Assembly: GCA_964394855.1 (NCBI GenBank)
Contig: CAYMZD010000002.1
Coordinates: forward strand, 60,575 to 124,574
Direction: 5' to 3'
From: an uncultured Gammaproteobacteria bacterium
Lineage (GTDB): Bacteria > Patescibacteriota > Microgenomatia > Daviesbacterales > UBA10151
DNA length: 64,000 nt
Part shown: positions 1-64,000 of the stretch, in pieces
Layout of the letters: each line of letters opens with the position of its first letter
Numbering within the stretch: position 1 is the first letter of the stretch
Notes under the pieces: model-generated
What the model saw: only the letters and a program-made list of their open reading frames with translations
The model's database searches: none
What the model was told of the DNA's origin: nothing
Program-made: the position numbers and the translations under genes

Positions 1-1074
1 GAGATGGGTGTTGATTATAAAGAAGGTATGGAGTTTGACAAGGGCTTTGTGAGTCCTTATTTTGTGACAGACACGGATAAAATGGAATCTTCCATTGAAG
101 ACCCTTACATTTTAATTACCGATAAAAAGATCTCCTCGGCTGCGGATTTGGTGGAATTTTTAAATAAATTTGTGCAGGTTTCCAAAGACTTGGTGATAAT
201 TGCCGATGAGGTGGAGGGTGAAGCTTTGGCTCTTTTGGTTGTGAACAAACTTCGAGGTACTATTAATGTGTTGGCAGTTCAGGCACCGGGATTTGGCGAC
301 AGACGCAAAGAGATGCTGGAAGATATTGCTACTCTTACAGGTGGGGTAGTTTTATCCGAGGATACCGGTAAAAAGCTTGAGTCAGCGGAGGTAACTGATT
401 TGGGACGGGCCGGCAGGGTAACATCCGATAAAGATAATACTTTGATAGTTGACGGTAAAGGAGCCAAGGCTAAAATTGAGGGAAGAATTGCTCAAATCAG
501 AAGGGAACTGGCAGCTTCAGATTCCGAATTTGACAGGGAAAAACTGCAGGAACGTTTGGCAAAACTGACCGGTGGGGTGGCAGTAATCAATGTGGGTGCT
601 GCTACTGAAATTGAATTAAAAGAGAAAAAGGAAAGAGTGATTGATGCGGTGGCTGCCACAAAGGCGGCTATTGAGGAGGGAATTGTCCCGGGTGGAGAGG
701 TGGCGCTTTTAAGGGCTGGTAAAGTTTTGGACAAAGATAATTTGAATGGTGAGGAAAAAGTGGGGTGGGAAATTGTTAAAAAAGCCCTGGAAGAGCCTTT
801 TAGATGGCTGGTTAAAAATGCTGGGTTGGATGAGGGAGTATCCTTGGCAAAAGTCCGAGAAGCGAATGGTAATTTGGGAATTGATGCTTTGGATGGTAGT
901 CTTAAGGATTTGGTTCAAGCAGGAATTATTGATCCGGTTAAAGTGGCCAGATCCGCTTTGCAAAATGCAGCATCAGTGGCGGTGATGATTATGACCACCA
1001 ACGTGTTAGTGAGTGACAAACCAGAACCCCCCGCACCTCCTCCACCCCCAGGCCCCGGCATGGGCGAGTACTAG
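1..1074 (+). CDS. groL: chaperonin GroEL (60 kDa), 5'-partial (gene continues upstream of window)
   Basis: ORF open to window edge; translation matches the GroEL C-terminal ~355 aa ([35 protein letters not shown]). Tail is Pro-rich [15 protein letters not shown] rather than GGM repeats. Confidence 0.93.
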
Positions 1075-1075
1075 T

Positions 1076-1104
1076 TTGCAGCATAACTTATAGTGTGGTA
1101 AAAT
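1076..1104 (+). promoter_or_regulatory. sigma70-like promoter TTGCAG-17-TAAAAT with extended TG motif; -10 ends 7 nt before the ATG at 1111, so the mRNA may be leaderless
   Basis: Read directly: ttgcag(1076-1081), 17-nt spacer ending tgg, taaaat(1099-1104). No SD-like sequence before the ATG. Confidence 0.4.
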
Positions 1105-1110
1105 ATTTAA

Positions 1111-1581
1111 ATGGAGACTTTGGTTGCCGAAGAAAGAGAAATTTCTTTTAATACAAGAGGATTAAATCAAACAGAACAAGATTTAGTGAGATCTGTAGCA
1201 TTTAGCGTTTTTCTGGGCGCACTCAAATGTGCTTCCTATTCTTTAAGGCGTTGTACATTTTTTGCAGATATTGCTTATGAACCATTAGTAAAATCCCTAG
1301 AAGGTATAGAAATAGCTTCAAATTCCAGAATAGAAGGTGATGACGAAAATCCATTTGACCAACACTATTGGTTGGCTTTTAATCTTCTAACAGAAGGTGG
1401 TGGAGTTCCAGAGGTAGTGTTAATAGACCCGATTTTTGGTTACTTAGGTTTAGAAAAATTTGCTGGTGATAAATTTCCAGGATGGACTGGACACCTGGAG
1501 TATTATCGAAGAAAAAGAATTGTCCCGTGGCGTACTCCAGTTTGGGAAGGCGGGGTTAGAATAAAAACAATCGGGATATAA
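1111..1581 (+). CDS. hypothetical protein (156 aa), no recognisable domain
   Basis: Clean ORF immediately downstream of groEL with its own strong promoter. No family recognised from the sequence. AT-rich codon usage (many tta/ata/aga/gaa). Followed by an imperfect palindrome aaatcattatttttCGATCGagaaaaaatgattt at ~1582-1615. Confidence 0.45.
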   Translation: METLVAEEREISFNTRGLNQTEQDLVRSVAFSVFLGALKCASYSLRRCTFFADIAYEPLVKSLEGIEIASNSRIEGDDENPFDQHYWLAFNLLTEGGGVPEVVLIDPIFGYLGLEKFAGDKFPGWTGHLEYYRRKRIVPWRTPVWEGGVRIKTIGI

Positions 1582-1639
1582 TTTTATTTAAATCATTATT
1601 TTTCGATCGAGAAAAAATGATTTCTGTATTTTATCACTC

Positions 1640-2260
1640 ATGTTCGACTCATGGTACAATGGGTTTATGGCCAAACTGCATTATAAGGAAAGTCCGACTC
1701 CTGCTCAAAAATCCTCTTTTGCCCCATACTTGGCAGAAGACGAGGAGCTGATTTTAGTGACCGGTTTATCCCAGGCCTATATTAGATCAAAATTTATTAT
1801 CTATCTTTTAATGCCTGGTTTAATCTTGGCTGTTTTGGGTTTTGGTTTGGGTTGGTTTTTACATTTTACCCAAACAGTCTCATTAATATTGGCTTTTATG
1901 CTGGCCATTTTAGCGGCTACCCTCAAAACCTTTCACTTATATCATGCCAACAGATATTTACTAACTACCAGAAGGGTGATTATCAAGAAAGGGTTATTGG
2001 CTGTTAAACTGACGGCAACTTTATATGATAAGATTACCCATCTGGAAGTGGATCAGGGAATTATCGACAGATTATTTTTGCACCACGGCACCATTATTGT
2101 TAACACAGCCGGGTTAAATAAAGGCGAAATAGTTTTGCAGTTTGTAGATTACCCCATGGAACTTAAAAACTTAATGGAAAGATTAATCAATCGGGAAAGA
2201 GAACAGTTCGGTCTTCGCGGTGGTTCTATCTCGGCTGTTGAAGGGGAGATAATTAATTAA
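1640..2260 (+). CDS. bacterial PH-domain (bPH_2/YdbT-like) membrane protein
   Basis: Two N-terminal TM helices (FIIYLLMPGLILAVLGFGLGWF, VSLILAFMLAILAA) followed by a YdbS/YdbT-like segment (ITHLEVDQGIIDRLFLHHGTIIVNTAG). True start may be the internal Met (MAKLHY, ~1670). Confidence 0.5.
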   Translation: MFDSWYNGFMAKLHYKESPTPAQKSSFAPYLAEDEELILVTGLSQAYIRSKFIIYLLMPGLILAVLGFGLGWFLHFTQTVSLILAFMLAILAATLKTFHLYHANRYLLTTRRVIIKKGLLAVKLTATLYDKITHLEVDQGIIDRLFLHHGTIIVNTAGLNKGEIVLQFVDYPMELKNLMERLINREREQFGLRGGSISAVEGEIIN

Positions 2261-2981
2261 AATCAGGTTTTAAAGTTTTCACCAAATCAGATTTTATTTG
2301 ATCTCCACCAGCAGGTCTTAAGGTTTCTGGGCTAGGATAACTAGGTACAGGAGGGAGAATAGTTAAGGGATCAATGTTTTGACCGTCTTTTTGGATTTCC
2401 AAATGAGTGTGTGGTCCAGAGGTATACCCAGTCAAACCCACTTCACCCAGAATGGTGTTTTGGCTGACTATTTGTCCTTTTTTCACATAAATTCTGCCCA
2501 TATGTCCATAAAGCGATTTTAAACCACGACTGTGGCTCACAATGACATGATTGCCATATCCCCACAACCAAATATTAACTTCTTCCACCACTCCCTCGGC
2601 GATAGGGCGGACTGGCATACCTAAACCTGTGGCCAAGTCCACACCTGGATGCCACGGGGAAAACTTGGTGGAAAGATATCCTGGATGGGGAAGCGCTAAA
2701 TTGGGAAACTGCTCTGCCACGATTTCTTGTTGCTGCTCTGATGCTAAAACTTTAGCCTGTCTCACAGGTGGGAATTGGACAATTGGCTGATACCCCAGCA
2801 AGATGAGAATACTAAAAGAGGTTATGATGAGCCGCCTCAACCAAATGGATCTAAGCCTTGGCTCAATGTTGGGAAAGTGTCTTATTAGGGCATCCCGGTA
2901 AGAAACTCTCTTAGGCAGAAGGCTTTCTAGCCTTTTTAACAGACAAGGGCGGATTTTAGCATAAATTGTGGCAATAGTCAA
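2253..2981 (-). CDS. M23 family (LytM-like) metallopeptidase, membrane-anchored
   Basis: N-terminal TM helix. Canonical M23 motifs GYGNHVIVSHSRGLKSLYGHM and SGPHTHLEIQKDGQNIDP (HxxxD, HxH). Confidence 0.8.
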   Translation of the reverse strand: MTIATIYAKIRPCLLKRLESLLPKRVSYRDALIRHFPNIEPRLRSIWLRRLIITSFSILILLGYQPIVQFPPVRQAKVLASEQQQEIVAEQFPNLALPHPGYLSTKFSPWHPGVDLATGLGMPVRPIAEGVVEEVNIWLWGYGNHVIVSHSRGLKSLYGHMGRIYVKKGQIVSQNTILGEVGLTGYTSGPHTHLEIQKDGQNIDPLTILPPVPSYPSPETLRPAGGDQIKSDLVKTLKPDFN

Positions 2982-3023
2982 ACTTAAAGTATAATTAATT
3001 AAGCGCTTATCAAATAAAAATCA

Positions 3024-3836
3024 ATGAAGAAGGCAATTTTTTTAATTTTGGTTTTAGTGAGCCTCTTGATATTATTAGTCCGATTTGGGGCTGTACCACT
3101 TTTGGGTTTACTTAATGTTAAAGAAAAAGCTGGTTTAAAAATACAATCAACTCCTAGCGCAGCACAGGTTTTTGTTGATGAGTTATCAGTTGGTAAAACT
3201 CCTTTTGAAGAGGATAATTTCACTCCAGGTGAGAAAATTGTTAGATTGGAAATTGGTGAAAATAAATGGCAAGGTCAAGTTAAACTAGTTGAGGGGACGC
3301 TGACAGTGATTAATAGGGATCTAGCAAAAGATAATACCTCGTCTGCGGGTGAGATATTAACATTAGAAAAAGGCGCTGGGGCAACAGTCATCTCGCTACC
3401 TTCAGAAGCAATGGTGGAGATTGATGGTAAGACAGAGGGTCTCACTCCTTTAAAAATAGATTTGACCGTAGGAGAACACACCTTTGTAATTTCCAAAGGA
3501 GAATATCTTAAAAGGGGTATTCGGGTCCAAGTCCCGGCAGGATTTAATTTGATTTTGACTGTAGATTTGGCTTTGACTGAAACAGATTTGACTAATGTAA
3601 ACTTCCCCACAGTAACTGGTACCTCTTTCTTGGTGGTAAAAAATACTCCCACCGGATTTTTAAGAGTCAGAGATAAACCTTCGCTTTCAGGTGCAGAAGT
3701 GACCAGGGTTTCCCCTGGGGATGAACTGATTTTATTGGAGGAGGGATCTTCCTGGGATAAAATCAGATTACCCAATGGCACAGAAGGTTATGTCTCCACT
3801 AGTTATGTAGAGAAAAAGACATCTCAAGCTCCTTAA
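3024..3836 (+). CDS. secreted/membrane-anchored protein with PEGA repeats and a C-terminal SH3b domain
   Basis: Signal/TM N-terminus (MKKAIFLILVLVSLLILLV). Two PEGA-like segments (VFVDELSVGKTPFE and VEIDGKTEGLTPLKIDLTVGEHTFVISKGEY). C-terminal SH3b-like segment (LRVRDKPSLSGAEVTRVSPGDELILLEEGSSWDKIRLPNGTEGYV). Confidence 0.55.
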   Translation: MKKAIFLILVLVSLLILLVRFGAVPLLGLLNVKEKAGLKIQSTPSAAQVFVDELSVGKTPFEEDNFTPGEKIVRLEIGENKWQGQVKLVEGTLTVINRDLAKDNTSSAGEILTLEKGAGATVISLPSEAMVEIDGKTEGLTPLKIDLTVGEHTFVISKGEYLKRGIRVQVPAGFNLILTVDLALTETDLTNVNFPTVTGTSFLVVKNTPTGFLRVRDKPSLSGAEVTRVSPGDELILLEEGSSWDKIRLPNGTEGYVSTSYVEKKTSQAP

Positions 3837-4756
3837 TAAGAGGTAATAATAATGACCAGGAAAAGCCAGATTAAAACTGATGCCAGGAGTGGTTTATCAG
3901 TGATGAGTACTCTCTCTGGTGATTCTCCTTCTTTTTTCTCATAAATTATATAGAGATAGCGCATCACCCCATAAATAACAACTGGTACAGTGGCCATAAA
4001 GTATTTAGCTTCAAAAACTGATAAATTCAACTGTCCCAAAAAAATCACTAAATTTCTAGGAGTTAAAATTGTTGGTTGCAGAAAAGCAAATAGAGCATAA
4101 GTTAGCCAGGTGGAGTTGGCAAACATAGAGGTTAAAATATCCAGCAAACTTTCCGGATAATGCAGTAGAGTCTCTCGATGTTTAAAGGCTTGGCTCTGCA
4201 TTAAAGTTCGCTCTGAACGTCTTTTGCCTATAGCTAAAAATAGGGCAAAAGAGGTGATAGAGAGAAGAAACCAAACATTTAGATGAGCATCAATTATCCA
4301 CACTCCGCCGTAGACCCGTAGAACAAAGCCGGCAGCAATGACCATAATATCCAAGAGAATGATCTGCTTTAAGTAAGCTGAATAAAAAAGCTGCAAAATT
4401 AAATAGAGAAAAGAGGCCAGAAAAAAAGCAGGAGATAGTTTATAAGATAGCGGTAAAAGGATAAAAATTAAGACCAAGGCAAAACCGGCAGCTACATATG
4501 GGGGGATTAAACCAGAGGCAATGGGACGCTTTTTTTTAAATGGATGAAGTTTATCTCTTTCTATATCAAAGACATCATTTAAAAGATAAGTAGCTGAAGA
4601 GAAACCACAAAAAAGCAGAAAACCATAAAATGTCCTTAGTTGCAATTCAGGTACAAACAGCGAACCAGAGAGAAGTAATGCAGCAAAAACTGCAAAATTT
4701 TTTATCCATTGTCTTGGTCGTAAGGCTTTGATAAGCCCCCAAAGAAATTGAGCCAA
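3833..4756 (-). CDS. UbiA-family prenyltransferase resembling decaprenyl-phosphate 5-phosphoribosyltransferase (DPPR synthase)
   Basis: N-terminus RPRQWIKN plus LNDVFDIERDKLHPFKKKRPIASG (UbiA Asp-rich motif NDxxDxxxD); multiple TM helices; 55-nt overlap with the upstream WecA-like gene. Confidence 0.55.
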   Translation of the reverse strand: MAQFLWGLIKALRPRQWIKNFAVFAALLLSGSLFVPELQLRTFYGFLLFCGFSSATYLLNDVFDIERDKLHPFKKKRPIASGLIPPYVAAGFALVLIFILLPLSYKLSPAFFLASFLYLILQLFYSAYLKQIILLDIMVIAAGFVLRVYGGVWIIDAHLNVWFLLSITSFALFLAIGKRRSERTLMQSQAFKHRETLLHYPESLLDILTSMFANSTWLTYALFAFLQPTILTPRNLVIFLGQLNLSVFEAKYFMATVPVVIYGVMRYLYIIYEKKEGESPERVLITDKPLLASVLIWLFLVIIITSY

Positions 4757-5787
4757 AGTAATCCTCCTAATAAGCTTGCTCCTACTAAAATGGCGGCAAA
4801 AACCTTCCCCCGGCTATCTAAGGTGAGAGCAACAGCTCCCAGAATAGCAGAAAGGAGCATATAAAACAAGCTGATTTGTTGATGAGTTAGCCCTAAGTCT
4901 AAAAGACGATGATGCAGGTGTCCTCTATCTCCCCAAAGAGGCGACTTACCAGATAATACTCGTCTCCAAAAAGTATAGATAAAATCTGTGGCGGGAACTA
5001 GCAGGACTAAACCGGCAGTGGCCAGTTTGGCACCAGATAAAATAGCCAGAGTAGCTATCATAAAACCCAAGATAGTGGAGCCGGAAAATCCGGGGAATAT
5101 TTTGGCTGGATGCCAATTAAAAATTAAAAATGCCAAAGAGGTGGCGGCAGTGACAAATGAAATCCGGGCAATATTAAACTGATTGGGATCTCCTTGCCAA
5201 AAAAGCTTTAAAGATAAAATCCCCAAAATGGTGGCGGCAACTACCACAATACCTGGCATCTGACCATCTACCCCCTTTGACCAATTAATCATATTCATGA
5301 CCCAGACAATCCAAAAAATAGCCAAGATATCAGCTAGTAGAATAATCTGATGGGCCCCAAAAAAATTAATAGGCAAAGTGACAGTATCCAATCTGATAAT
5401 CCCTCCCAAGGGATTGGTAATAAAGGTAATCCCCACCCCGGCTAAAACTACTATCAATGCTGCCAAGAATTGAGCTATGAGACGAATATATGGGGATAAG
5501 TTATGAAATTTATCGTCAGCCAAGCCGACTATCAATAAAACCAAAAGAGAAATAATGATGCCAATGATATGTTTTTGCAAGGGAACAAATAATAATATTG
5601 TTGCCACTAGCCCCAGAAAACAAGCCAATCCCCCTGCTCTGGGTACCACTCTTTTTTGGACATGAGCTGGATGGGGTCGCAGTTTTGGATCGTCCATTAA
5701 ACTATATTTTTGGGCCAATTTAATGGTCAAGGGTATGGAAAAAGCAGTGATTAAAAAAGCAACAATAGCTGGGAAAATAATCTCCAT
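4702..5787 (-). CDS. polyprenyl-phosphate N-acetylhexosamine-1-phosphate transferase (MraY/WecA family, GT4)
   Basis: Motifs GLADDKFHNLSPYIRL and VMNMINWSKGVDGQMPG (the D-D and NxxNxxDGxDG motifs of the MraY/WecA family); ~10 TM helices. Start placed at the internal Met (MEIIFPAIV, 5787), which abuts the stop of the upstream small ORF. The track ORF extends to 5841. Confidence 0.6.
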   Translation of the reverse strand: MEIIFPAIVAFLITAFSIPLTIKLAQKYSLMDDPKLRPHPAHVQKRVVPRAGGLACFLGLVATILLFVPLQKHIIGIIISLLVLLIVGLADDKFHNLSPYIRLIAQFLAALIVVLAGVGITFITNPLGGIIRLDTVTLPINFFGAHQIILLADILAIFWIVWVMNMINWSKGVDGQMPGIVVVAATILGILSLKLFWQGDPNQFNIARISFVTAATSLAFLIFNWHPAKIFPGFSGSTILGFMIATLAILSGAKLATAGLVLLVPATDFIYTFWRRVLSGKSPLWGDRGHLHHRLLDLGLTHQQISLFYMLLSAILGAVALTLDSRGKVFAAILVGASLLGGLLWLNFFGGLSKPYDQDNG

Positions 5788-6122
5788 TAGATAAAAATTA
5801 AAATAATTTTCATAAAACTGACCAGTAAAACAGTGGCACAAACCAGCGATGTAGCTTGTATGACTTGTTTAAAAAGGCGCTGCTTATCATGCAGCTGCCA
5901 GTAAATCATTAAATTGATTAGGGTAATGCAAACTAAAATGGCGGGCAGGATGAAAAATTGTGGCAGCATTGCCAGCTGCCCCTCGCCCCAGGGAAGAGAG
6001 TAAAACAAAGGTAATTTAGATGGAGAAAATATTGGCATGAAAAGAATTACCGTGGTCATCACCACAGCCAAAAATATTGGCCATAACTCAATTTTTAAGA
6101 AAACTTTTGCTTTACGGCCCAT
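5787..6122 (-). CDS. small polytopic membrane protein (111 aa), hypothetical
   Basis: Three hydrophobic helices; overlaps the GT2 stop and abuts the WecA-like start, so it is likely co-translated within the operon. Confidence 0.35.
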   Translation of the reverse strand: MGRKAKVFLKIELWPIFLAVVMTTVILFMPIFSPSKLPLFYSLPWGEGQLAMLPQFFILPAILVCITLINLMIYWQLHDKQRLFKQVIQATSLVCATVLLVSFMKIILIFI

Positions 6123-7900
6123 CAGCTATTTTTCCCCTGCAATCTGGTTTTAATGGTTGTCCTAAACTCTAGATATTTTCCCAACATTAAAGTAGTTTGG
6201 GCATCAATAGCAGGTAGGGAAGCAATAGTCACCAGCACAATAGGTACCAACAGCCATTGGAAATATGAGAAAAACTTTTTTATCAAAGACCAATTGGGGG
6301 GTCTTTTGGGAATAGTTTTTTCATGAACATAGATGGTGGAAAAAAGCCCCAAAAAGGCAATGGTTAAAACCCAAGACGAAGCAATAGAGAGATTATAGGC
6401 CACGACAGATTCTGAATATTGGGGATTGATAAAACCGATTAAAACACCGCCAAAAGTAATAAAAAGTGCCAGCGTACCCCATTTTAAGTATGACCAAATT
6501 ATAAAAATTAATCGGTCGGTTTTATTCCAAAAATCTAATCGTGAGTTTTTAAAGTATTGTTTAATAATAAATGGAAGATGTTCTACGCCATAAGCCCACC
6601 TTTTAAGTTGTAAATATTGATTTTGGAAAGTTTTCAAAAGATTAACATCAACCACGGTGTCAGCGCTAATTGGTAAGTAATGAGGAATGACTTTATAATC
6701 ACCATCAAAATAATAATATGCTTTCCAGAAAAATCCGGCATCATCATTAACTTTATCAGGAATCCACAGCCCCACATCAAGTAATGATTTTAAGTTGATG
6801 GAGAGGGAGGAAAAGTTGATATATTTATCGCTCCCCACCATTTCTGATATTTGCCAAAAGGCAGTGCCAGAGGCAATGACCCGCATTGGGGCAGGAGCTT
6901 GCCAGTAGTTGTTGTAATATAAAAATACTCCGGTAAAAGAACGTTTATCCCGTTCATTCTCTGGGGTTTTTAAGTATTTATGTAAAGCCCCTGCTAAAAA
7001 TTGAGGATGAATCACAAAATCAGCATCCAGAGTGGTCACAAAAACATCCTCTGGTTTGATACCCAGTTTTTTGAATTCTGAAACGGCATTTTTGATCATC
7101 CAGTTTCTGTTAGTTCCTGGTCCTGGCACCTCACCTGATAGCCCAAAAGGGTGTATGGTGGTGAAAACTCCGCCAATTTTTTTAGAGTACTTTGCTAAAT
7201 ATTTCTTAGTTTCATTGATTTTTTTAAGATCATCCCTCTGCTCAAAACCAACAGCCAAAAAAAGTTTTTTCTGGGGATAACTGGAATGGGCAATAGCCTC
7301 AAAAGCAGGAGCTAAAACCTCCAGAGGCTCTTTATAAGTGGGTAAAAGTAAGAGGTGGTAGTATTTTTCCCACTGGCGAGGAAAATCTTGTTCTAGTTCT
7401 TCTAGCCAATTTTGTTTGGCTGCCCAGGTAAATTTTTTATAACCTATAAAAATTAAAATGGCAATTTTTAAAGAGTTAAAAAGCCAATAGATGTCAGCTA
7501 ATATGATTAGGTAGGCAACAGCAAAAGGTAGGGTGAATGAAAGCCAAATGGGAGAGGTTAAAGCTAACCAAGTTAAGGCCCCAGGTAGGATTTCCAATAA
7601 ACGCTCTACTTTAGTGTCATGTTTTTGAATAAAATCTCTTTCTATTTTTTCAGAGAAAAGATACCGTTCGGATAAAAGATGATGGGCAATGATCCCCACG
7701 CCTGCTCCTACCAGAAAATAACCAGCCAAAATATTTAAAGGGTAGCCTAAACCTGGTCCCCAAATTCCCAAAATTATTCCAGCCAAAATGGAAAACAGTC
7801 CCACTAGAGAGTGAAGTTTGATCTTGACAACTTGTTTAAAAAGGGCAGCAAGGTAAAAAAATGATAACAGTCCAATTAAAAGCGCCAAAAGAAATCTCAT
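6122..7900 (-). CDS. processive family-2 glycosyltransferase (cellulose/chitin/hyaluronan-synthase-like) with N- and C-terminal TM bundles
   Basis: GT2 DxD motif (TTLDADFVIHP), SADTVVD, and the hallmark processive-synthase motif QLKRW (QxxRW); TM helices on both flanks of the catalytic domain. Confidence 0.6.
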   Translation of the reverse strand: MRFLLALLIGLLSFFYLAALFKQVVKIKLHSLVGLFSILAGIILGIWGPGLGYPLNILAGYFLVGAGVGIIAHHLLSERYLFSEKIERDFIQKHDTKVERLLEILPGALTWLALTSPIWLSFTLPFAVAYLIILADIYWLFNSLKIAILIFIGYKKFTWAAKQNWLEELEQDFPRQWEKYYHLLLLPTYKEPLEVLAPAFEAIAHSSYPQKKLFLAVGFEQRDDLKKINETKKYLAKYSKKIGGVFTTIHPFGLSGEVPGPGTNRNWMIKNAVSEFKKLGIKPEDVFVTTLDADFVIHPQFLAGALHKYLKTPENERDKRSFTGVFLYYNNYWQAPAPMRVIASGTAFWQISEMVGSDKYINFSSLSINLKSLLDVGLWIPDKVNDDAGFFWKAYYYFDGDYKVIPHYLPISADTVVDVNLLKTFQNQYLQLKRWAYGVEHLPFIIKQYFKNSRLDFWNKTDRLIFIIWSYLKWGTLALFITFGGVLIGFINPQYSESVVAYNLSIASSWVLTIAFLGLFSTIYVHEKTIPKRPPNWSLIKKFFSYFQWLLVPIVLVTIASLPAIDAQTTLMLGKYLEFRTTIKTRLQGKNS

Positions 7901-8676
7901 GCTGAAAGTAAGTTTACAACATTTGTAGTTGTTTGTCTTGCCAGCTCTTCCAAGGAGAGATTTTTAATATGCGCCACCACTTTAGCAGCTTCCACTACAT
8001 TGGCCGGTTCATTGCGTTTACCCCTTTGTATTTGTGGGGGTAAAAAGGGGGAGTCTGTTTCCAAAACTATTCTATCTAAGGGTAATAATTTTATAGCTTC
8101 AAGTAAATAATCGTTTTTTGGGTAGGTGATATTGCAGGCAAAGGAAACTAAGAAGTTGGTGGAATTAAGAGCTAGATTAGTGGTAGATGGTAAACCGCTG
8201 TAGCAGTGGTAAATTCCAAAATGATCTTTGGTCATTTGCAAAACCTCATCCCAGGCATCTCGACAGTGGACTATTAAAGGTAAATGCAATTTTTTGGCCA
8301 AGTCAATTTGGGCTTGAAAAAGTTTTCTTTGTGCTTTCTTAGTTTGTTCGTCAATATCCTTATAATCCAAACCGCATTCTCCCACAGCCACAACTTTCTC
8401 CGGTGCACTGCGGTATATTTCCTCAAGTAGTTTACCCTGAGCGAGTGGAGCGAGTCGAAGGGCTTCATGGGGATGAATGCCAATGGTGGATAAAACTCGT
8501 AATCCTTTTGGCCAAGGATAATTTTTTACTTGTTCCAGGGCTTTTCGGGAAGTTTTAATATCAACCCCTATATTAATAATGTAGGAAACCTTGGCCGCCA
8601 CAGCTTTTTTAATTACCTCATCAAAATCATCTTTGAATGAATCCCAATATAAATGCGCATGTGTATCAGCTAACAT
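7897..8676 (-). CDS. tatD: TatD-family metal-dependent hydrolase/DNase
   Basis: MLADTHAHLYWDSF N-terminus (HxH); IGIHPHEA, VAVGECGLDY and ETDSPFL motifs typical of TatD. Confidence 0.8.
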   Translation of the reverse strand: MLADTHAHLYWDSFKDDFDEVIKKAVAAKVSYIINIGVDIKTSRKALEQVKNYPWPKGLRVLSTIGIHPHEALRLAPLAQGKLLEEIYRSAPEKVVAVGECGLDYKDIDEQTKKAQRKLFQAQIDLAKKLHLPLIVHCRDAWDEVLQMTKDHFGIYHCYSGLPSTTNLALNSTNFLVSFACNITYPKNDYLLEAIKLLPLDRIVLETDSPFLPPQIQRGKRNEPANVVEAAKVVAHIKNLSLEELARQTTTNVVNLLSA

Positions 8677-8678
8677 AA

Positions 8679-8993
8679 TTAAGGATTTTTAATTATTTCC
8701 TCCAGAATTATTCTTTTTTTGAATTCTCCGCGATCAATAGCTTTTTGCTGTTTTATTTTTTGTAATTTAGTTGGATTAATATTTTTAAGTTTACAGATGG
8801 CATCAATAACTTCTAGCATATCTGCCAGTTCTTCAGGATTTTGTTCTTTTAAAAATTCCTCAACCTCTTCCTGCAACTTTTCCAGTAGTTTTTTTCTGTA
8901 TTCTTCATTGTTGGCAATATGAGTTATTGGGGTTTGCCCGTCTGCTTTGATAATTTCCGGAATTTTATCTCTGACTAATTTATTATATTTCAT
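8679..8993 (-). CDS. MazG-like small NTP pyrophosphohydrolase (house-cleaning NTPase family)
   Basis: ~100-aa all-helical protein; NKLVRDKIPEII N-terminus and EELADMLEVIDAI pattern typical of the short MazG-like/PRA-PH-like family. Confidence 0.5.
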   Translation of the reverse strand: MKYNKLVRDKIPEIIKADGQTPITHIANNEEYRKKLLEKLQEEVEEFLKEQNPEELADMLEVIDAICKLKNINPTKLQKIKQQKAIDRGEFKKRIILEEIIKNP

Positions 8994-10402
8994 GTAAGGC
9001 GAGGGAATAATGGTTTGTCTGATTTAATTCGCCCGCTGAATTGTTTTAAGATTTTTTGGGAGGTTTCCGGTAAAAAGGGTTGTAGATTAAAGGCAATTTG
9101 TTGAATTCTTGCAACGTAATCTTCTAAAATCTTTTTTAATTTTTCACCTTCAAGTTCCCAGGGCTTTTCTTCATCGATCTTTTTATCCACTTCGGCAATT
9201 TTCTCCCAGATAAGGGTTAATGCTTCATTAAATTTATACTCAAGTAAGACCTTGCCAATATCATCCCCGATCGTGTAAGGTATTGGCTCTATTGAGAGAT
9301 TATTCTGCTCACAAAGTTTGGCCACGCGGGCTACCAAATTTCCCAATCCATTAGCCAAATCAGCATTATAGGCAGTTTTTAGTTTTTCCTCTGAAGTATC
9401 ACTATCTTCTGTAACAGTGGTATAGCGCATTAAATAATAACGCACAGCGTCCGAGCCGTATTTTTCCACCCAATCTGTCGGTCTAATCACATTACCCAAT
9501 GACTTGCTGATTTTTTGTCCATTAAGGCCTAAAAATCCGTTAACTAAAATGGTTTTGGGAAGCTCCAACCCGGCCGATTTTAGCATGGCCGGCCAAAGCA
9601 GGGCATGCCATCTTAAATTATCTTTTCCCAAGATATGAATATCTGCCGGCCAGAATTTTTCAAAAAGTTTGGGATTTTCCAAGAAGCCAATTCCTGTTAA
9701 ATAATTTGTCAAAGCATCAAACCAAACATACATGATATGGTTTGGCTGATTGGGTACTGGTACCCCCCATTTAAAGCTCGTTCTGGAAATGGGGATATCC
9801 TGAATACCCCCTCTGGCAAAAGACAAAACTTCCTGCCTCTTGCTTTCCGGGAAAACAAATTCAGGATGATTTTCAATGTGGTCAACTAGAAATTCCTGAT
9901 ATTTGCTCCATCTGAAAAAGAAATTTTTTTCGCTAAACTCTTGAATTTCTAAAGTGGGGTGAAACTGGCATTTGCCATGACTTAAATCTTTTTTTGTATA
10001 ATATGCTTCACAACCGGGACAATACAAACCTTTAAAATCACCCAGATAAATATCACCATTTTTATCTACTCTTTTCCAGATTTCCTGGGCCACCTTAGTA
10101 TGATCCGGATCTGTAGTTCTGATAAATCGGTCGTATGAGATATTTAATGAATCTTGTTGTTTCTTGTCTGATTTGGCAATTTCATCAACATATTCTTTAG
10201 TTGGAGTACGAGTCTCTTTCGCTGCCTTTTCTGCCCTTTGCCCATATTCATCAGTACCTGTCAAGAAAAAAACTTGTGTCTTACCCAGCTTGAGTCGATA
10301 AAAACGCGCCAAAATATCGGCCGCGATTTTTTGAAAAGCATGGCCAAGATGGATGGTGCCGTTGACATAATCAATGGCAGTAGTAATGTAAAATTTTTTC
10401 AT
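8990..10402 (-). CDS. metG: methionyl-tRNA synthetase (compact form without C-terminal tRNA-binding domain)
   Basis: HIGH motif (TIHLGHAF), GTDEYGQ, KMSKS variant KISKSLGNVI, Zn-knuckle CPGCEAY...C; 470 aa. Confidence 0.85.
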   Translation of the reverse strand: MKKFYITTAIDYVNGTIHLGHAFQKIAADILARFYRLKLGKTQVFFLTGTDEYGQRAEKAAKETRTPTKEYVDEIAKSDKKQQDSLNISYDRFIRTTDPDHTKVAQEIWKRVDKNGDIYLGDFKGLYCPGCEAYYTKKDLSHGKCQFHPTLEIQEFSEKNFFFRWSKYQEFLVDHIENHPEFVFPESKRQEVLSFARGGIQDIPISRTSFKWGVPVPNQPNHIMYVWFDALTNYLTGIGFLENPKLFEKFWPADIHILGKDNLRWHALLWPAMLKSAGLELPKTILVNGFLGLNGQKISKSLGNVIRPTDWVEKYGSDAVRYYLMRYTTVTEDSDTSEEKLKTAYNADLANGLGNLVARVAKLCEQNNLSIEPIPYTIGDDIGKVLLEYKFNEALTLIWEKIAEVDKKIDEEKPWELEGEKLKKILEDYVARIQQIAFNLQPFLPETSQKILKQFSGRIKSDKPLFPRLT

Positions 10403-10405
10403 TCC

Positions 10406-10777
10406 TTACCTCCTTAAAGACTTAAGTTTAGGTATTTTCATGCTTGATGTCAAACTTTTTTTCTTTTGTTTTTGAAAATAACTGACAAATAAATAAACTG
10501 CCAGTAGAGTTAGCCCAGCTGTGACTAGATTCAAAGCATCAAGGGCTTTTAAAATTAAAAGTAAAATTAATCCAAAAGAAAGAAAAAAAGAGATGGGGGA
10601 TAAGTTAAGTACTAAATTAAAGGAAAAAGATAAAGCCAAAAATAAAGGGATGAAAAAAGCCAGAATTTGTAATAACGAGGCTTGGGTTAAACTTTTGGGA
10701 TATTCCACTTGAAAAATAACATAAGCAAAAATCCCCCAAAACGCTAAAGCCAAAGTGAATTTTAAAATTAAACTCAT
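10406..10777 (-). CDS. hypothetical polytopic membrane protein (123 aa)
   Basis: Four predicted TM helices, Lys-rich C-terminus; no family recognised. Confidence 0.3.
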   Translation of the reverse strand: MSLILKFTLALAFWGIFAYVIFQVEYPKSLTQASLLQILAFFIPLFLALSFSFNLVLNLSPISFFLSFGLILLLILKALDALNLVTAGLTLLAVYLFVSYFQKQKKKSLTSSMKIPKLKSLRR

Positions 10778-10791
10778 GAGTTAATTGTAAC

Positions 10792-12900
10792 TCATGCTCC
10801 AATGACTTTAAATGTGGAGCCTTCTGCATTTTTAGAAACTTCAATACGGACAGGGAACTCCTCTTTTAGCTCATCTAGATGGGTAATAATAATAATTTTT
10901 TCAAAATCATTTTTGATGGCATCTAAAACTTCCACAATTCTCGATCTTCCTTGGGTATCTTGAGTGCCAAAACCCTCATCAATCACCAAAAACTGCAGTC
11001 TGGCCCCGGCTCTTCTTGTTAAAAGCTTAGAGATGGCCAAGCGAATGGCAAAATTAACCCTGAAAGCTTCCCCTCCGGAATATAAATCATAGGGTCTTTC
11101 ACCCATCTCATCGGAAATAATAATATCCAGAGTCTCAATAATATTATCTGTGGTTTTCCCCTCGCGTTGAGTTAAAAAAGCCACTTTCATCCGGCCTTCT
11201 GTCAGTTTATCGAGCAGTTTATTAGCCTCATCCTCAATTTCAGGAATGGCAGTTTCTATAATCATGGCCTGGATGCCTTTTTTGCCAAAAGCCAAAGAGA
11301 GTTCCTCGAAATTTTGTTTTTCTTTTTCGAGAATTATTCTTTCTTCTATTTTTTGTTTTTGTAATTTTTGAAGCTGCATTGATCTGGATATTAACTCCGT
11401 TGCCTGACCAAGTAAGTTTCTGGTTTGTTTCTCCTCTGCTTGCAAATCGTTCAGCCTTCTTTCTTTTTCTGTCAAATCCCCCTCTGTTTTGGGAAGCTTT
11501 TCAAGTTCCAGCTGCAACTTTTCCACTTGTAATTTTTTATTTTTAAATAAATTAAGTAATTCTTCTCTGGTCTTTTTTTCCGTTTCCAAAGAGGCTCTAT
11601 CTTGTAAAATCTGCTCTTTTTGTTTTTGCAAATTTTCCAGTCCTTTCAAAGAGTTTTCCAAATCTTGAAGTTTTTGGGAATCAACTACCAAGGTAGATAA
11701 CACTTTTTCTATTTTTTTAATTTCCTGTTCTTCTTTTTCTGTTTTGATTTCTTGCAACTTTTTTCCTAGTCCCTCTTTCCTAGTTCCTAGTTCCTTGTGG
11801 ACTTTGTGCTTTAAATCTTTGCCAATTTCCTGCCCGCAAGTGGGGCATTTGGCACCCGGCATTGCCAGTTTTTTTAACTCATCTTGCAAATCATCCAATT
11901 GTTTTTGCAGGGTTTTTTTCTGCTCCAATTTAACATTTAGCCCTCCCTGCCAATCTGATAACTCTTTTTGCAGCTGCAGCTTTTCGTTCTGTTTTTTTCT
12001 TAAATCTTCCAGTTCTGTTTTTTCTTTTTGCAATTTTTCTATTCTATGTTCTATCTCTTCAAAATTCTTAATTCTTAAGTTCAAATTCTGAATTCTATTT
12101 GCTCTTTCCTTTCCCTGTGCTATAATCTGTTCCAGCTCTTTTTGCTGATCCTCCAAATTTTGCACAGTCTCTTTTTGTTTTTGTAAATTTTTTAAATCCT
12201 CTTCCAAAAGCTTAATGCTACCTTCAATTCCTTTAACTTTTTCTGTTTGTTCATGCAAGGTCTTCTCTCTCTCCTCTTTTTGCGATAGTTCCGCCTCAAT
12301 TTCCAATAGCTGATATTCCAAAAGTTTTAAGCTGTTTGCGGTCTCTTTAACTTTTTCCCGGGCACGCTCTTCCAGCTGGTCATAATGAGACAAACCCAAA
12401 ATATCTGCCAAAACTCTTTTTCTATCTGTTGGCCCTTTGGTGGTAAATTCATCGGCATGGCCCTGGCGTAAAAAGGAGGAGTTGGTAAAAGTTTCAAAGG
12501 AAAGATGAAGTGCATCAATTATTTTTTGCTGGGTAGTTTTAATGGTACCTTCGGTTAAATTATTTGCTTGTGGTGAGCCTGTCGAACCACTCCAAAATTC
12601 CAAATTACTGGAACCGCCACGGATTAAGCTTCTTTGCCTTTTGACAATAAATTCATGGCCATCCAGTTCAAAGGAGAACTCCACATACATTTCCTTGGCT
12701 CCCAGATGAATAAGCTCATCTGATGAGTCCCCGGCCCTTGACCAGCCCCATAAACACCAGGTAATGGCATCCAACAAAGATGATTTGCCGGCGCCATTGG
12801 ACCCGGAAATTGCAGCCAGTTTAAATTTTGTAAATTTAAGCTCCGGCACATTTTCCCCATAACTGGTAAAATTTGATAATTTCAGTGAAATGGGTATCAT
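10792..12900 (-). CDS. sbcC: SbcC/Rad50-like DNA repair ATPase
   Basis: Walker A ISGSNGAGKSSLLDAITWCLWG; long coiled-coil with central CPTCGQEI zinc-hook; C-terminal signature/Walker B (LQFLVIDEGFGTQD); adjacent to sbcD. Confidence 0.8.
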   Translation of the reverse strand: MIPISLKLSNFTSYGENVPELKFTKFKLAAISGSNGAGKSSLLDAITWCLWGWSRAGDSSDELIHLGAKEMYVEFSFELDGHEFIVKRQRSLIRGGSSNLEFWSGSTGSPQANNLTEGTIKTTQQKIIDALHLSFETFTNSSFLRQGHADEFTTKGPTDRKRVLADILGLSHYDQLEERAREKVKETANSLKLLEYQLLEIEAELSQKEEREKTLHEQTEKVKGIEGSIKLLEEDLKNLQKQKETVQNLEDQQKELEQIIAQGKERANRIQNLNLRIKNFEEIEHRIEKLQKEKTELEDLRKKQNEKLQLQKELSDWQGGLNVKLEQKKTLQKQLDDLQDELKKLAMPGAKCPTCGQEIGKDLKHKVHKELGTRKEGLGKKLQEIKTEKEEQEIKKIEKVLSTLVVDSQKLQDLENSLKGLENLQKQKEQILQDRASLETEKKTREELLNLFKNKKLQVEKLQLELEKLPKTEGDLTEKERRLNDLQAEEKQTRNLLGQATELISRSMQLQKLQKQKIEERIILEKEKQNFEELSLAFGKKGIQAMIIETAIPEIEDEANKLLDKLTEGRMKVAFLTQREGKTTDNIIETLDIIISDEMGERPYDLYSGGEAFRVNFAIRLAISKLLTRRAGARLQFLVIDEGFGTQDTQGRSRIVEVLDAIKNDFEKIIIITHLDELKEEFPVRIEVSKNAEGSTFKVIGA

Positions 12901-12903
12901 GAG

Positions 12904-14046
12904 TTAAAATAATTGTTCGGCAAATTTTAATAGCTCTTTTTGTCTTACCTTATCGTATTGTTTGGCAGAAAAATATTTTTTCAAAGCCTCCAAGGGGGTT
13001 AATCTTTCCACCTCTTCTTGTCCGTCTATTTTTAAACGTTCCTTTCTTTCCACATTCCGGGAAATGCCGGCAATAAAATGAGTATCTTTAAGAGTTTTTT
13101 TAATTAAATCCATTTGCAGGGTTTCATTTAAATCGGCTGGAATATTGATCACAATCCGAACAATTTTATCCATCACTTCGTGTTTTGAGATATCTTCTAA
13201 AACAGTTTGAGTGGGATTTACATCATCTGGTTTTAAATTTACCTCGATTGTCAAAAACTTTCTGGCATTGGTGGGAATAAATTTAAACCCTGTTTTTTTA
13301 CCAGAAATTTCCACCAGGCAAGCTCCTTTTTCCTCTTTCTCTTCCCCAAAATCTATTCTCTGGGGTGAGCCGGAATAAACTACTAATGGGTCTTTACTCA
13401 AAACCTGGTGTTTGTGAATATGACCTAAGGCCACATAATGCAAACGGCGGTCAGTTAAAAGGGATAGAGGGATGGTGACATCATTTTGGATGGCCATGCC
13501 TTTTTCCGACCCAAAACTTGCCCCTTCCACTTCGGCATGGGATAAAAATATGGCAGGGGAGTCAGGTTTAATTTTTTCATACAAAGAGTGAATTTTATCA
13601 CCGATAGTTTTATAGTCATTTTTATGAAGCCAGGGTAAAGTGACAATTTGCAAAGGGCCTGACTTGGTGGGGATTTGTAAAAGCTCCGGTTTTCTGGAAA
13701 CATAAACATTGTTTATTTCTAGGGTAGAGTAAATATCCAAAGTATTGGCTTTTCCCGCTGCATTAGGCGTATCATGATTTCCCACCACCAGAACTACTGG
13801 AGCAAACTTGGCTAATTTTTTTATTCTTTCCCCAAAACCACGTTGTTGAGTGGGGTTGGGGTCGCGGGTTTTATAGGCATCTCCGGCAAATAAAACCGCA
13901 TCAACCTCTTCTTTTTGCGAGAGCTCCACAATAAAATCAAGAGTGGCAAAAAAATCCAAAAGACGGGAGGATAAACCGGTTTCTGGATCTAATCGAGCAT
14001 AATTTTCCATGCCAATATGAAGATCAGAAAAATGAAGGAGCTTCAT
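12904..14046 (-). CDS. sbcD: SbcD/Mre11-like nuclease
   Basis: Calcineurin-like phosphoesterase motifs (MKLLHFSDLHIG, GDAYKTRDPNP, VVGNHD, GHIHKHQ). Start placed at MKLLHF (14046); the track ORF extends upstream to 14139, where it would overlap the neighbouring methyltransferase. Confidence 0.8.
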   Translation of the reverse strand: MKLLHFSDLHIGMENYARLDPETGLSSRLLDFFATLDFIVELSQKEEVDAVLFAGDAYKTRDPNPTQQRGFGERIKKLAKFAPVVLVVGNHDTPNAAGKANTLDIYSTLEINNVYVSRKPELLQIPTKSGPLQIVTLPWLHKNDYKTIGDKIHSLYEKIKPDSPAIFLSHAEVEGASFGSEKGMAIQNDVTIPLSLLTDRRLHYVALGHIHKHQVLSKDPLVVYSGSPQRIDFGEEKEEKGACLVEISGKKTGFKFIPTNARKFLTIEVNLKPDDVNPTQTVLEDISKHEVMDKIVRIVINIPADLNETLQMDLIKKTLKDTHFIAGISRNVERKERLKIDGQEEVERLTPLEALKKYFSAKQYDKVRQKELLKFAEQLF

Positions 14047-14053
14047 GGGCCAA

Positions 14054-14551
14054 TTATACCCGATACAACCAAAAGTCTCCAGACTTTTTATATGGTTTCC
14101 AGTTTTTAAAATGGTAAGTTTGGGTGATAATTTTTGCATCTTTTTTTACCTCTTTTTTTAATTTGTTTTTCAGTTTAGCTACCCCTTCGTGTAAAAGATA
14201 AATAAATATTACATCTGCATCTGATAAATCTTTTTGAAAAATATTTCCATGAAAAAAATTGGCATTTGGTAAATTTCTCTGACGAGCTTTCCACCTGGAA
14301 TATAAAACTCTAATCCAGCTTTGCTCTATGCCGTAAGCTTCGGCCCCCATCCTGGCTGCCTCCAGGACTATTCTGCCGTCACCAGAACCCAATTCATAAA
14401 AATTTTTGCCTTTTAAATTGACAAGCTTTAGAGCTTTTTTAATTTTTTCTTGTTTAGTGGGAACAAAAGGGGCATCAGACCCCGCAAACCAGGACAATCC
14501 AATAAAACAACCAAGTAATACCCCACCCGTGATTATGAATGTTAATTCCAT
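14054..14551 (-). CDS. small class I SAM-dependent methyltransferase with N-terminal TM anchor
   Basis: TM helix, then motif I ELGSGDGRIVLEAARMGAEAYGIE and an acidic post-I loop. Confidence 0.5.
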   Translation of the reverse strand: MELTFIITGGVLLGCFIGLSWFAGSDAPFVPTKQEKIKKALKLVNLKGKNFYELGSGDGRIVLEAARMGAEAYGIEQSWIRVLYSRWKARQRNLPNANFFHGNIFQKDLSDADVIFIYLLHEGVAKLKNKLKKEVKKDAKIITQTYHFKNWKPYKKSGDFWLYRV

Positions 14552-15552
14552 TTAATTATCTTTAAAAGAAAAACTTTTAAAGGCATTAGTTTATCAATTA
14601 GAGTAAATATCCAATAAATGGGCCAATTAAAAACTAAATCATAAGTTCCAAGGTATTCTACCAGCTGCCCGCCATAACCTTGTTTGAATCTATGGAAACC
14701 AAAAAATGGATCTTTGGGATTTGCATCTGGTCCCAAGGCTCCCCACATGTCAAACTTCTTAAGCCCTAATTTTTTTCCCAATTTAATTGCTTCCCAAGCA
14801 ACCAAGTTATTGGCCATTACTTCCGGATGATCTTTGGAAGATCCCCCATAAGGATAATACAGAGTGTCTTTGAAATTTAGCAACATCCAGGCAGTTAGGG
14901 GTTTTTCCTGATAAAAAGCAATCAGTAATCTGGCCATATTGGCATTTTTTAAAGTAAGCCAAGCTTTTCTGTGATAGTTTTCATTGTGGCCATGATAACC
15001 CTGTCTTTGGGTAGTTTCAAAATATAGTTTTAAATAAATTTCAAAAGCTTTGTCATCTGAACATTGTTCTACTTTAACCCCATGTTTCTGGGCCAGCTTA
15101 ATGTTGTATCTGGTTTTAGGGTGCATATTTTTTAAAAGTTCCTCTTCAGATTTAATTAGGTCAATAATAAAGTTATATTTAGTGAATAAAGGTTTGGGGG
15201 AGGGGTGAAAATCGCTTATAACTAGGAACTCAGAACTAGGAACTAGGCTCTCTGGTTCCACTTTGATAAATGCACAATTTTGTTCCTTACCAATTTTTTT
15301 TAAAGCTTGGGCCAGCTCTTTGTCTGGCTGTGGACCTTTGGGTAGATACCCCACGGATTGATTGGTAAATGGAATTTTATGTAATGTTAACTGGAAAGCT
15401 TTTTGCAGTTTGCCATTTGTGTCAAGTCCATATCGCAACACTGGTATTCCCAAACTTTTTCTAAACTCTCCCCACTCCCATGATTGGATAACATGGGTGA
15501 CTAATTTATTATACTTTGCTTTTTGGTTATCTTCTATCAGTCTTAAATCCAC
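14542..15552 (-). CDS. FemAB-family peptidoglycan interpeptide-bridge aminoacyltransferase (FemX-like)
   Basis: Length and pattern (WEWGEFRK, HPKTRYNIKLAQKHGVKV, LYYPYGGSS, ANNLVAWEAIKLGKKLGLKKFDMWG) match the FemABX/GNAT-fold family. Confidence 0.65.
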   Translation of the reverse strand: MDLRLIEDNQKAKYNKLVTHVIQSWEWGEFRKSLGIPVLRYGLDTNGKLQKAFQLTLHKIPFTNQSVGYLPKGPQPDKELAQALKKIGKEQNCAFIKVEPESLVPSSEFLVISDFHPSPKPLFTKYNFIIDLIKSEEELLKNMHPKTRYNIKLAQKHGVKVEQCSDDKAFEIYLKLYFETTQRQGYHGHNENYHRKAWLTLKNANMARLLIAFYQEKPLTAWMLLNFKDTLYYPYGGSSKDHPEVMANNLVAWEAIKLGKKLGLKKFDMWGALGPDANPKDPFFGFHRFKQGYGGQLVEYLGTYDLVFNWPIYWIFTLIDKLMPLKVFLLKIIKWN

Positions 15553-15583
15553 TTGTTATCAATTATAACAGTTGCAGGTTTGT

Positions 15584-16195
15584 TTAGAAGATTTGGATTT
15601 TGGCGGACTGGCGCAAGCTTTGGAATTTTTCTCCAAAGATCTTTGATAATTTTTGTTGACGCACACTGTCTTCTGCCAGTTGTTTAAATTTGGCTGCATC
15701 TGTGGCTTCAGGAACATTGGCATTATCTTCCATAAATTTTTTAACTTCTTCACCAGAGGGAGAAGATTCATTTTCATATAATTTCTCCACCAAAAGTTGC
15801 AACCTGGTTTGACGAATAAACTCATCACGGGTTATCCCTTGCTGTGAAAGTAACATTTCAAAAGTCTCCTTACCCCCATAAGCTGTTTCTGCTTCTTTAA
15901 TTTTGTCGTTGACTTGTGGGGGAGTTATTGAAATCCCTTTTTTGGCAGCTTCTTGCTCCAAGACTTTTTCATTAATCAGCTGATTTAAAATTCTATCTTT
16001 ATAAAGATTATTTAGTCTATTGTTTAGCTCAAAAGCGGAAATGGCTTGACCGTTAACAATGGCTGCCACAAACCAAGATTTTTTATAAAAAACGAGAAGT
16101 AGTAAACCGATCACTAAAAGAGCTACATAGAGTTTCTTGTTTTGTCGGATATTTTTAAAACTGGTTACTAAATTCTGAAATCTTTTTTTAGCCAT
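15584..16195 (-). CDS. SurA-N/PpiD-N-like periplasmic chaperone domain protein (no PPIase domain)
   Basis: N-terminal TM anchor, then a helical domain with the SurA_N-like pattern (AAIVNGQAISAFELNNRL, LINEKVLEQEAAKKGISIT, EFIRQTRLQLLVEKL). Confidence 0.4.
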   Translation of the reverse strand: MAKKRFQNLVTSFKNIRQNKKLYVALLVIGLLLLVFYKKSWFVAAIVNGQAISAFELNNRLNNLYKDRILNQLINEKVLEQEAAKKGISITPPQVNDKIKEAETAYGGKETFEMLLSQQGITRDEFIRQTRLQLLVEKLYENESSPSGEEVKKFMEDNANVPEATDAAKFKQLAEDSVRQQKLSKIFGEKFQSLRQSAKIQIF

Positions 16196-16225
16196 TTTCT
16201 GGATAGTAACAAAAGGGTTGGAAAA

Positions 16226-16912
16226 TTACAATAGGTAAATATCAATAAATTGGGCCCTCCAGCCGGCAGTTTGTGCGTCATCAAAACCTAAATCAATAAT
16301 ATTGCCCTTAATGGCTCCACCAGTGTCCCCAGCTACTGCCACCCCATAACCCGGGATATAAACTTTCGATCGTAAGGGTATAACTTTGGGATCAACAGCA
16401 ATCACACCTTTACCTGCCCTCATACCAATGGCCGTCCATTCATTACAACCCAAACACTTTGAATCATAATGGGTGGCATAAACCCGCATTTTTTTCCAGT
16501 ATTTAATTTCTCCATCGGGAGTTACAAGGGTTTTCCAGACAATTTTAGTTCCCCGGGAAACAATTTTATCTGTGGGAGGGGTAATCTCGGTAGAGACTAT
16601 CTCCCTTTCATATTCTTCCCCTTCAAAAAAGGTAATTTTGATAATTTTTACTCTTTTGCCATCTTGACCTTCTTCTAAAACCTTATCTATTCCCGCTTCG
16701 GTTTCCGGATCATCCCGATAAATGGTCTTTTTAGGAATACTTTCAGTTTGCTCTTCCAATTTAGAGGTAAAACGGGACTCTGTTACCACCGGTTGGGTTA
16801 CGGGAAGAGTGTCCGGCGTACTTGCTTCGACAGTGGTTGGTGTAGTAGAGAGAAAATTTCTCCCCAAAAATATTAAAGCAAAGATTAAAATAGCCCCCAA
16901 ATATCTTTCCAT
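16226..16912 (-). CDS. secreted 3D-domain (MltA/YabE-like) protein with G5 domain
   Basis: Signal peptide; G5-like segment (GIDKVLEEGQDGKRVKIIKITF); C-terminal 3D domain with three conserved Asp (AVDPKVIPLRSKVYIPGYGVAVAGDTGGAIKGNIIDLGFDD). Confidence 0.6.
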   Translation of the reverse strand: MERYLGAILIFALIFLGRNFLSTTPTTVEASTPDTLPVTQPVVTESRFTSKLEEQTESIPKKTIYRDDPETEAGIDKVLEEGQDGKRVKIIKITFFEGEEYEREIVSTEITPPTDKIVSRGTKIVWKTLVTPDGEIKYWKKMRVYATHYDSKCLGCNEWTAIGMRAGKGVIAVDPKVIPLRSKVYIPGYGVAVAGDTGGAIKGNIIDLGFDDAQTAGWRAQFIDIYLL

Positions 16913-16918
16913 TTATTG

Positions 16919-18739
16919 TTAGATGTTTAACCAATCATCCTCATCGGTTTGGTCAATGTCACTATCTCTAAATTGACTACTTGCTACAATCAAATTTTCC
17001 GGAATATCTACTAAAAATCTGGAGACCAAATTATTAGATCTTTTCCCGAAATACAACCTTTGTCTGGTATAAGTTAGATATAATTTATTCATAGCTCTGG
17101 TGATACCAACATAGCAAAGTCTTCGTTCCTCTTCAAGTTCATGCGAGGAGAGCATAGATCTGGAGTGTGGAAATAATCCTTCTTCCATGCCTACCATAAA
17201 AACCACCGGAAATTCCAAACCTTTGGCATTATGCAAAGTCATCAGGGTGACTGCTTCACCTACATCCTTTTTATCATAGCCGCTTTCTACCAAAGCCACA
17301 TTTTCTAAAAATTCGCTTAAGCCGGGAAACTGCTCTGCCACGCTTCGCAGTTCTTTGACATTTTCCACCCGTCCCTTACCCTCCTCGCTACCGTCATCAA
17401 GATAGGTTAAATAACCTGTGCGAGATAGGATTTGGTCTAATAGATCTAATACGACGTATTGATCTAATTGGAGGTGGATTTCGCTGTAAAGCTCCATGAC
17501 TTTGGCAAGTCTTCCTTTACCAATTTTTTCAGCACGTTTTGTGGAGATTGAATCTTGAGGGTTTTGTAATAAACGAAGATAGGAGACCACGTCTTTGATC
17601 TCCCTTCTTTGGTAAAAACTGACCCCACCAACTAATCTATAAGGCATACCAAATTTTAAAAATTGTTCTTCCAAGCTTCTTGATTGAGCATTTGTTCTGT
17701 ATAAAACGACGAAGTTGGATAATGGGGGTTTTAATTTGGAGATGATAAAACTTGCTTCGTCTACCTCATTTCTGGCTTCATAAGTTTCTATTTTTTCACC
17801 TCCGTTTTTATTGGTCCACAGTTTTAAAATGGGATGGGTCTTATTTTTGGAAATAATGCTATGCGCTGCATCCAGAATAATTTGGCTAGAGCGGTAATTT
17901 TGTTCTAGATTAAATACTTTTGCTCCCGGATAATCATTTTGAAAATTAACTATGTTTCTAAAATCAGCACCCCTGAAAGAATATATACTCTGGCTCGCAT
18001 CGCCAACCACACAGATATTTTTATGGCGGTTGCCTAAATACTTACTGATTAAATATTGGGCTGGATTGGTATCTTGATACTCATCAATTAAAATAAACTT
18101 AAATTGAATTTGGTAACGAGTTAAAATCCTCGGATCGGTTTGAAAAAGTTTAATAGTGGAAAGCAGTAAATCATCAAAATCCAAGGCGGAATTTTTTTGC
18201 AGAATTTTTTGGTATTCCAGATATATTTTGGCCACCTGCTCCTGAAAAAATCCTCGGGCATATTGGGGATATTCAAGGGCGGAAATCAACTCATTTTTAG
18301 CAGAAGAGATAGTGGCACGGACGCCATAAGGTGGTGTTTTTTGGATGGGAATATTTAGATTTGCCATGGCTTCTTTAATGGCATCCAAACTATCACTCTC
18401 GTCATAAATGGTAAAACTTTTGGAAAGACCAATTATTTCTCCATCCCTGCGTAAAATTTTGGCGCAAAAAGAGTGGAATGTTCCCATCATTGGTTGGGTG
18501 GGTAAGTTTCCAATTAATTTTTTAATCCGTTCAATCATCTCGCCCGAGGCTTTATTGGTGAAGGTCAAAACCAAAATATTTTCTGGAGGGATTTTCTTTT
18601 GGGAAATTAAATAAGCCACACGGTATGTCAAAGCTCTGGTTTTGCCACTCCCTGCCCCGGCCAAAATTAACACTGGCCCTTCAGTCGCTTTGACTGCTTT
18701 TTGCTGCTCGGGATTTAAATCATCTAAAAGGGAAGGCAC
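16919..18739 (-). CDS. pcrA: UvrD/PcrA-family ATP-dependent DNA helicase
   Basis: Helicase motif I ILAGAGSGKTRALTYRVAYLI, Ia, II (DEYQDTN), III-VI present; 606 aa (compact C-terminus). Confidence 0.85.
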   Translation of the reverse strand: MPSLLDDLNPEQQKAVKATEGPVLILAGAGSGKTRALTYRVAYLISQKKIPPENILVLTFTNKASGEMIERIKKLIGNLPTQPMMGTFHSFCAKILRRDGEIIGLSKSFTIYDESDSLDAIKEAMANLNIPIQKTPPYGVRATISSAKNELISALEYPQYARGFFQEQVAKIYLEYQKILQKNSALDFDDLLLSTIKLFQTDPRILTRYQIQFKFILIDEYQDTNPAQYLISKYLGNRHKNICVVGDASQSIYSFRGADFRNIVNFQNDYPGAKVFNLEQNYRSSQIILDAAHSIISKNKTHPILKLWTNKNGGEKIETYEARNEVDEASFIISKLKPPLSNFVVLYRTNAQSRSLEEQFLKFGMPYRLVGGVSFYQRREIKDVVSYLRLLQNPQDSISTKRAEKIGKGRLAKVMELYSEIHLQLDQYVVLDLLDQILSRTGYLTYLDDGSEEGKGRVENVKELRSVAEQFPGLSEFLENVALVESGYDKKDVGEAVTLMTLHNAKGLEFPVVFMVGMEEGLFPHSRSMLSSHELEEERRLCYVGITRAMNKLYLTYTRQRLYFGKRSNNLVSRFLVDIPENLIVASSQFRDSDIDQTDEDDWLNI

Positions 18740-18795
18740 ATCAACTATTTTAACATATAGACAATTTTTAAAAAGGTTGTTAGTATTTTTAAGTC

Positions 18796-19053
18796 ATGAC
18801 AAAACTTTTAGATTTTTGGGCAGTTTGGTGTGGGCCTTGTAAAATGATGGAGCCTATTTTGGCAGAGCTTAAAAAAGAGCTTGGGACACAAGTAGAATTT
18901 GTAGAAATTAACGTAGATGAAAATCCAAATGAAGCTGCCAAATATGGAGTCATGAGCATACCTACTTATGTGGTTTTAAAAGATGGCAAAGAAGTAGCCA
19001 GAAAAATTGGATATACCCCTAAAGTTGAGATGTTAAAACTACTTTCTATTTAA
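18796..19053 (+). CDS. trxA: thioredoxin (N-terminally short, 85 aa)
   Basis: WCGPCK active site and a cis-Pro segment (MSIPTYVV). An in-frame stop 6 nt upstream of the ATG means the beta1-alpha1 region is genuinely absent. Confidence 0.75.
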   Translation: MTKLLDFWAVWCGPCKMMEPILAELKKELGTQVEFVEINVDENPNEAAKYGVMSIPTYVVLKDGKEVARKIGYTPKVEMLKLLSI

Positions 19054-19358
19054 TGGGCTTTAAAGAACAAGTCATTCAAATAATTAAAAAAATCCCTTAT
19101 GGAAAAGTGACCACCTATGGTACAGTGGCCACATTGGCTGGGCTTCCCAGAGGAGGAAGATTAGTTGGCAGTATTTTACATACAACTAGCGAAAAGCTAA
19201 ATCTTCCCTGGCAGCGGATTATTAATCGTCATGGATTTATTTCCACTAAATGTTTAGAACACCCCAAGGCCTTACAAAAAGTATTACTGCAAAAAGAAGA
19301 TGTGGAAGTAAGTCCAGATTTCATGGTAGACTTGAAAAAGTATGGATGGTGGGGTTAG
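19053..19358 (+). CDS. alkyltransferase-like protein (ATL; MGMT DNA-binding domain with Cys replaced by Trp)
   Basis: IPYGKVTTYG ... PWQRIINRHGFIS matches the YbaZ/Atl PWHRV(V/I)N signature rather than the PCHRV of active Ogt. Confidence 0.6.
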   Translation: MGFKEQVIQIIKKIPYGKVTTYGTVATLAGLPRGGRLVGSILHTTSEKLNLPWQRIINRHGFISTKCLEHPKALQKVLLQKEDVEVSPDFMVDLKKYGWWG

Positions 19359-20028
19359 GAAAAATATATGGATTATTGCCAATTGGAAATCCAATGAAAC
19401 TCTAGCAGAAGCTTTGGATTGGGTATCTAAAGTTGGACCAAAAATTGAAAGAAGACCAAATTTAAAGGTGGTAGTTTGCCCAACCTATACTGCCATTGAG
19501 GAAGTTAAAAAAGCAGTGATGGTGGGGAGTTACCCTTTAATGGTGGGGGCCCAAGATTTATCCGCCTTTAATGAGGGAGCTTACACTGGCGAAGAAGCAG
19601 CTGCCATTTTAAAACAGTTTGTGGATTTAAGTTTAATTGGTCATTCGGAGCGGCGGCAAAATTTTGGGGAGACAGATGAAATAATAGCCAAAAAAGTCAT
19701 TCAAGCCAAAGAACACGATATTATTCCTCTGGTTTGTGTTCAAGGAAAAGATACGCCGGTTCCCGAGGGGGTAAGATTAATAGCCTATGAACCCATTTTT
19801 GCTATCGGCACCGGTCACCCTGACACTCCTCAAAATGCTAATGAGTTGGCGTTAAGTTTTAAAAAGAAGTATGGTCAGGAGGTGGAAATTTTATATGGAG
19901 GTAGTGTGACTTCGGAAAATGTCAAGGCATTTGTAGGGCAGCAAAATATCAATGGAGCTTTGGTGGGTGGGTCTTCACTTGATCCAGAAGAATTTATTAA
20001 GATGGTGGAAGTTTGTTTATTAGTTTAA
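19342..20028 (+). CDS. tpiA: triosephosphate isomerase
   Basis: IIANWKSN, GHSERR, catalytic loop AYEPIFAIGTG, GGSV motif. Confidence 0.85.
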   Translation: MDGGVRKNIWIIANWKSNETLAEALDWVSKVGPKIERRPNLKVVVCPTYTAIEEVKKAVMVGSYPLMVGAQDLSAFNEGAYTGEEAAAILKQFVDLSLIGHSERRQNFGETDEIIAKKVIQAKEHDIIPLVCVQGKDTPVPEGVRLIAYEPIFAIGTGHPDTPQNANELALSFKKKYGQEVEILYGGSVTSENVKAFVGQQNINGALVGGSSLDPEEFIKMVEVCLLV

Positions 20029-20032
20029 TAAG

Positions 20033-21220
20033 ATGAGGTACGTCAATATCCCTAAGTATTCTGATAGTTCTAATCGTAAAAGAAGTAACAGAATTTTAAA
20101 AAAATATAAACCCATTTTATTTTTGACTGCTTTGGTGGTAGCAATTGCTTTGGCAATGGCCATTTTTTCCGGCACAGAATCAGTTTTTCGCTTTGTTTTT
20201 CCAAGTTTGACACCGCTTGAAAATACTGATGGAAAAGTTAATGTACTTTTATTGGGTAACCCTGGAGGAGTGCATGATGGGGCATATCTGACAGATACCA
20301 TCATGGTGGCCTCATATAATTTAAAAAGTAGTCAAGTTTATTTTATCTCGCTGCCACGAGATTTATGGCTTGATAGCTACAAAGCTAAACTCAATGCTAT
20401 TTATGAGATAGGTTTGGCCAGAAAAGAAAGCTTAAAATTTGTCAAATCAGTAGTCGGTGATATCTTGGGTTTACCTATTCACTATGTCATCAGAGTTGAT
20501 TTTCGGGGTTTCGTCAAAGCTATTGATGAAGTGGGTGGTTTAGATATTTTAGTTGATCGTTCATTTAGTGACTCTTTATACCCTATTGAGGGTAAAGAAA
20601 ATGATTTGTGTGATTTAGAAGAAAAAGAAGTTGAGATTACAGATGAGCTGGCAGAAAAATATCAGCTAAAGATGGGAAAACAAAAAGTATTTATGGATTT
20701 TACGGGTAAGATTGCCACCCAGTCGGCAGATTTTCCCTGCCGCTTCGAACGTATTAGTTTTAGTGGTGGGCTGCAGCACATGAGCGGGGAAGTGGCCTTA
20801 AAATATGTTCGTTCTAGAATGGGCAGCAATGGGGAGGGTTCTGATTTTGCCAGATCCAAGCGTCAGCAAAAAGTACTGGAAGCTTTTCGCAAAAAGGCCT
20901 TATCTTTGGAAACCTTAGCTAGTCCCACCAAACTTAAATCTTTAATTGATACTTTGGGAATAAGTTTTGAAACTGATATACCAATAGATGATATGATTGA
21001 ACTTTATCGCTTAAGCAAAAAAAATCATCAGGTGGCTAATTTAGTCTTGGGGAATCTGCCATTTTTGATAAATCCACCAGCCCAAGATTATGGAGGAGCT
21101 TTTGTGGTAGTACCCAAAGACGGTAACTTTAATGAATTACACACATTCATCAAAAAAGTTATCAATGGGGAGGTGAGTTTAGATGAAGCTACTGCTTCTG
21201 CACGGACTGGCAATCGCTAG
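20033..21220 (+). CDS. LytR-CpsA-Psr (LCP) family cell-envelope glycopolymer transferase
   Basis: N-terminal TM anchor; LCP core (LLLGNPGGVHDGAYLTDTIMVASY, ISLPRDLWLD, KYVRSRMGSNGEGSDFARSKRQQKV). Confidence 0.7.
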   Translation: MRYVNIPKYSDSSNRKRSNRILKKYKPILFLTALVVAIALAMAIFSGTESVFRFVFPSLTPLENTDGKVNVLLLGNPGGVHDGAYLTDTIMVASYNLKSSQVYFISLPRDLWLDSYKAKLNAIYEIGLARKESLKFVKSVVGDILGLPIHYVIRVDFRGFVKAIDEVGGLDILVDRSFSDSLYPIEGKENDLCDLEEKEVEITDELAEKYQLKMGKQKVFMDFTGKIATQSADFPCRFERISFSGGLQHMSGEVALKYVRSRMGSNGEGSDFARSKRQQKVLEAFRKKALSLETLASPTKLKSLIDTLGISFETDIPIDDMIELYRLSKKNHQVANLVLGNLPFLINPPAQDYGGAFVVVPKDGNFNELHTFIKKVINGEVSLDEATASARTGNR

Positions 21221-21821
21221 CTCTAGAAAAAAATTAACTGACATTAAACAAAGCTTTACACCAGATAATGTGGTGACTTTCGAAAAAGGAGCAGAGCAGC
21301 AAGAGGTCTTGGCTAACTTACAATCTCTGTCTCTTTTTGCAGGTGAGAGGTTGGTTGTTTGGGAAAACCCCCCTGAAAGTTTTCAGTTAGCAGTCTTTTA
21401 TTCACAACTCCCCGTTACTTTAGCCCTATGGTTTGATCATGAGGTAGATACTAAAAATTGGAAAGATGCACAAACGTTATTTTTTCCAGAGGCAAAAGAA
21501 ATCTCTGTTTTTCCATTTTTAGACCACCTCGGTAATAAAGAAAGTAGCGCTTTTTCGGAACTGGATAAGTTAAAAAGAGGAGGCTTTGATAGTCAGTATA
21601 TTATTACTATGATTTTCTATCTTCTTAGGAATTTAGTAGCTACTCCCAAAAGTGCCAAAGCTTTTGTCAAAAGCAAAAATGAGAGGATGAAAGCCAATTT
21701 TTCTTTGGAGGAGTTAGTCAAATTGTACAGATCAGTTCTAGATTTAGATTTTAAAGTAAAAAGCGGCCTTTTGGATGAAACGCAAGCACAGTTTTTATTG
21801 GTTAATCTCTTTCTGTATTAA
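21183..21821 (+). CDS. holA: compact DNA polymerase III delta-subunit-like protein (HolA-like)
   Basis: SLFAGERLVVWENPPE resembles the delta-subunit clamp-loader motif (SLFA..LLLL.EN). Helical C-terminal domain. Weak, recalled from memory. Confidence 0.35.
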   Translation: MKLLLLHGLAIASSRKKLTDIKQSFTPDNVVTFEKGAEQQEVLANLQSLSLFAGERLVVWENPPESFQLAVFYSQLPVTLALWFDHEVDTKNWKDAQTLFFPEAKEISVFPFLDHLGNKESSAFSELDKLKRGGFDSQYIITMIFYLLRNLVATPKSAKAFVKSKNERMKANFSLEELVKLYRSVLDLDFKVKSGLLDETQAQFLLVNLFLY

Positions 21822-22709
21822 ATCTAAATCCTTTTTATCAACTTTTTCATCATCATTTAAATCAGCCCCTTTTTCTTTTGGGTTGGTGCCCATATTTTTT
21901 AAAACAATAGCATAATCGGAAGAGTTGATTAAACCATCTTTATTGAGATCAAATTTAGAATAAGCCGCAGGGGAAGCTTCATTTAATGTCAAGTTCAAAT
22001 CTTGGCCCATTTTTAATAAGATAAGAGGTTTATTCAGTTGTGATAACTTGAAAATGGCTCTAGCCACTCGTCCGTCTGGGCTGATAACTTCCAACTTGGC
22101 TTCTGTATCAGCTGGTGGATTTAATACCGCTGTCAGATCAGCTGTTCTAAGTTGACTAAGAGGAATGATAAAGGAACCAAGATCGGTGATAACTGCAGAC
22201 TGGATGGTAGCGTTAGGAATGGATAAATAGACCAGACCATCATGCAAGGGTTTATCTCCATCAATGACTGATCCAATGGTTGGTCCAAGGCCATTTTGGT
22301 TACTACTCAAAGGAGCGGTGGAAAATTGTCTGGAAGGAGTGACAAAATTACCAGAATGAATTTTTAGAAGATATGAAGATGCAGGCAGTAACCCCTTGAG
22401 GGTAATGTAATGATTTCTTCTTTTAATGGTCTGGGTTTCATCTCTGTCATCTAATTTGGTTTTTTCATTAGCAGTTCTTTGTCCATAAGTAATAAAACCA
22501 ATCACCGGAGTTTGGGTTTGCCATGATAAGGTGACAGTCTCACCTTCGATATTACTGATAACTACATTCTGTGGTGAAATATCAGGAGAAGCTGTGGTGA
22601 TTAAGGTTTGATTTTGTAGAACTAAATAGACACCACTGCCAATGCCAAAAATCAGTAAAGCTAGTCCTAAAAGAGTTGGGATTTTAAACTTATTTAAAAT
22701 ATTACTCAT
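21795..22709 (-). CDS. membrane-anchored extracellular protein with fibronectin-III-like domain and C-terminal type-I dockerin (two Ca-binding repeats)
   Basis: Signal-anchor (LLGLALLIFGIGSGVYLVL); FN3-like core (ETVTLSWQTQTPVIGFITYGQ...YLLKIHS); dockerin repeats DLNKDGLINSSDYAIVLKNMG and DLNDDEKVDKKDLDLIQKEI. Confidence 0.55.
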   Translation of the reverse strand: MSNILNKFKIPTLLGLALLIFGIGSGVYLVLQNQTLITTASPDISPQNVVISNIEGETVTLSWQTQTPVIGFITYGQRTANEKTKLDDRDETQTIKRRNHYITLKGLLPASSYLLKIHSGNFVTPSRQFSTAPLSSNQNGLGPTIGSVIDGDKPLHDGLVYLSIPNATIQSAVITDLGSFIIPLSQLRTADLTAVLNPPADTEAKLEVISPDGRVARAIFKLSQLNKPLILLKMGQDLNLTLNEASPAAYSKFDLNKDGLINSSDYAIVLKNMGTNPKEKGADLNDDEKVDKKDLDLIQKEINQ

Positions 22710-22873
22710 TAAATTCCTTCTAAATCAAAATTAGGATTGAGTGGTTCTATTAACTCCTGTGTTTTGGGTGGGATAGTGACCTTGGCTCTGGCATGAAGAA
22801 TATCAAATATCACCCAAGCGAGGACGGTAATTAAGGTGGCTATAGCAATAATTAAAAATTCTTTTCTACCCAT
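22709..22873 (-). CDS. unannotated small membrane protein (54 aa), translationally coupled (TAATG) to the FN3/dockerin gene
   Basis: Manual reverse-strand translation gives MGRKEFLIIAIATLITVLAWVIFDILHARAKVTIPPKTQELIEPLNPNFDLEGI (one TM helix). Below the 60-aa ORF-track cutoff. The stop overlaps the next ATG. Confidence 0.35.
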   Translation of the reverse strand: MGRKEFLIIAIATLITVLAWVIFDILHARAKVTIPPKTQELIEPLNPNFDLEGI

Positions 22874-22876
22874 AAT

Positions 22877-23482
22877 TTACTTCAAGTAGTAAGCCTTTCC
22901 GGAAATTGACAATAATAAATTGCTCCCTCCTTCTATTTTGCTAAAAATTAAATTATCAACGGTAATCAGTCTTTGACTTGTTTTAATATATTCTAAAACT
23001 TTTAGCAAGTTTTCATATGAACCCTCCAAATTATAAGTAAAGGGTACTTCTGTCAGCCGCTTTGAGAAAGATGTTGAGTTTGGTTCGATGGTGATTTGTT
23101 GGAACTGTAATGCTGATATTGAGGCTTGGAGCCCTGAAGGTAAATTTTCCAAGGATTTAGTTAAAGCCGCCAGCTCTGGATTATTAGGGACTGCATCTTG
23201 GATACTGGCTTTAATATTGGGGTCTAGGCTTTGATAGTTTTTTCTGGCTTTTGTCAAATCTTCACTTTTTTGAGTAATTTGATTAAGAATTACTTCTTGG
23301 TTAGCTAATTCTTTTTGTAAAACAAGAATGGTTTCTATGGTAGGTTTAATGGCAAAAATGGTAAAAATGATGATGGCGGCAATTGTCAGGATTATTCCTC
23401 CATATGTTTTAATAAGTGGGGTTTTTAAGACAGGCTCAATATAGGTAAAATATCTAGATGTTCTGGTTGATCTGGCAATCAT
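22877..23482 (-). CDS. pilO: type IV pilus assembly protein PilO-like
   Basis: Short cytoplasmic N-terminus, one TM (GGIILTIAAIIIFTIFAI), coiled-coil, then periplasmic alpha/beta domain; 4-nt overlap with the pilN-like stop. Confidence 0.5.
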   Translation of the reverse strand: MIARSTRTSRYFTYIEPVLKTPLIKTYGGIILTIAAIIIFTIFAIKPTIETILVLQKELANQEVILNQITQKSEDLTKARKNYQSLDPNIKASIQDAVPNNPELAALTKSLENLPSGLQASISALQFQQITIEPNSTSFSKRLTEVPFTYNLEGSYENLLKVLEYIKTSQRLITVDNLIFSKIEGGSNLLLSISGKAYYLK

Positions 23483-24063
23483 AATTTTTTTTCTCCTATT
23501 GTCTCTACGTTAACTGATGCCTGGATGGAGAAATTAATTAACCCCTGATCCAAACTGACGCTAGTCAAATTCGTATCAGCAAAGGTTTTATCCTGTCTAA
23601 GTCCCAAAACAAAGCTGGACAGCTCACTGTTATTTAAAGATGTCCCGGTTATCTTGAGATTAACCTTTCCCACCTGTCTTTCAATATTTAAATTGTTAAC
23701 AGTGACGCCATTGGGTGTTTGTTGAGCAATTTTTTTTATCACCTCAACATAAGCAGGAGACTTTTGTCTTAAATCTTTGATGGTGACCAATTGAAATTGG
23801 GTTTGTCTAATTAAGTTTTCATCTGATTTTAAACTTTCCACAAAAGGAACTTGTTCCTCTATGGCCTCCTTGGTGGTAGCGATGTCAGCATCTAACTTAA
23901 ATCTTAATAAAAACGCCGCCAGTACTATAGCCTCTACTAAGATGATTAAATATCGACCGGCAGAAAGTAGCCAGCGAAAAATATTTAGCAGTAGTTTTTG
24001 AGGCTCACCTTGGGGATGGAGGATATTAAGATAAATTAGGCTTTTTAACCTAAGTTTAGGCAT
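23479..24063 (-). CDS. pilN: type IV pilus assembly protein PilN-like
   Basis: N-terminal cytoplasmic peptide, TM (YLIILVEAIVLAAFLL), coiled-coil and periplasmic domain typical of PilN. Confidence 0.5.
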   Translation of the reverse strand: MPKLRLKSLIYLNILHPQGEPQKLLLNIFRWLLSAGRYLIILVEAIVLAAFLLRFKLDADIATTKEAIEEQVPFVESLKSDENLIRQTQFQLVTIKDLRQKSPAYVEVIKKIAQQTPNGVTVNNLNIERQVGKVNLKITGTSLNNSELSSFVLGLRQDKTFADTNLTSVSLDQGLINFSIQASVNVETIGEKKL

Positions 24064-24075
24064 GAATACATTGTA

Positions 24076-24333
24076 CTACTTTTTAGAGGTTTTTCTAACT
24101 ACTTTTGGTAGTCTTGATAATGTTGATTTTAATCGCGCGGACTTATTTTTATGAATTAGATGAGTTTTGGCCGCTTTATCAAGTGCAGAAAAAACTGCCT
24201 TGAGATTAAGGTCATTTTTTTCTATCCTGGCTTTTTTAATCAAGGATTTTAAGTTACTTTCCTGTTGCTTGTGGCGCCGGGTTCTAGTGCGGTCTTTTCT
24301 TAATTTTTTAATGGCTGATTTGATGAGTGGCAT
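24076..24333 (-). CDS. rpsT: 30S ribosomal protein S20
   Basis: MPLIKSAIKKLRKDRTRTRRHK ... basic helical 85-aa protein matching S20. Confidence 0.85.
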   Translation of the reverse strand: MPLIKSAIKKLRKDRTRTRRHKQQESNLKSLIKKARIEKNDLNLKAVFSALDKAAKTHLIHKNKSARLKSTLSRLPKVVRKTSKK

Positions 24334-26006
24334 ATGGGCAGTATGGTAACATATATGAAGTGGTTAAATCAATCCTTTCTCTTTTAACTGTCAGGCAAAC
24401 TTCAATTTTATCTGGTGCTATTATTATTATGGCCACAGTGGTAATTTCCAAAATTTTGGGACTTTTACGTGATAGATTATTAGTGCACAATTTTACTCCT
24501 GACACTGTGGCTATTTTTTTTGCCGCCTTCCGTCTACCTGATTTAATTTTCCAGCTGTTAATTTTTGGAGCATTGTCAGTAGCTTTTATTCCTGTTTTTA
24601 CAGAGTACTTAGAAGGAAAAGGAAAAAATGAGGCTTTTCAGCTGGCCGGCTCAATCTTAAATTTAGCTCTCTTAATCTTAATTATAGTCACGGCAGTGAT
24701 GTTTCTGCTGGTTGAGCCCTTAACTTCTTTGATAGTTCCCGGTTTTAACCCACAGCAACAAGGGCAAGTAGCCCAGTTAACCAGGATAATTTTACTGGGT
24801 CAGATTGTCTTGACTATTGGCTCTTTTTTTATCGGTATTTTACAATCATTTCAAAGATTTATCATCCCGGCTTTAGCAGGAATTTTTTATAATTTGGGAA
24901 TTATTTTGGGGATAGTATTTTTGGGAAAACCTTTGGGAATTTTAGGTCCAGCCGTAGGAGTTATTATTGGGGCTGGTTTACACGGCCTAATTCAGCTGCC
25001 TTTGGTTTTATCGCTGGGTTTTAAGATTAGTTTTTCTAGGTTGTTACATCCAGGAGTAAAAGACTTAGTTCAACTGATGAGTATGAGAACAATTGGTTTG
25101 GCAGCAGAACAGGTCAATGAAACTGTAGGTTTAATTTTAGCTTCCCTAATTTCTACGGCCTCTGTGACATATCTCACCTTTGCCCAGCATTTGCAAATTG
25201 TGCCGGTTGGTCTTTTCGGGGCAACTATTGCTCAAGCCGCCCTGCCGGTTTTGTCAACAGAGAGGGCTAGAGGTCGGGTGGAAGAGTTTAAATCTACTCT
25301 TTTAACCACGATTCATCAAATTCTTTTTTTAAGTTTGCCAGCTGCCGCCATTTTAATAGTGCTTCGTATTCCTGCAGTCAGACTTATTTTTGGAGCCTCA
25401 CAGTTTGATTGGCCTTCAACTGTTTTAACAGGTAAAACCTTAGCTTTTTTATCCATTGGTCTGGCAACTCAAGCAGTCTCGCTGCTTTTAGTCAGAGGGT
25501 TTTATGCCCTCAAGGATACCCGGACTCCGGTTTTGGTATCCTTGGTGGTAGTGGCAGTGGATATTTTTTTGAGCTTTTATTTTATTAGAGTGCTAAATTT
25601 AGAGGTGTGGGGTTTGGGACTCGCTTTTTCCATTTCTAGTATTTTATCTGGGTTGTTGCTTTTTTTAACTCTTCATTTTAAAGTGGGTGGATTTAAGATG
25701 AGTTCTGTTTTATCACCCTTTTTAAAAATGTTAATGGCCACAATGATTATGGGAGTGGCTTTATATGTGCCCATCAAACTTTTGGATCAAGTAATTTTTG
25801 ATACCACCAGAACTGTTAATTTACTAATTTTAACAAGCTTAGCTTTCATTTTTGCTCTGTCTGTTTATGTAGTTTTGGTCTGGTTTATGAGAGTAAAAGA
25901 ACTGGCAACTTTTATTAATTTGTTAAAACATGTATTTGGAAAGGTGCGAGCAGTTGGTTCTCAAGTCAAAACAGAAGAAATTATCCACGAAACAGAAACA
26001 CTTTAG
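24327..26006 (+). CDS. murJ: lipid II flippase MurJ (MviN)
   Basis: 14 TM MOP-superfamily protein; N-terminal SGAIIIMATVVISKILGLLRDRLL matches the MurJ TM1 signature. The track start is a GTG that overlaps the rpsT start by 7 nt, so the exact start is uncertain. Confidence 0.8.
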   Translation: MAYGQYGNIYEVVKSILSLLTVRQTSILSGAIIIMATVVISKILGLLRDRLLVHNFTPDTVAIFFAAFRLPDLIFQLLIFGALSVAFIPVFTEYLEGKGKNEAFQLAGSILNLALLILIIVTAVMFLLVEPLTSLIVPGFNPQQQGQVAQLTRIILLGQIVLTIGSFFIGILQSFQRFIIPALAGIFYNLGIILGIVFLGKPLGILGPAVGVIIGAGLHGLIQLPLVLSLGFKISFSRLLHPGVKDLVQLMSMRTIGLAAEQVNETVGLILASLISTASVTYLTFAQHLQIVPVGLFGATIAQAALPVLSTERARGRVEEFKSTLLTTIHQILFLSLPAAAILIVLRIPAVRLIFGASQFDWPSTVLTGKTLAFLSIGLATQAVSLLLVRGFYALKDTRTPVLVSLVVVAVDIFLSFYFIRVLNLEVWGLGLAFSISSILSGLLLFLTLHFKVGGFKMSSVLSPFLKMLMATMIMGVALYVPIKLLDQVIFDTTRTVNLLILTSLAFIFALSVYVVLVWFMRVKELATFINLLKHVFGKVRAVGSQVKTEEIIHETETL

Positions 26007-26593
26007 CCTTCAAAAAAATACTTAGCTCTCTGGGCTTTTTTAAAAATATGGGTAAATAAGGAGTGTGCGAAGTGGCTTGATTTAGTATAGTAACTTTTAT
26101 TTTCTTTAATCATCTTGCCAGTTATTTTATATTCACTCCAGGTTTTTCCTTTAGCTAAATAAACTTGAATCATGGGGTGAATTTTATCTAAGGCTTGAAC
26201 AAAGACAGCCTCTGAACTTTTTCTCTCCTCATATTCCTGCCACAGCTGATGCATCTCTTGCTCTAAATTTTTAGGCAGCATTTTAAATAGCTTTTTAGCA
26301 GCCATATCCTCTCTTTTCTTCTTATCTTTCCTAGCCTCTTCATCATATGCAAAAGTATCACCTGCATAAATTTCGACTAAATCATGCATCAAGGCCATTT
26401 TGATAACTTTTATTAAATTAATCTTCTTGTCAAATTGCTCTGCAAATAGCCATACCATCATCGCTAGATGCCAGGAGTGCTGTGCATCATCCTCCATTAA
26501 GTCGCCTTTTTGCATATGAATAATTCTGGTGACAAATTTAAACTGATCAATTTCTTCTATAAACTTGAGGATTTTTTTAGCATCTGGGGACAT
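26003..26593 (-). CDS. HD-domain phosphohydrolase (YfbR-like 5'-deoxynucleotidase family)
   Basis: H...HD...D metal-binding pattern (SWHLAMMVW, ALMHDLVEIYAGD). Confidence 0.6.
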   Translation of the reverse strand: MSPDAKKILKFIEEIDQFKFVTRIIHMQKGDLMEDDAQHSWHLAMMVWLFAEQFDKKINLIKVIKMALMHDLVEIYAGDTFAYDEEARKDKKKREDMAAKKLFKMLPKNLEQEMHQLWQEYEERKSSEAVFVQALDKIHPMIQVYLAKGKTWSEYKITGKMIKENKSYYTKSSHFAHSLFTHIFKKAQRAKYFFEG

Positions 26594-26649
26594 GCAAGAA
26601 TAATAACCTAAGATTGTGAGTAGGTCAACATTAGGTTACAATACCTTAC

Positions 26650-28401
26650 ATGAATATTCGAAATTTTTCCATCATTGCTCATGTTGATCATGGGAAGTCC
26701 ACGTTGTGTGATCGGTTTTTGGAAATTTGTCATGCTGTGGAACCTAGCAAGATGAAACCCCAGCTGTTAGATTCACTGGCCCTGGAGCGCGAGCGCGGTA
26801 TTACTATTAAGTTAGCTCCCGTTCGTTTGCGGCACATTCTGAATTCTGAATTCTACATTCTCAATTTAATTGATACTCCCGGGCATGTAGATTTTTCCTA
26901 TGAGGTCTCTCGCAGCTTAGCTGCAGTTGAGGGAGCCATACTTTTAGTGGATGCCACTGCCGGAGTGCAAGCTCAAACCTTATCTCATGGTCTGGCAGCG
27001 CTGGATCAAGGGCTAATTTTAATTCCGGTGATTAACAAAATAGATTTACCCAATGCGGATATTGAAAGCGTTAAAAAACAATTAATAGATACCTTTGGAT
27101 TTAAAGATATGGAGATAATGCTCGCTTCCGGGAAAACAGGACAGGGAGTTGAAGAAATATTGCAGGCAGTGATAGAACGTATTCCTTCCCCGAAATCTTC
27201 GGGTGAATACCTAAGGACTTTAATTTTTGACTCATTTTTTGATTCATTTAAGGGGGTTATTGCAGAGGTGAGAGTGGTTGATGGCGAGGTGCCTAAAGTG
27301 GGGTCAAAAATAAAATTTCTGGGAACAGGTATAGAAGGGCAGATTTTGGAAATGGGAGTTTTCACTCCGGAAATGAAGCCGGTAGAAAAATTAGTAGCCG
27401 GGGAAATTGGTTATATTGCCACGGGGATAAAAACTCCTGATTTGGTTAGAGTGGGAGATACTATTTCCACAGATTTAGACGTTTCCCCTTTGCAAGGTTA
27501 TAGAGAAGTTAAGCCCATGGTATATGTTGGGCTTTATCCGATTGATCAGGATGATTTTTTTAATTTAAAAGAAGCGCTGTCCAAATTTAGATTAAATGAT
27601 CCGGCATTTAGTTTTGAAGTTGAGAAATCCCAAGCTTTGGGGTCGGGTTTTCGGTGCGGGTTTTTAGGGTTACTCCACGGCGAAGTGGTGCAAGAAAGAT
27701 TAAGAGGGGAATTTGGAGTTGATTTAATTGCCACGGCGCCGTCGGTTGAATATCTAATGGATGGAAAAGTGATTGATAATCCGGCTGATTTTGATCCAAC
27801 TGCCAAGACAGTCAAAGAACCCTGGGTTAATTTAAAAGCATTTTCCCCTCAAAATTTTATTGGTCAGGTAATGGAGCTTGTGCAGGATAAAAGGGGAAAA
27901 CTGCAGGATATGCAATATTTTGCTTCACAAGTGGAGCTAAAATTTGAAATGCCACTTTCAGAGATGATTACTGATTTTTATGATAAGCTGAAGAGTGTTT
28001 CTTCCGGTTTTGCATCTTTGGACTGGGAATTTTTGGAATTTAGAGAAGTGGAGGCGGTCAGGGTGGATATTTTAGTGGGAGGGGAAAAGGTTGATGCTCT
28101 ATCCACGATTGTTTTTAAACCAAAAGCAGAATCCGCCGGCCGGCGGATGGTGGAGAAATTAAAAGAGGTGCTGCCGCGGCAAAATTTTGAAGTGGCTATT
28201 CAGGCCACAATCGGTTCCACGATTGTGGCAAGAGAAACTCTGGGGGCATACAGGAAAGATGTCACAGCTAAATTATATGGAGGGGATAGAACCAGAAAGG
28301 ATAAATTGCTGGAAAAACAAAAAAAGGGCAAGAAAAAAATGAAAATGATAGGCAAAGTGGAAATCCCCCAAGAGGCATTTTTGAGTATTTTAAAAAGTTG
28401 A
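26650..28401 (+). CDS. lepA: elongation factor 4 (LepA)
   Basis: G1 [21 protein letters not shown]; LepA-specific C-terminal domain (GGDRTRKDKLLEKQKKGKK). Carries a small coding 7-mer tandem repeat (26838-26866). Its last ~19 codons are duplicated 0.8 kb downstream. Confidence 0.9.
   Translation: MNIRNFSIIAHVDHGKSTLCDRFLEICHAVEPSKMKPQLLDSLALERERGITIKLAPVRLRHILNSEFYILNLIDTPGHVDFSYEVSRSLAAVEGAILLVDATAGVQAQTLSHGLAALDQGLILIPVINKIDLPNADIESVKKQLIDTFGFKDMEIMLASGKTGQGVEEILQAVIERIPSPKSSGEYLRTLIFDSFFDSFKGVIAEVRVVDGEVPKVGSKIKFLGTGIEGQILEMGVFTPEMKPVEKLVAGEIGYIATGIKTPDLVRVGDTISTDLDVSPLQGYREVKPMVYVGLYPIDQDDFFNLKEALSKFRLNDPAFSFEVEKSQALGSGFRCGFLGLLHGEVVQERLRGEFGVDLIATAPSVEYLMDGKVIDNPADFDPTAKTVKEPWVNLKAFSPQNFIGQVMELVQDKRGKLQDMQYFASQVELKFEMPLSEMITDFYDKLKSVSSGFASLDWEFLEFREVEAVRVDILVGGEKVDALSTIVFKPKAESAGRRMVEKLKEVLPRQNFEVAIQATIGSTIVARETLGAYRKDVTAKLYGGDRTRKDKLLEKQKKGKKKMKMIGKVEIPQEAFLSILKS
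28341..28399 (+). repeat. direct repeat copy A (lepA 3' end)
   Basis: 59 bp: gaaaatg + 9 divergent nt + a 43-bp perfect match (gtggaaatcccccaagaggcatttttgagtattttaaaaagtt) to 29159-29201. Confidence 0.85.
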
Positions 28402-28446
28402 CCCATTCGATTGCACTCAGGGTCAATACTGAATGGAATTGAAGTA

Positions 28447-28474
28447 TTGACAAAAGTAATGTATAGTGTATAAT
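28447..28474 (+). promoter_or_regulatory. consensus sigma70 promoter TTGACA-16-TATAAT driving the TA cassette; predicted leaderless transcript
   Basis: ttgaca(28447-52), 16-nt spacer, tataat(28469-74). The antitoxin ATG at 28481 lies 7 nt after the -10. Confidence 0.5.
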
Positions 28475-28480
28475 GTATAT

Positions 28481-28735
28481 ATGATCAGGAAACAATTTTA
28501 TGTGACTCCGGAAATAGACAGAGCGCTACTTATTTTAGCTAGAAAAGAAGGTAAATCTGTAGCAGAAGTTCATAGAGAAATTCTTAAAAAGGGACTCCGA
28601 ACCAAAAGTATTAAAGCTAATCCCGCAAGCGTTTTATTTAAAATAACCGGAATCGCCAAAAAAGGACCCAAGGATTTATCCGCTAATCTATTTGACTATC
28701 TTTATGGAGATAAATCCCCTAATTATGGCAAGTAA
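28481..28735 (+). CDS. ribbon-helix-helix antitoxin (CopG/VapB-like)
   Basis: MIRKQFYVTPEIDRALLILARKEGKSVAEVHREILKKGL is an RHH fold signature. The track start at 28466 lies inside the -10, so the start is moved to 28481. 11-nt overlap with the downstream PIN gene. Confidence 0.55.
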   Translation: MIRKQFYVTPEIDRALLILARKEGKSVAEVHREILKKGLRTKSIKANPASVLFKITGIAKKGPKDLSANLFDYLYGDKSPNYGK

Positions 28736-29144
28736 AAAATTACTAGTTGACGCGGATGCTTTCGTAGCCTTGGTAAATTCGATTGACTCAAACCATCAAA
28801 AAGCCAAATTATTGAGAGATCAAATTAGCGATCAAGAGTTTTCATTGATGACTTCAGATCCTGCCTTTGGAGAGGCGATTACCGTCATTAGTCAAGATAC
28901 TGGTTTGGAATCAGCTACTCTGTTTGCAGAAGAAACATTAGTCAGTCAAGTAGAGATAATTGAAGTAGATGCCAGTTTACGAAGAAAAGCCTTGGATATT
29001 TTTAAAAAACAAACCTCCAAAAATTCCCGTTTTACAGACTGTATTAATATGGCAATTATGGAGGAGAAAAAATTAAATACCATTTTTAGTTTTGATGTTC
29101 AATACAAAAAGAACAAATTTAAAAGATTTGGGATAGATAAATGA
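28725..29144 (+). CDS. PIN-domain toxin (VapC-like ribonuclease)
   Basis: Acidic quartet consistent with the PIN fold (LLVDADAFV ... E ... TDCINMAIMEE ... FSFD); start at MASKK overlapping the antitoxin stop. Confidence 0.55.
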   Translation: MASKKLLVDADAFVALVNSIDSNHQKAKLLRDQISDQEFSLMTSDPAFGEAITVISQDTGLESATLFAEETLVSQVEIIEVDASLRRKALDIFKKQTSKNSRFTDCINMAIMEEKKLNTIFSFDVQYKKNKFKRFGIDK

Positions 29145-29201
29145 AAATGGTGGGTCTGGTGGAAATCCCCCAAGAGGCATTTTTGAGTATTTTAAAAAGT
29201 T
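29143..29201 (+). repeat. direct repeat copy B (orphan duplicate of the lepA 3' end, in-frame relic MVGLVEIPQEAFLSILKS-stop)
   Basis: Same 59-bp unit; the 43-bp core is identical to 28357-28399; ends with a TAA stop at 29201-29203. Confidence 0.85.
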
Positions 29202-29632
29202 AATAATTGTTTATTGTATCCGAATAGGGGTCCATAAATTAGTTCTATTCTGGTAGGGGTTAATTTATACCATGATTCATCTTGATCGAGAACCTCACCT
29301 TTCTTTATAGGAGGAACTTTACCTCTTTTAATTCTATGTTTAATGGCTAGTTCTAAAATATCTCCTTCGATTTTTTTAGCCAGACCCTCGATTTGTAGTC
29401 CCATTTCTTTGCCTGGTTTTTCTTTGACTGTGATTGTTCCAGCTACTTGCGGGTGGAATAAAATTGCTTTTGAGTGGCGTCGACTAGTTTGCGAAATCCA
29501 ATAGATATTGAAGTTGTCATCGTAGATATAAATTACATCAGCTACCCAAACCCCGCCTCCATCAACAGTCCCCAAACTCATTAAATAACCTTTATCTAAA
29601 ATTTCTTTAATTAATTTTTTGATATTTTTCAC
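29192..29632 (-). CDS. pyridoxamine 5'-phosphate oxidase-like FMN-binding split-barrel protein
   Basis: ~145 aa with a PNPOx-like/general-stress-protein-26 pattern (YLMSLGTVDGGGVWVADVIYIY). Confidence 0.45.
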   Translation of the reverse strand: MKNIKKLIKEILDKGYLMSLGTVDGGGVWVADVIYIYDDNFNIYWISQTSRRHSKAILFHPQVAGTITVKEKPGKEMGLQIEGLAKKIEGDILELAIKHRIKRGKVPPIKKGEVLDQDESWYKLTPTRIELIYGPLFGYNKQLLTF

Positions 29633-29655
29633 TAAAGTGATTATATAATAACAAT

Positions 29656-30219
29656 ATGATATTTGCTCTTGAAGGATTGGATAGTTCAGGTAAAACTACT
29701 TGTGGAAAATTATTAGCAGAGCAAACTAACGGAACATATTTTTATGCTGCCAATGGCAGATTAATATCTAAATTAAGAAAATATTTTGATAACAGATCAA
29801 CTTGGCTACGGTTTCTTTTTTATTTGATTATTAATTTCGGTAATTACTTCGTTATAACTAAAAAGAGAAGAAATGGAAATCTATTTTTAGATAGAACTGT
29901 TTTTTCAACCGTTGCTTATCATAAAGCTTATGGACTTTCTGAAATTTGGTTTCGGTTAATTCCCTTGTTTCTACTTAATCAGATCGATTTTATGGTGTAT
30001 TTTACAGTATCAGAGAAAGAAAGATCAAAAAGAATAGTTAAGAAGATTAAAACAAAAGATACCATGTCTAAAAGTGATGAAAAATCTTTAGTTTTAGGAA
30101 AAGAAATAGATGCAGAATATAGAAAATTAACTAATAAATATACATCTTTGATAATTGAAACAGATAATAAAACTCCTCAACAAATAATTGACGAATTGAA
30201 ATTAAAATTATCTCTATAA
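29656..30219 (+). CDS. tmk: thymidylate kinase family protein
   Basis: P-loop EGLDSSGKTT (Tmk EGxDGxGKTT) and the DR motif (LDRTVFSTVAYHKAYG) of dTMP kinases; the LID region is divergent. Confidence 0.5.
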   Translation: MIFALEGLDSSGKTTCGKLLAEQTNGTYFYAANGRLISKLRKYFDNRSTWLRFLFYLIINFGNYFVITKKRRNGNLFLDRTVFSTVAYHKAYGLSEIWFRLIPLFLLNQIDFMVYFTVSEKERSKRIVKKIKTKDTMSKSDEKSLVLGKEIDAEYRKLTNKYTSLIIETDNKTPQQIIDELKLKLSL

Positions 30220-30296
30220 AATAAGAGAACTTGATTTTAATCACATTTTATGAGTATGCTGGAGGTAGATTTAAAAATAAAGGGGGTGATAAAGAA

Positions 30297-30500
30297 ATGA
30301 AGATGTTGCATATGGCAGCCTACACTGTGCTTTGGGTGGGAGGTTTGAACTGGGGTCTGGTGGGACTTTTGAATTTAAACTTGGTGGAATCACTTTTGGG
30401 AGTTGATTTGGCCAAATGGGTTTATATTTTAGTAGGTTTGGCCACGGTTTACATCATTGTGGGACACCGCAATGACTGCAAGGTTTGCAGTGGAGCATAA
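30297..30500 (+). CDS. DUF378-family small membrane protein
   Basis: MKMLHMAAYTVLWVGGLNWGLVGLLNLNLV ... two TM helices typical of DUF378; start moved to the internal Met. Confidence 0.45.
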   Translation: MKMLHMAAYTVLWVGGLNWGLVGLLNLNLVESLLGVDLAKWVYILVGLATVYIIVGHRNDCKVCSGA

Positions 30501-30525
30501 ACAAAGGGAAGATTAGGTATTATTT

Positions 30526-30556
30526 AATCCCCTGCCATCCGGTGGGGGATTTTTTG
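30526..30556. terminator. bidirectional rho-independent terminator between convergent genes
   Basis: aatcccc-tgccatccggtg-ggggatt followed by tttttt. 7-bp GC-rich stem with a T-run on the plus strand (and an A-run on the minus). Confidence 0.6.
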
Positions 30557-30560
30557 GAAT

Positions 30561-31691
30561 TTAGCGGATTTGCAAAGATTCACCTCTAAATTCAATCCCT
30601 AATGGTTCAATAACCACTTTTCTTGGCCCTTTTTCCACATATCCTGCATCCAGAGCAGGAATGGACATTTTCTTTCCGATCGTGATAATTTTGTCTACGG
30701 ATTTTGGCGGGACAAATAACGCGAAACCTACTCCCATATTGTATGAACCATACATGTCAAAATCCGAAGAACTTGAATATTGTTGAATCAATTTAAAAAT
30801 CGGTTGGGGTTTGGGCATTTTTTTAATAACATAAGTAAAATTTTTACTGGCTCGCATTAGTTTTCTAAATCCGTGGCCTGTGATATGAACTGCATAATGG
30901 ATTTCAGTTTGGTGAACTGCCTCTTCTACAAATTTAGAATAGATTGTGGATGGGGTTATTAACGCTTCTCCAAAAGTTGTACCGTCAGATAATTTTGTTT
31001 GATACCCTTTAGGTAGTCTTTTTAGCAGTTCTTTTCTAAGCAAAGTAATGCCATTAGTATGTACACCGCTGCTTTCCAATAAAATAATATGATCTCTCGC
31101 AACTAGCTTATCTTCTGTTAAGGCTTTTTCTGATGGAATAATTAAACCAGTCGCCGATCCTGACAATAGCGATCTTCCGGTGCTAATAATATCCCTTAAA
31201 GTAGCTGACTCGCCCCCACCCCAGGAAGCACCGGCCAGATTACAAGCAGAGACAGTTCCCTTAAAAAGTGCCGTTGCCCTTTTAAAATTGGTAAACCATT
31301 CTGTGGGGTAAGCTGCCAAGTGCAGCATAAAAGAAAGTGGAGCGGCGCCGGTGGTGGATAGATCGTTAAAAATTGAGGCTGCATTATCTATTGCCACTGA
31401 TTCATAAAAAGATCCCCCATAAATTTTTTCCAACTCATCAGCGCCTACATTTTTAGTTCCCAGTCCTTCTTCAACATGAGCTATTCTAAAGTCAATCACC
31501 TTGCTGGATTTTATTTGAATTTGATAAGCAGATTCTCCTCTGCTGTGAGATATTTCAGAAATAGCAATATTGTATCTAGCAAATCTTTTTAAATTTTTAG
31601 CAGTTTTTCTGGCATAATTTAAAGCCAGTATTTTAAAAGGGTCTTTTATTTTGTAATTGTCACCAGAAGCTTCGTATAGAAGTTTTATCAT
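30561..31691 (-). CDS. AIR-synthase-related (PurM superfamily) protein of unknown role
   Basis: PurM N-domain-like GLGTKNVGAD and C-domain-like SGVHTNGITLL motifs. Start placed at ATG 31691; an alternative GTG at 31727 would run into the hrcA promoter/CIRCE. Confidence 0.45.
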   Translation of the reverse strand: MIKLLYEASGDNYKIKDPFKILALNYARKTAKNLKRFARYNIAISEISHSRGESAYQIQIKSSKVIDFRIAHVEEGLGTKNVGADELEKIYGGSFYESVAIDNAASIFNDLSTTGAAPLSFMLHLAAYPTEWFTNFKRATALFKGTVSACNLAGASWGGGESATLRDIISTGRSLLSGSATGLIIPSEKALTEDKLVARDHIILLESSGVHTNGITLLRKELLKRLPKGYQTKLSDGTTFGEALITPSTIYSKFVEEAVHQTEIHYAVHITGHGFRKLMRASKNFTYVIKKMPKPQPIFKLIQQYSSSSDFDMYGSYNMGVGFALFVPPKSVDKIITIGKKMSIPALDAGYVEKGPRKVVIEPLGIEFRGESLQIR

Positions 31692-31710
31692 ATTAGTATC
31701 ATTATACCCC

Positions 31711-31747
31711 TTGACAAAAGTTAGCACTCATGATAAATTACTGCTAA
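31711..31747 (+). promoter_or_regulatory. hrcA promoter (TTGACA-17-TAAATT) overlapping a CIRCE-like inverted repeat (HrcA operator)
   Basis: ttgaca(31711-16); TTAGCACTC-atgataaat-TACTGCTAA at 31721-31747. The left arm is perfect CIRCE; the right arm matches 6/9. Confidence 0.6.
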
Positions 31748-31771
31748 CCCTTCGATTAACTCAGGGCAAAT

Positions 31772-32503
31772 ATGGATTTGACAGATCGGCAAAGAGCACT
31801 TTTAAAAGCTATTATTGAAGAGTACATTGACAGCGCTGAACCTGTTGGTAGTGAAGCGGTGGATAAAAAGTATAATTTAGGGGTCTCCCCTGCCACCATT
31901 AGAAACGAGATGGTGCATCTAACAGATATGGGTTATTTAAAACAGCCACACACATCAGCAGGACGTGTCCCCACCTCAATGGGCTTTAGATTTTATATTC
32001 AGGAGTTGATGAAGGAAAAGCAGCTGCCTGTGGCGGCTGAAGTGTCCATCAAGGAAGACATGTGGCAGGAGCGCTACCAACAAGATAAGTTACTTCGCCA
32101 AGCTGTCAAAGCTTTGGCCAAGCAATGTGACATGTTGGGTTTGGCAATAGATAGCGACAACCAAATTTATTATTCAGGAGCTGCCAATATTTTGGACTGG
32201 CCGGAATTTTATGATATTGATGTGACTCGCTTTGTCTTGAGCTTATTTGATGATCTACCGGTTGGCGGGTTGCAACAAATTATTGGTAAGGCAGAAGGAT
32301 CTGACCCAATTCATATTTTATTTGGCGATGAGTTGGAATTTGAAAATTTAGCGCCCACTGGATTTATTTTTACCAGCTATGAAATGGGGCCAAAAAGTGG
32401 TGTGATTGGAGTAATTGGTCCGGCCAGGATGAATTTTCCTCTGGTGATACCTTATGTCAAATATATTAGAGATTTAATTTATGAAGCAGGAAGGAGTTGG
32501 TAA
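31772..32503 (+). CDS. hrcA: heat-inducible transcription repressor HrcA (compact)
   Basis: N-terminal wHTH LTDRQRALLKAIIEEYIDSAEPVGSEAV; operon position before grpE-dnaK-dnaJ. Confidence 0.8.
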   Translation: MDLTDRQRALLKAIIEEYIDSAEPVGSEAVDKKYNLGVSPATIRNEMVHLTDMGYLKQPHTSAGRVPTSMGFRFYIQELMKEKQLPVAAEVSIKEDMWQERYQQDKLLRQAVKALAKQCDMLGLAIDSDNQIYYSGAANILDWPEFYDIDVTRFVLSLFDDLPVGGLQQIIGKAEGSDPIHILFGDELEFENLAPTGFIFTSYEMGPKSGVIGVIGPARMNFPLVIPYVKYIRDLIYEAGRSW

Positions 32504-32943
32504 TGCCCAAGAAAAAAGACACCAAAGTTGAAGAATTAGAAAATCAGCTTAAAAGAGCAGTGGCTGATTATCATAATCTGGAAAAACGGGTTAGTGAAGG
32601 TAGGTCGGAACTAACTAATTTTGTGGGAGCGGAGCTTATTAAAAGACTGCTGCCGGTTTTAGATCATCTGGAAAGGGCTTTATCTAGCGCATCAGAACTG
32701 GAAAAAGAATCAGGATGGTTTAAGGGAGTAGAGCTGGCTGTTAAAGAATTTGAGCAGGTATTACAATCTGAAGGTTTGGAGGAAATACCTGCAGACGGAG
32801 TATTTAATCCAAGCCTTCATGAAGCTGTTGACACAAGGGATGGAGAAAATAATATGATTTTAGAAGTTGTCAAAAAGGGTTATAATTTAAATGGAAAAGT
32901 ACTTCGCCCGGCCCAAGTAGTAGTTGGAAGGAGGAGAAACTAA
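32497..32943 (+). CDS. grpE: nucleotide exchange factor GrpE
   Basis: [17 protein letters not shown] coiled-coil and C-terminal beta-domain ([18 protein letters not shown]). Confidence 0.85.
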
Positions 32944-32944
32944 T

Positions 32945-34876
32945 ATGGCTAAAATTGTGGGAATTGATTTGGGGACAACTAATAGTGTGGTGGCGGTGAT
33001 GGAGGGGGGAAAACCCAAAGTCATCCATAGTAGTGAAGGGGAAAATATTATCCCCTCGGTGGTTAATCCCTTAAAAAATGTGGTGGGACGGGTGGCCAAA
33101 CGTCAGTCTGTGGTTAATCCCAAAGAAACCATTTTTTCTATTAAGCGCTTAGTGGGCAGAAAATTCAAAGACAGTGAGGTGCAGCGCGACATTAAATGGC
33201 TGCCTTATGAAATTAAAGAAGGCAAAAACGGTATGGCTGTGGTGGAAGTGGAAGGCCATGAATACACCCCCCAGGAAATTTCCGCCCAGATTTTGCAAAA
33301 AATCAAGGCTGATGCCGAGAGCTATTTGGGAGAAAAAGTAACTGACGCGGTTATCACCGTGCCGGCCTATTTTGACGATTCTCAGAGACAAGCCACCAAA
33401 CAGGCCGGGGAAATTGCCGGTTTTAATGTGCAGAGAATTATTAACGAGCCAACTGCCGCAGCTTTAGCTTATGGCCTTGATAAAACCCATGCCCACACCA
33501 TTGCTGTTTATGATTTAGGAGGCGGCACTTTTGACATTTCCATTTTGGAGCTGGGAGACGGGGTAATTGAGGTGAAAAGTACCAACGGCGATACCCACCT
33601 GGGTGGGGATGATTTTGACCAAGTGATTTTGGATCATCTGGCAGAAGAATTTAAAAAAGAGCAGGGTATTGATTTAAAAACAGACAGGCAAGCCTTGCAG
33701 AGGCTGCGCGACGCAGCGGAAAAAGCCAAAATTGAGCTATCCAGCACCCAAGAGGCGGAAATTTCCATCCCTTTTGTGACAGCAGATTCTAGTGGCCCCA
33801 AACATTTGGAAGTAAAAATGTCCCGGGCCAAGCTGGAAGGCATGATTAAATCTTTAATTGATAAAAGTTTTGAGGCGGTTAAGTCTGCTTTGAAAGACGC
33901 CAAAATGGAAGCCGGTAAAATTGATGAAGTGGTGCTGGTAGGAGGTATGACCCGCATGCCGGCAGTACAAAAAGCAGTCCAAGACTTTTTTGGTAAAGAG
34001 CCTCACAAGGGAATTAATCCAGATGAGGTGGTGGCGGTTGGGGCTGCTATTCAAGGCGGAGTATTGGGTGGAGAAGTGAAAGATGTTTTGCTTTTGGATG
34101 TGACCCCCTTAACTTTGGGAATTGAAACTTTGGGTGGAGTGAGAACACCTTTGATTGTCAGAAATACCACCATTCCATCTTCTAAATCAGAAATTTTCTC
34201 CACAGCGGCTGATAATCAAACCTCGGTGGAAATTAATGTTTTACAAGGGGAGCGGGAAATGGCAGCTGATAATAAGAGCTTGGGCAGGTTTATTTTAGAC
34301 GGCATTCCCCCTGCCCCAAGAGGCGTGCCCCAAATCGAAGTAACTTTTGACATTGATGCCAACGGTATTTTAATAGTCAGCGCTCATGATAAAGCTACAG
34401 GCAAAAAACAAAACATCACCATTACCGGATCAACCGGACTTGATAAAGAAGAAGTAGAGAAAATGACCAAAGAGGCAGAAGCCCATGCTGAAGAGGATAA
34501 ACGCAAAAGAGAAGAGGTGGATACCAGAAATCAGGCAGATGCTTTGATTTTTACGACTGAAAGGAGTTTGAAAGAGGCAGGGGATAAAGTTAGCCAAGAG
34601 GTTCGAACCGAGGTGGAACAGAAATTAAATGATCTAAAATCTGTGGTTCAAACAGCTTCTATTGAGGACCTAAAACCCAAGATGGATGCATTGTCTGAAA
34701 GCTTACAAAAAGTAGGGCAGGCAATGTATTCCTCCTCCGCTCCTGAAGGAGCTACGGAAGGGCAAGGAGCCCCCGGTGAAGAACCAAAAACAGAAGACGC
34801 GTCCTCCGAAGCCTCGGCGAAGGAGGAAACTCCTGTTGAGGGTGAAGTGGTTGAGGAAGATAATAAAAAAGAGTAA
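32945..34876 (+). CDS. dnaK: molecular chaperone DnaK (Hsp70)
   Basis: [42 protein letters not shown]; start placed 2 nt after the grpE stop. Confidence 0.95.
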
Positions 34877-34879
34877 TGG

Positions 34880-35764
34880 ATGGCTACAAAAAGAGATTAC
34901 TACGATATTTTAGGGGTTTCCAAGGGAGCCGGTGAAGCGGAGATTAAGTCTGCTTATCGCAAACTGGCCAGAAAACACCATCCTGATATAGATAAATCTG
35001 CTGGAAGTGCGGAAAGATTCAAAGAGGTTTCCGAAGCATATCAAGTTCTATCTGACCCTCAGAAAAAATCTTCTTATGACCAATTTGGCCATTCGGCCTT
35101 TGACCCTTCGGCAGGCTCAGGGCCTTTTGGTAGAGGAGCTGGCGGTTGGCAGCAATATAGTTGGTCAACCGGTGGGTTTTCCGCCAAAGGCGGACCAGCC
35201 TCTGGCTGGGACTTTGGTGGTTTTGAAGATCCATTTGAACTGTTTGAACAGATTTTTGGCATGGGTGGGTTTGGAGAAGGGATGAGGAGAAGACCCACTT
35301 ATACCATGGATTTAAAATTTGACGAGGCAGTTCATGGTGTCACTAAACAAATTCAAGTTGAGGATAAAAAAATGACCATTAAAGTACCGGCCGGAGTGGA
35401 TAATGGTACCAGAATGCGCTTTAATGAGTTGGATATTGTTTTTCATGTTAACCGCCACCCGGAATTTATTAGAGAAGGAGCGGATATTTTTTCGGAAATA
35501 AAAGTTTCTATTCCCCAACTGGTTTTGGGGGATGTCTTTGAAGTTTCAACTGTGCAGGGGAAAGTAAAAGTGAAGGTGCCCCCTGGCACCCAACCAGGAT
35601 CGCTGGTTAGGCTCAAAGGCAAGGGTGTTCCCAGATTAAATGGTGGCCACGGAGATCACTATGTCAGAGTCCATCTAAATGTTCCTCAAAACCCATCCAA
35701 AGAAGAAAAAAGGCTTTATGAAGAGTTATATCGCTTGGGTTCCAAGAAAAAAGGTTGGTTTTAA
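34880..35764 (+). CDS. dnaJ: DnaJ-family co-chaperone (J domain + G/F region + CTD, no Zn-finger)
   Basis: J-domain with HPD ([11 protein letters not shown]), Gly/Phe-rich linker, C-terminal substrate-binding beta-domains; no CxxCxGxG repeats. Confidence 0.8.
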
Positions 35765-35825
35765 ACTTGACTTTTAAGATACTGACAGAGTAGAATATTG
35801 TTGTTAATAATCCAAAGGACCTAAA

Positions 35826-35853
35826 AAGGTGGGCTAGTCCCACCTTAATTTTT
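35826..35853 (+). terminator. rho-independent terminator after dnaJ
   Basis: aaggtggg-ctagt-cccacctt (8-bp stem) then aattttt, ending 4 nt before the nusA ATG. A possible promoter (ttgact-18-tagaat) lies at 35767-35800. Confidence 0.55.
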
Positions 35854-35856
35854 ACT

Positions 35857-36906
35857 ATGGCACAAGCTAGAACAGAATTTGTAGCTGCCCTAAATCAAAT
35901 AGCTTCTGAAAAAGGAGTAGACGTATCAGTTGTTTTGGATGCTATTAAGATTGCAGCTCTAGCTGCCTATAAAAAAGATTTAAGCATCCGTAGCCAACCC
36001 ATTCCAGAAGATATTGATGAATATACCTCTGAAGTAAACCCCACCACAGGCGAAATAACCATTTTCCAAGGTCAAAATAACGTTACTCCGCCTGGATTTG
36101 CCCGTATTGCTGCCTCAATTGCCAAACAGGTAATTTTGCAAAAACTGCACGAGGCAGAAAAAAGTGCTGTCATGTCTGAATATGAAAACAAAATTGGCAC
36201 AGTTATTTCAGGTTTAATACAGCGTCAAGAGGGCAACACGTATTTTATTGATTTGGGGAGAGCAGAAGGAATGATGCCACCCCAGGAGCAGGTGAGGAGT
36301 GAAATTTATCAGCCTAATATGAGGATGAAGTTTTATATCAAAGACATAAGAGAAGAAAGCCATGGTTTGGAAGTAATAGTTTCTCGTAGCGATCCGGGTT
36401 TAGTTAAAGGTCTTTTTGCCATGGAGGTGCCGGAAATTCAATCAGGCAGTGTAGAGATTGTGGTTTTGGCTAGGGAAGCTGGTTCTAGAACTAAAATTGC
36501 CGCCTCCTCCAGTCAAGATGGTGTGGATCCGGTAGGTTCTTTAGTGGGACAAAAAGGAGTGAGAGTTCAAGCAGTTACTCAAGAGCTGGGAGAGGAAAAA
36601 ATTGACATCATTACTTACTCCGACGATCCGGCCCGTTTTATCCAGGCAGCGCTTTCTCCAGCCAAAGATGTTCAGGTTCGTTTAAACAAAGAAGAGAATG
36701 TGGCTAAAGCTTTAGTACCTAACTCTCAACTATCTTTGGCCATTGGTAAAGGTGGACAAAATGTGCGTTTAGCAGCCAAGCTGACTGGTTGGAAAATTGA
36801 TATTGAAGGATTGGAAGAGGAGGGAACGGGAGAGCAAAAAGAAGAGCCTCAAGCTGGAACTCAACCCCCTGATGATGTAAAAGCTGATAAAAAAGAAAAG
36901 AAGTAA
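35857..36906 (+). CDS. nusA: transcription termination/antitermination factor NusA
   Basis: NusA N-domain, S1 ([21 protein letters not shown]) and KH1/KH2 ([23 protein letters not shown]), acidic tail. Confidence 0.9.
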
Positions 36907-36910
36907 AAAT

Positions 36911-38365
36911 ATGGCAGAAATGACACGTCCGCCCATAGTCACTATACTCGGCCATGTTGACCATGGCAAAACTACCCTACTTGATTTTATCAGGAAATCC
37001 TCTGTAGCAGCAAAGGAACATGGTGGGATTACCCAGCATATTGGTGCATATCAAGTTGAACATGATGGTAAATTAATTACTTTTATTGATACTCCTGGAC
37101 ATGCTGCTTTTGAAAAAATGCGCTCTAGGGGCGCTAAAGTGGCAGACATTGCAGTTTTGGTGGTGGCAGTAGATGATGGGGTGATGCCACAAACTATTGA
37201 GGCTATCAAACACATTCAGGAGGCAAAAGTCCCCATGATTGTAGCTATTAATAAAACAGATTTACCTGGCATAAATGTAAAAGTACAGCTGGAGAAGATT
37301 AAAAAGCAACTTTCAGACCAAAAAGTTTTAGCAGAAGAATATGGAGGAGATGTGCCCATAATTTCACTTTCTGCCAAAACCGGTGAAGGTGTGGATAAAC
37401 TCTTGGAGATGATCAGTCTGTTAGCAGAGCTGCATGAGCTTAAAAGTGAATCTGATATAGCGCCATCAGGAGTAGTGATTGAGGCTAATTTAGATAAATC
37501 CAGAGGCCCGCTGGCCACACTTTTAATAAGAAATGGCACTTTAAAAAAAGGTATACAGATTATAGTGGGTGGAGTAAAAGGTAAGATCAAGGGTATGTTT
37601 GATTTCAATGGGAAGAGTATAGAAGCGGCTGGCCCTTCTACTCCGGTGGAAGTGCTTGGACTTGAGAGTGTTCCAGGGGTGGGTGCTACTTTGGGACAGG
37701 AAATGGAACAAGAATCAAGAATGAAGCAGCAAGAGCTAAGCTTACTTGAAAAATTAAAGGCAGGAGAAAGTAAAACTCTAAAAGTGATTATTAAAGCTGA
37801 TAAGCAAGGATCGCTAGAGGCTATTGTCCATTCTTTGGACAAAATTAATAAAAATGCCAAACTGATAGAAGTTATTTCAAGCGGGACAGGAGATATATTG
37901 GAGGGTGATGTGAAGCTGGCTTCGTCTGTGGGGGCGATCATTATTGGATTTAATGTCAAGGTGGTACCAACCGCTGTTAAAATGGCTGAAACAGAGCATG
38001 TTTTAATAAGAACCTACAATATTATATATGAGCTGCTCTCGGAGCTAGAAGATGTTTTGGAGGGGATGTTTAAGGTGGGGCAAGTAGAGGAGATTTTAGG
38101 CAAAGCTAATATTATTGCTGAATTCCCCTTTGGAAAGTCAGAGCGAGTTCTCGGGTGTCGGGTCATTGAAGGAGTAATTAGTAAAGGATCAAAAATAAGA
38201 GTGAAAAGGGATGAAGAGGTAGTGGGCGAGAGTAAACTAAAGTCCTTAAGGGTTGTGAAAGATGAAGTGCAAAAGGCAGAAAAGGGTCAAGATTGCGGCA
38301 TGCTTTTTGATCCTGCCATAGATTTCCAAATAGGGGACACAGTAGAATCCTTCAGGGTAATATGA
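36911..38365 (+). CDS. infB: translation initiation factor IF-2 (short form lacking the N-terminal extension)
   Basis: G-domain [28 protein letters not shown]; C-terminal beta-barrels. Confidence 0.9.
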
Positions 38366-39393
38366 TAGAGAACTTTGATCTTTTCAGACCGCTACCATTT
38401 CTCGACACCACCCGCCAGTTGGCCAGACAAGCAACAGGAAGAGTGGGGCTTGAAGCCATGGTTTGGTATCCAGACCCCCCAACCTATCAATTTGTTAACA
38501 TGTTGGAGGAGGCTGCTAAAAGACAAGTTCAAGCACAGGCAAAAATAGATTACTATTCTTTGATGACCACTGATTTTCACAATAATCTTTTCCCCATGCC
38601 GCAACTAAGAAGAGAGAGAGGAAGAAAGACTCAAGAGATGGTTCAGAGGATGAGGAAGGCTGGAGTGTCAGTAGATCTTTTAAACCCCCCCAGTCTTTTG
38701 CAAAGATTAATACCCCAGTTGGGCAGAAACCATCGCAAAATAGGTTTAATTGATGGTGTTGGTTTTGTAATGGGTTTTAATCTTTCCAAATACAATTTTG
38801 ACTGTGAAGATATAGCAGTAGCTTTAACTGAACCACAAGCAGTAAAAAGATTAGCTGAAGTTTTTGAGGAAGCAGGTCTGGTGGAAAGAGATGATCGAGA
38901 GATTTACTGCGGCGGGAACACTTATTTATTAGTTGATTATGGTCGGGTTGGTCAATCTCTAATTTTAGATCGGGCAGTGGAGATGGTGAGGGGGGCTAGG
39001 GACTACGTGAGGTGGGTTAATCTTTTTCCTCCCAATGGTCGATTGGAAGTTGAGATGGCAAGAGCATCCAAAAGAGGGGTTGATGTGGAGGGAATTATTA
39101 CCAGGCCAGTTTGGGTTAGAAAAGCCAGGTGGGATATCAGGTTAATGCAGCTTGTGAATAGTCTCCAGTCTTATTCTCTTGGTAATCAGTTAGCTTTGGG
39201 ATATCACAATCCTGATATTCATGCCAAAGTTCTAGTAACTGATAATCAAACATTGGTAGGTTCACATAATTTAGTTTGGGAAGGTGTCTGGGCCGGCACA
39301 GAGGAGTTAGACATTTTTTCTACTAATCCTATTCTGGAGAGAAAATTAAATAGATATTATGCCCAACTTAAACTAGGTAGTCGGGCAGCTTGA
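38362..39393 (+). CDS. phospholipase-D superfamily protein with two HKD motifs (cardiolipin-synthase-like, no TM segment)
   Basis: HRKIGLIDGVGFVMGFN and HAKVLVTDNQTLVGSHN (HxKxxxxD...G(S)xN). ATGA overlap with the infB stop. Confidence 0.6.
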   Translation: MIENFDLFRPLPFLDTTRQLARQATGRVGLEAMVWYPDPPTYQFVNMLEEAAKRQVQAQAKIDYYSLMTTDFHNNLFPMPQLRRERGRKTQEMVQRMRKAGVSVDLLNPPSLLQRLIPQLGRNHRKIGLIDGVGFVMGFNLSKYNFDCEDIAVALTEPQAVKRLAEVFEEAGLVERDDREIYCGGNTYLLVDYGRVGQSLILDRAVEMVRGARDYVRWVNLFPPNGRLEVEMARASKRGVDVEGIITRPVWVRKARWDIRLMQLVNSLQSYSLGNQLALGYHNPDIHAKVLVTDNQTLVGSHNLVWEGVWAGTEELDIFSTNPILERKLNRYYAQLKLGSRAA

Positions 39394-39437
39394 TAGGGGT
39401 TGACTCTTATGGGTTATGGGTGTAAAATCCAGACATC

Positions 39438-40430
39438 ATGAAATACGATAGTCAACTAATAGAGTTGAAAAACCTGCTTCCGTCTGCCAAAAGCATTTTA
39501 ATTGCCTTACCTAGCAACTGCGATATGGACCGCTTCGCCGCCGGGCTGGCCCTTTTTTTATCATTCAATGCCCAAGGTAAGGAAGTTTCAGTAGTTTGTG
39601 ATGACACAATTCATGTGGCCCAGTCTCATCTTTTTGGGGTGAACCATGTCCAAAAAAATATACCCCAAACTCAAGGCGGTAATTTTGTTATCAGCTTGGA
39701 GGGAGTAGCTGTCCCCAACTCATCCTCCCCCCAAGGAGGACAAGCTCCAGCCTTGGAAAAAATGGATTATGTGGTAGAAGGCAATAATTTAAATTTAGTT
39801 TTCTATATTTTACCAGGTCAAACTTTTCAGCCTTCAAGGATAGTGCCCCATTATCAAGGTAGCGGTTTTAACCTAATTTTTACAATTGGTGCTGCCAATT
39901 TAAACCATTTGGGAAATATATATTTACAAAATCAGGGAGCTTTTTCTGGTGTTCATGTAGTTAATATTGATATTCAAGCGGCCAACACCTCCTTTGGCCA
40001 AACTAATGTAGTTGATAGCGCAGCTTCTTCTGTGGCTGAAATAATGACAGATGTGGTGGGAGCACTGGGGTTGCCTTTTGATGCAGATATTGCTTCAAAT
40101 TTATTGGCGGGAATTTTTGAGGCTACCTCCAATTTGACTTCACAAAATGTTAGTGCAGATACGCATCTCGCGGTGGCCAATTGTTTAAGAATTGGCGGCA
40201 GAAAACCGGAAGTCTTACAAAATGCAATACCCGCTAGCGGAGGTTTTGATTTAAGCAGTTTGATCAGCCCCAAACCCACAGTGGAAGCTTTTACTGCTCC
40301 GCCTATATCCAGTGAGCCACAACCTTCTCCAGAAGAAAGACCATCAGGGGAAGGATTGGCTGCTGAAAGTATCGAACCAGAACCAGGTTGGTTAACCCCT
40401 AAAGTTTTCAAGGGCGGTTCTGTGGGTTAA
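39438..40430 (+). CDS. degenerate NrnA-like DHH-family protein (DHH motif replaced, no DHHA1 domain) with Pro/Ser/Glu-rich tail
   Basis: Aligns from memory to NrnA around motif I (ILIALPSNCDMDRFAAGLAL ~ ILHRHVRPDPDAYGS) and motif III (VVNIDIQAANTSFGQTNVVDSAASSVAEIM ~ KIDHHPNEDPYGDLLWVDTSASSVSEMI). DHH is changed to DIQ, motif II and IV Asp residues are substituted, and the GGGH/DHHA1 domain is missing. Confidence 0.4.
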   Translation: MKYDSQLIELKNLLPSAKSILIALPSNCDMDRFAAGLALFLSFNAQGKEVSVVCDDTIHVAQSHLFGVNHVQKNIPQTQGGNFVISLEGVAVPNSSSPQGGQAPALEKMDYVVEGNNLNLVFYILPGQTFQPSRIVPHYQGSGFNLIFTIGAANLNHLGNIYLQNQGAFSGVHVVNIDIQAANTSFGQTNVVDSAASSVAEIMTDVVGALGLPFDADIASNLLAGIFEATSNLTSQNVSADTHLAVANCLRIGGRKPEVLQNAIPASGGFDLSSLISPKPTVEAFTAPPISSEPQPSPEERPSGEGLAAESIEPEPGWLTPKVFKGGSVG

Positions 40431-40434
40431 TCCT

Positions 40435-40462
40435 TGCTATTTTAAATTCTATCTGGTATACT
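40435..40462 (+). promoter_or_regulatory. rpsO promoter TTGCTA-16-TGgTATACT (extended -10), followed by a ~70-nt structured leader
   Basis: ttgcta(40435-40), tgg+tatact(40454-62). The leader contains cccgc-ttg-gcggg (40511-23) and a ccct/aggg pairing that could form an S15 autoregulatory structure. Confidence 0.5.
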
Positions 40463-40538
40463 ACGCTTGAAAGTTAAGGATGACTTCTTGGCACCGAAGT
40501 TACTCCCTGCCCCGCTTGGCGGGACTAGAAAGGGTAAG

Positions 40539-40808
40539 ATGCCACTTGATGTAAAGAAAAAACAAAAGATTATTGAAGAGTTTGCTACCAAAAAGGGTGA
40601 TACAGGTTCTCCAGAGGTTCAAGTAGCACTTTTAACTGAACAGATTAAAAACTTGGCAGCTCACCTAAAAGAGCACCCGCATGACGTTCACTCCAGACGT
40701 GGCCTTTTATCTATGGTCAATAAAAGAAGAAGGCTGTTGCAGTATTTATTAAAAAAAGATGAAGAACGTTACAAGACAACGATTGACAAGCTTGGTTTAA
40801 GTAAGTAG
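40539..40808 (+). CDS. rpsO: 30S ribosomal protein S15
   Basis: [57 protein letters not shown] matches S15. The track's TTG-start extension (40467) is probably 5' leader. Confidence 0.85.
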
Positions 40809-40905
40809 TATTAGTGAGGGGTTTTATTGGAAATTGTAAATTGAGGATAAGGGTTATCCTTGTCTCCAGTTACCCAGTTTCCAAATGCCCCAAAACAAAA
40901 TTTAG

Positions 40906-43209
40906 ATGTCGAATATCATTACTAAAGAAATTGACCTAAATGGTCGAACGCTCAAGTTGGAAACAGGTAAGCTTGCTTTGCAGGCTAATTCCTCTGTGGT
41001 AGCCTCTTGGGGGGAAACAGTAGTTTTGGTGACAGTTTCCACCCAACCTTCACCAGAGGCCATAGCTTACTTTCCCTTATCAGTGGAGTTTGTGGAAAAA
41101 CATTATGCGGGGGGAAGAATTTCCTCTTCCAAATTTATCAAACGCGAGTCCAGGCCCTCTGATGAAGCTATTTTAACAGGTAGATTGATTGACCGCTCCA
41201 TCAGACCACTTTTTCCCAAGGATTTTCACCAAGAAGTTCAAGTGATAGTGACTGTGCTATCAATTGACCAAGCCAATGATCCTGACATTTTAGGCTTAAT
41301 TGGCACATCAGCAGCCCTGTCTATTTCTGCCATTCCTTGGCAGGGCCCATTAGGTGGTGCCAGAGTAGGTGTTAGTGATGGTACTTTGGTAGTTAATCCT
41401 ACCATTCAAGAGGCAGAACATCTTCAATTAGATGTCTTTGCGGCCTCAACTAAAGATAAAGTGGTGATGGTTGAAGCTGGAGGAAAGGAAGTGCCTGATG
41501 AGAAAGTTTTTGAAGCCATCAAGAAGGCTCACCAAGAATCTCAAGCCATAATTGGCCTCATAGAAGAGTTTACCAAAAAGGTTGGCAAAGAAAAACTAAC
41601 CTATTCTTCTTTGGCAGAAGAGGTGGAAGAGGCAATTTTAGAAGAAGTTAAAACCATAGCCAGAGAAAAAATTGAAGCAGCTTTATTTGATTCTGAACAC
41701 CCTTGGCATGAAGCAACAGGAGAAATAATTAAGACAGAACTAGCCATAAAATATGCAGAGGTTTTAACACCACAAATTGTATCTGGAGTATTTGATAAAG
41801 TGGCCAAGGAGATCATGAATGATGCTATTTTAAAGCAGGGTAAAAGAGTCGATGGAAGGGCTATGGATGAGATAAGGCCTATCTCCATTGAAGTAGGAGT
41901 ATTGCCTAGAACTCATGGTTCTGCCCTTTTCCAGCGTGGAGACACCCAAGTTTTATCAGTAGTCACTTTGGCGGCGCCATCTCTATCTCAAACCATTGAG
42001 GGTATGACAGGCGAAGAGCAGAAAAGATTTATGCACCATTACAATATGAGTATTAACCCATTTGCTACAGGTGAAGTAAAAAGAATTGGTGCTCCCAATA
42101 GAAGAGATATCGGCCATGGTGCACTGGTGGAAAAAGCCCTGAAAGAAGTGATGCCATCAGAAGAAAGTTTTCCTTATGCCATTAGAGTAGTTTCGGAAGT
42201 ATTGGCAGCCAATGCCTCCACTTCTATGGCCTCCCTTTGTGCCTCAACCTTGGCCCTGCTAAATGCGGGAGTTCCCATAAAAGAACCAGTGGCTGGAGTG
42301 GCCATGGGACTTTTATCAGACGAACAAAAGTTTCAAGTAATTACAGACATGCGGGCAGTGGAGGATTTTTATGGGGAGATGGATTTTAAGGTGGCTGGTA
42401 CCAAAGATGGTATTACTGTTATTCAAATGGATACAAAACTAGCAGGTTTATCCTTTGAAATTATTCAGCAGGCGCTAGATCAAGGTAAAAAGGCTAGATT
42501 GTTGATTTTAGATAAAATTAATCAGGCTGTGCCCAGTGTTGGTCAACTTTCTCCTTTGGCACCCAGAGTAGAAATTATTCATATAAAACCAGAAGATATT
42601 GGTAGCTTAATTGGGCCGGGGGGCAAAAATATCAACTCCATCATTGCCAAAACCAAAGCAGCAATTGATATCGAAGATGATGGAACAGTGATGGTTTCAT
42701 CAAGTAATGAGGAGTCTATCAATAAAGCCATGGCCGCCATAAAAGGGATGTTCCAAGAGATTAAGGTCGGCGAGGAGTTTATGGGTAAAGTGGTGCGTTT
42801 GGCTCCTTTTGGGGCTTTTGTGGAAATTTTACCTGGTAAAGACGGGTTAGTCCATATATCCCAAATGGCCCCAGGCCATGTGGAAAAAGCAGAAGATATA
42901 GTATCTGAAGGTCAGGAAGTCAAGGTCAGGGTGACTGAAGTTTCTCCAGATGGCAAGGTGGGTTTATCAATGCTTTTTGGAGACGATGTTAAACCAGAAA
43001 GAGAAGGCTCGCCTCGCTTCGCGGGCGGAGCAGGAAGACCTTCTGGTCGAAGCAGAGGTTTAGAGGGTGCTAGAGGTGGATTTGGAAACCGTCCTAGGTT
43101 TGGCGGAGAAAGACCAGGATTTGACAGAAGAAGGCCCGGTGGTTTTAGAGCTCGAGGACCACGTACAGGCGGGTTCAACCGCGGGGGTCGTGGCGGATTT
43201 AATAGATAA
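40906..43209 (+). CDS. pnp: polynucleotide phosphorylase (PNPase) with C-terminal Arg/Gly-rich (RGG-type) tail
   Basis: Two RNase-PH domains, KH (GPGGKNINSII) and S1 (GKVVRLAPFGAFVEILPGKDGLVHISQM), then ~60 aa of RGG/RGGF repeats. Confidence 0.9.
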   Translation: MSNIITKEIDLNGRTLKLETGKLALQANSSVVASWGETVVLVTVSTQPSPEAIAYFPLSVEFVEKHYAGGRISSSKFIKRESRPSDEAILTGRLIDRSIRPLFPKDFHQEVQVIVTVLSIDQANDPDILGLIGTSAALSISAIPWQGPLGGARVGVSDGTLVVNPTIQEAEHLQLDVFAASTKDKVVMVEAGGKEVPDEKVFEAIKKAHQESQAIIGLIEEFTKKVGKEKLTYSSLAEEVEEAILEEVKTIAREKIEAALFDSEHPWHEATGEIIKTELAIKYAEVLTPQIVSGVFDKVAKEIMNDAILKQGKRVDGRAMDEIRPISIEVGVLPRTHGSALFQRGDTQVLSVVTLAAPSLSQTIEGMTGEEQKRFMHHYNMSINPFATGEVKRIGAPNRRDIGHGALVEKALKEVMPSEESFPYAIRVVSEVLAANASTSMASLCASTLALLNAGVPIKEPVAGVAMGLLSDEQKFQVITDMRAVEDFYGEMDFKVAGTKDGITVIQMDTKLAGLSFEIIQQALDQGKKARLLILDKINQAVPSVGQLSPLAPRVEIIHIKPEDIGSLIGPGGKNINSIIAKTKAAIDIEDDGTVMVSSSNEESINKAMAAIKGMFQEIKVGEEFMGKVVRLAPFGAFVEILPGKDGLVHISQMAPGHVEKAEDIVSEGQEVKVRVTEVSPDGKVGLSMLFGDDVKPEREGSPRFAGGAGRPSGRSRGLEGARGGFGNRPRFGGERPGFDRRRPGGFRARGPRTGGFNRGGRGGFNR

Positions 43210-43230
43210 GGGGTAAAATATAGTTGATTT

Positions 43231-44253
43231 ATGGATAATCCTGTCCAAAATACAGATGAGTTAGTACAAAAAATTACTCAAGCCAATCTCCCTAAAGAAG
43301 TTGCAGAAAGATTACTGAATTTATTGAAGTTTCCAGGTCAAGGTGTAGAGCTAGAAAAGTTAATTGAATATATTGATTTTGTTTTAAGCTTACCTTTTAA
43401 TAAATCCAGTCAGGATATTCTAGATTTAGGAAGGGCCAAGCAAATTTTAGATAAAAACCATTACGGTTTAAAAACAGTCAAAGATAGAATTTTAGAGTAT
43501 TTGGCTGTTTTAATCTTAAATGCCAAATCAGGCAAACAAGAGAGTTTACGGGCACCAATTCTGCTATTTGTGGGGCTGGTGGGAACTGGTAAAACTTCAA
43601 TTGCTTATTCGATTAGTGAAGTCCTGGGTAGGCCTATTTTTAGAATTCCTTTTGGAGGAGTGGGAGACCCGCTGCAACTTCGTGGACAATCCCGAGTTAA
43701 ACCTGATGCAGAGCCGGGTCAAATTATGAAAGCTTTAAAAGTTTTAAAGGTAAACAATCCAATTATTTTGCTTGATGAGATAGATAGAGTGGCAGAAGAG
43801 GGGAGGGTCGATATGATGGGAGTTTTGGTTGAACTGTTAGATCCCCAACAAAATCATGCTTTTTTAGATCATTATTTAGATTTTCCATTTGATTTATCCA
43901 GGATTTTGTTTATCGCCACAGCCAACAATACCGGCAATATCGCCACAGCAGTGATGGACAGGCTTGAACCTATTCAAATGCCTGCTTATAGTGACGGCGA
44001 AAAATTAATCATTGGCAAAAACTATCTTTTACCCCAGGCCGTGGAAGAATCTGGGCTAACAGCCGGTCAACTGGTGATAGATGAGATGGTTTGGCCACAG
44101 ATATTAAGACCATTAGGTTTTGATGCAGGCATCAGGTCCCTGCAACGAACCCTACAAGGTTTAACTCGCAAAATAGCTAGGCAGGCAGTAGAAGGTAATC
44201 TTGGACCATTTACCATTACAACACAAAATATTGGAGAATATTTAATAGACTAA
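43231..44253 (+). CDS. stand-alone Lon-type AAA+ ATPase module (no Lon N-domain, no protease domain)
   Basis: Near-colinear match to the Lon AAA+ core (LDKNHYGLKTVKDRILEYLAV, Walker A GLVGTGKTS, FGGVGDPLQLRG, Walker B ILLDEID, LDPQQNHAFLDHYL, ATANN ... MDRLE). The ORF ends with TAATG coupling to rnj; no S-K protease dyad region follows. Confidence 0.7.
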   Translation: MDNPVQNTDELVQKITQANLPKEVAERLLNLLKFPGQGVELEKLIEYIDFVLSLPFNKSSQDILDLGRAKQILDKNHYGLKTVKDRILEYLAVLILNAKSGKQESLRAPILLFVGLVGTGKTSIAYSISEVLGRPIFRIPFGGVGDPLQLRGQSRVKPDAEPGQIMKALKVLKVNNPIILLDEIDRVAEEGRVDMMGVLVELLDPQQNHAFLDHYLDFPFDLSRILFIATANNTGNIATAVMDRLEPIQMPAYSDGEKLIIGKNYLLPQAVEESGLTAGQLVIDEMVWPQILRPLGFDAGIRSLQRTLQGLTRKIARQAVEGNLGPFTITTQNIGEYLID

Positions 44254-45917
44254 TGAAAACGTTTGGAGGAAATTTAAAAATTATCCCGCTGGGTGGAGTT
44301 GGTGATGTCACTAAAAATATGTATGTTTATGAGATGGGTGATGATTTAGTGATTGTTGATTGTGGAGTGGGTTTTCCAGATGAAGCCATGCCGGGAGTTG
44401 ATTTGGTGATTCCCGATATTTCCTACTTGCGTGATAAAAAACACAAAATCAAGGCTATCTTAATCACTCATGGTCATGATGATCATATTGGGGGTTTACC
44501 TTACATTTGGCCAGAATTACAAGTACCAATTTATACCCAAAAGTTGACCGCCGGATTTATCAGAGCTAAATTTAGCGAACACAATCTTCCCAAAAATAAA
44601 ATCTTGGAAGTTGCCTTAGATGCCAAATTAAAATTGGGGGTGTTTGATATTTCTTTTTATCAAGTTTCCCACTCCGTGCCAGACTCAACAGGCGTGGTGA
44701 TTAGAACGCCCGCTGGTACGCTGGTGCACCAAGCCGATTTTAAAATTGACTGGACTCCTGTTTCGGGACAAGTGACTGATGTGGGTAAAGCTGCTCAGCT
44801 GGGGGCGGGAGGAGTGGATCTTCTTTTAATTGATTGTTTAAGGATAGAAAAAGCCGGTTTTAATAAATCGGAGAAATCGATCGAGGAAACTTTCGCTAAA
44901 GCGGCAGAAGAAACACCGGGAAAACTTCTAATTACCATGACCTCTTCCAATGTATCGCGGATGCAGCAGGCAATCAATGTGGCGGGGAGGTTAGGTCGAA
45001 AATTGGCAGTGGTGGGTCGGAGCTTTGAAAATAATTTTCAAGTGGCCAGGGATTTGGGATATTTGCATGTTCCCCCGCATCTTCTGGTTGCATCGGATGC
45101 GGTCATGAGTTTTGCCCCGAATAAAATACTGGTGCTTATTGCCGGAGCGCAGGGTCAGCAGGGTTCGTCCCTGTCGCGGGCAGCCAACGGGCAGCACAAG
45201 CAGATTATTTTAAAAAGCGGGGATAGCGTGGTTTTTTCCGCCGACCCCATCCCCTCTACCGAGTCGGCCCAATCTGCCTTAATTGATACCTTAGTGAGGC
45301 TGGGGGTGGATGTTTATTATTCTGCCATCCAATCTGACCTGCATGTGAGTGGGCATGCAGCCAAAGAAGAGTTGAGACTGATGGTTAATTTAATAAGGCC
45401 CAAATATATGATTCCTATTGGGGGAACTTATCGCCACATGAAGGAATTTTCCCGTACTTTTCAAGAGATGGGTTATAAAAAAGAAGCTATATTAGAGCCG
45501 GTGGATGGTGATATTATTCAAATGGGTGCGGGTAAGATTAGCATTGTCGGTAAGGTGGAAGTTAAAAATGTTTTTGTGGACGGGTTAGGGGTGGGTGATG
45601 TGGGGCACGTGGTTTTGCGGGACCGTCAGGTCATGAGTGAAGAAGGAATTGTGGTAGTGGTGGTGCCGGTTGATCAACAGACAGGCAGTTTGGGTGGAGA
45701 AGTGGATGTGATTTCCCGCGGTTTTGTTTTTGAACAAATGGCAGAGGGGTTGTTGGAAGAAGCTAAGGAAGTAGTTAAAAATACCTTGTTGGGTCACGGA
45801 GGCAAAGTGTCGGACTGGAGGTTTATTCGCAGGATGATAGAAAACGAGCTGGAGCAGTTTTTATTTAAAGCAACAGAAAGAAGACCATTAATTCTGCCGC
45901 TGGTGGTAGAAGTTTAA
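44253..45917 (+). CDS. rnj: ribonuclease J (metallo-beta-lactamase/beta-CASP)
   Basis: ITHGHDDHIGG (HxHxDH), beta-CASP motifs, C-terminal domain; 554 aa. Confidence 0.85.
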   Translation: MKTFGGNLKIIPLGGVGDVTKNMYVYEMGDDLVIVDCGVGFPDEAMPGVDLVIPDISYLRDKKHKIKAILITHGHDDHIGGLPYIWPELQVPIYTQKLTAGFIRAKFSEHNLPKNKILEVALDAKLKLGVFDISFYQVSHSVPDSTGVVIRTPAGTLVHQADFKIDWTPVSGQVTDVGKAAQLGAGGVDLLLIDCLRIEKAGFNKSEKSIEETFAKAAEETPGKLLITMTSSNVSRMQQAINVAGRLGRKLAVVGRSFENNFQVARDLGYLHVPPHLLVASDAVMSFAPNKILVLIAGAQGQQGSSLSRAANGQHKQIILKSGDSVVFSADPIPSTESAQSALIDTLVRLGVDVYYSAIQSDLHVSGHAAKEELRLMVNLIRPKYMIPIGGTYRHMKEFSRTFQEMGYKKEAILEPVDGDIIQMGAGKISIVGKVEVKNVFVDGLGVGDVGHVVLRDRQVMSEEGIVVVVVPVDQQTGSLGGEVDVISRGFVFEQMAEGLLEEAKEVVKNTLLGHGGKVSDWRFIRRMIENELEQFLFKATERRPLILPLVVEV

Positions 45918-45963
45918 ACTATAAGTTATAAATGATATAATAATAATTATTATATAAAAAATC

Positions 45964-48072
45964 ATGCCAAGACGAAGATCTATTTACGGAATGCCCAAAC
46001 TGCGATTGAAACATCGTACTATTGTGACCATAGGCTCACTGGTTAGTTTTATGTTGGCAGGTTTATCCATAGTTTCTCTGGCCACCGATACTGTTGCTTT
46101 GCAATTTTGGAAGAGGTTCTTGTTTGAACTTTTTGGTTGGACAGCGATTATTTCTCCAATTATATTTTTACTGGCTGGTATGGTTTTACAACGGTTTAAA
46201 TGGCCTTTCGCCCAAACCAATGTATTGTTGGGTTTGATTTTAATCATATTTTCTGCAGTTAGTTTAACAGCTCCTTTTTCCACCACTAGTGCTGGTAGTT
46301 TGGGCGTGACACTGTGGACACAGCTATCCTCTTTTATCACTGATGTTGGAGCAACCATCTTGCTTTTGGGAGTGTTCTTGGTAGGTTTGGTAGTTTTTCT
46401 TAATACCTCGCTGACCCAAATTATTAAAGTGATTTTTGCTATTGTTAGTTTTCTAAATGAGAAGATATTTAAGCCATTTATTTGGAACCCTATTTTTCAA
46501 AGACCGCGGGGATTTGAGGCCAAAAACATTCCCATTAAAGTTTCTGGAATCAGCGCCGTTGAGTCCTCAAAAAGCAAAAATCAAGCGGTTTTGGCAGATG
46601 AACTGATTCAAAATGTGGCTGGACAAACAAAAGTTTGGAAATATCCGCCCATATCACTTTTATCTGATAAGGTTGGTTCGGCTGCAGACAGGGGTGATGT
46701 TAAGAAAAATGTAGCCATCATTGAGAAGACTCTTGATTCTTTTGGTATCCAAGCTAAAGTGGCAGAAGTTAACGGGGGACCAGCTGTGACCCAGTATGCC
46801 TTGGAGATTTCCGCTGGTACTAAAATTGCCAAAATCGCCAATTTGCAGCATGACTTAGCCTTGGCTTTGGCCACTCCTACTGGTACAGTTAGAGTGGAAG
46901 CTCCCATCCCGGGAAAATCACTGGTGGGAATTGAGGTTCCTAATCGCTCCCTGGAAATAGTAGGTTTAAAATCAATCCTGACATCAGAAGAACTGGAAAA
47001 ACATAAATCCAAGCTGGCAGTGGCTTTGGGACGAGACACAGCTTCTAACCCGGTGGTGGTTGATTTAGACAGAATGCCTCACTGTTTAGTGGCAGGAACA
47101 ACTGGCTCTGGTAAATCTGTCTTAATAAATGCTTTTATTTCCACCTTGCTTTATAGAAATTCCCCCCAAGAGTTAAAAGTGATTTTGATTGATCCCAAAA
47201 GAGTGGAATTAACAGGTTACAATGGCATACCTCATCTTTTAACTCCGGTTATTACTGAACCGGAAAAAATTCTCTCGGCTTTAAAGTGGGCCATGGCCGA
47301 AATGGATCGTAGATATAAACTTTTCCAACAAGTAGGAGTGAGAAACATTGTCGGTTATAATGAGATGTCTGGTTTTCAAGCTCTTCCCTATATTGTCATT
47401 ATTGTTGATGAACTGGCAGATTTGATGATGTTTGCCCCGGTGGAAATAGAAGATGCCATTACTCGCTTGGCGCAAATGGCCAGGGCTACAGGTATTCACT
47501 TGGTGGTGTCGACCCAGCGACCTTCAGTGGATGTTATCACTGGCTTAATCAAAGCCAATATTCCCTGTCGGATTGCTTTTAATGTATCTTCCATGGTTGA
47601 CTCTAGAGTGATTATTGACCAACCAGGGGCGGAAAAATTGCTGGGGCGGGGAGATATGTTGTTTTTACCGCCTGATGCTTCCAAACCGGTGCGTATTCAG
47701 GGAGTGATGGTGAAAGATGAGGAAATTAATGAGCTGATCAAATTTTTGAAATCAACTGGTATTGCTCCTGAATATACGGCCGAAGTGACAGAGATGCCGC
47801 TGGGCAGATGGGGTAAAGGAGTAAATGGTGGTGGTGGTGGACAGGATGATCTGTTTGAAGAGGCAGTTAGGACAGTTTGTCAATATGACAGAGCCTCGGC
47901 CTCGCTTCTTCAAAGGAGGCTTAGGGTGGGCTATGCCCGGGCAGCCAGAATTTTGGATGAGCTGGAGAGTGCTGGTATTGTCGGTCCGGGTGAAGGGGCC
48001 AAACCAAGAGATGTACTGGTTCGAAATGCCGAAGAATATTTAGCTCAAAAAGCTGGGGTTGTTGAAGGTTAA
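45964..48072 (+). CDS. ftsK: DNA translocase FtsK/SpoIIIE
   Basis: 4 N-terminal TM helices, linker, motor domain (HCLVAGTTGSGKSVLINAFI, IVIIVDELADLMM), C-terminal gamma winged-helix (LLQRRLRVGYARAARILDELE). Confidence 0.9.
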   Translation: MPRRRSIYGMPKLRLKHRTIVTIGSLVSFMLAGLSIVSLATDTVALQFWKRFLFELFGWTAIISPIIFLLAGMVLQRFKWPFAQTNVLLGLILIIFSAVSLTAPFSTTSAGSLGVTLWTQLSSFITDVGATILLLGVFLVGLVVFLNTSLTQIIKVIFAIVSFLNEKIFKPFIWNPIFQRPRGFEAKNIPIKVSGISAVESSKSKNQAVLADELIQNVAGQTKVWKYPPISLLSDKVGSAADRGDVKKNVAIIEKTLDSFGIQAKVAEVNGGPAVTQYALEISAGTKIAKIANLQHDLALALATPTGTVRVEAPIPGKSLVGIEVPNRSLEIVGLKSILTSEELEKHKSKLAVALGRDTASNPVVVDLDRMPHCLVAGTTGSGKSVLINAFISTLLYRNSPQELKVILIDPKRVELTGYNGIPHLLTPVITEPEKILSALKWAMAEMDRRYKLFQQVGVRNIVGYNEMSGFQALPYIVIIVDELADLMMFAPVEIEDAITRLAQMARATGIHLVVSTQRPSVDVITGLIKANIPCRIAFNVSSMVDSRVIIDQPGAEKLLGRGDMLFLPPDASKPVRIQGVMVKDEEINELIKFLKSTGIAPEYTAEVTEMPLGRWGKGVNGGGGGQDDLFEEAVRTVCQYDRASASLLQRRLRVGYARAARILDELESAGIVGPGEGAKPRDVLVRNAEEYLAQKAGVVEG

Positions 48073-48143
48073 TATGTCGGGGAAATTAATTGCCACCACC
48101 CCCCAAGCTAGAAAACAATCCCAAAATTAGGTATACTCGCTTT

Positions 48144-48782
48144 ATGAGAACTGTGGGGCAAATTTTAAAGGAAGAAAGAGAAAAAAAGTTTTATACCCTG
48201 GAGGAGATTGAAAAAGTCACCAAGATTAGGAAAGAGCTACTGGGGGCTTTGGAAGCAGATGACTATTCAAAACTTCCCCCTCCCACCTTTGTTCAGGGTT
48301 TTATTAAAAATTATGGTAAGTTTTTAAAACTAGATACAGATAAGCTATTAGCTATTTTCAGAAGAGAATTTTCCGACCGCAAACACCCCCCCAGAATCTT
48401 GGAAAGTTTTGCCAATCCTTTAGAAAAAAATAAATTTCATCTCACTCCTGCCAAATTTATTTCCTTGGTGGTGGTTTTTTTAATAATGGCTTTTTTTGTC
48501 TATCTTTGGTTTGAATTTCGTTTTTTGGTTGGTCCGCCATATTTGGAAGTAACCGAGCCGACAGACCAAACAAGTGTCTCCACCACATCAGTGAAAGTAG
48601 TTGGTAAGGCTGATCCAGAAGTGAAAGTGGCTATTAATAATCAGCAAATTCAGCTGGATTCCAGTGGTAACTTCCATGAGGAAATTAAATTGGGAGGCAG
48701 CGTCAATAAATTATCCATCACTGCCACTTCTAAATTTGGTCAGACTACTCAAATAGAAAGAATCGTATTTTTAAAACAGTAA
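48144..48782 (+). CDS. rodZ: RodZ-like cytoskeleton protein (XRE-type HTH, TM, C-terminal beta domain)
   Basis: HTH VGQILKEEREKKFYTLEEIEKVTKIRKELLGALEADDYSKLP, single TM, DUF4115-like C-terminus. Start moved to MRTVGQ (the track ORF begins at 48090). Confidence 0.55.
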   Translation: MRTVGQILKEEREKKFYTLEEIEKVTKIRKELLGALEADDYSKLPPPTFVQGFIKNYGKFLKLDTDKLLAIFRREFSDRKHPPRILESFANPLEKNKFHLTPAKFISLVVVFLIMAFFVYLWFEFRFLVGPPYLEVTEPTDQTSVSTTSVKVVGKADPEVKVAINNQQIQLDSSGNFHEEIKLGGSVNKLSITATSKFGQTTQIERIVFLKQ

Positions 48783-48803
48783 TTTATGTGTTAATCTTAA
48801 GAC

Positions 48804-49061
48804 ATGGATTTATTGCAGCTAGCTTTAGTTTTTTTAATTATCCTGCTGTCAATCTTTTTAACTATTACTGGAATTCAGGTTTTTTTTATTTTGCATGATT
48901 TAAAAAAAGCTCTGGATAGATTTAATCACATCTTACAAACCGGAGATGAGGTAGCTCAAGCAGTGGAAAAACCAGTATCTTTAGCTGCCAATTTTATTAA
49001 AAACTTAGCTTACAAAAAACATGCCGCTTCAACTCGCCGCCTCTTCAAAAAAAGAGCATAA
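48804..49061 (+). CDS. small membrane protein (85 aa), hypothetical
   Basis: One N-terminal TM helix, then an amphipathic helix and a basic tail. Confidence 0.3.
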   Translation: MDLLQLALVFLIILLSIFLTITGIQVFFILHDLKKALDRFNHILQTGDEVAQAVEKPVSLAANFIKNLAYKKHAASTRRLFKKRA

Positions 49062-49078
49062 AAAGCTATACTTGAACC

Positions 49079-50380
49079 ATGAATTCTGATAACTTAAGAG
49101 AGAAATTTTTAAAATTTTTTGCCAGATGCGGACATGTCATCATCCCCTCTGCCTCATTAATACCTTCGGCAGAAGAACAATTAGCTGGTAAAGAAAAGGT
49201 TTTATTTACCAGCGCTGGTATGCAGCCTTTAATTCCCTACCTTTTAGGTAAACCACACCCTCAAGGTAAAAGATTAGCTGATGTACAAAAATGTTTAAGA
49301 ACCGATGATATAGAAGAAGTAGGAGATGCTGTGCATAATACATTTTTTGAAATGTTAGGGAATTGGTCGCTCGGTGCTTATTGGAAGGATGAAGCTATAA
49401 GACTTTCTTTTGAATTTTTGACTAAAGAGTTAGAAATTTCCATAGAAAAGTTAGCAGTCAGTGTGTTTGCAGGGGATGAAAATACTCCCAAAGATGAGGA
49501 GTCGGCAAGAGTATGGGAAAGTCTGGGAATTCCCAAAGATAGGATTTTTTATTTTGGTAAAGAATATAATTGGTGGCCAACTGGTGAAAAATCAGGCCCA
49601 TGTGGTCCAGATACGGAAATGTTTTATTGGACAGGGGAAGGTGAACCAGCAGGCAAGCCAAATGAAAATTCTTTATGGGTGGAAATATGGAATGATGTTT
49701 TTATGCAGTTCAATCGGCAAGATGACGGGATGCTGGAGGAGCTAAAACAAAAAAACGTTGATACGGGGATGGGACTGGAAAGAACTTTAGCGGTATTAAA
49801 TGGTAAAAAAAACAATTACCAAACAGATTTATTTGAACCAATTATGCAGATGATCGAAAAGGTGACAGGCAAAGTATATGGACAAGACGATTGGGATACT
49901 GTCCGATTCAGAATCATTGCTGATCATGTTAAAGGAGCAACCTTTTTAATTGGGGATGGTGTCAGGCCTTCGAATAAAGATAGAGGTTATATTTTACGTC
50001 GTCTAGTTCGCCGTGCGGCCATGCAACTGCATTTATTAAAAAAAATTACCAATGAAAAAGACTTTATTTCTATTAGCGACGCTGTTATTGAGATCTATGG
50101 AGGATTTTATTTTTTAGATTCAGAGCATCAAAGAAAAATCGTGGCGGAGGAAATTGGAGCAGAGATTTCTAAATTTATTAAAACAATTGAAAAAGGTTTA
50201 CAGGTATATAAAAAAACAGGACAAGTTGTTTCTGGTCAAGAAGCTTTCTTTCTTTTCCAAAGCTTTGGTTTTCCCCTAGAGTTGACAATGGATTTAGCCA
50301 AAGAAGATGGTAAGATGATAGATAAAGAGGGATTTGAGAAAGAATTTAAAAAGCATCAAGCTATTTCCCGTGGGGAGTAG
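49079..50380 (+). CDS. alaS: alanyl-tRNA synthetase, catalytic + tRNA-recognition core only (433 aa; no editing or C-Ala domains)
   Basis: Class II AlaRS N-terminus (FLKFFARCGHVIIPSASLIP, LFTSAGMQP, QKCLRTDDIEEVGDAVHNTFFEMLGNWSLGAYWK, WWPTGEKSGPCGPDTE). The stop at 50380 is followed by an unrelated gene. Confidence 0.8.
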   Translation: MNSDNLREKFLKFFARCGHVIIPSASLIPSAEEQLAGKEKVLFTSAGMQPLIPYLLGKPHPQGKRLADVQKCLRTDDIEEVGDAVHNTFFEMLGNWSLGAYWKDEAIRLSFEFLTKELEISIEKLAVSVFAGDENTPKDEESARVWESLGIPKDRIFYFGKEYNWWPTGEKSGPCGPDTEMFYWTGEGEPAGKPNENSLWVEIWNDVFMQFNRQDDGMLEELKQKNVDTGMGLERTLAVLNGKKNNYQTDLFEPIMQMIEKVTGKVYGQDDWDTVRFRIIADHVKGATFLIGDGVRPSNKDRGYILRRLVRRAAMQLHLLKKITNEKDFISISDAVIEIYGGFYFLDSEHQRKIVAEEIGAEISKFIKTIEKGLQVYKKTGQVVSGQEAFFLFQSFGFPLELTMDLAKEDGKMIDKEGFEKEFKKHQAISRGE

Positions 50381-50404
50381 TTTGTGCTAAACTAAAAACT
50401 GTCC

Positions 50405-52540
50405 ATGAGCTTGTTGGAAAAACTCACTAATTTCTTACCATTTACCAAAACTAAGCAGCAGGCAAAACACTTCTTTGCTTTAAATATTGGCCCGGAAAAA
50501 GTTAAAGCAGCTCTTTGGTCTATTGAGGATAAAAATTTACAAGTTGTTAACCCTGTTTTTACAAAATACTCTTCCGCGGATGAACTTTTACAAGTAGCTG
50601 ACCATTTACTTGATCAGACATTGGGAGATCTAAATGTGGAGCCAGAAAAAATTCTTTTTGGTGTTCCAGATTCTTGGCTATTGGATGATGAGTTAAAAGA
50701 ACCATATTTGAAACTCCTTCGTAATATAGTTAAAGAGCTAAGTTTAAAACCCATGGCTTATGTAGCCACCTCACATGCGCTGGCTCATTTTCTAGAGAGT
50801 CTTGAGGGAGCACCCACTACAGCCATTTTAGTGGGTATTGAGGAGAGTTTCTTGAGCATCACAGTAGTCAGGGCTGGTAAAATTGATGGGACTAAACTGA
50901 TAAAGCGGGGTGATAATCTTGGGGAAGAGATTGAAAAAGCGCTACTTTCTTTTACCGAAGTTGAGGTTTTACCTTCAAAAATATTGTTATATGGCTTGGA
51001 GGGGTTAGATAAACACAAAAGCAATTTACTGGCTTTTCCCTGGATGTCAAAACTATCTTTCCTGCATTTTCCCAAGATCGAGACCTTGGAAGAAGATGTA
51101 GAGTTAACAGCAACAGCTTTAGCTGGAGCAGTGGAACTTCAAGGTGATGTTAAATATTCCCCCAGTTCATCTATGGTCACCATCACCCCCCAAAAAAAGT
51201 TATCGGTAATGGAGGAAGAGGAAGCTGAAGAAAGGAAGCCACCAACAAAGACACAAAATGAAACTGGTTTTGTGACAGGGGATATTACCAAAGTACCAGA
51301 AAAGGAAGAACCAGAGGAAGAGAAGCCCCCCATGATCGTGGCTGAAGATGAGCTGTTAGAGCAGCCCCATCATGCAAGATTTAAGCTACCATTTTTAAAG
51401 CTGTCTTATTTGAGGGGTAAAAATAAGTTACTTATTTTGCCGGCAGCAATTTTAATTTTGACTATTTTCTATCTATTATTCTCTCAAGCCAAAGTGACTG
51501 TTTTTGTGGAACCACGAGTTTTAGAAAGAGACTCTCAAGTTACAGCTGATCCCAATGTAAAGACGGTTGATGAAGCAAATAAGATTATTCCAGGACAATT
51601 CACAGAAGTGCAGGTTGCTGGATCAGACAAGTTGGCAGCCACTGGAAGAAAAGAGGTGGGTGATCCAGCCAAAGGCACAGTGGTTATTTATAATAAGACA
51701 GATTCTGCCAAGACGTTTTCTAGTGGTACCGCTTTAACTGGTTCAGGTGGACTCAAGTTTACTCTAAATTCTACTGTTAATGTTGCTTCCCAATCGGCCA
51801 TTGAAGGGGGTATCTCTTTTGGGAAAGCCACTACCGGTGTGACTGCTGTTTTGATAGGAGCAGATGGAAATATCTCGTCTGGGACAGAATTGTCTTTAGC
51901 TAGTTTTTCTTCCTCACAATATTCAGCTAAAGCCGAAGGTAATTTTTCTGGAGGGAACTCCAAAGAAGTAACTGTGGTGACAGATAGTGATCAGAAAAAA
52001 CTTTTAGCATCTTTGGCAGCAGCGCTTCGCAAAAAAGCCCAAGAGGAATTGCAAAAAAGCTTGGAAGGAAAAAAGATTCTAGAAGAAGCTCTGTCTGAAG
52101 ATATTATTAAAAAATCATACTCCAAGAATATCAATGATCAAGCATCGGAATTTTCTTTAAGCTTGACTATTAAATATAAAGGTATTGCCTATTCTGAACC
52201 TGATTTAAAGCTGATCGTTTCCAAATTAATAGAAACTAATGTCCCGGCTGATTTTGAGTTGAACTTAGCTGAAACAGAGACGCAAGCAGATGTTTCCAAG
52301 CTGGAAAAAGATAAATTGATCTTTCTGGCACGGTTTAAAGCTAAATTAATGCCCAAATTGGATATAGCTAAAATAAAATCACAACTTAGGGGGAAAACAC
52401 CTCAAGAGGTAGCCGCTATTTTAAAAAGTTATGAAAATGTTTTAGGTTCTGACATAAAACTTAATCCTTCCTTGCCTGCCCCAATTGCCAGGTTACCGCT
52501 ATTGGATAGAAATATCCACATCGAGGTGAGTTTGAAGTAA
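50405..52540 (+). CDS. bitopic membrane protein: degenerate actin-like (FtsA/PilM/GspL-type) cytoplasmic domain, acidic linker, TM helix, ~330-aa extracellular domain
   Basis: N-terminal pattern FALNIGPEKVKAALWS ... AILVGIEESFLSITVVRAGKI ... ILLYGLEG resembles ASKHA phosphate/adenosine motifs with substitutions. Glu-rich linker, then TM (LLILPAAILILTIFYLLF), then a Ser/Thr/Gly-rich beta-type region. Confidence 0.35.
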   Translation: MSLLEKLTNFLPFTKTKQQAKHFFALNIGPEKVKAALWSIEDKNLQVVNPVFTKYSSADELLQVADHLLDQTLGDLNVEPEKILFGVPDSWLLDDELKEPYLKLLRNIVKELSLKPMAYVATSHALAHFLESLEGAPTTAILVGIEESFLSITVVRAGKIDGTKLIKRGDNLGEEIEKALLSFTEVEVLPSKILLYGLEGLDKHKSNLLAFPWMSKLSFLHFPKIETLEEDVELTATALAGAVELQGDVKYSPSSSMVTITPQKKLSVMEEEEAEERKPPTKTQNETGFVTGDITKVPEKEEPEEEKPPMIVAEDELLEQPHHARFKLPFLKLSYLRGKNKLLILPAAILILTIFYLLFSQAKVTVFVEPRVLERDSQVTADPNVKTVDEANKIIPGQFTEVQVAGSDKLAATGRKEVGDPAKGTVVIYNKTDSAKTFSSGTALTGSGGLKFTLNSTVNVASQSAIEGGISFGKATTGVTAVLIGADGNISSGTELSLASFSSSQYSAKAEGNFSGGNSKEVTVVTDSDQKKLLASLAAALRKKAQEELQKSLEGKKILEEALSEDIIKKSYSKNINDQASEFSLSLTIKYKGIAYSEPDLKLIVSKLIETNVPADFELNLAETETQADVSKLEKDKLIFLARFKAKLMPKLDIAKIKSQLRGKTPQEVAAILKSYENVLGSDIKLNPSLPAPIARLPLLDRNIHIEVSLK

Positions 52541-52542
52541 TA

Positions 52543-53190
52543 ATGAATGGTAAATTACTGGCACTTCCACTTTTGGGTTTAGGGGTATTTTTACTTTTGC
52601 AGGTGAGTTTACCTCTTTTAAGTTTTAAGATTTGGGAATTAAAGTTTATTCAGAGTAATAATTTATTGATCAGTCCTCAACCACCCAAGAAACATGTTCT
52701 AGGGGTCTCTATTCAAAAACAAGATGGGAGTTTTCCTGCTTTTATTTCTAGCTTACAGCGAGATATAAAGGCTCCTTTTGATGAGTTTACTATGTCTGTG
52801 CCTCGTCTAGAAATTAAACAAGCCAAGGTTTTAGTAGATAGTAATGATTTAACAGCAGGGCTCGCTCATTTACCAGGCTCGGCTCTACCTGGAGAGCGGG
52901 GTAATGTTTTTATATCAGGCCACTCCAGCTTGCCACAATTTTTCAAAGGTGACAAAAATTATGGAGCTATTTTTGCCAATTTAGCTAATTTAAAAAAGGG
53001 AGATCAGATTTTAATACAAGTAGGAGGTAGTGAATTTAACTATCAAGTGCTGGGGATAAAAATTGTTGAGCCAAATGATTTATCAGTCATCCTACCACCT
53101 GATGAAACTGGGCGGTTTCTCTCTTTAATGACCTGTGTTCCCCCTGGGCTTAATACTAAGCGCCTGGTAGTTTTAGCCAAATTAATCTGA
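52543..53190 (+). CDS. sortase-family transpeptidase
   Basis: N-terminal TM anchor; catalytic His (VFISGHSS), TLxTC-type Cys (SLMTCVPPG), C-terminal Arg (TKRLVVLA). Confidence 0.65.
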   Translation: MNGKLLALPLLGLGVFLLLQVSLPLLSFKIWELKFIQSNNLLISPQPPKKHVLGVSIQKQDGSFPAFISSLQRDIKAPFDEFTMSVPRLEIKQAKVLVDSNDLTAGLAHLPGSALPGERGNVFISGHSSLPQFFKGDKNYGAIFANLANLKKGDQILIQVGGSEFNYQVLGIKIVEPNDLSVILPPDETGRFLSLMTCVPPGLNTKRLVVLAKLI

Positions 53191-53564
53191 TGAAATATTT
53201 AGGAGTAGATTTTGGTTTAAAAAGAACTGGTTTGGCAATATCTGAAGGAGAAATTGCTTCTCCTTTAAAAATTATCGAAAGTAAAAATTTTTTTGATTTA
53301 GTGGAACAGGTAAGAAAAGAGATTGAGGCCAATAATATAGATTTGGTGGTGGTTGGTAAACCGGATGGTAGAATGGGAAAGTTGGCAGAACGGTTTGCCA
53401 AAGCCTTAAGGAAAAAAGTTACCGTAGTTTTAGCAGACGAAACACTTTCCTCCCAATATGCCCAAAAACTAATGGTGGAGGGGGGAGTAGCTAAAAAAAG
53501 AAGACGTTTATCAGATGCCCAAGCAGCCAGCTTAATTTTACAAAATTATTTAGATTTATTATGA
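53190..53564 (+). CDS. ruvX: YqgF/RuvX-family nuclease (pre-16S rRNA nuclease)
   Basis: MKYLGVDFGLKRTGLAISEGEIASPL RNase-H-fold N-terminus; conserved alaS-ruvX-mltG neighbourhood. Confidence 0.8.
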   Translation: MKYLGVDFGLKRTGLAISEGEIASPLKIIESKNFFDLVEQVRKEIEANNIDLVVVGKPDGRMGKLAERFAKALRKKVTVVLADETLSSQYAQKLMVEGGVAKKRRRLSDAQAASLILQNYLDLL

Positions 53565-54529
53565 GAAAATTGTTACCACTACTAGTGCTATTTTTGTTGA
53601 TTTTGTATTTAGTGTATGGATGGTGGCAGAACCAATTTATGGCGGTTAGTAATGATAAAAATAGCAAAAATTTCATTATTGCCAAAGGTGAATCTGTCAA
53701 TGACGTGGCAGAGAGTTTAAAGAAAGAAGGTTTAATTAAAAACCCTTTTGCTTTTAAGTTTTATCTTAAAGGAAGTGGTGATGGTGATAAATTGCAAGCT
53801 GGTACCTTCAAACTGTCTCCCTCTATGTCAATTAAAGAAACTGTTGAAGTACTAAAGGGAAGGCCGAATGATTTGTGGGTAACTTTATTGGAAGGCTGGA
53901 GAATGGAAGAAATGGCAGAGAGGTTAAATACGGACTTAAGAATCAAGAATGAAGAATTTTTAAAAGTTGCCAAAGAGGGTTACATGTTTCCAGATACATA
54001 TTTATTCGCCAAAGAAGTTACAGCAGAAAGAATAGCCAGCATTATGAGGGATAACTTTGAAAGGAAATATACCCCAGATCTTCGGGCTAAAATTAGGAGT
54101 TTGGGATTAACTGAAAGCCAAGGAGTAGTTTTGGCTTCCATTGTAGAGAGGGAAGCCAGATCTGATGCAGCCAGAACAATGGTGGCATCAATATTGCTTA
54201 AAAGGCTAAAGATTGATATGGGGTTAAATGCTGATGCCACTGTTCAGTATGCGCTGGTTCCAAAAGGATCGAAAAATCCGCCAGCTGGTGGATGGTGGAA
54301 GAGACATTTAACCAAAGACGATTTAAAGGTGTCCTCACCTTATAATACCTATTTATATCGTGGACTTCCTCCCACCCCAATTTGCAATCCATCTCTGTCC
54401 TCACTTAAAGCTGTAGCCAACTCCGATCCCTCAACTCCATATTTGTATTACTACCATGATTCCAAAGGAAATTCGTACTATGCCAAGACTTTAGATGAAC
54501 ACAACCAAAATGTGGCCAATAATCCATAA
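53561..54529 (+). CDS. mltG: endolytic murein transglycosylase MltG (YceG)
   Basis: N-terminal TM; YceG core (FIIAKGESVNDVAESL, LLEGWRMEEMAERL, RGLPPTPICNPSLSSLKAV). Confidence 0.8.
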   Translation: MRKLLPLLVLFLLILYLVYGWWQNQFMAVSNDKNSKNFIIAKGESVNDVAESLKKEGLIKNPFAFKFYLKGSGDGDKLQAGTFKLSPSMSIKETVEVLKGRPNDLWVTLLEGWRMEEMAERLNTDLRIKNEEFLKVAKEGYMFPDTYLFAKEVTAERIASIMRDNFERKYTPDLRAKIRSLGLTESQGVVLASIVEREARSDAARTMVASILLKRLKIDMGLNADATVQYALVPKGSKNPPAGGWWKRHLTKDDLKVSSPYNTYLYRGLPPTPICNPSLSSLKAVANSDPSTPYLYYYHDSKGNSYYAKTLDEHNQNVANNP

Positions 54530-54559
54530 GAGAACTGATGCCCTTTGATTTTTGAATTC

Positions 54560-54588
54560 TTGACTCTTGACATTATTCCATATATTGT
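54560..54588 (+). promoter_or_regulatory. candidate promoter TTGACT-17-TATTGT upstream of rpoB
   Basis: ttgact(54560-65), tattgt(54583-88). An overlapping ttgaca at 54567-72 has a poorer -10. Confidence 0.3.
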
Positions 54589-54618
54589 GTTATTCTTTTA
54601 CTTAGTTAAATAGTAAAG

Positions 54619-54656
54619 GAAGAGGCGTACGGAGTTGCGTAGGCTTCTTTTTGTTG
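54619..54656 (+). terminator. terminator/attenuator-like hairpin between mltG and rpoB
   Basis: gaagaggc ... gcttctt (7 bp incl. one G-U) with a 16-nt loop, followed by tttttgttg. It lies downstream of the candidate promoter and 47 nt before the rpoB ATG. Confidence 0.35.
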
Positions 54657-54702
54657 AATCGATGTAATCGGGATAAATCTGTCCTACATTGGCCATCTAC
54701 TA

Positions 54703-57700
54703 ATGTCTAAACTTGCAACGCCAAACACAAGGGAAACTTCCAGAAAATATTGGGGGAAGGTTTTGAGCTTAAAACCAGAGCTCAATTTAACAAAACTACA
54801 AAGAGACTCCTATAGCGATTTTTTAACTGAAGGAATAAGAGAAATTTTAGCGGAAATTTCACCAGTTGAAGATTTTACCGGTAAAAATTGGGTACTGGAA
54901 TTTGGCGATTATTCTTTTGGCAAGCCAAAATACACTGCAGAAAAAGCTTCTGAAAAAGGAGTAACTTTTGATGCTCCTCTAAAGGTTCAAACCATGCTGA
55001 CTAATAAACAAACAGGCCAAAAATGGCAGCAAGAAGTTTTCTTGGGTGATATTCCCCAAATGACAGATAAGGGTACATTTATTATCAATGGAGTGGAGAG
55101 AGCTATTGTTAATCAGATAGTTCGTTCTCCTGGTGTATTTTTCTCTGCCATTGATGATCCGATTACCGGTCGTCGTTTATATCAGGCAGAACTTCGTCCT
55201 TATCGTGGTTCTTGGCTGGAGTTTTCTGTTTCCCGTTCAGATGTTTTGACTGTTAAAATAGATAGAAGAAGAAAATTTGCAGCCACCACTTTTCTTCGGG
55301 CAATTGGATTTTCCAGTGCTGAAGAAATTATAGATTTATTTAAAGATGTTGATGTCAACAATGAGCATAAATTAATCGAAACAACCCTTTCTAAAGATTC
55401 TACCCAAAGCAGCGATGAGGCACTGCTAGAAATTTTCCGCAAAATGAGACCAGGAGACCCAGTGGTTTTGGATACTGCCAAAGGGCTTTTAGAGGGGATG
55501 TTTTTTAACACTAGGCGCTATAACTTAACTAAGGTTGGTAGATTTAAGATTAATAAACGTTTAGGTTTAAATATTCCCAACACCAGCGAAACTCATGTTT
55601 TAGTCAAAGAAGATATCGTAACCACCCTGAAATATTTAATTGGTTTAACCAATGGTCAAGGTAAGCTTGATGATATTGATCATTTGGCTAACAGGCGGGT
55701 ACGTTGTGTGGGAGAGCTGGTACAACAAAATGCTTTCCGAAATGGCACCTTGCGTTTAGAAAGAGTAATAAAAGAAAGGATGAGTTTGCTTTCTTTGGAC
55801 CAGGAGATAGTACCAGCAGCTCTGTTTAATGCTAAGCCGGTGATAGCTTCTATTAATGAATTTTTCCGTTCATCACAACTTTCCTCAATTTTAGATCAGA
55901 CAAATCCTCTATCTGAAGTTGATCATTTGCGCAGGTTATCAGTGATGGGGATAGGTGGTATCACCAGAGACAGAGCCAGTTTCTCCATTCGTGATATTAA
56001 TCACAGTCAATATGGTAGGATTTGTCCTATCCGTTCACCTGAAGGACAAAACATTGGTTTGGTAACTTATTTAGCACTTTATTCACGCATTAATGAATAT
56101 GGATTTTTGGAGACTCCATACAGAAAGGTTGTTTTAAAAAATGGTAAACCAAAAATTACCGATGAAGTAGTTTATTTATCAGCAGATGATGAAGAAGATT
56201 TTATTATTACCGAAGCAACGGTGACTACTGATAAGGATGGTTATATCACTCAAGCTAGGATTCCGGCCAGACAAAAAGGAAATTTCTTTGAAGCTTCAGC
56301 TAAAGAAATTGATTTAATTGATATCTCTGCTCAACAAATTGTGGGGACTGCAGCTTCACTTATCCCTTTTTTAGCTCATGATGATGCCAACAGGGCGTTA
56401 ATGGGGACTCACATGCAGTGTCAATCAGTACCTTTACTCATCCCTTCTGCTCCAATAGTGGGAACTGGTATGGAGCGGGTGGTGGCTGATAATATGGCTA
56501 GAGTTATTCGTGCCCCTGAAGCAGGAGTGATTAGTTTTGTGGATGCCACCAAAGTTGTTTTAAAAACCAAGAAAGAAGAACTGACATTTGAAATCAAAAA
56601 ATTCGTCAATTCCCCACAAGGGACTTGTTATTCACAGCGACCACTGGTCAAACTGGGACAAAAAATTCAAGCCGAAGATTTACTAATAGATGGGGTGGCA
56701 ACTCAAAATGGAGAGCTGGCCCTGGGACAGAATTTGCTAATAGCTTACATGAGTTTTGATGGCTTGGGTTATGAGGATGCTATTGTTATTTCCGATCGTT
56801 TAGTCAAACAAGATATTCTTTCATCTATTCATATTGAAGAATATGAGGTTGATGTAGTAGAGACAAAACTTGGTCCAGAAGAGCTGACTCGTGATATCCC
56901 TAATATGTCAGAAGATACACTGGCTAATTTAGACGAATATGGTATTATTCGCATCGGCGCAGAAGTTGGCCCGAACTCTATCTTGGTGGGCAAGGTGCAG
57001 CCTAAAGGAGAAACAGAGTTGACTGCAGAAGAAAGATTACTGCAGGCAATTTTTGGAGAGAAGGCTAAAGAGATTAGAGATACTTCTTTGCGCATGCCTC
57101 ATGGAGAAAGAGGAACTGTGATTGCTGTGCAAATTCTCTCTCGTGATGAGGGAGACGAGCTAGACGCAGGGACTTTAAAAAGGATTAAAGTAAAAGTGGC
57201 GCAGCTTAGAAAAGTGACAGAAGGGGATAAGCTGGCTGGGCGTCATGGTAATAAAGGAGTGATATCTAAAATTGTTCCTGAAGCAGACATGCCCTATCTA
57301 CCTAGCGGAGAGAGAATAGATATTATCATTTCACCCTTATCTGTGCTTTCTCGTATGAATTTAGGTCAGTTGATGGAGACTCATTGGGGATTTGCCGCCC
57401 AAAAACTTGACTTTAAAGTGACCGCGCCAGTTTTTGAAAAAATTCCAGAAGAAATTTTAGTTGAGCAGCTCAAAAAAGCTGGTTTGCCCGCTGATGGTAA
57501 ATGTAAATTAATTGATGGTCGAACTGGCGAATACTTTAATTCCCCGGTAGTGGTAGGTCATAATTATATTATGAAACTTATCCACATGGTGGAAGAAAAG
57601 ATTCATGCTCGTTCCACTGGACCCTATTCGCTGGTGACTCAACAACCCCTTGGTGGAAAGGCTCAAATGGGGGGGCAACGTCTGGGAGAGATGGAGGTTT

Positions 57701-58050
57701 GGGCACTGGAGGCATATGGTGCAGCCCATATTTTGCAGGAGATGTTGACTATCAAGTCAGATGACGTAGTGGGCAGGGCTAAAGCCTTTGAGGCTATTGT
57801 GAAAGGAGTAGATATCCCTCAAGCTTTAATTCCGGAAAGCTTTAAGGTATTAGTGAAAGAATTACAAGCGCTAAACTTGGGAGTGGAAACCATGGGGGCT
57901 AAAATAATTGCCGCTCCTGTAGTAGAGGAGCAACCACAAGTACAAAAGGAAGCCAGGGAGTTGCAAGAAGCATTGGAGGCGACTAAAACAAGTAACGAAG
58001 AAGAAATTATACAGGGCCCCATGGAAGTAGAAGAAGCAAATATAGAATGA
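54703..58050 (+). CDS. rpoB: DNA-directed RNA polymerase subunit beta
   Basis: 1115 aa with canonical RpoB blocks (GTFIINGVERAIVNQIVRSPGVFF, NPLSEVDHLRRLS, GLVTYLA, HGNKGVISKI, AQMGGQRLGEMEVWALEAYGAA). Confidence 0.97.
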   Translation: MSKLATPNTRETSRKYWGKVLSLKPELNLTKLQRDSYSDFLTEGIREILAEISPVEDFTGKNWVLEFGDYSFGKPKYTAEKASEKGVTFDAPLKVQTMLTNKQTGQKWQQEVFLGDIPQMTDKGTFIINGVERAIVNQIVRSPGVFFSAIDDPITGRRLYQAELRPYRGSWLEFSVSRSDVLTVKIDRRRKFAATTFLRAIGFSSAEEIIDLFKDVDVNNEHKLIETTLSKDSTQSSDEALLEIFRKMRPGDPVVLDTAKGLLEGMFFNTRRYNLTKVGRFKINKRLGLNIPNTSETHVLVKEDIVTTLKYLIGLTNGQGKLDDIDHLANRRVRCVGELVQQNAFRNGTLRLERVIKERMSLLSLDQEIVPAALFNAKPVIASINEFFRSSQLSSILDQTNPLSEVDHLRRLSVMGIGGITRDRASFSIRDINHSQYGRICPIRSPEGQNIGLVTYLALYSRINEYGFLETPYRKVVLKNGKPKITDEVVYLSADDEEDFIITEATVTTDKDGYITQARIPARQKGNFFEASAKEIDLIDISAQQIVGTAASLIPFLAHDDANRALMGTHMQCQSVPLLIPSAPIVGTGMERVVADNMARVIRAPEAGVISFVDATKVVLKTKKEELTFEIKKFVNSPQGTCYSQRPLVKLGQKIQAEDLLIDGVATQNGELALGQNLLIAYMSFDGLGYEDAIVISDRLVKQDILSSIHIEEYEVDVVETKLGPEELTRDIPNMSEDTLANLDEYGIIRIGAEVGPNSILVGKVQPKGETELTAEERLLQAIFGEKAKEIRDTSLRMPHGERGTVIAVQILSRDEGDELDAGTLKRIKVKVAQLRKVTEGDKLAGRHGNKGVISKIVPEADMPYLPSGERIDIIISPLSVLSRMNLGQLMETHWGFAAQKLDFKVTAPVFEKIPEEILVEQLKKAGLPADGKCKLIDGRTGEYFNSPVVVGHNYIMKLIHMVEEKIHARSTGPYSLVTQQPLGGKAQMGGQRLGEMEVWALEAYGAAHILQEMLTIKSDDVVGRAKAFEAIVKGVDIPQALIPESFKVLVKELQALNLGVETMGAKIIAAPVVEEQPQVQKEARELQEALEATKTSNEEEIIQGPMEVEEANIE

Positions 58051-61000
58051 ACGACTTACTTGATTTTGAAAGTTTAAAACTAACTATTGCCAGTCCGGAC
58101 CAAATCAGTAGCTGGTCCTTTGGTGAAGTTATCAAACCAGAGACGATCAATTATAGAACTCAAAAAGCGGAGAAAGATGGACTTTTTTCGGAAAATATCT
58201 TCGGTCCGACCAAAGATTATGAATGTTATTGTGGTAAGTATAAAAGAATTCGTTACCGTGGAGTAATTTGCGATAAATGTGGTGTGGAAGTGACCCAATC
58301 AAGGGTCAGACGGGAACGGATGGGTCATATAAACTTGGCTGCTGCAGTAGCACATATTTGGTTTGTTAAAGGCGCACCCAGTAAATTATCATTACTTTTG
58401 GATATTTCCCCCAAAAATTTGGAGGCGGTGATTTATTTTGCATCATTTCTGGTGATTGATATTTTGCCAGAGAAGAAAACTAAAGCTATTGAAAAATTAA
58501 ATAAAGACCTTGAAGAGAAACTCCAAGAGTCTAAAAAAAGCTTGGAAAAAGAAATCAAGAACCTGGGGGGGGTTCTTCACAAAGCCCAAACAGGCTTGAA
58601 GAAAAAATTTGCTCCTAAAGGGAAAGAAAAATTAGAATTGCTTACCCAAGAGTTAGAGCTTAAAAATAGACAGGAAGTTCAACGCTTAAGGTCTAATCAA
58701 GTCACAGAGCAGGGCCAATTGAAGGATATTTATCAGGCTGTTTCCAGCCTGGTCAAAAGCATTGTTCCTCTAAAACTTTTATCAGAGGATGAATATTACA
58801 AATTAGAGGAATATGGAGTGTCTGATTTTGTGACTGTGGGCATGGGGGCAGAAGCCTTGCTGGAGATTCTAAAAAAGATCGATTTAGATAAACTCTCTGC
58901 CACCTTAAGGGAAGAGGTGAGGAAATCTACAGGTCAGCGCCACATCAAAGCTACTAAAAGACTGCGTTTAATAGAAGGTATGCGTTCGGCTGAACTTAAA
59001 CCAGAGTGGATGGTTTTATCAGTCTTGCCGGTTTTACCACCAGAACTTCGTCCAATGGTCCAACTTCAAGGAGGAAGATTTGCCACCTCTGACCTAAACG
59101 ACCTTTATAGAAGAGTCATAAATCGTAATAACAGATTGAAAAGGTTGATAGATTTAGGGGCACCAGAAATTATCCTACGCAATGAAAAAAGGATGTTACA
59201 AGAAGCTGTAGATGCTTTAATAGATGTTACCCAAAGATCAAACAGGAGGGGAGCTGGAGTGCATATACTCCGTTCCTTATCAGATATGTTGCGAGGAAAA
59301 CAGGGTCGTTTCAGGCAAAACCTTTTAGGGAAAAGGGTAGATTACTCTGGAAGATCAGTAATTGTGGTTGGCCCAAAACTGCGGCTTGATCAAGTGGGTC
59401 TACCCAAAGAAATGGCTTTGGAAATGTTTAAACCATTTGTATTGCGTGAGATGATTGCCAAGGGTTTAGCTTCCAATGTGAAAGGAGCAAAAAATGTTTT
59501 GGAGCTTCGTCCAAGCGAAATTTGGGATATTCTGGAAGATATTATTGAAGGTCATCCTATTTTAATCAATAGGGCTCCCACTCTTCATCGACTAGGTATA
59601 CAAGCTTTTTATCCGGTTTTAGTGGAAGGTAATGCAATTGCTATTCATCCTTGTATTTGTGCTGGATTTGGCGCTGACTTTGATGGTGATCAAATGGCAG
59701 TCCATGTACCACTTTCTCAAAAGGCTCAAGCAGAAGCCAGGAATTTAATGACAGCTAGAGAGAATATTCTAAAACCTTCTGATGCATCGCCGATTACTTT
59801 ACCAAACAAAGAGATGGCCCTGGGGGCTTTTTATGTCACGTCTGTGGATATGGCTGCTACTCAACCTGACGAAAAAAGTAAAATATTCCTTCCCGATGAA
59901 GCAATATATGCTTTTAAAATAGCTAGATTAAACTTAAGACAGTTAATTAAAGTTAAGATCGGTGAAGATATCATAGAAACAACAGTTGGTAGATTAATAT
60001 TCAACAATATTTTACCAGAGCCTTTAAGATTTATTAATGAGAGTGTGGGGGGGACAGTCATCAAGAAAATTATCACTGATGCTTTTAATACCTTTGATCG
60101 TGACAGTGTGGTAGTGCTTATAGATGATATTAAGAATTTAGGTTTTTGGGGAGCAACTATAGCCGGTATCTCTGTGGGGATTTTTGATAATAAAATTGTC
60201 CAAGAAAAAGATAAAGTAATTGCCGAAGGGGATAAAGAAGTTAGCGAAATAGAAGCTCATTTCAAAAAAGGTTTAATCACCAGTGATGAGAAAGAGATGC
60301 TTTCCCATGGTGTTTGGATTAAAACCACAGAAGAAGTATATCGGTTGACTTGGCAAGCCATGAGCAGCGATAATCCAGTAAGGGTGATTGTGGATTCTGG
60401 TGGGGCCAGAGCCACTGCAGAACAGATTAAACAATTATCTGGAATGAGAGGGTTATCAGTTGACCCCACTGGTAAAATTGTAGGTTTACCCACCAAATCA
60501 AATTATCGCCAGGGTTTGAGTGTTTTTGAATATTTCACTTCTGCTAGAGGAGCGAGGAAAGGAGTAGCTGATAAAGCACTCAAGACTGCTGATGCAGGCT
60601 ATTTAACCAGAAGATTGGTTGATGTAGCCCATGATGTTATTATCCGCCTGGAGGATTGTGGCACTAAAGAAGGTTTAAGATTACAGTTGCCAAAAGAAAA
60701 CATCAATTCTGCCATCAGCCGTTTCTTGGGTAGAAGAACTTTAGAAAAAGTGACTCACCCCAAACTTAAAAAAGTTATTGTGGAAGCTGGTAGTTTTCTC
60801 ACGGAAAACGAGATTGCGCAAATGATGCAAGTCGGAGTTGATAGTATTTCGGTACGCTCCCCCCTAACTTGTGAAGCAAAATATGGTCTTTGTGGGGGCT
60901 GTTATGGGTTTGATTTAACTACCAGGCAACCTGTTAATGTGGGGGTACCAGTAGGAGTGGTGGCTGCTCAAAGTATCGGTGAGCCAGGGACACAGTTGAC

Positions 61001-61745
61001 TATGAGAACTTTCCATAGTGGGGGAATTGTGGGGTTAGATATTACGTCTGGTCTGCCTAGAGTAGAAGAACTGTTTGAGGCGCGTTCACCTAAGCTAATT
61101 GCCCCCGTCTCTGAAATTGCTGGGAAAGTATCCATTATAGAAACAGATATGGGGATTAAGGTAAGAGTTAGAACCACCCAAAAACCACACGAAGAGAGAG
61201 AATACCTTATTCCGGCTACAGCTAATCTGTTAGTGGAAAATGGGCAGCTAATTGCTGCTGGAACATCTCTTTCTAGTGGGCATTTAGACATTAAAGATAT
61301 TCTCAAGGTGAAAGGATTGAGGGAGGCACAAAGGTATATTGTTGATGAGGTTAAGCAGGTTTATGAAGGTCAGGGCGTTCCCCTTAATGAGCGTCATTTT
61401 GAAATAATTGTTCGCAAAATGTCTGATAAAGTCAGGATCGAATCTCAAGGTAATACCAATCTTTTGCCAGGAGAAATAGTAGATAGATTGAGATTTAATG
61501 AGGAAAACCAACGAGTTTTGGCGGGTGGAGGGGATCCAGCCACAGCTGAAATTGTGATATTGGGTATCACCAGAGCCAGTTTACAAACAGAAAGCTTTTT
61601 GTCTGCAGCCAGTTTTCAGGAAACTACCACTGTTTTGGCAGATGCTGCTGCTCAAGGTAAGGTGGATCGTTTGATTGGCTTAAAGGAAAACGTTATAATA
61701 GGAAGGCTTATTCCAACTAGTCCAGAACGAGCTCATATTGAATAA
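58047..61745 (+). CDS. rpoC: DNA-directed RNA polymerase subunit beta'
   Basis: Zn-finger [35 protein letters not shown] catalytic loop, trigger loop/bridge helix; 4-nt overlap with rpoB. Confidence 0.97.
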
Positions 61746-61759
61746 CAGTACACAAAAAT

Positions 61760-62242
61760 ATGCCAACTATTAGTCAACTTGTTAGAAAAGGCAGAAAAAA
61801 GGTGAGTAAAAAAATTAAAGCTACGGCACTGCGCCGAAGCTTTAATGCTAAAAGTCGCCGCTATATCCAAACTTTTAATCCGTATAAGCGGGGAGTGGTC
61901 ACTTTGGTTAAAACCATGACTCCCAAAAAACCCAACTCTGCCCTCCGTAAGGTGGCCAGGGTGAGACTTTCCAATAGAACAGAGGTAACTGCTTATATCC
62001 CTGGGGTTGGACATAACTTGGCTGAACACGGTATTGTTTTGGTAAGGGGTGGAAGAGTAAAAGATTTACCAGGTGTAAAGTATCATATTATTCGTGGCAA
62101 ATTAGATTTGGAAGGAGTGATGGGTAGGAAAAGAGGTAGATCAAAATATGGAGCTAAACGTTCTGGTACAATGGCCCCACGTCCCCAAACCGGACCAGCT
62201 CCAGAGGTAGCTCAAGTAAGAGGTATAACAAATGAGGAGTAA
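61760..62242 (+). CDS. rpsL: 30S ribosomal protein S12 (with internal ~12-aa insertion and ~25-aa C-terminal extension)
   Basis: [70 protein letters not shown]. Extra segment [14 protein letters not shown] and a tail [26 protein letters not shown] overlapping the rpsG start. Confidence 0.9.
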
Positions 62243-62708
62243 AAAAGCCCCCAAAAGAATACTTGCACCTGATCCAATATATAACTCTAGGTTACTTCAC
62301 CGTTTTATCAACAAAGTGATGAAAGACGGTAAAAAAGACCTGGCTCAAAGATTGGTTTATTTGGCCTTGGATCAAATTAAAAAAGCAAAAGGTGAAGATG
62401 TCTTGAAAGTTTTTGAGCAGGCTGTTTCTAATGTTTCTCCCAAAATGGAGGTTCGCCCACGTAGAGTGGGAGGCGCATCCTATCAAGTGCCAGCGGAGGT
62501 ACGGGGGGACAGGAGAGAAGCTTTGGCTATTAGATGGATTATTGAAGGAGCCAAATCCCGTCCCAATAAAGAGTTTCATCACTTTTATGAAAAATTGGCG
62601 GCAGAACTGCAAGATGCCAGTCAAAATACAGGCTGGGCCATTAAGAAAAAGGATGATATGCAAAAAGTAGCTGCAGCCAATAGGGCTTTTGCTCATTTTA
62701 GGTGGTAA
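62232..62708 (+). CDS. rpsG: 30S ribosomal protein S7
   Basis: [50 protein letters not shown]; RBS aagagg 8 nt upstream. Confidence 0.93.
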
Positions 62709-62770
62709 TAATTCTACAAGAGATTATATTTGACTTTTAGCCTCAAAGAGGTTATGATTTATTGTAATAG

Positions 62771-62799
62771 CCTCCCAAAATATCAGAGGGAGGTTTTTT
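62771..62799 (+). terminator. rho-independent terminator/attenuator after rpsG
   Basis: cctccc-aaaatatcaga-gggagg followed by tttttt. Confidence 0.6.
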
Positions 62800-62817
62800 A
62801 ATAAGAGGTACAATGAA

Positions 62818-63042
62818 GTGATGGATAAAAAATTAACACAACAAAAATTGAAGATGTGGAAGGAAAATTTAGCTCATCTGGAAAATGAGCTTGCTTCCGT
62901 AATGGCAAAAAAGGGAGAAGCGGCCCAAAAGGGGGACCTTTCGGAAAATGCAGCCTATACTATGGCATCGGAAGACGCTGATACTTACAGGGTACAGATT
63001 AATCAGGTGAAAAAAATCATTGCAAACTTGGAGAGTAAGTAA
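62818..63042 (+). CDS. Gre-factor N-terminal coiled-coil domain-only protein (GreA NTD homologue, no FKBP-like CTD)
   Basis: [36 protein letters not shown] matches the GreA/GreB NTD signature GDLxENAEY with acidic tip residues. 74 aa. Stop overlaps the fusA ATG (TAATG). Confidence 0.55.
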
Positions 63043-64000
63043 TGGCTATACAAAAGACCAAAAGGGATTTACCGCTGGATCGAATCAGAAATATTGGTAT
63101 CATAGCCCACATTGATGCTGGCAAAACCACTACCACCGAGCGGATTCTTTTTTATACTGGTAAAACTTATAAGATAGGGAACATTGATGAGGGTACCACG
63201 GTGACCGACTGGATGGCCCAGGAGCGGGAGCGGGGAATTACCATTGTTTCTGCAGCCATTACCACTTTTTGGACCCCTAAAGCTGGGCCATTTGAAAATC
63301 AAGAAACCAGGATCAATATCATTGATACTCCGGGGCATGTTGATTTTACGGCTGAAGTGGAACGCTCCCTTCGAGTTTTAGATGGTGGAGTGATTGTTTT
63401 GGATGCAGCATCAGGCGTGCAATCTCAAACTGAAACTGTTTGGAGACAGGCCAATAAATATAAAGTGCCTTTAATTGCTTTTGCCAATAAAATGGATGTG
63501 GTGGGGGCTGATTTTCTGGGTACTATCCAGTCAGCTCGTGATCGCTTGGGTGCTAATGCTGTTGCCTATAATTTACCAATTGGCCAGGAAAATGATTTCG
63601 AAGGAGTAGTTGATCTTTTAAGTAAAAAAGCTTTTATTTGGGAAGGAGTTTCCACAGGAGCACAGTTTGTGGAAACAGATATACCCAAGGATTTAGTGGA
63701 AACAGTAGAAACTCATCGCGAGAAACTCGTTGAAGAGATTGCTGGAACAGATGATATTCTAATGGAAAAATATTTAGCTGGGCAAGATATTCCTGTGGAG
63801 GAGTTAAAAAAAGCTCTCCGCCAAGCAGTTATTGATAATAAAATTGTTCCAGTGCTGGCAGGTAGTTCTCTTCGCAACAAAGGGGTTCAACCCATGCTAG
63901 ATACCGTAGTGGAATATTTACCCTCCCCACAAGATATTGCCTCTATTCATGGAACTAATCCCCAAACCGGTGAGGAGGAGGAAAGAAAAGCCGATCCAGA
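63042..64000 (+). CDS. fusA: elongation factor G, 3'-partial (runs off window)
   Basis: [53 protein letters not shown]; open at window end. Confidence 0.93.

Follow-up and report, generated by a model that had tools for sequence, protein, structure and literature searches.

The long gene that precedes a sortase gene between alaS and ruvX in this 64-kb stretch of DNA (the window, meaning the whole stretch that was analysed) encodes a large bitopic membrane protein, BIG, which may be a Microgenomates-specific scaffold that spans the envelope and acts as a partner of the sortase or sets its position, a reading to which we give a probability of about 40%. The BIG family gains a concrete architecture, made up of a pseudo-FtsA/PilM domain, a transmembrane helix and a baseplate-J ectodomain, and fixed within a core operon. 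Within the Candidate Phyla Radiation (CPR), Microgenomates form a large group that is uncultured and whose cell biology is almost unknown. Sortase is near-universal among them, and most of their lineage-enriched protein families are membrane hypotheticals (PMC6744442). The genes of the block are the following.

45964..48072, + strand: ftsK, upstream of BIG on the same strand, kept in most loci.
48090..48782, + strand: rodZ-like gene, three genes upstream of BIG, kept in most loci.
48804..49061, + strand: conserved 85-aa ORF with a transmembrane segment, upstream on the same strand, kept in most loci.
49079..50380, + strand: alaS, alanyl-tRNA synthetase, only 433 aa here (Pfam tRNA-synt_2c, E=1e-123), a conserved upstream neighbour.
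50405..52540, + strand: BIG, large bitopic membrane protein of 711 aa (ORF, homologues and AF2 model).
52543..53190, + strand: sortase of 215 aa (Pfam Sortase, TIGR01076), with an N-terminal membrane anchor at aa ~5-27 and a catalytic domain at aa 85-215 carrying His127, Cys198 and Arg207.
53190..53564, + strand: ruvX (Pfam/NCBIfam), overlapping the preceding gene by 1 nt.
53561..54529, + strand: mltG (Pfam/NCBIfam), overlapping the preceding gene by 4 nt.

The 711-aa ORF, proposed from the letters of the sequence before any search, was confirmed at 50405-52540 and proved 100% identical to the NCBI hypothetical protein HY386_00990 of Candidatus Daviesbacteria. Database searches returned 588 close homologues and, at a threshold of E<=1e-3, 8757 cluster representatives, of which 1980 reached E<=1e-30, numbers which indicate that the BIG and sortase genes are real and under selection. 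Databases label the family as hypothetical or, for some members, as "baseplate J/gp47 family protein" (NCBI), and no description of it was found in the literature on sortases, baseplate J, actin-like proteins/FtsA or LPXTG in CPR/Patescibacteria/Microgenomates. Only 24 nt separate alaS from BIG, no terminator signal above chance was detected within the block, and ruvX and mltG probably belong to the same transcript as the genes that precede them. FtsK, RodZ and MltG are envelope genes sharing one co-directional block with BIG, and the usual neighbours across 88 related loci are FtsK, RodZ, AlaRS, RuvX, MltG and RpoB; this neighbourhood says little about function, since the block also holds the unrelated alaS, ruvX and rpoB. 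The wall genes FemAB and LCP are also present within the window.

The association of BIG with the sortase was clearly maintained across the lineage. Among 84 related loci, 68 carried the pair at the alaS-ruvX position, with the sortase directly downstream of BIG in 64/84, and in four further loci a sortase was located at most 2.2 kb away. In 43 of the 64 adjacent pairs the two genes overlapped by 4 nt, which argues for stoichiometric co-expression, and BIG and the sortase are indeed usually translationally coupled. By contrast, about nine diverged Daviesbacteria loci had BIG followed directly by ruvX/mltG with no sortase, and in 4-5 more neither lay within 5 kb of BIG, which shows that BIG can exist without an adjacent sortase. 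The pair was also recovered at ~30% identity in Gottesmanbacteria-type relatives, even where ruvX had been replaced. The alaS-BIG-sortase-ruvX arrangement is ancestral to the lineage. A recent insertion or horizontal transfer of the pair was rejected in view of this synteny and of an unremarkable GC content, that of the BIG locus being the same as that of its surroundings. To describe the two genes as "inserted" into an alaS-ruvX-mltG block, as the sequence-only reading had done, is therefore misleading, the pair holding its position in Daviesbacteria and in Gottesmanbacteria-type relatives. That reading had also considered that both genes might occur in all relatives under a known annotation; they do occur in most relatives, but carry no functional annotation.

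The full-length AF2 model of BIG (mean pLDDT 83.8) reproduced the predicted succession of a cytoplasmic domain, a linker, a transmembrane helix and an ectodomain, with the following features.

50465..51154, + strand: cytoplasmic actin-like (ASKHA) core, aa ~21-250, nearest to FtsA/PilM, without conserved nucleotide-binding residues.
51041..51076, + strand: W213-x5-F219-L-H221-F-P223-K224, the best-conserved patch of the N-domain (column counts in alignment A2, 60 members).
51170..51400, + strand: acidic, Glu-rich, disordered cytoplasmic linker, aa 256-332 (pLDDT<50).
51263..51286, + strand: short linear motif of the linker, [LF]-G288-F289-V-x-x-D293-[IV] (A2 counts).
51425..51481, + strand: single transmembrane helix, aa 341-359 (helix in the AF2 model; sequence).
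51485..52537, + strand: extracytoplasmic domain, aa 361-711 (full model and domain-only model).
51656..51964, + strand: core of the ectodomain, baseplate-J/wedge-like, aa 418-520, which contains the conserved motif G516-G517-[TS]-S519-[RK].

The N-domain adopts an actin-like fold of the FtsA/PilM type, in line with the ASKHA-like domain with substituted ATP motifs that had been suspected. The stretch GIEESF (aa 144-149) occupies the phosphate-2 position of this fold. Among 60 diverse members (alignment A2), the phosphate-1 position was E, N, Q or V, the phosphate-2 stretch was variable and the adenosine position was likewise not conserved, the ATP motifs being absent throughout. On its residues, an actin fold without any nucleotide-binding motif is a pseudo-enzyme and, since every such motif is lost, the domain would serve as a binding module rather than as an ATPase. 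In the best-conserved patch, F219, H221 and P223 were invariant and W213 was found in 59/60 members. The expected Glu-rich linker differed in sequence and length across the family; its GFVxxD motif was retained (G in 56/60, F in 59/60 and D in 53/60 members), though the linker flanking it is not conserved. One transmembrane helix was found, as anticipated. The basic stretch RFKLPFLKLSYLRGKNK lies just before it, which, following the positive-inside rule, implies an N-in/C-out topology for BIG.

Such an architecture could also suit a component of the divisome or elongasome itself. BIG would then be an FtsA-like tether, in which a transmembrane helix and a wall-facing ectodomain replace the amphipathic helix, and a RodZ analogue linking FtsZ/MreB to MltG remodelling, the sortase being a mere conserved neighbour. 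We consider this rather unlikely: the FtsA 1C subdomain and nucleotide site are missing from a domain of only ~230 aa, neither a C-terminal amphipathic helix nor a Pfam match to FtsA was found, BIG lies outside any dcw cluster, and the 4-nt overlaps in 43 loci argue for stoichiometric co-expression with the sortase.

The sequence-only reading had suggested another identity for BIG, namely a divergent platform protein of a type IV pilus or of type II secretion (GspL, or PilM fused to PilN/O) that is tied to a sortase; such a protein would join a cytoplasmic ATPase to a filament outside the cell. We regard this identity as quite improbable, since it was largely refuted by tests of family membership. 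No match to the GspL HMMs (Pfam T2SSL, GspL_C) was obtained at E<=0.1 with Pfam/NCBIfam for the BIG of the window, nor in the 60 diverse members, and BIG had no Pfam match to PilM_2 and lacked its conserved ATP-binding residues. Neither the window nor the 88 related loci contained pilus or secretion genes, whether gspE/gspF/gspM and pseudopilins or pilB/pilC/pilN/pilO and pilins. In CPR bacteria, canonical PilM is a separate family that is co-located with type IV pilus genes (PMC6744442). The ectodomain itself is baseplate-like: a large extracellular domain is indeed present and is beta-rich, but in place of the supposed likeness to GspL, PilN or PilO it displays a barrel of the phage baseplate-J/wedge type together with alpha/beta subdomains.

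Modelled alone, the ectodomain reached a pLDDT of 86.9, and in the model a beta-rich barrel is followed by a long helix (aa 527-552) and two alpha/beta subdomains. The assignment of the barrel to the baseplate-J/wedge fold is accompanied by sequence matches of graded strength. PF04865 scored 15.9 bits (E=0.008) against the BIG of the window, below the Pfam gathering score of 21.1, and was matched by 41/60 family members at E<=0.01, with a best value of 2e-8. In searches of PDB sequences, a profile of close homologues (A1) returned nothing meaningful, and the diffocin baseplate protein CD1371 (E=4e-4) was picked up only with the more diverse family profile (A2). With PHROGs, the BIG of the window had no match, and one distant member had a single weak match to a baseplate-wedge family. 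Only ~120-150 of the 350 ectodomain residues (~40%) align to baseplate proteins, and the C-terminal half of the ectodomain had no informative structural match.

This homology of the ectodomain core to the baseplate J/wedge proteins of phages, diffocin, PVC and AFP, along with the "baseplate J/gp47 family protein" name given by NCBI to some members, could be taken to mean that the locus is the remnant or domestication of a baseplate gene from a phage or contractile injection system, or that BIG acts as a phage receptor or in defence, and that it plays no part in normal envelope biology. Such an explanation is extremely unlikely to hold for BIG. Genes for sheath, tube, spike or further wedge, tail or baseplate proteins were not found near it in the window or the related loci, its GC content resembles that of its surroundings, PADLOC gave no matches and the viral contigs of IMG/VR contained no relatives of BIG, while the baseplate alignment covers only part of the ectodomain. 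Moreover, its fixed position in a housekeeping operon of deeply diverged relatives implies vertical inheritance. The bare "baseplate J/gp47" label is thus misleading, as it hints at a prophage gene.

The sortase starts 3 nt past the last base of the BIG stop codon, as had been read from the sequence, and the gene is intact. It matched Pfam Sortase PF04203 (E=4.7e-23, 81.7 bits for a cutoff of 26.6) and TIGR01076 (69.5, above the cutoff of 39.35), and His127, Cys198 and Arg207 were kept in 64 orthologues, which points to an intact catalytic set. Its class is less clear-cut: class C sortases were its top PDB matches (1e-12) and NCBI names it "class E sortase", i.e., a housekeeping enzyme, whereas it scored 70.2 for class C (NF033745) and 62.4 for class E (NF033747), both below the class-specific NCBIfam cutoffs of 160. 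Substrates were sought by motif (LPxTG, LAxTG, NPxTG and similar) and independently of any motif (C-terminal transmembrane segment plus basic tail), and none that was credible emerged from the window or the 88 related loci. A C-terminal LPxTG-type sorting signal was absent from BIG, in agreement with the initial observation, and from every other ORF of the window.

Genes for class B, C and D sortases typically adjoin those of their dedicated substrates, and BIG could accordingly be the dedicated partner substrate or acceptor of the sortase, a basal subunit receiving LPxTG/LAxTG proteins on a lysine (e.g., K416, or K431 in IYNKT) and nucleating a surface fibre on a baseplate-like platform. Class C pilus polymerases are the class nearest to this sortase in sequence, K416 was kept in 56/60 BIG members and baseplate-J proteins are oligomeric platform subunits. 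The V-x-I-Y-N-K stretch of BIG may also bear a loose likeness to the pilin motif VYPK, one which could be due to chance. We nevertheless find this role very doubtful, because a C-terminal sorting signal is missing from BIG, none of the loci had a pilin-like or LPxTG gene nearby and the class assigned by NCBI is the housekeeping class E. IYNK as a pilin-like acceptor motif was downgraded, K431 being present in only 44/60 members.

Returning to the scaffold reading, BIG and the sortase would be co-produced and work as one complex in the membrane, gene adjacency being the one link between them. The ectodomain may hold or position the sortase, its substrate or the nascent wall, and the pseudo-actin domain may dock on a cytoplasmic partner such as FtsZ, FtsA or MreB, or on BIG itself, the last option amounting to an oligomerisation of the FtsA/PilM kind. 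As an outcome, the sortase-dependent anchoring of surface proteins could be tied to wall growth or to division sites. A more specific version, which we judge unlikely, combines a nucleotide-free FtsA/PilM-like module, a repurposed baseplate-wedge module and a coupled sortase into one so far undescribed envelope-spanning machine that would serve as assembly platform or basal anchor for a surface structure built by the sortase, or would steer wall anchoring towards division sites. If true, sortase systems coupled to the cytoskeleton would be recognised as a new class, and a baseplate protein would have been domesticated into core cell biology. Were the coupling real, it would be the first case of a sortase linked to an actin-like transmembrane scaffold and an instance of a phage baseplate module taken over for housekeeping envelope functions, and it would offer a handle on the surface organisation of episymbiont-like Microgenomates cells.

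PilM (with PilN/PilO) and GspL/EpsL are among the known systems closest to BIG. PilM shares its type of actin-like fold, whereas the periplasmic ferredoxin-like C-terminal domain of GspL has no counterpart in BIG. The CPR "Pam" pilus, a donor-strand-exchange system (bioRxiv 10.64898/2026.03.03.709456), was set aside as unrelated to the BIG locus. FtsA has an actin-like part of ~380-400 aa, as against the ~230 aa of BIG, which judged by this size has no 1C subdomain and which has no ATP site, and FtsA reaches the membrane by an amphipathic helix where BIG has a true transmembrane helix and a 350-aa ectodomain. Unlike baseplate J/gp47/gp6-type wedge proteins (PF04865), the baseplate-like domain of BIG is anchored to the membrane of its own cell and fused to a cytoplasmic actin-like domain, in a housekeeping operon devoid of other tail genes, and is absent from viral contigs. 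The sortase resembles the class E and class C enzymes of Gram-positive bacteria in its fold signature, catalytic His/Cys/Arg and N-terminal membrane anchor; it differs from them in falling under every NCBIfam class cutoff and in being paired with a bitopic protein that does not look like a substrate, an arrangement undescribed for either class. In RodZ, a bitopic MreB-binding morphogenetic protein, the domains are unrelated to those of BIG (HTH versus actin fold) and the analogy is one of architecture only, both proteins displaying a cytoplasmic protein-binding domain, a linker, a transmembrane helix and a beta-rich ectodomain.

The two genes at issue lie where the sequence-only reading had placed them, and encode a 711-aa bitopic protein (BIG) followed, 2 nt after its stop codon and in the same direction, by a sortase. 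Strong Pfam/NCBIfam matches identify the neighbouring alaS, ruvX and mltG:

49079-50380, + strand: alaS, upstream of BIG
50405-52540, + strand: BIG, 711 aa
52543-53190, + strand: sortase, 215 aa (Pfam Sortase E=4.7e-23; TIGR01076 over its cutoff)
53190-53564, + strand: ruvX
53561-54529, + strand: mltG

The GC content of both genes equals that of their flanks, and a signal scan of the block revealed no internal promoter or terminator signal beyond chance. In a database homologue search, BIG had a 100% identical match, a Candidatus Daviesbacteria (CPR/Microgenomates) hypothetical protein. The window alaS comprises just 433 aa, versus ~600 aa with a tRNA_SAD domain in ~70 related loci; two full-length relatives matched the window (tblastn) over their residues 1-431 only, the missing C-terminal ~170 aa being encoded nowhere in the 64 kb. 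It is likewise short in one related locus (L024). Between the RodZ-like gene and alaS, an 85-aa single-TM ORF (48804-49061, +), kept in most related loci, gave nothing but a very weak FtsL-like Pfam match (E=0.06).

The BIG-sortase pair dates back to the ancestor of a large fraction of Microgenomates, since the locus is conserved in Daviesbacteria and in relatives at ~30% identity. It holds the same position across relatives, and the earlier view of an insertion between alaS and ruvX in this genome must be abandoned. The family comprises 8757 representatives of 50%-identity clusters at E<=1e-3 (1980 at E<=1e-30), and the complete N-domain/TM/ectodomain layout is retained in all of the best 150 homologues. 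Of the 84 loci compared, 80 came from species-representative genomes, almost all of them Daviesbacteria, and four were individually looked up; the dominant order was (ftsK-rodZ-85-aa TM ORF-)alaS-BIG-sortase-ruvX-mltG(-rpoB). The sortase directly followed BIG in 64 of them, with a 4-nt gene overlap in 43 of these, and lay within 2.2 kb in another four; ruvX/mltG came directly after BIG in about nine diverged loci, and another region in four to five. BIG is thus vertically conserved in a housekeeping/envelope operon, and its translation is usually coupled with that of an intact sortase. The loci with ruvX and/or mltG directly after BIG (L059, L062, L064, L065, L067, L070, L071, L072 and L076) belong to a diverged Daviesbacteria subgroup (40-46% identity), with alaS on the opposite strand in eight of the nine and none detected in L059. 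The ~30%-identity relatives, including a Gottesmanbacteria genome and two contigs >1 Mb, retain alaS-BIG-sortase and mltG, ruvX being replaced by a pyrimidine-nucleoside (thymidine) phosphorylase and a 63-aa ORF (L085 9073-10522; L087 9918-11372; L088 10163-11622). The Daviesbacteria-type alaS-BIG-sortase-ruvX-mltG order occurs, at 45-55% identity, in dozens of MAG records (GTDB species representatives from binchicken assemblies, e.g., L006, L010-L013, L018) whose "uncultured Gammaproteobacteria bacterium" titles look taxonomically wrong.

BIG itself gave no Pfam or NCBIfam match over threshold, Baseplate_J being sub-threshold (E=0.008, aa 418-520). Its architecture was drawn from an AlphaFold2 model (alignment of 77 homologues, mean pLDDT 83.8):

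aa ~21-250: N-domain, compact alpha/beta, with the duplicated beta-beta-beta-alpha-beta-alpha-beta-alpha order of actin/ASKHA folds
aa 256-332: linker, disordered and Glu-rich
aa 341-359: single TM helix, with a basic stretch just before it
ectodomain: beta-rich, including a long helix (aa 527-552)
C-terminal part, reaching aa 711: two alpha/beta subdomains

The basic stretch indicates an N-in/C-out topology. Among 60 representatives, just 29-54% identical to the window protein, the phosphate-1 Asp position carries E/N/Q/V, the phosphate-2 "DxGGGT" stretch is variable (GIEESF in the window protein) and the adenosine "GG" is absent; the N-domain is therefore a predicted nucleotide-free pseudo-actin. 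The degenerate, PilM-like, actin-like domain proposed earlier is upheld. The same representatives conserve a patch, W213-x5-F219-L-H221-F-P223-K, with F219, H221 and P223 invariant, and a short motif, [LF]-G-F-V-x-x-D-[IV] (aa 287-294), in an otherwise unconserved linker; patch and GFVxxD motif both look like putative protein-binding determinants.

The ectodomain core is a baseplate-J/wedge barrel, a likeness missed by the sequence-only reading. Indeed, Pfam Baseplate_J matched 41 of the 60 family members (best E=2e-8), the family profile matched the diffocin baseplate protein CD1371 (8v3w_E, E=4e-4) in an alignment that includes the conserved F-S-G-G-T-S motif, and one distant member matched a PHROG "baseplate wedge subunit" family. 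That BIG is a phage or CIS remnant is nevertheless very improbable: PADLOC identified it as no defence component, and IMG/VR viral contigs held no relatives. No pilus, secretion or contractile-tail component is encoded in the window or related loci. Canonical CPR PilM (GspL-domain family) is found beside T4P genes (Méheust et al., 2019, PMC6744442). A pilus or secretion platform, as first proposed, agrees with fold and topology, but every membership feature tested was negative, and we consider it unlikely; BIG belongs to neither the GspL nor the PilN family. The original observation is confirmed and its interpretation partly supported.

The downstream protein is indeed a sortase, with an N-terminal membrane anchor and catalytic His127, Cys198 and Arg207, all kept across 64 orthologues. 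Class C sortases are its closest relatives of solved structure (1e-12); it falls under all NCBIfam class cutoffs (class C 70, class E 62 bits vs 160); NCBI records label it "class E sortase", although the class C model outscores class E. The sortases of Microgenomates might constitute a class of their own. Proteins with C-terminal sorting signals were not found in the window or related loci, and it seems doubtful that BIG serves a sortase-built structure as its acceptor or basal subunit. Besides translation, transcription and RNA-turnover genes, the window encodes Gram-positive-type wall proteins:

2253-2981, - strand: M23 peptidase
3024-3836, + strand: PEGA+SH3 protein
14542-15552, - strand: FemAB-family peptidyltransferase
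16226-16912, - strand: G5+3D (Rpf-like) protein
20033-21220, + strand: LCP (LytR-CpsA-Psr) ligase

FemAB-family peptidyltransferases make the cross-bridge that serves sortases as nucleophile. Elsewhere in the window, a 304-aa protein (21795-22709, -) combines an fn3-like domain with a type I dockerin at its C-terminus, and so represents a cellulosome-style module encoded by a CPR bacterium; a 592-aa ORF (6122-7900, -) and a 330-aa ORF (39438-40430, +) had no Pfam match at E<=1e-4 and E<=1e-3, respectively.

BIG thus joins a predicted nucleotide-free FtsA/PilM-type cytoplasmic domain to a baseplate-J-type ectodomain, a solid and somewhat surprising structural finding, whereas its function is still a matter of inference. 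We favor, with a probability of roughly 0.4, an envelope-spanning scaffold that would partner or position the sortase, its pseudo-actin domain docking onto some protein in the cytoplasm, plausibly one of the cytoskeleton or divisome. The main rival, less probable, is that BIG itself serves in division or elongation, with the sortase as mere neighbor. Microgenomates-enriched families (n=35) consist mainly of hypothetical proteins, and for 14 a membrane location is predicted (Méheust et al., 2019). Kantor et al. (2013, PMC3812714) and Kadnikov et al. (2020, PMC7143001) name sortases in CPR genomes but analyze them no further; no description of the BIG architecture was found in the literature. 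The recently described Pam pilus of CPR, a donor-strand-exchange system, is unrelated to this locus. As the family is uncharacterized and its domain combination unreported, we regard BIG as a variation on the theme of bitopic actin-like scaffolds.

Follow-up and report, generated by a model that had tools for sequence, protein, structure and literature searches.

The 64-kb stretch of DNA analysed here (the window) carries, between the genes for ribosomal protein S7 (rpsG) and elongation factor EF-G (fusA), a gene of 73 codons that encodes the N-terminal coiled coil of a Gre factor and nothing beyond it. We call this gene mini-gre. With a probability of roughly 0.6, its product is a free-standing secondary-channel factor of RNA polymerase (RNAP) that belongs to the Gre type, has no C-terminal domain (CTD) and is co-expressed with EF-G; binding to RNAP and transcript cleavage would be its activities, as judged from the sequence. 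Gre factors are usually described as two-domain proteins, with a globular CTD for RNAP binding and a coiled coil for catalysis. The mini-gre protein is homologous to a well-known domain, and the existence of a natural Gre family that is diversified, lacks the CTD and is tied to fusA is both surprising and testable. A literature search revealed no paper linking GreA with Microgenomates or Patescibacteria and none mentioning these genes, which are currently annotated as hypothetical proteins or as generic members of the GreA/GreB family and deserve a family name.

The gene is located on the forward strand at positions 62821–63042. Two candidate starts were considered, GTG 62818 (74 aa) and ATG 62821 (73 aa). 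The ATG is the start used by all homologues and by the NCBI annotation, and the resulting protein of 73 aa, with the N-terminus M-D-K-K, is 100% identical to the NCBI hypothetical protein HY386_00950 (73 aa). The original prediction, an ORF of 74 aa restricted to the Gre N-domain, was therefore correct in its domain identity but not in its length. The upstream neighbour is rpsG (62232–62708, + strand; Pfam Ribosomal_S7, E 5.1e-57). Downstream, fusA (63042–64000, + strand; Pfam GTP_EFTU, E 2.3e-62) exits at the end of the window; a complete EF-G of 712 aa was found in the locus of this genome (L001). As predicted, the mini-gre stop overlaps the fusA start: in the sequence TAATG, the final A of the TAA codon (63040–63042) also opens the fusA ATG (63042–63044). 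An SD-like AAGAGG (62803–62808, + strand) precedes the ATG of mini-gre by 12 nt and the GTG by 9 nt. Within the last mini-gre codons, the sequence GGAGAG (63030–63035, + strand) lies 8 nt before the fusA ATG and likely serves as the Shine-Dalgarno sequence of fusA; in most orthologues the 3' end of mini-gre is likewise purine-rich and GGAG-like. The local gene order is rpoB-rpoC-rpsL-rpsG-mini-gre-fusA-(insert)-tuf-rpsJ-rplC and onwards, and ORFs of similar size in the window were identified as hrcA-grpE-dnaK-dnaJ-nusA-infB.

Scoring with the Pfam model GreA_GreB_N (PF03449), which had been proposed as a check, gave 44 bits, well above the gathering cut-off (24.5), with an E-value of 2.6e-11 and coverage of profile positions 3–69 of 71. 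The NCBIfam models for GreA, with 151–160 positions, were matched by mini-gre over their N-terminal ~70 positions only (2–68 of 151 for greA, and no further than 2–75), and the scores remained far below the respective cut-offs (TIGR01462, greA, 42.9 bits vs. 139; NF001263, 37.4 bits vs. 145). When the family profile was compared with PDB sequences, it matched the Tth (Thermus) GreA chimera 4wqt and E. coli GreA 1grj. The codons at 62932–62958 (+ strand) specify the hairpin tip G38-D39-L40-S41-E42-N43-A44-A45-Y46, which aligns to GDLKENAEY of 1grj, and D39 and E42 correspond to D41 and E44 of E. coli GreA. Both acidic residues are invariant in 57 orthologues.

AlphaFold2, run with the family alignment, predicted a helix at residues 3–36, a loop at 37–43 and a second helix at 44–72 with a mean pLDDT of 87.4, i.e. 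the antiparallel helical hairpin of about 75 residues that is typical of the Gre N-terminal domain. In a Foldseek search of the PDB, the top match of this model was E. coli GreA 1grj (rmsd 1.3 Å over 61 columns, 28% identity), and GreB 2p4v was also among the matches; the E-values were not significant, as a helical hairpin is a generic fold. K9 and W13, together with conserved hydrophobic residues near both termini, are placed by the model at the hairpin's open end, the expected point of attachment of a CTD. Membership in the DksA/TraR family found no support, since the 73 aa contain no cysteine, and hence no C4 zinc finger, and gave no match to a DksA/TraR Pfam model.

The second Gre domain, PF01272 (GreA_GreB), is missing from the mini-gre protein, which ends at residue 73 with fusA starting at the stop codon. 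A profile built from 18 full-length CPR GreA proteins and E. coli GreA was searched against the six-frame translation of the window with filters off. The mini-gre ORF was the sole match, covering profile positions 1–70 only, and no Gre CTD was detected in any frame of the 64 kb; the same profile detected none in any frame within ±4 kb in 58 related loci. The claim that the ORF lacks the FKBP-like C-terminal domain was thus borne out for the protein and for all frames of the window. A CTD-encoding sequence in an adjacent frame, named by the original prediction as the finding that would speak against it, was looked for in the window and the related loci and not found, which excludes a frameshifted full-length greA. 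In other CPR, greA resides in the neighbourhood mreC-mreD-pbp2-greA-lysS; mreC, mreD, pbp2, lysS and this greA neighbourhood are absent from the sequence of the window and the related loci.

The missing domain might in principle be supplied in trans. Mini-gre would then be one half of a split Gre factor, anchored by a separate partner, which could be a CTD-only protein or some unrelated protein bound to RNAP. The family-specific residues K9 and W13 and the terminal hydrophobics at the open end of the hairpin are consistent with such a partner. We nevertheless consider a split factor quite improbable, given that no CTD occurs in the window or around the related loci and that neither rpoB nor rpoC contains a PF01272 domain. 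The CTD-only matches in the databases proved to be gene fragments, for example from a frameshifted non-CPR long-read assembly. A search of a collection of 5.8 billion proteins with a CTD profile returned short fragments only (≤133 aa), which are uninformative on Daviesbacteria. An apparent CTD-only family of 85 aa was dismissed as an artefact, as it stems from a frameshift-ridden, non-CPR long-read contig encoding cytochrome bc1.

Among known systems, GreA and GreB (PF03449 plus PF01272; PDB 1grj, 2p4v) share with mini-gre a homologous N-terminal antiparallel coiled coil of the same length and the same tip motif with two catalytic acidic residues. Mini-gre differs from them in three respects: it has no globular C-terminal domain for RNAP binding, its helix 1 contains a family-specific K-x-x-x-W motif, and its gene is part of the str operon, immediately in front of fusA, unlike the greA genes of other CPR. 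That small size and activity in the secondary channel are compatible is illustrated by TraR of the F plasmid, a truncated DksA homologue of 73 aa that is a functional, miniaturised secondary-channel factor. Mini-gre resembles TraR in its length (~73 aa), whereas TraR belongs to the unrelated DksA/TraR family with a zinc finger and mini-gre is cysteine-free.

A further counterpart is an engineered one. The boundaries and size of natural mini-Gre match those of the E. coli GreA-NTD construct (residues 1–75); the latter is a laboratory construct with impaired function, whereas mini-Gre is natural, under purifying selection and diversified into paralogues. The cleavage determinants of GreA are reported to reside in its NTD (1–75), with RNAP being bound by the CTD (PMC7104715, citing Koulich 1998). 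Full GreA activity needs both domains (PMC7104715, PMC7527559), which counts against activity of a CTD-less protein. Overexpressed on its own, the E. coli NTD is not toxic in the way full-length GreA is, an indication of weak binding, and the GreA variant D41A E44Y is antipause-defective (PMC7527559).

Of the two roles suggested in the original prediction, the secondary-channel peptide is still the preferred one. For mini-gre as a Gre-type factor, we propose that the hairpin would enter the RNAP secondary channel, place its tip with the invariant D39 and E42 at the active site and stimulate the cleavage of backtracked or misincorporated RNA. K9 and W13 at the open end, and/or high expression as the first cistron of an EF-G operon, might compensate for the missing anchoring domain. 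The family would then show that the hairpin works or is anchored without a CTD, or that the RNAP of a reduced genome binds the hairpin differently, and it would provide a minimal natural scaffold for the study of secondary-channel factors.

Homologues in the protein collection formed 91 clusters at 90% identity. All of them are 53–97 aa long and contain PF03449 only, and the named clusters are assigned to Daviesbacteria, Microgenomates or Patescibacteria. A genome scan with one genome per GTDB species and the single pattern GDL[SR]ENAAY returned 80 loci. In 56 other genomes, each standing for one species of Daviesbacteria or relatives, an orthologue of 72–86 aa immediately precedes fusA (loci L004–L061 except L057 and L059). 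The ORF is therefore intact in related genomes rather than absent or disrupted, the outcome that had been stated to count against it. The gap between mini-gre and fusA ranged from -8 to +5 nt in 37 of the 49 orthologues with a placed fusA start and from 31 to 141 nt in the other 12. The distance from rpsG varied from 23 to ~3900 nt, with variable genes in between, among them a recurrent protein of ~175 aa starting MxxIIFExHxTxxDNE, a protein of ~148 aa, small paired ORFs and others. Hence, the conserved unit is mini-gre-fusA and not rpsG-mini-gre; the predicted insertion between rpsG and fusA holds in the window, but in relatives it is the linkage to fusA that is conserved.

Purifying selection on the gene was evident from pairwise Nei-Gojobori dN/dS values with a median of 0.16 (291 pairs with dS below 2). 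The 57 sequences show no variation at thirteen residues (K9, W13, G32, A34, A35, G38, D39, L40, E42, N43, A44, A45, and Y46), and S41 is kept in 84% of them. As synonymous codons vary at invariant positions (six codons at L40, four at G38), the constraint acts on the protein and not on an RNA element or a mere open frame.

These values bear on the suggestion that mini-gre is what is left of a decaying greA, or an upstream ORF, with a functionless peptide and kept only to deliver ribosomes to the fusA start. The TAATG overlap, the narrow gap in most orthologues and the purine-rich 3' codons, which may serve as the SD sequence of fusA, fit this idea. A functionless peptide is, however, hardly credible in view of the low dN/dS and of thirteen residues that stay invariant under synonymous codon turnover. 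Moreover, the 12 orthologues located 31–141 nt from fusA, two of which have a promoter-hairpin module (described below) before fusA, are still conserved, and paralogues that do not adjoin fusA keep the same tip. A "remnant kept for fusA translational coupling", as put forward in the original prediction, is accordingly not supported. A programmed frameshift fusing mini-Gre to EF-G was rejected as well, since the distance between the two genes is not constant (-8 to +141 nt).

It is also conceivable that the hairpin has been re-purposed for translation and binds EF-G or the ribosome, or bridges RNAP and ribosome, which would account for the strict linkage to fusA. Gene order is the one observation in favour of this: the arrangement rpoB-rpoC-rpsL-rpsG-(cargo)-mini-gre-fusA-tuf-rpsJ is kept over a wide clade. 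A role in translation appears very improbable to us, because the strongest constraint falls on the tip residues that act at the RNAP active site in Gre factors and free-standing paralogues without linkage to fusA exist.

The relationship of mini-gre to other Gre proteins was explored with the family profile, which was searched exhaustively (HMMER) against 1.84 billion representatives. About 30 short representatives outranked any full-length GreA; the N-only proteins scored 60–110 bits, the best full-length GreA ≤50 bits. Judged by these scores, no close two-domain relative of the mini-gre family is known. The short matches include the tip variants GDLRENAAF, GDWHENAEF and degenerate forms such as NLGDDSALQ, and all have in common a K-(L/I)-x-x-W motif in helix 1, which is absent from canonical GreA. 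Linkage to fusA extends to more distant N-only relatives, whose tips are GDWxENAEY or degenerate. Four distant variants on long contigs (P0115, P0108, P0388, and P0398) are located directly upstream of fusA, after rpsG and at least one cargo gene, and two of these four form tandem N-only pairs. The D-x-x-E tip is lost in some distant, fusA-linked relatives (P0108, P0113); consequently, not every member of the wider family would be catalytic. N-only paralogues with the same tip were also found away from fusA (L057, L059, and L062–L064), in the case of L059 and L063 in genomes that carry a fusA-linked copy too. A tandem third paralogue in L062–L064 has the tip GYLSENAY, in which the first acidic residue is replaced. 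By analogy, this N-only diversification resembles the radiation of GreA, GreB and Gfh1, built from hairpins alone, and argues for the hairpin itself being the functional entity. A 70-aa match from Collierbacteria (P0416) was not accepted as a family member, being weak, without a Pfam match and not linked to fusA. In a phage collection, one weak match on an unannotated 8.7-kb contig was obtained, which was uninformative.

The tip variants raise the question of whether mini-gre cleaves at all. It could act as a non-cleaving regulator or competitor in the secondary channel, similar to Gfh1, Rv3788 or DksA/TraR, and modulate initiation, pausing or nucleotide addition, possibly beside a canonical GreA. 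Gfh1 (Thermus) and Rv3788 (M. tuberculosis) are functionally diverged Gre members that keep acidic tips and do not cleave (PMC4598747), and the tip-variant paralogues of the clade (GYLSENAY, GDWxENAEY, and degenerate tips), which may be analogous to them, mirror the diversification into GreA and Gfh1. For mini-gre itself, we regard a regulatory role of this kind as rather unlikely. The Daviesbacteria orthologues keep the exact GreA-type tip G-D-L-x-E-N-A-x-Y, invariant in 57 sequences, and not a tip of the Gfh1 type. Furthermore, the known inhibitors, Gfh1 and Rv3788 included (PMC4598747), all retain the CTD that mini-gre lacks.

Upstream of mini-gre, a promoter-like site TTGACT-17-TATGAT was found at 62730–62758 (+ strand; 10 of 12 consensus positions matched). 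It is the orthologue of a conserved TTGACTTTTAGG...TAATAT element. In the relatives, the module consists of TTGACTTTTAGGATCAAAA...TTAATAT, i.e. a consensus -35 hexamer, a 17-nt spacer and a -10 hexamer, followed by a GC-rich hairpin and then a T-run; across 48 aligned relatives, neither TTGACTT nor TA..AT varies. In the window, the leader hairpin (62769–62799, + strand) is formed by CCTCCC (62771–62776) and GGGAGG (62788–62793) with an 11-nt loop and is followed by T6 (62794–62799), as obtained in both the MFE and the centroid folds. Shaped like an intrinsic terminator, it starts 12 nt downstream of the -10 hexamer. A simple terminator scan missed it because its loop exceeds 8 nt.

Most relatives have a hairpin and T-run at the same place with compensated stems, starting 7–13 nt after the -10 hexamer, and the T-run is usually followed by the start codon after 9–50 nt. 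RNAalifold on a MAFFT alignment of the leaders yielded no pairs, as the variable loops were misaligned, and it was replaced by a covariance model of promoter and hairpin with stated structure. This model gave one strong match per locus in 52 of the 56 loci and a sole strong match in the window (62730–62813, 58.8 bits). The module is lacking in L040 and in L030, L031 and L035, where mini-gre follows rpsG after 23–24 nt. Six of the seven stem pairs change on both sides, with 19 covarying cells compared to 8.8±2.3 in column shuffles (0 of 500 as high), and the stated pairing clearly beats the same pairing slid by 1–3 columns. Stem variants include CCTCCC/GGGAGG, GCCTCCT/AGGGGGC, GATCCCT/GGGGGTC, TCTCCCG/TGGGAGA, and CCTCAT/GTGAGG. 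As the stems are short (5–9 bp) and the loops reach 14 nt, the efficiency of termination is open to doubt. In 62600–63100, no Rfam family came near its gathering score.

The GC-rich stem with T6 at 62771–62799 had been described as a terminator-attenuator preceding the ORF. The structure is present, but it does not look like a simple rpsG terminator: it lies downstream of the conserved promoter-like site, and from its position relative to the presumed start site, 6–8 nt after the -10 hexamer, it would be a leader element of the mini-gre-fusA unit. Sequestration of the SD sequence as the main role of the hairpin was rejected, because about half of the mini-gre orthologues lack anything SD-like close to the start codon and, in relatives, the 3' arm is 9 to >100 nt away from the ATG. 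The same observation limits the predicted ribosome-binding site aagagg, which is present in the window but not a conserved feature.

A comparable layout is known from E. coli, where the leader of greA contains GraL. There, an intrinsic terminator ends two-thirds of the transcripts (PMC2836576), and GraL mediates autoregulation of GreA in cis (PMC6829880). In either case a promoter, which for mini-gre is a promoter-like site, and a short leader with a terminator-like hairpin and U-run precede a gre gene. They differ in that the mini-gre leader has no sequence similarity to GraL, is shorter, has its hairpin a few nt after the presumed start site and would also control fusA. The likeness concerns the predicted layout, a promoter-like site and a covarying hairpin with T-run in 52 of 56 relatives. 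The mini-gre-fusA unit would be transcribed from its own conserved promoter through the promoter-proximal hairpin and U-run, which may terminate a fraction of the transcripts, as in E. coli greA/GraL, and insulate the unit from the variable upstream genes. Autoregulation by mini-gre may be envisaged in the same manner, and translation of fusA would be coupled to that of mini-gre via the stop/start overlap. The unit would thereby constitute a testable case of a transcription fidelity factor coupled to an EF-G operon.

A more far-reaching scenario is possible, although we put it forward only tentatively and consider it doubtful as a whole. A large CPR Microgenomates clade (Daviesbacteria and relatives) may have replaced the two-domain GreA altogether with free-standing hairpins of ~75 aa that would act in the secondary channel of RNAP with no anchoring domain. 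Catalytic and mutated-tip forms would amount to a toolkit comparable to GreA, Gfh1 and DksA. Placed first in the EF-G operon and preceded by an attenuator under its own control, the main member would link the capacity for transcript proofreading and rescue to the production of the translation elongation machinery. Presence or absence of canonical GreA in these genomes decides between a replacement of GreA and an additional factor.

The promoter-hairpin module is found at further positions. A second copy is situated between mini-gre and fusA, directly before fusA, in L060 and L061, and a weaker copy lies downstream of fusA in this genome (L001 12612–12699, 26.6 bits). Hence, its occurrence is not confined to gre genes.

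In the window, the start of mini-gre, the N-only Gre gene (coiled coil without C-terminal domain) directly upstream of fusA, is preceded by an upstream ORF of two codons (ATG-AAG-TGA, 62813-62821), the stop of which overlaps the mini-gre ATG (TGATG). This two-codon ORF was not conserved in the relatives. The promoter spacer of the window's genome holds a small hairpin (TAGCCTC-AAA-GAGGTTA, 62738-62754), in place of which the relatives carry the conserved spacer TTTAGGATCAAAA. The TTGA...TCAA symmetry that this spacer forms with the -35 element might represent a regulator site.

The interval between rpsG and mini-gre was found to be a hot spot for variable cargo, ranging from 0 to ~3.9 kb between rpsG and the promoter module in the relatives' loci (L004-L061), for example at L008 930-3787, L022 1076-3847, and L023 1597-3913. 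Two proteins recur among this cargo, one of ~175 aa (MxxIIFExHxTxxDNExxLSSGHxD...) and one of ~148 aa (MTQVSKYPISK...), as do pairs of small ORFs similar in appearance to toxin-antitoxin modules; none of these recurrent items was identified by HMM in L004-L061.

In three loci away from fusA, the free-standing N-only Gre paralogue is accompanied in tandem by another, which represents a third type (L062 1835-2056, L063 4256-4480, and L064 1797-2051). The tip of this third type reads G-Y-L-S-E-N-A-Y-K, with tyrosine replacing the first catalytic aspartate and one residue deleted; the paralogue may be a naturally occurring variant that is inactive or acts as an inhibitor. Tandems of two N-only Gre genes were also found directly before fusA in the more distant relatives L086 (5835-6246) and L090 (3619-4231). 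The tip of one gene of the pair is GDLRENAA(F/Y), and that of the other, read in L086 only, is of the GDW(Q/H)ENAEY type.

Full-length greA (148-168 aa) was found in other CPR lineages (Parcubacteria-type, Saccharibacteria, and Dojkabacteria; L065-L083), where neighbours named solely from size and sequence appearance comprise an mreC-mreD-pbp2-like cluster upstream in 8-10 of the 19 loci and a lysS-like gene downstream in seven. In the window, positions 31772-38365 were checked as a possible greA neighbourhood and rejected, as Pfam revealed an ordinary hrcA-grpE-dnaK-dnaJ-nusA-infB cluster.

The window's rpsL (61760-62242) encodes an S12 protein of 160 aa with a C-terminal extension of ~25 residues, the relatives' alignment ending at about residue 136, and its overlap with the rpsG start amounts to 11 nt.

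Just past the window's right end, 3' of fusA, the final 32 nt of this gene are present twice in the genome's own locus (L001 12329-12360 and 12739-12770; 97% identical, 410 nt apart). In the insert between the repeats, a small ORF lies together with a weaker, second copy of the promoter-hairpin-T6 module (12612-12699), and a 118-aa ORF convergent to fusA follows on the minus strand (12767-13123). The repeat-flanked stretch between fusA and the 118-aa ORF has the appearance of an insertion that duplicated its target.
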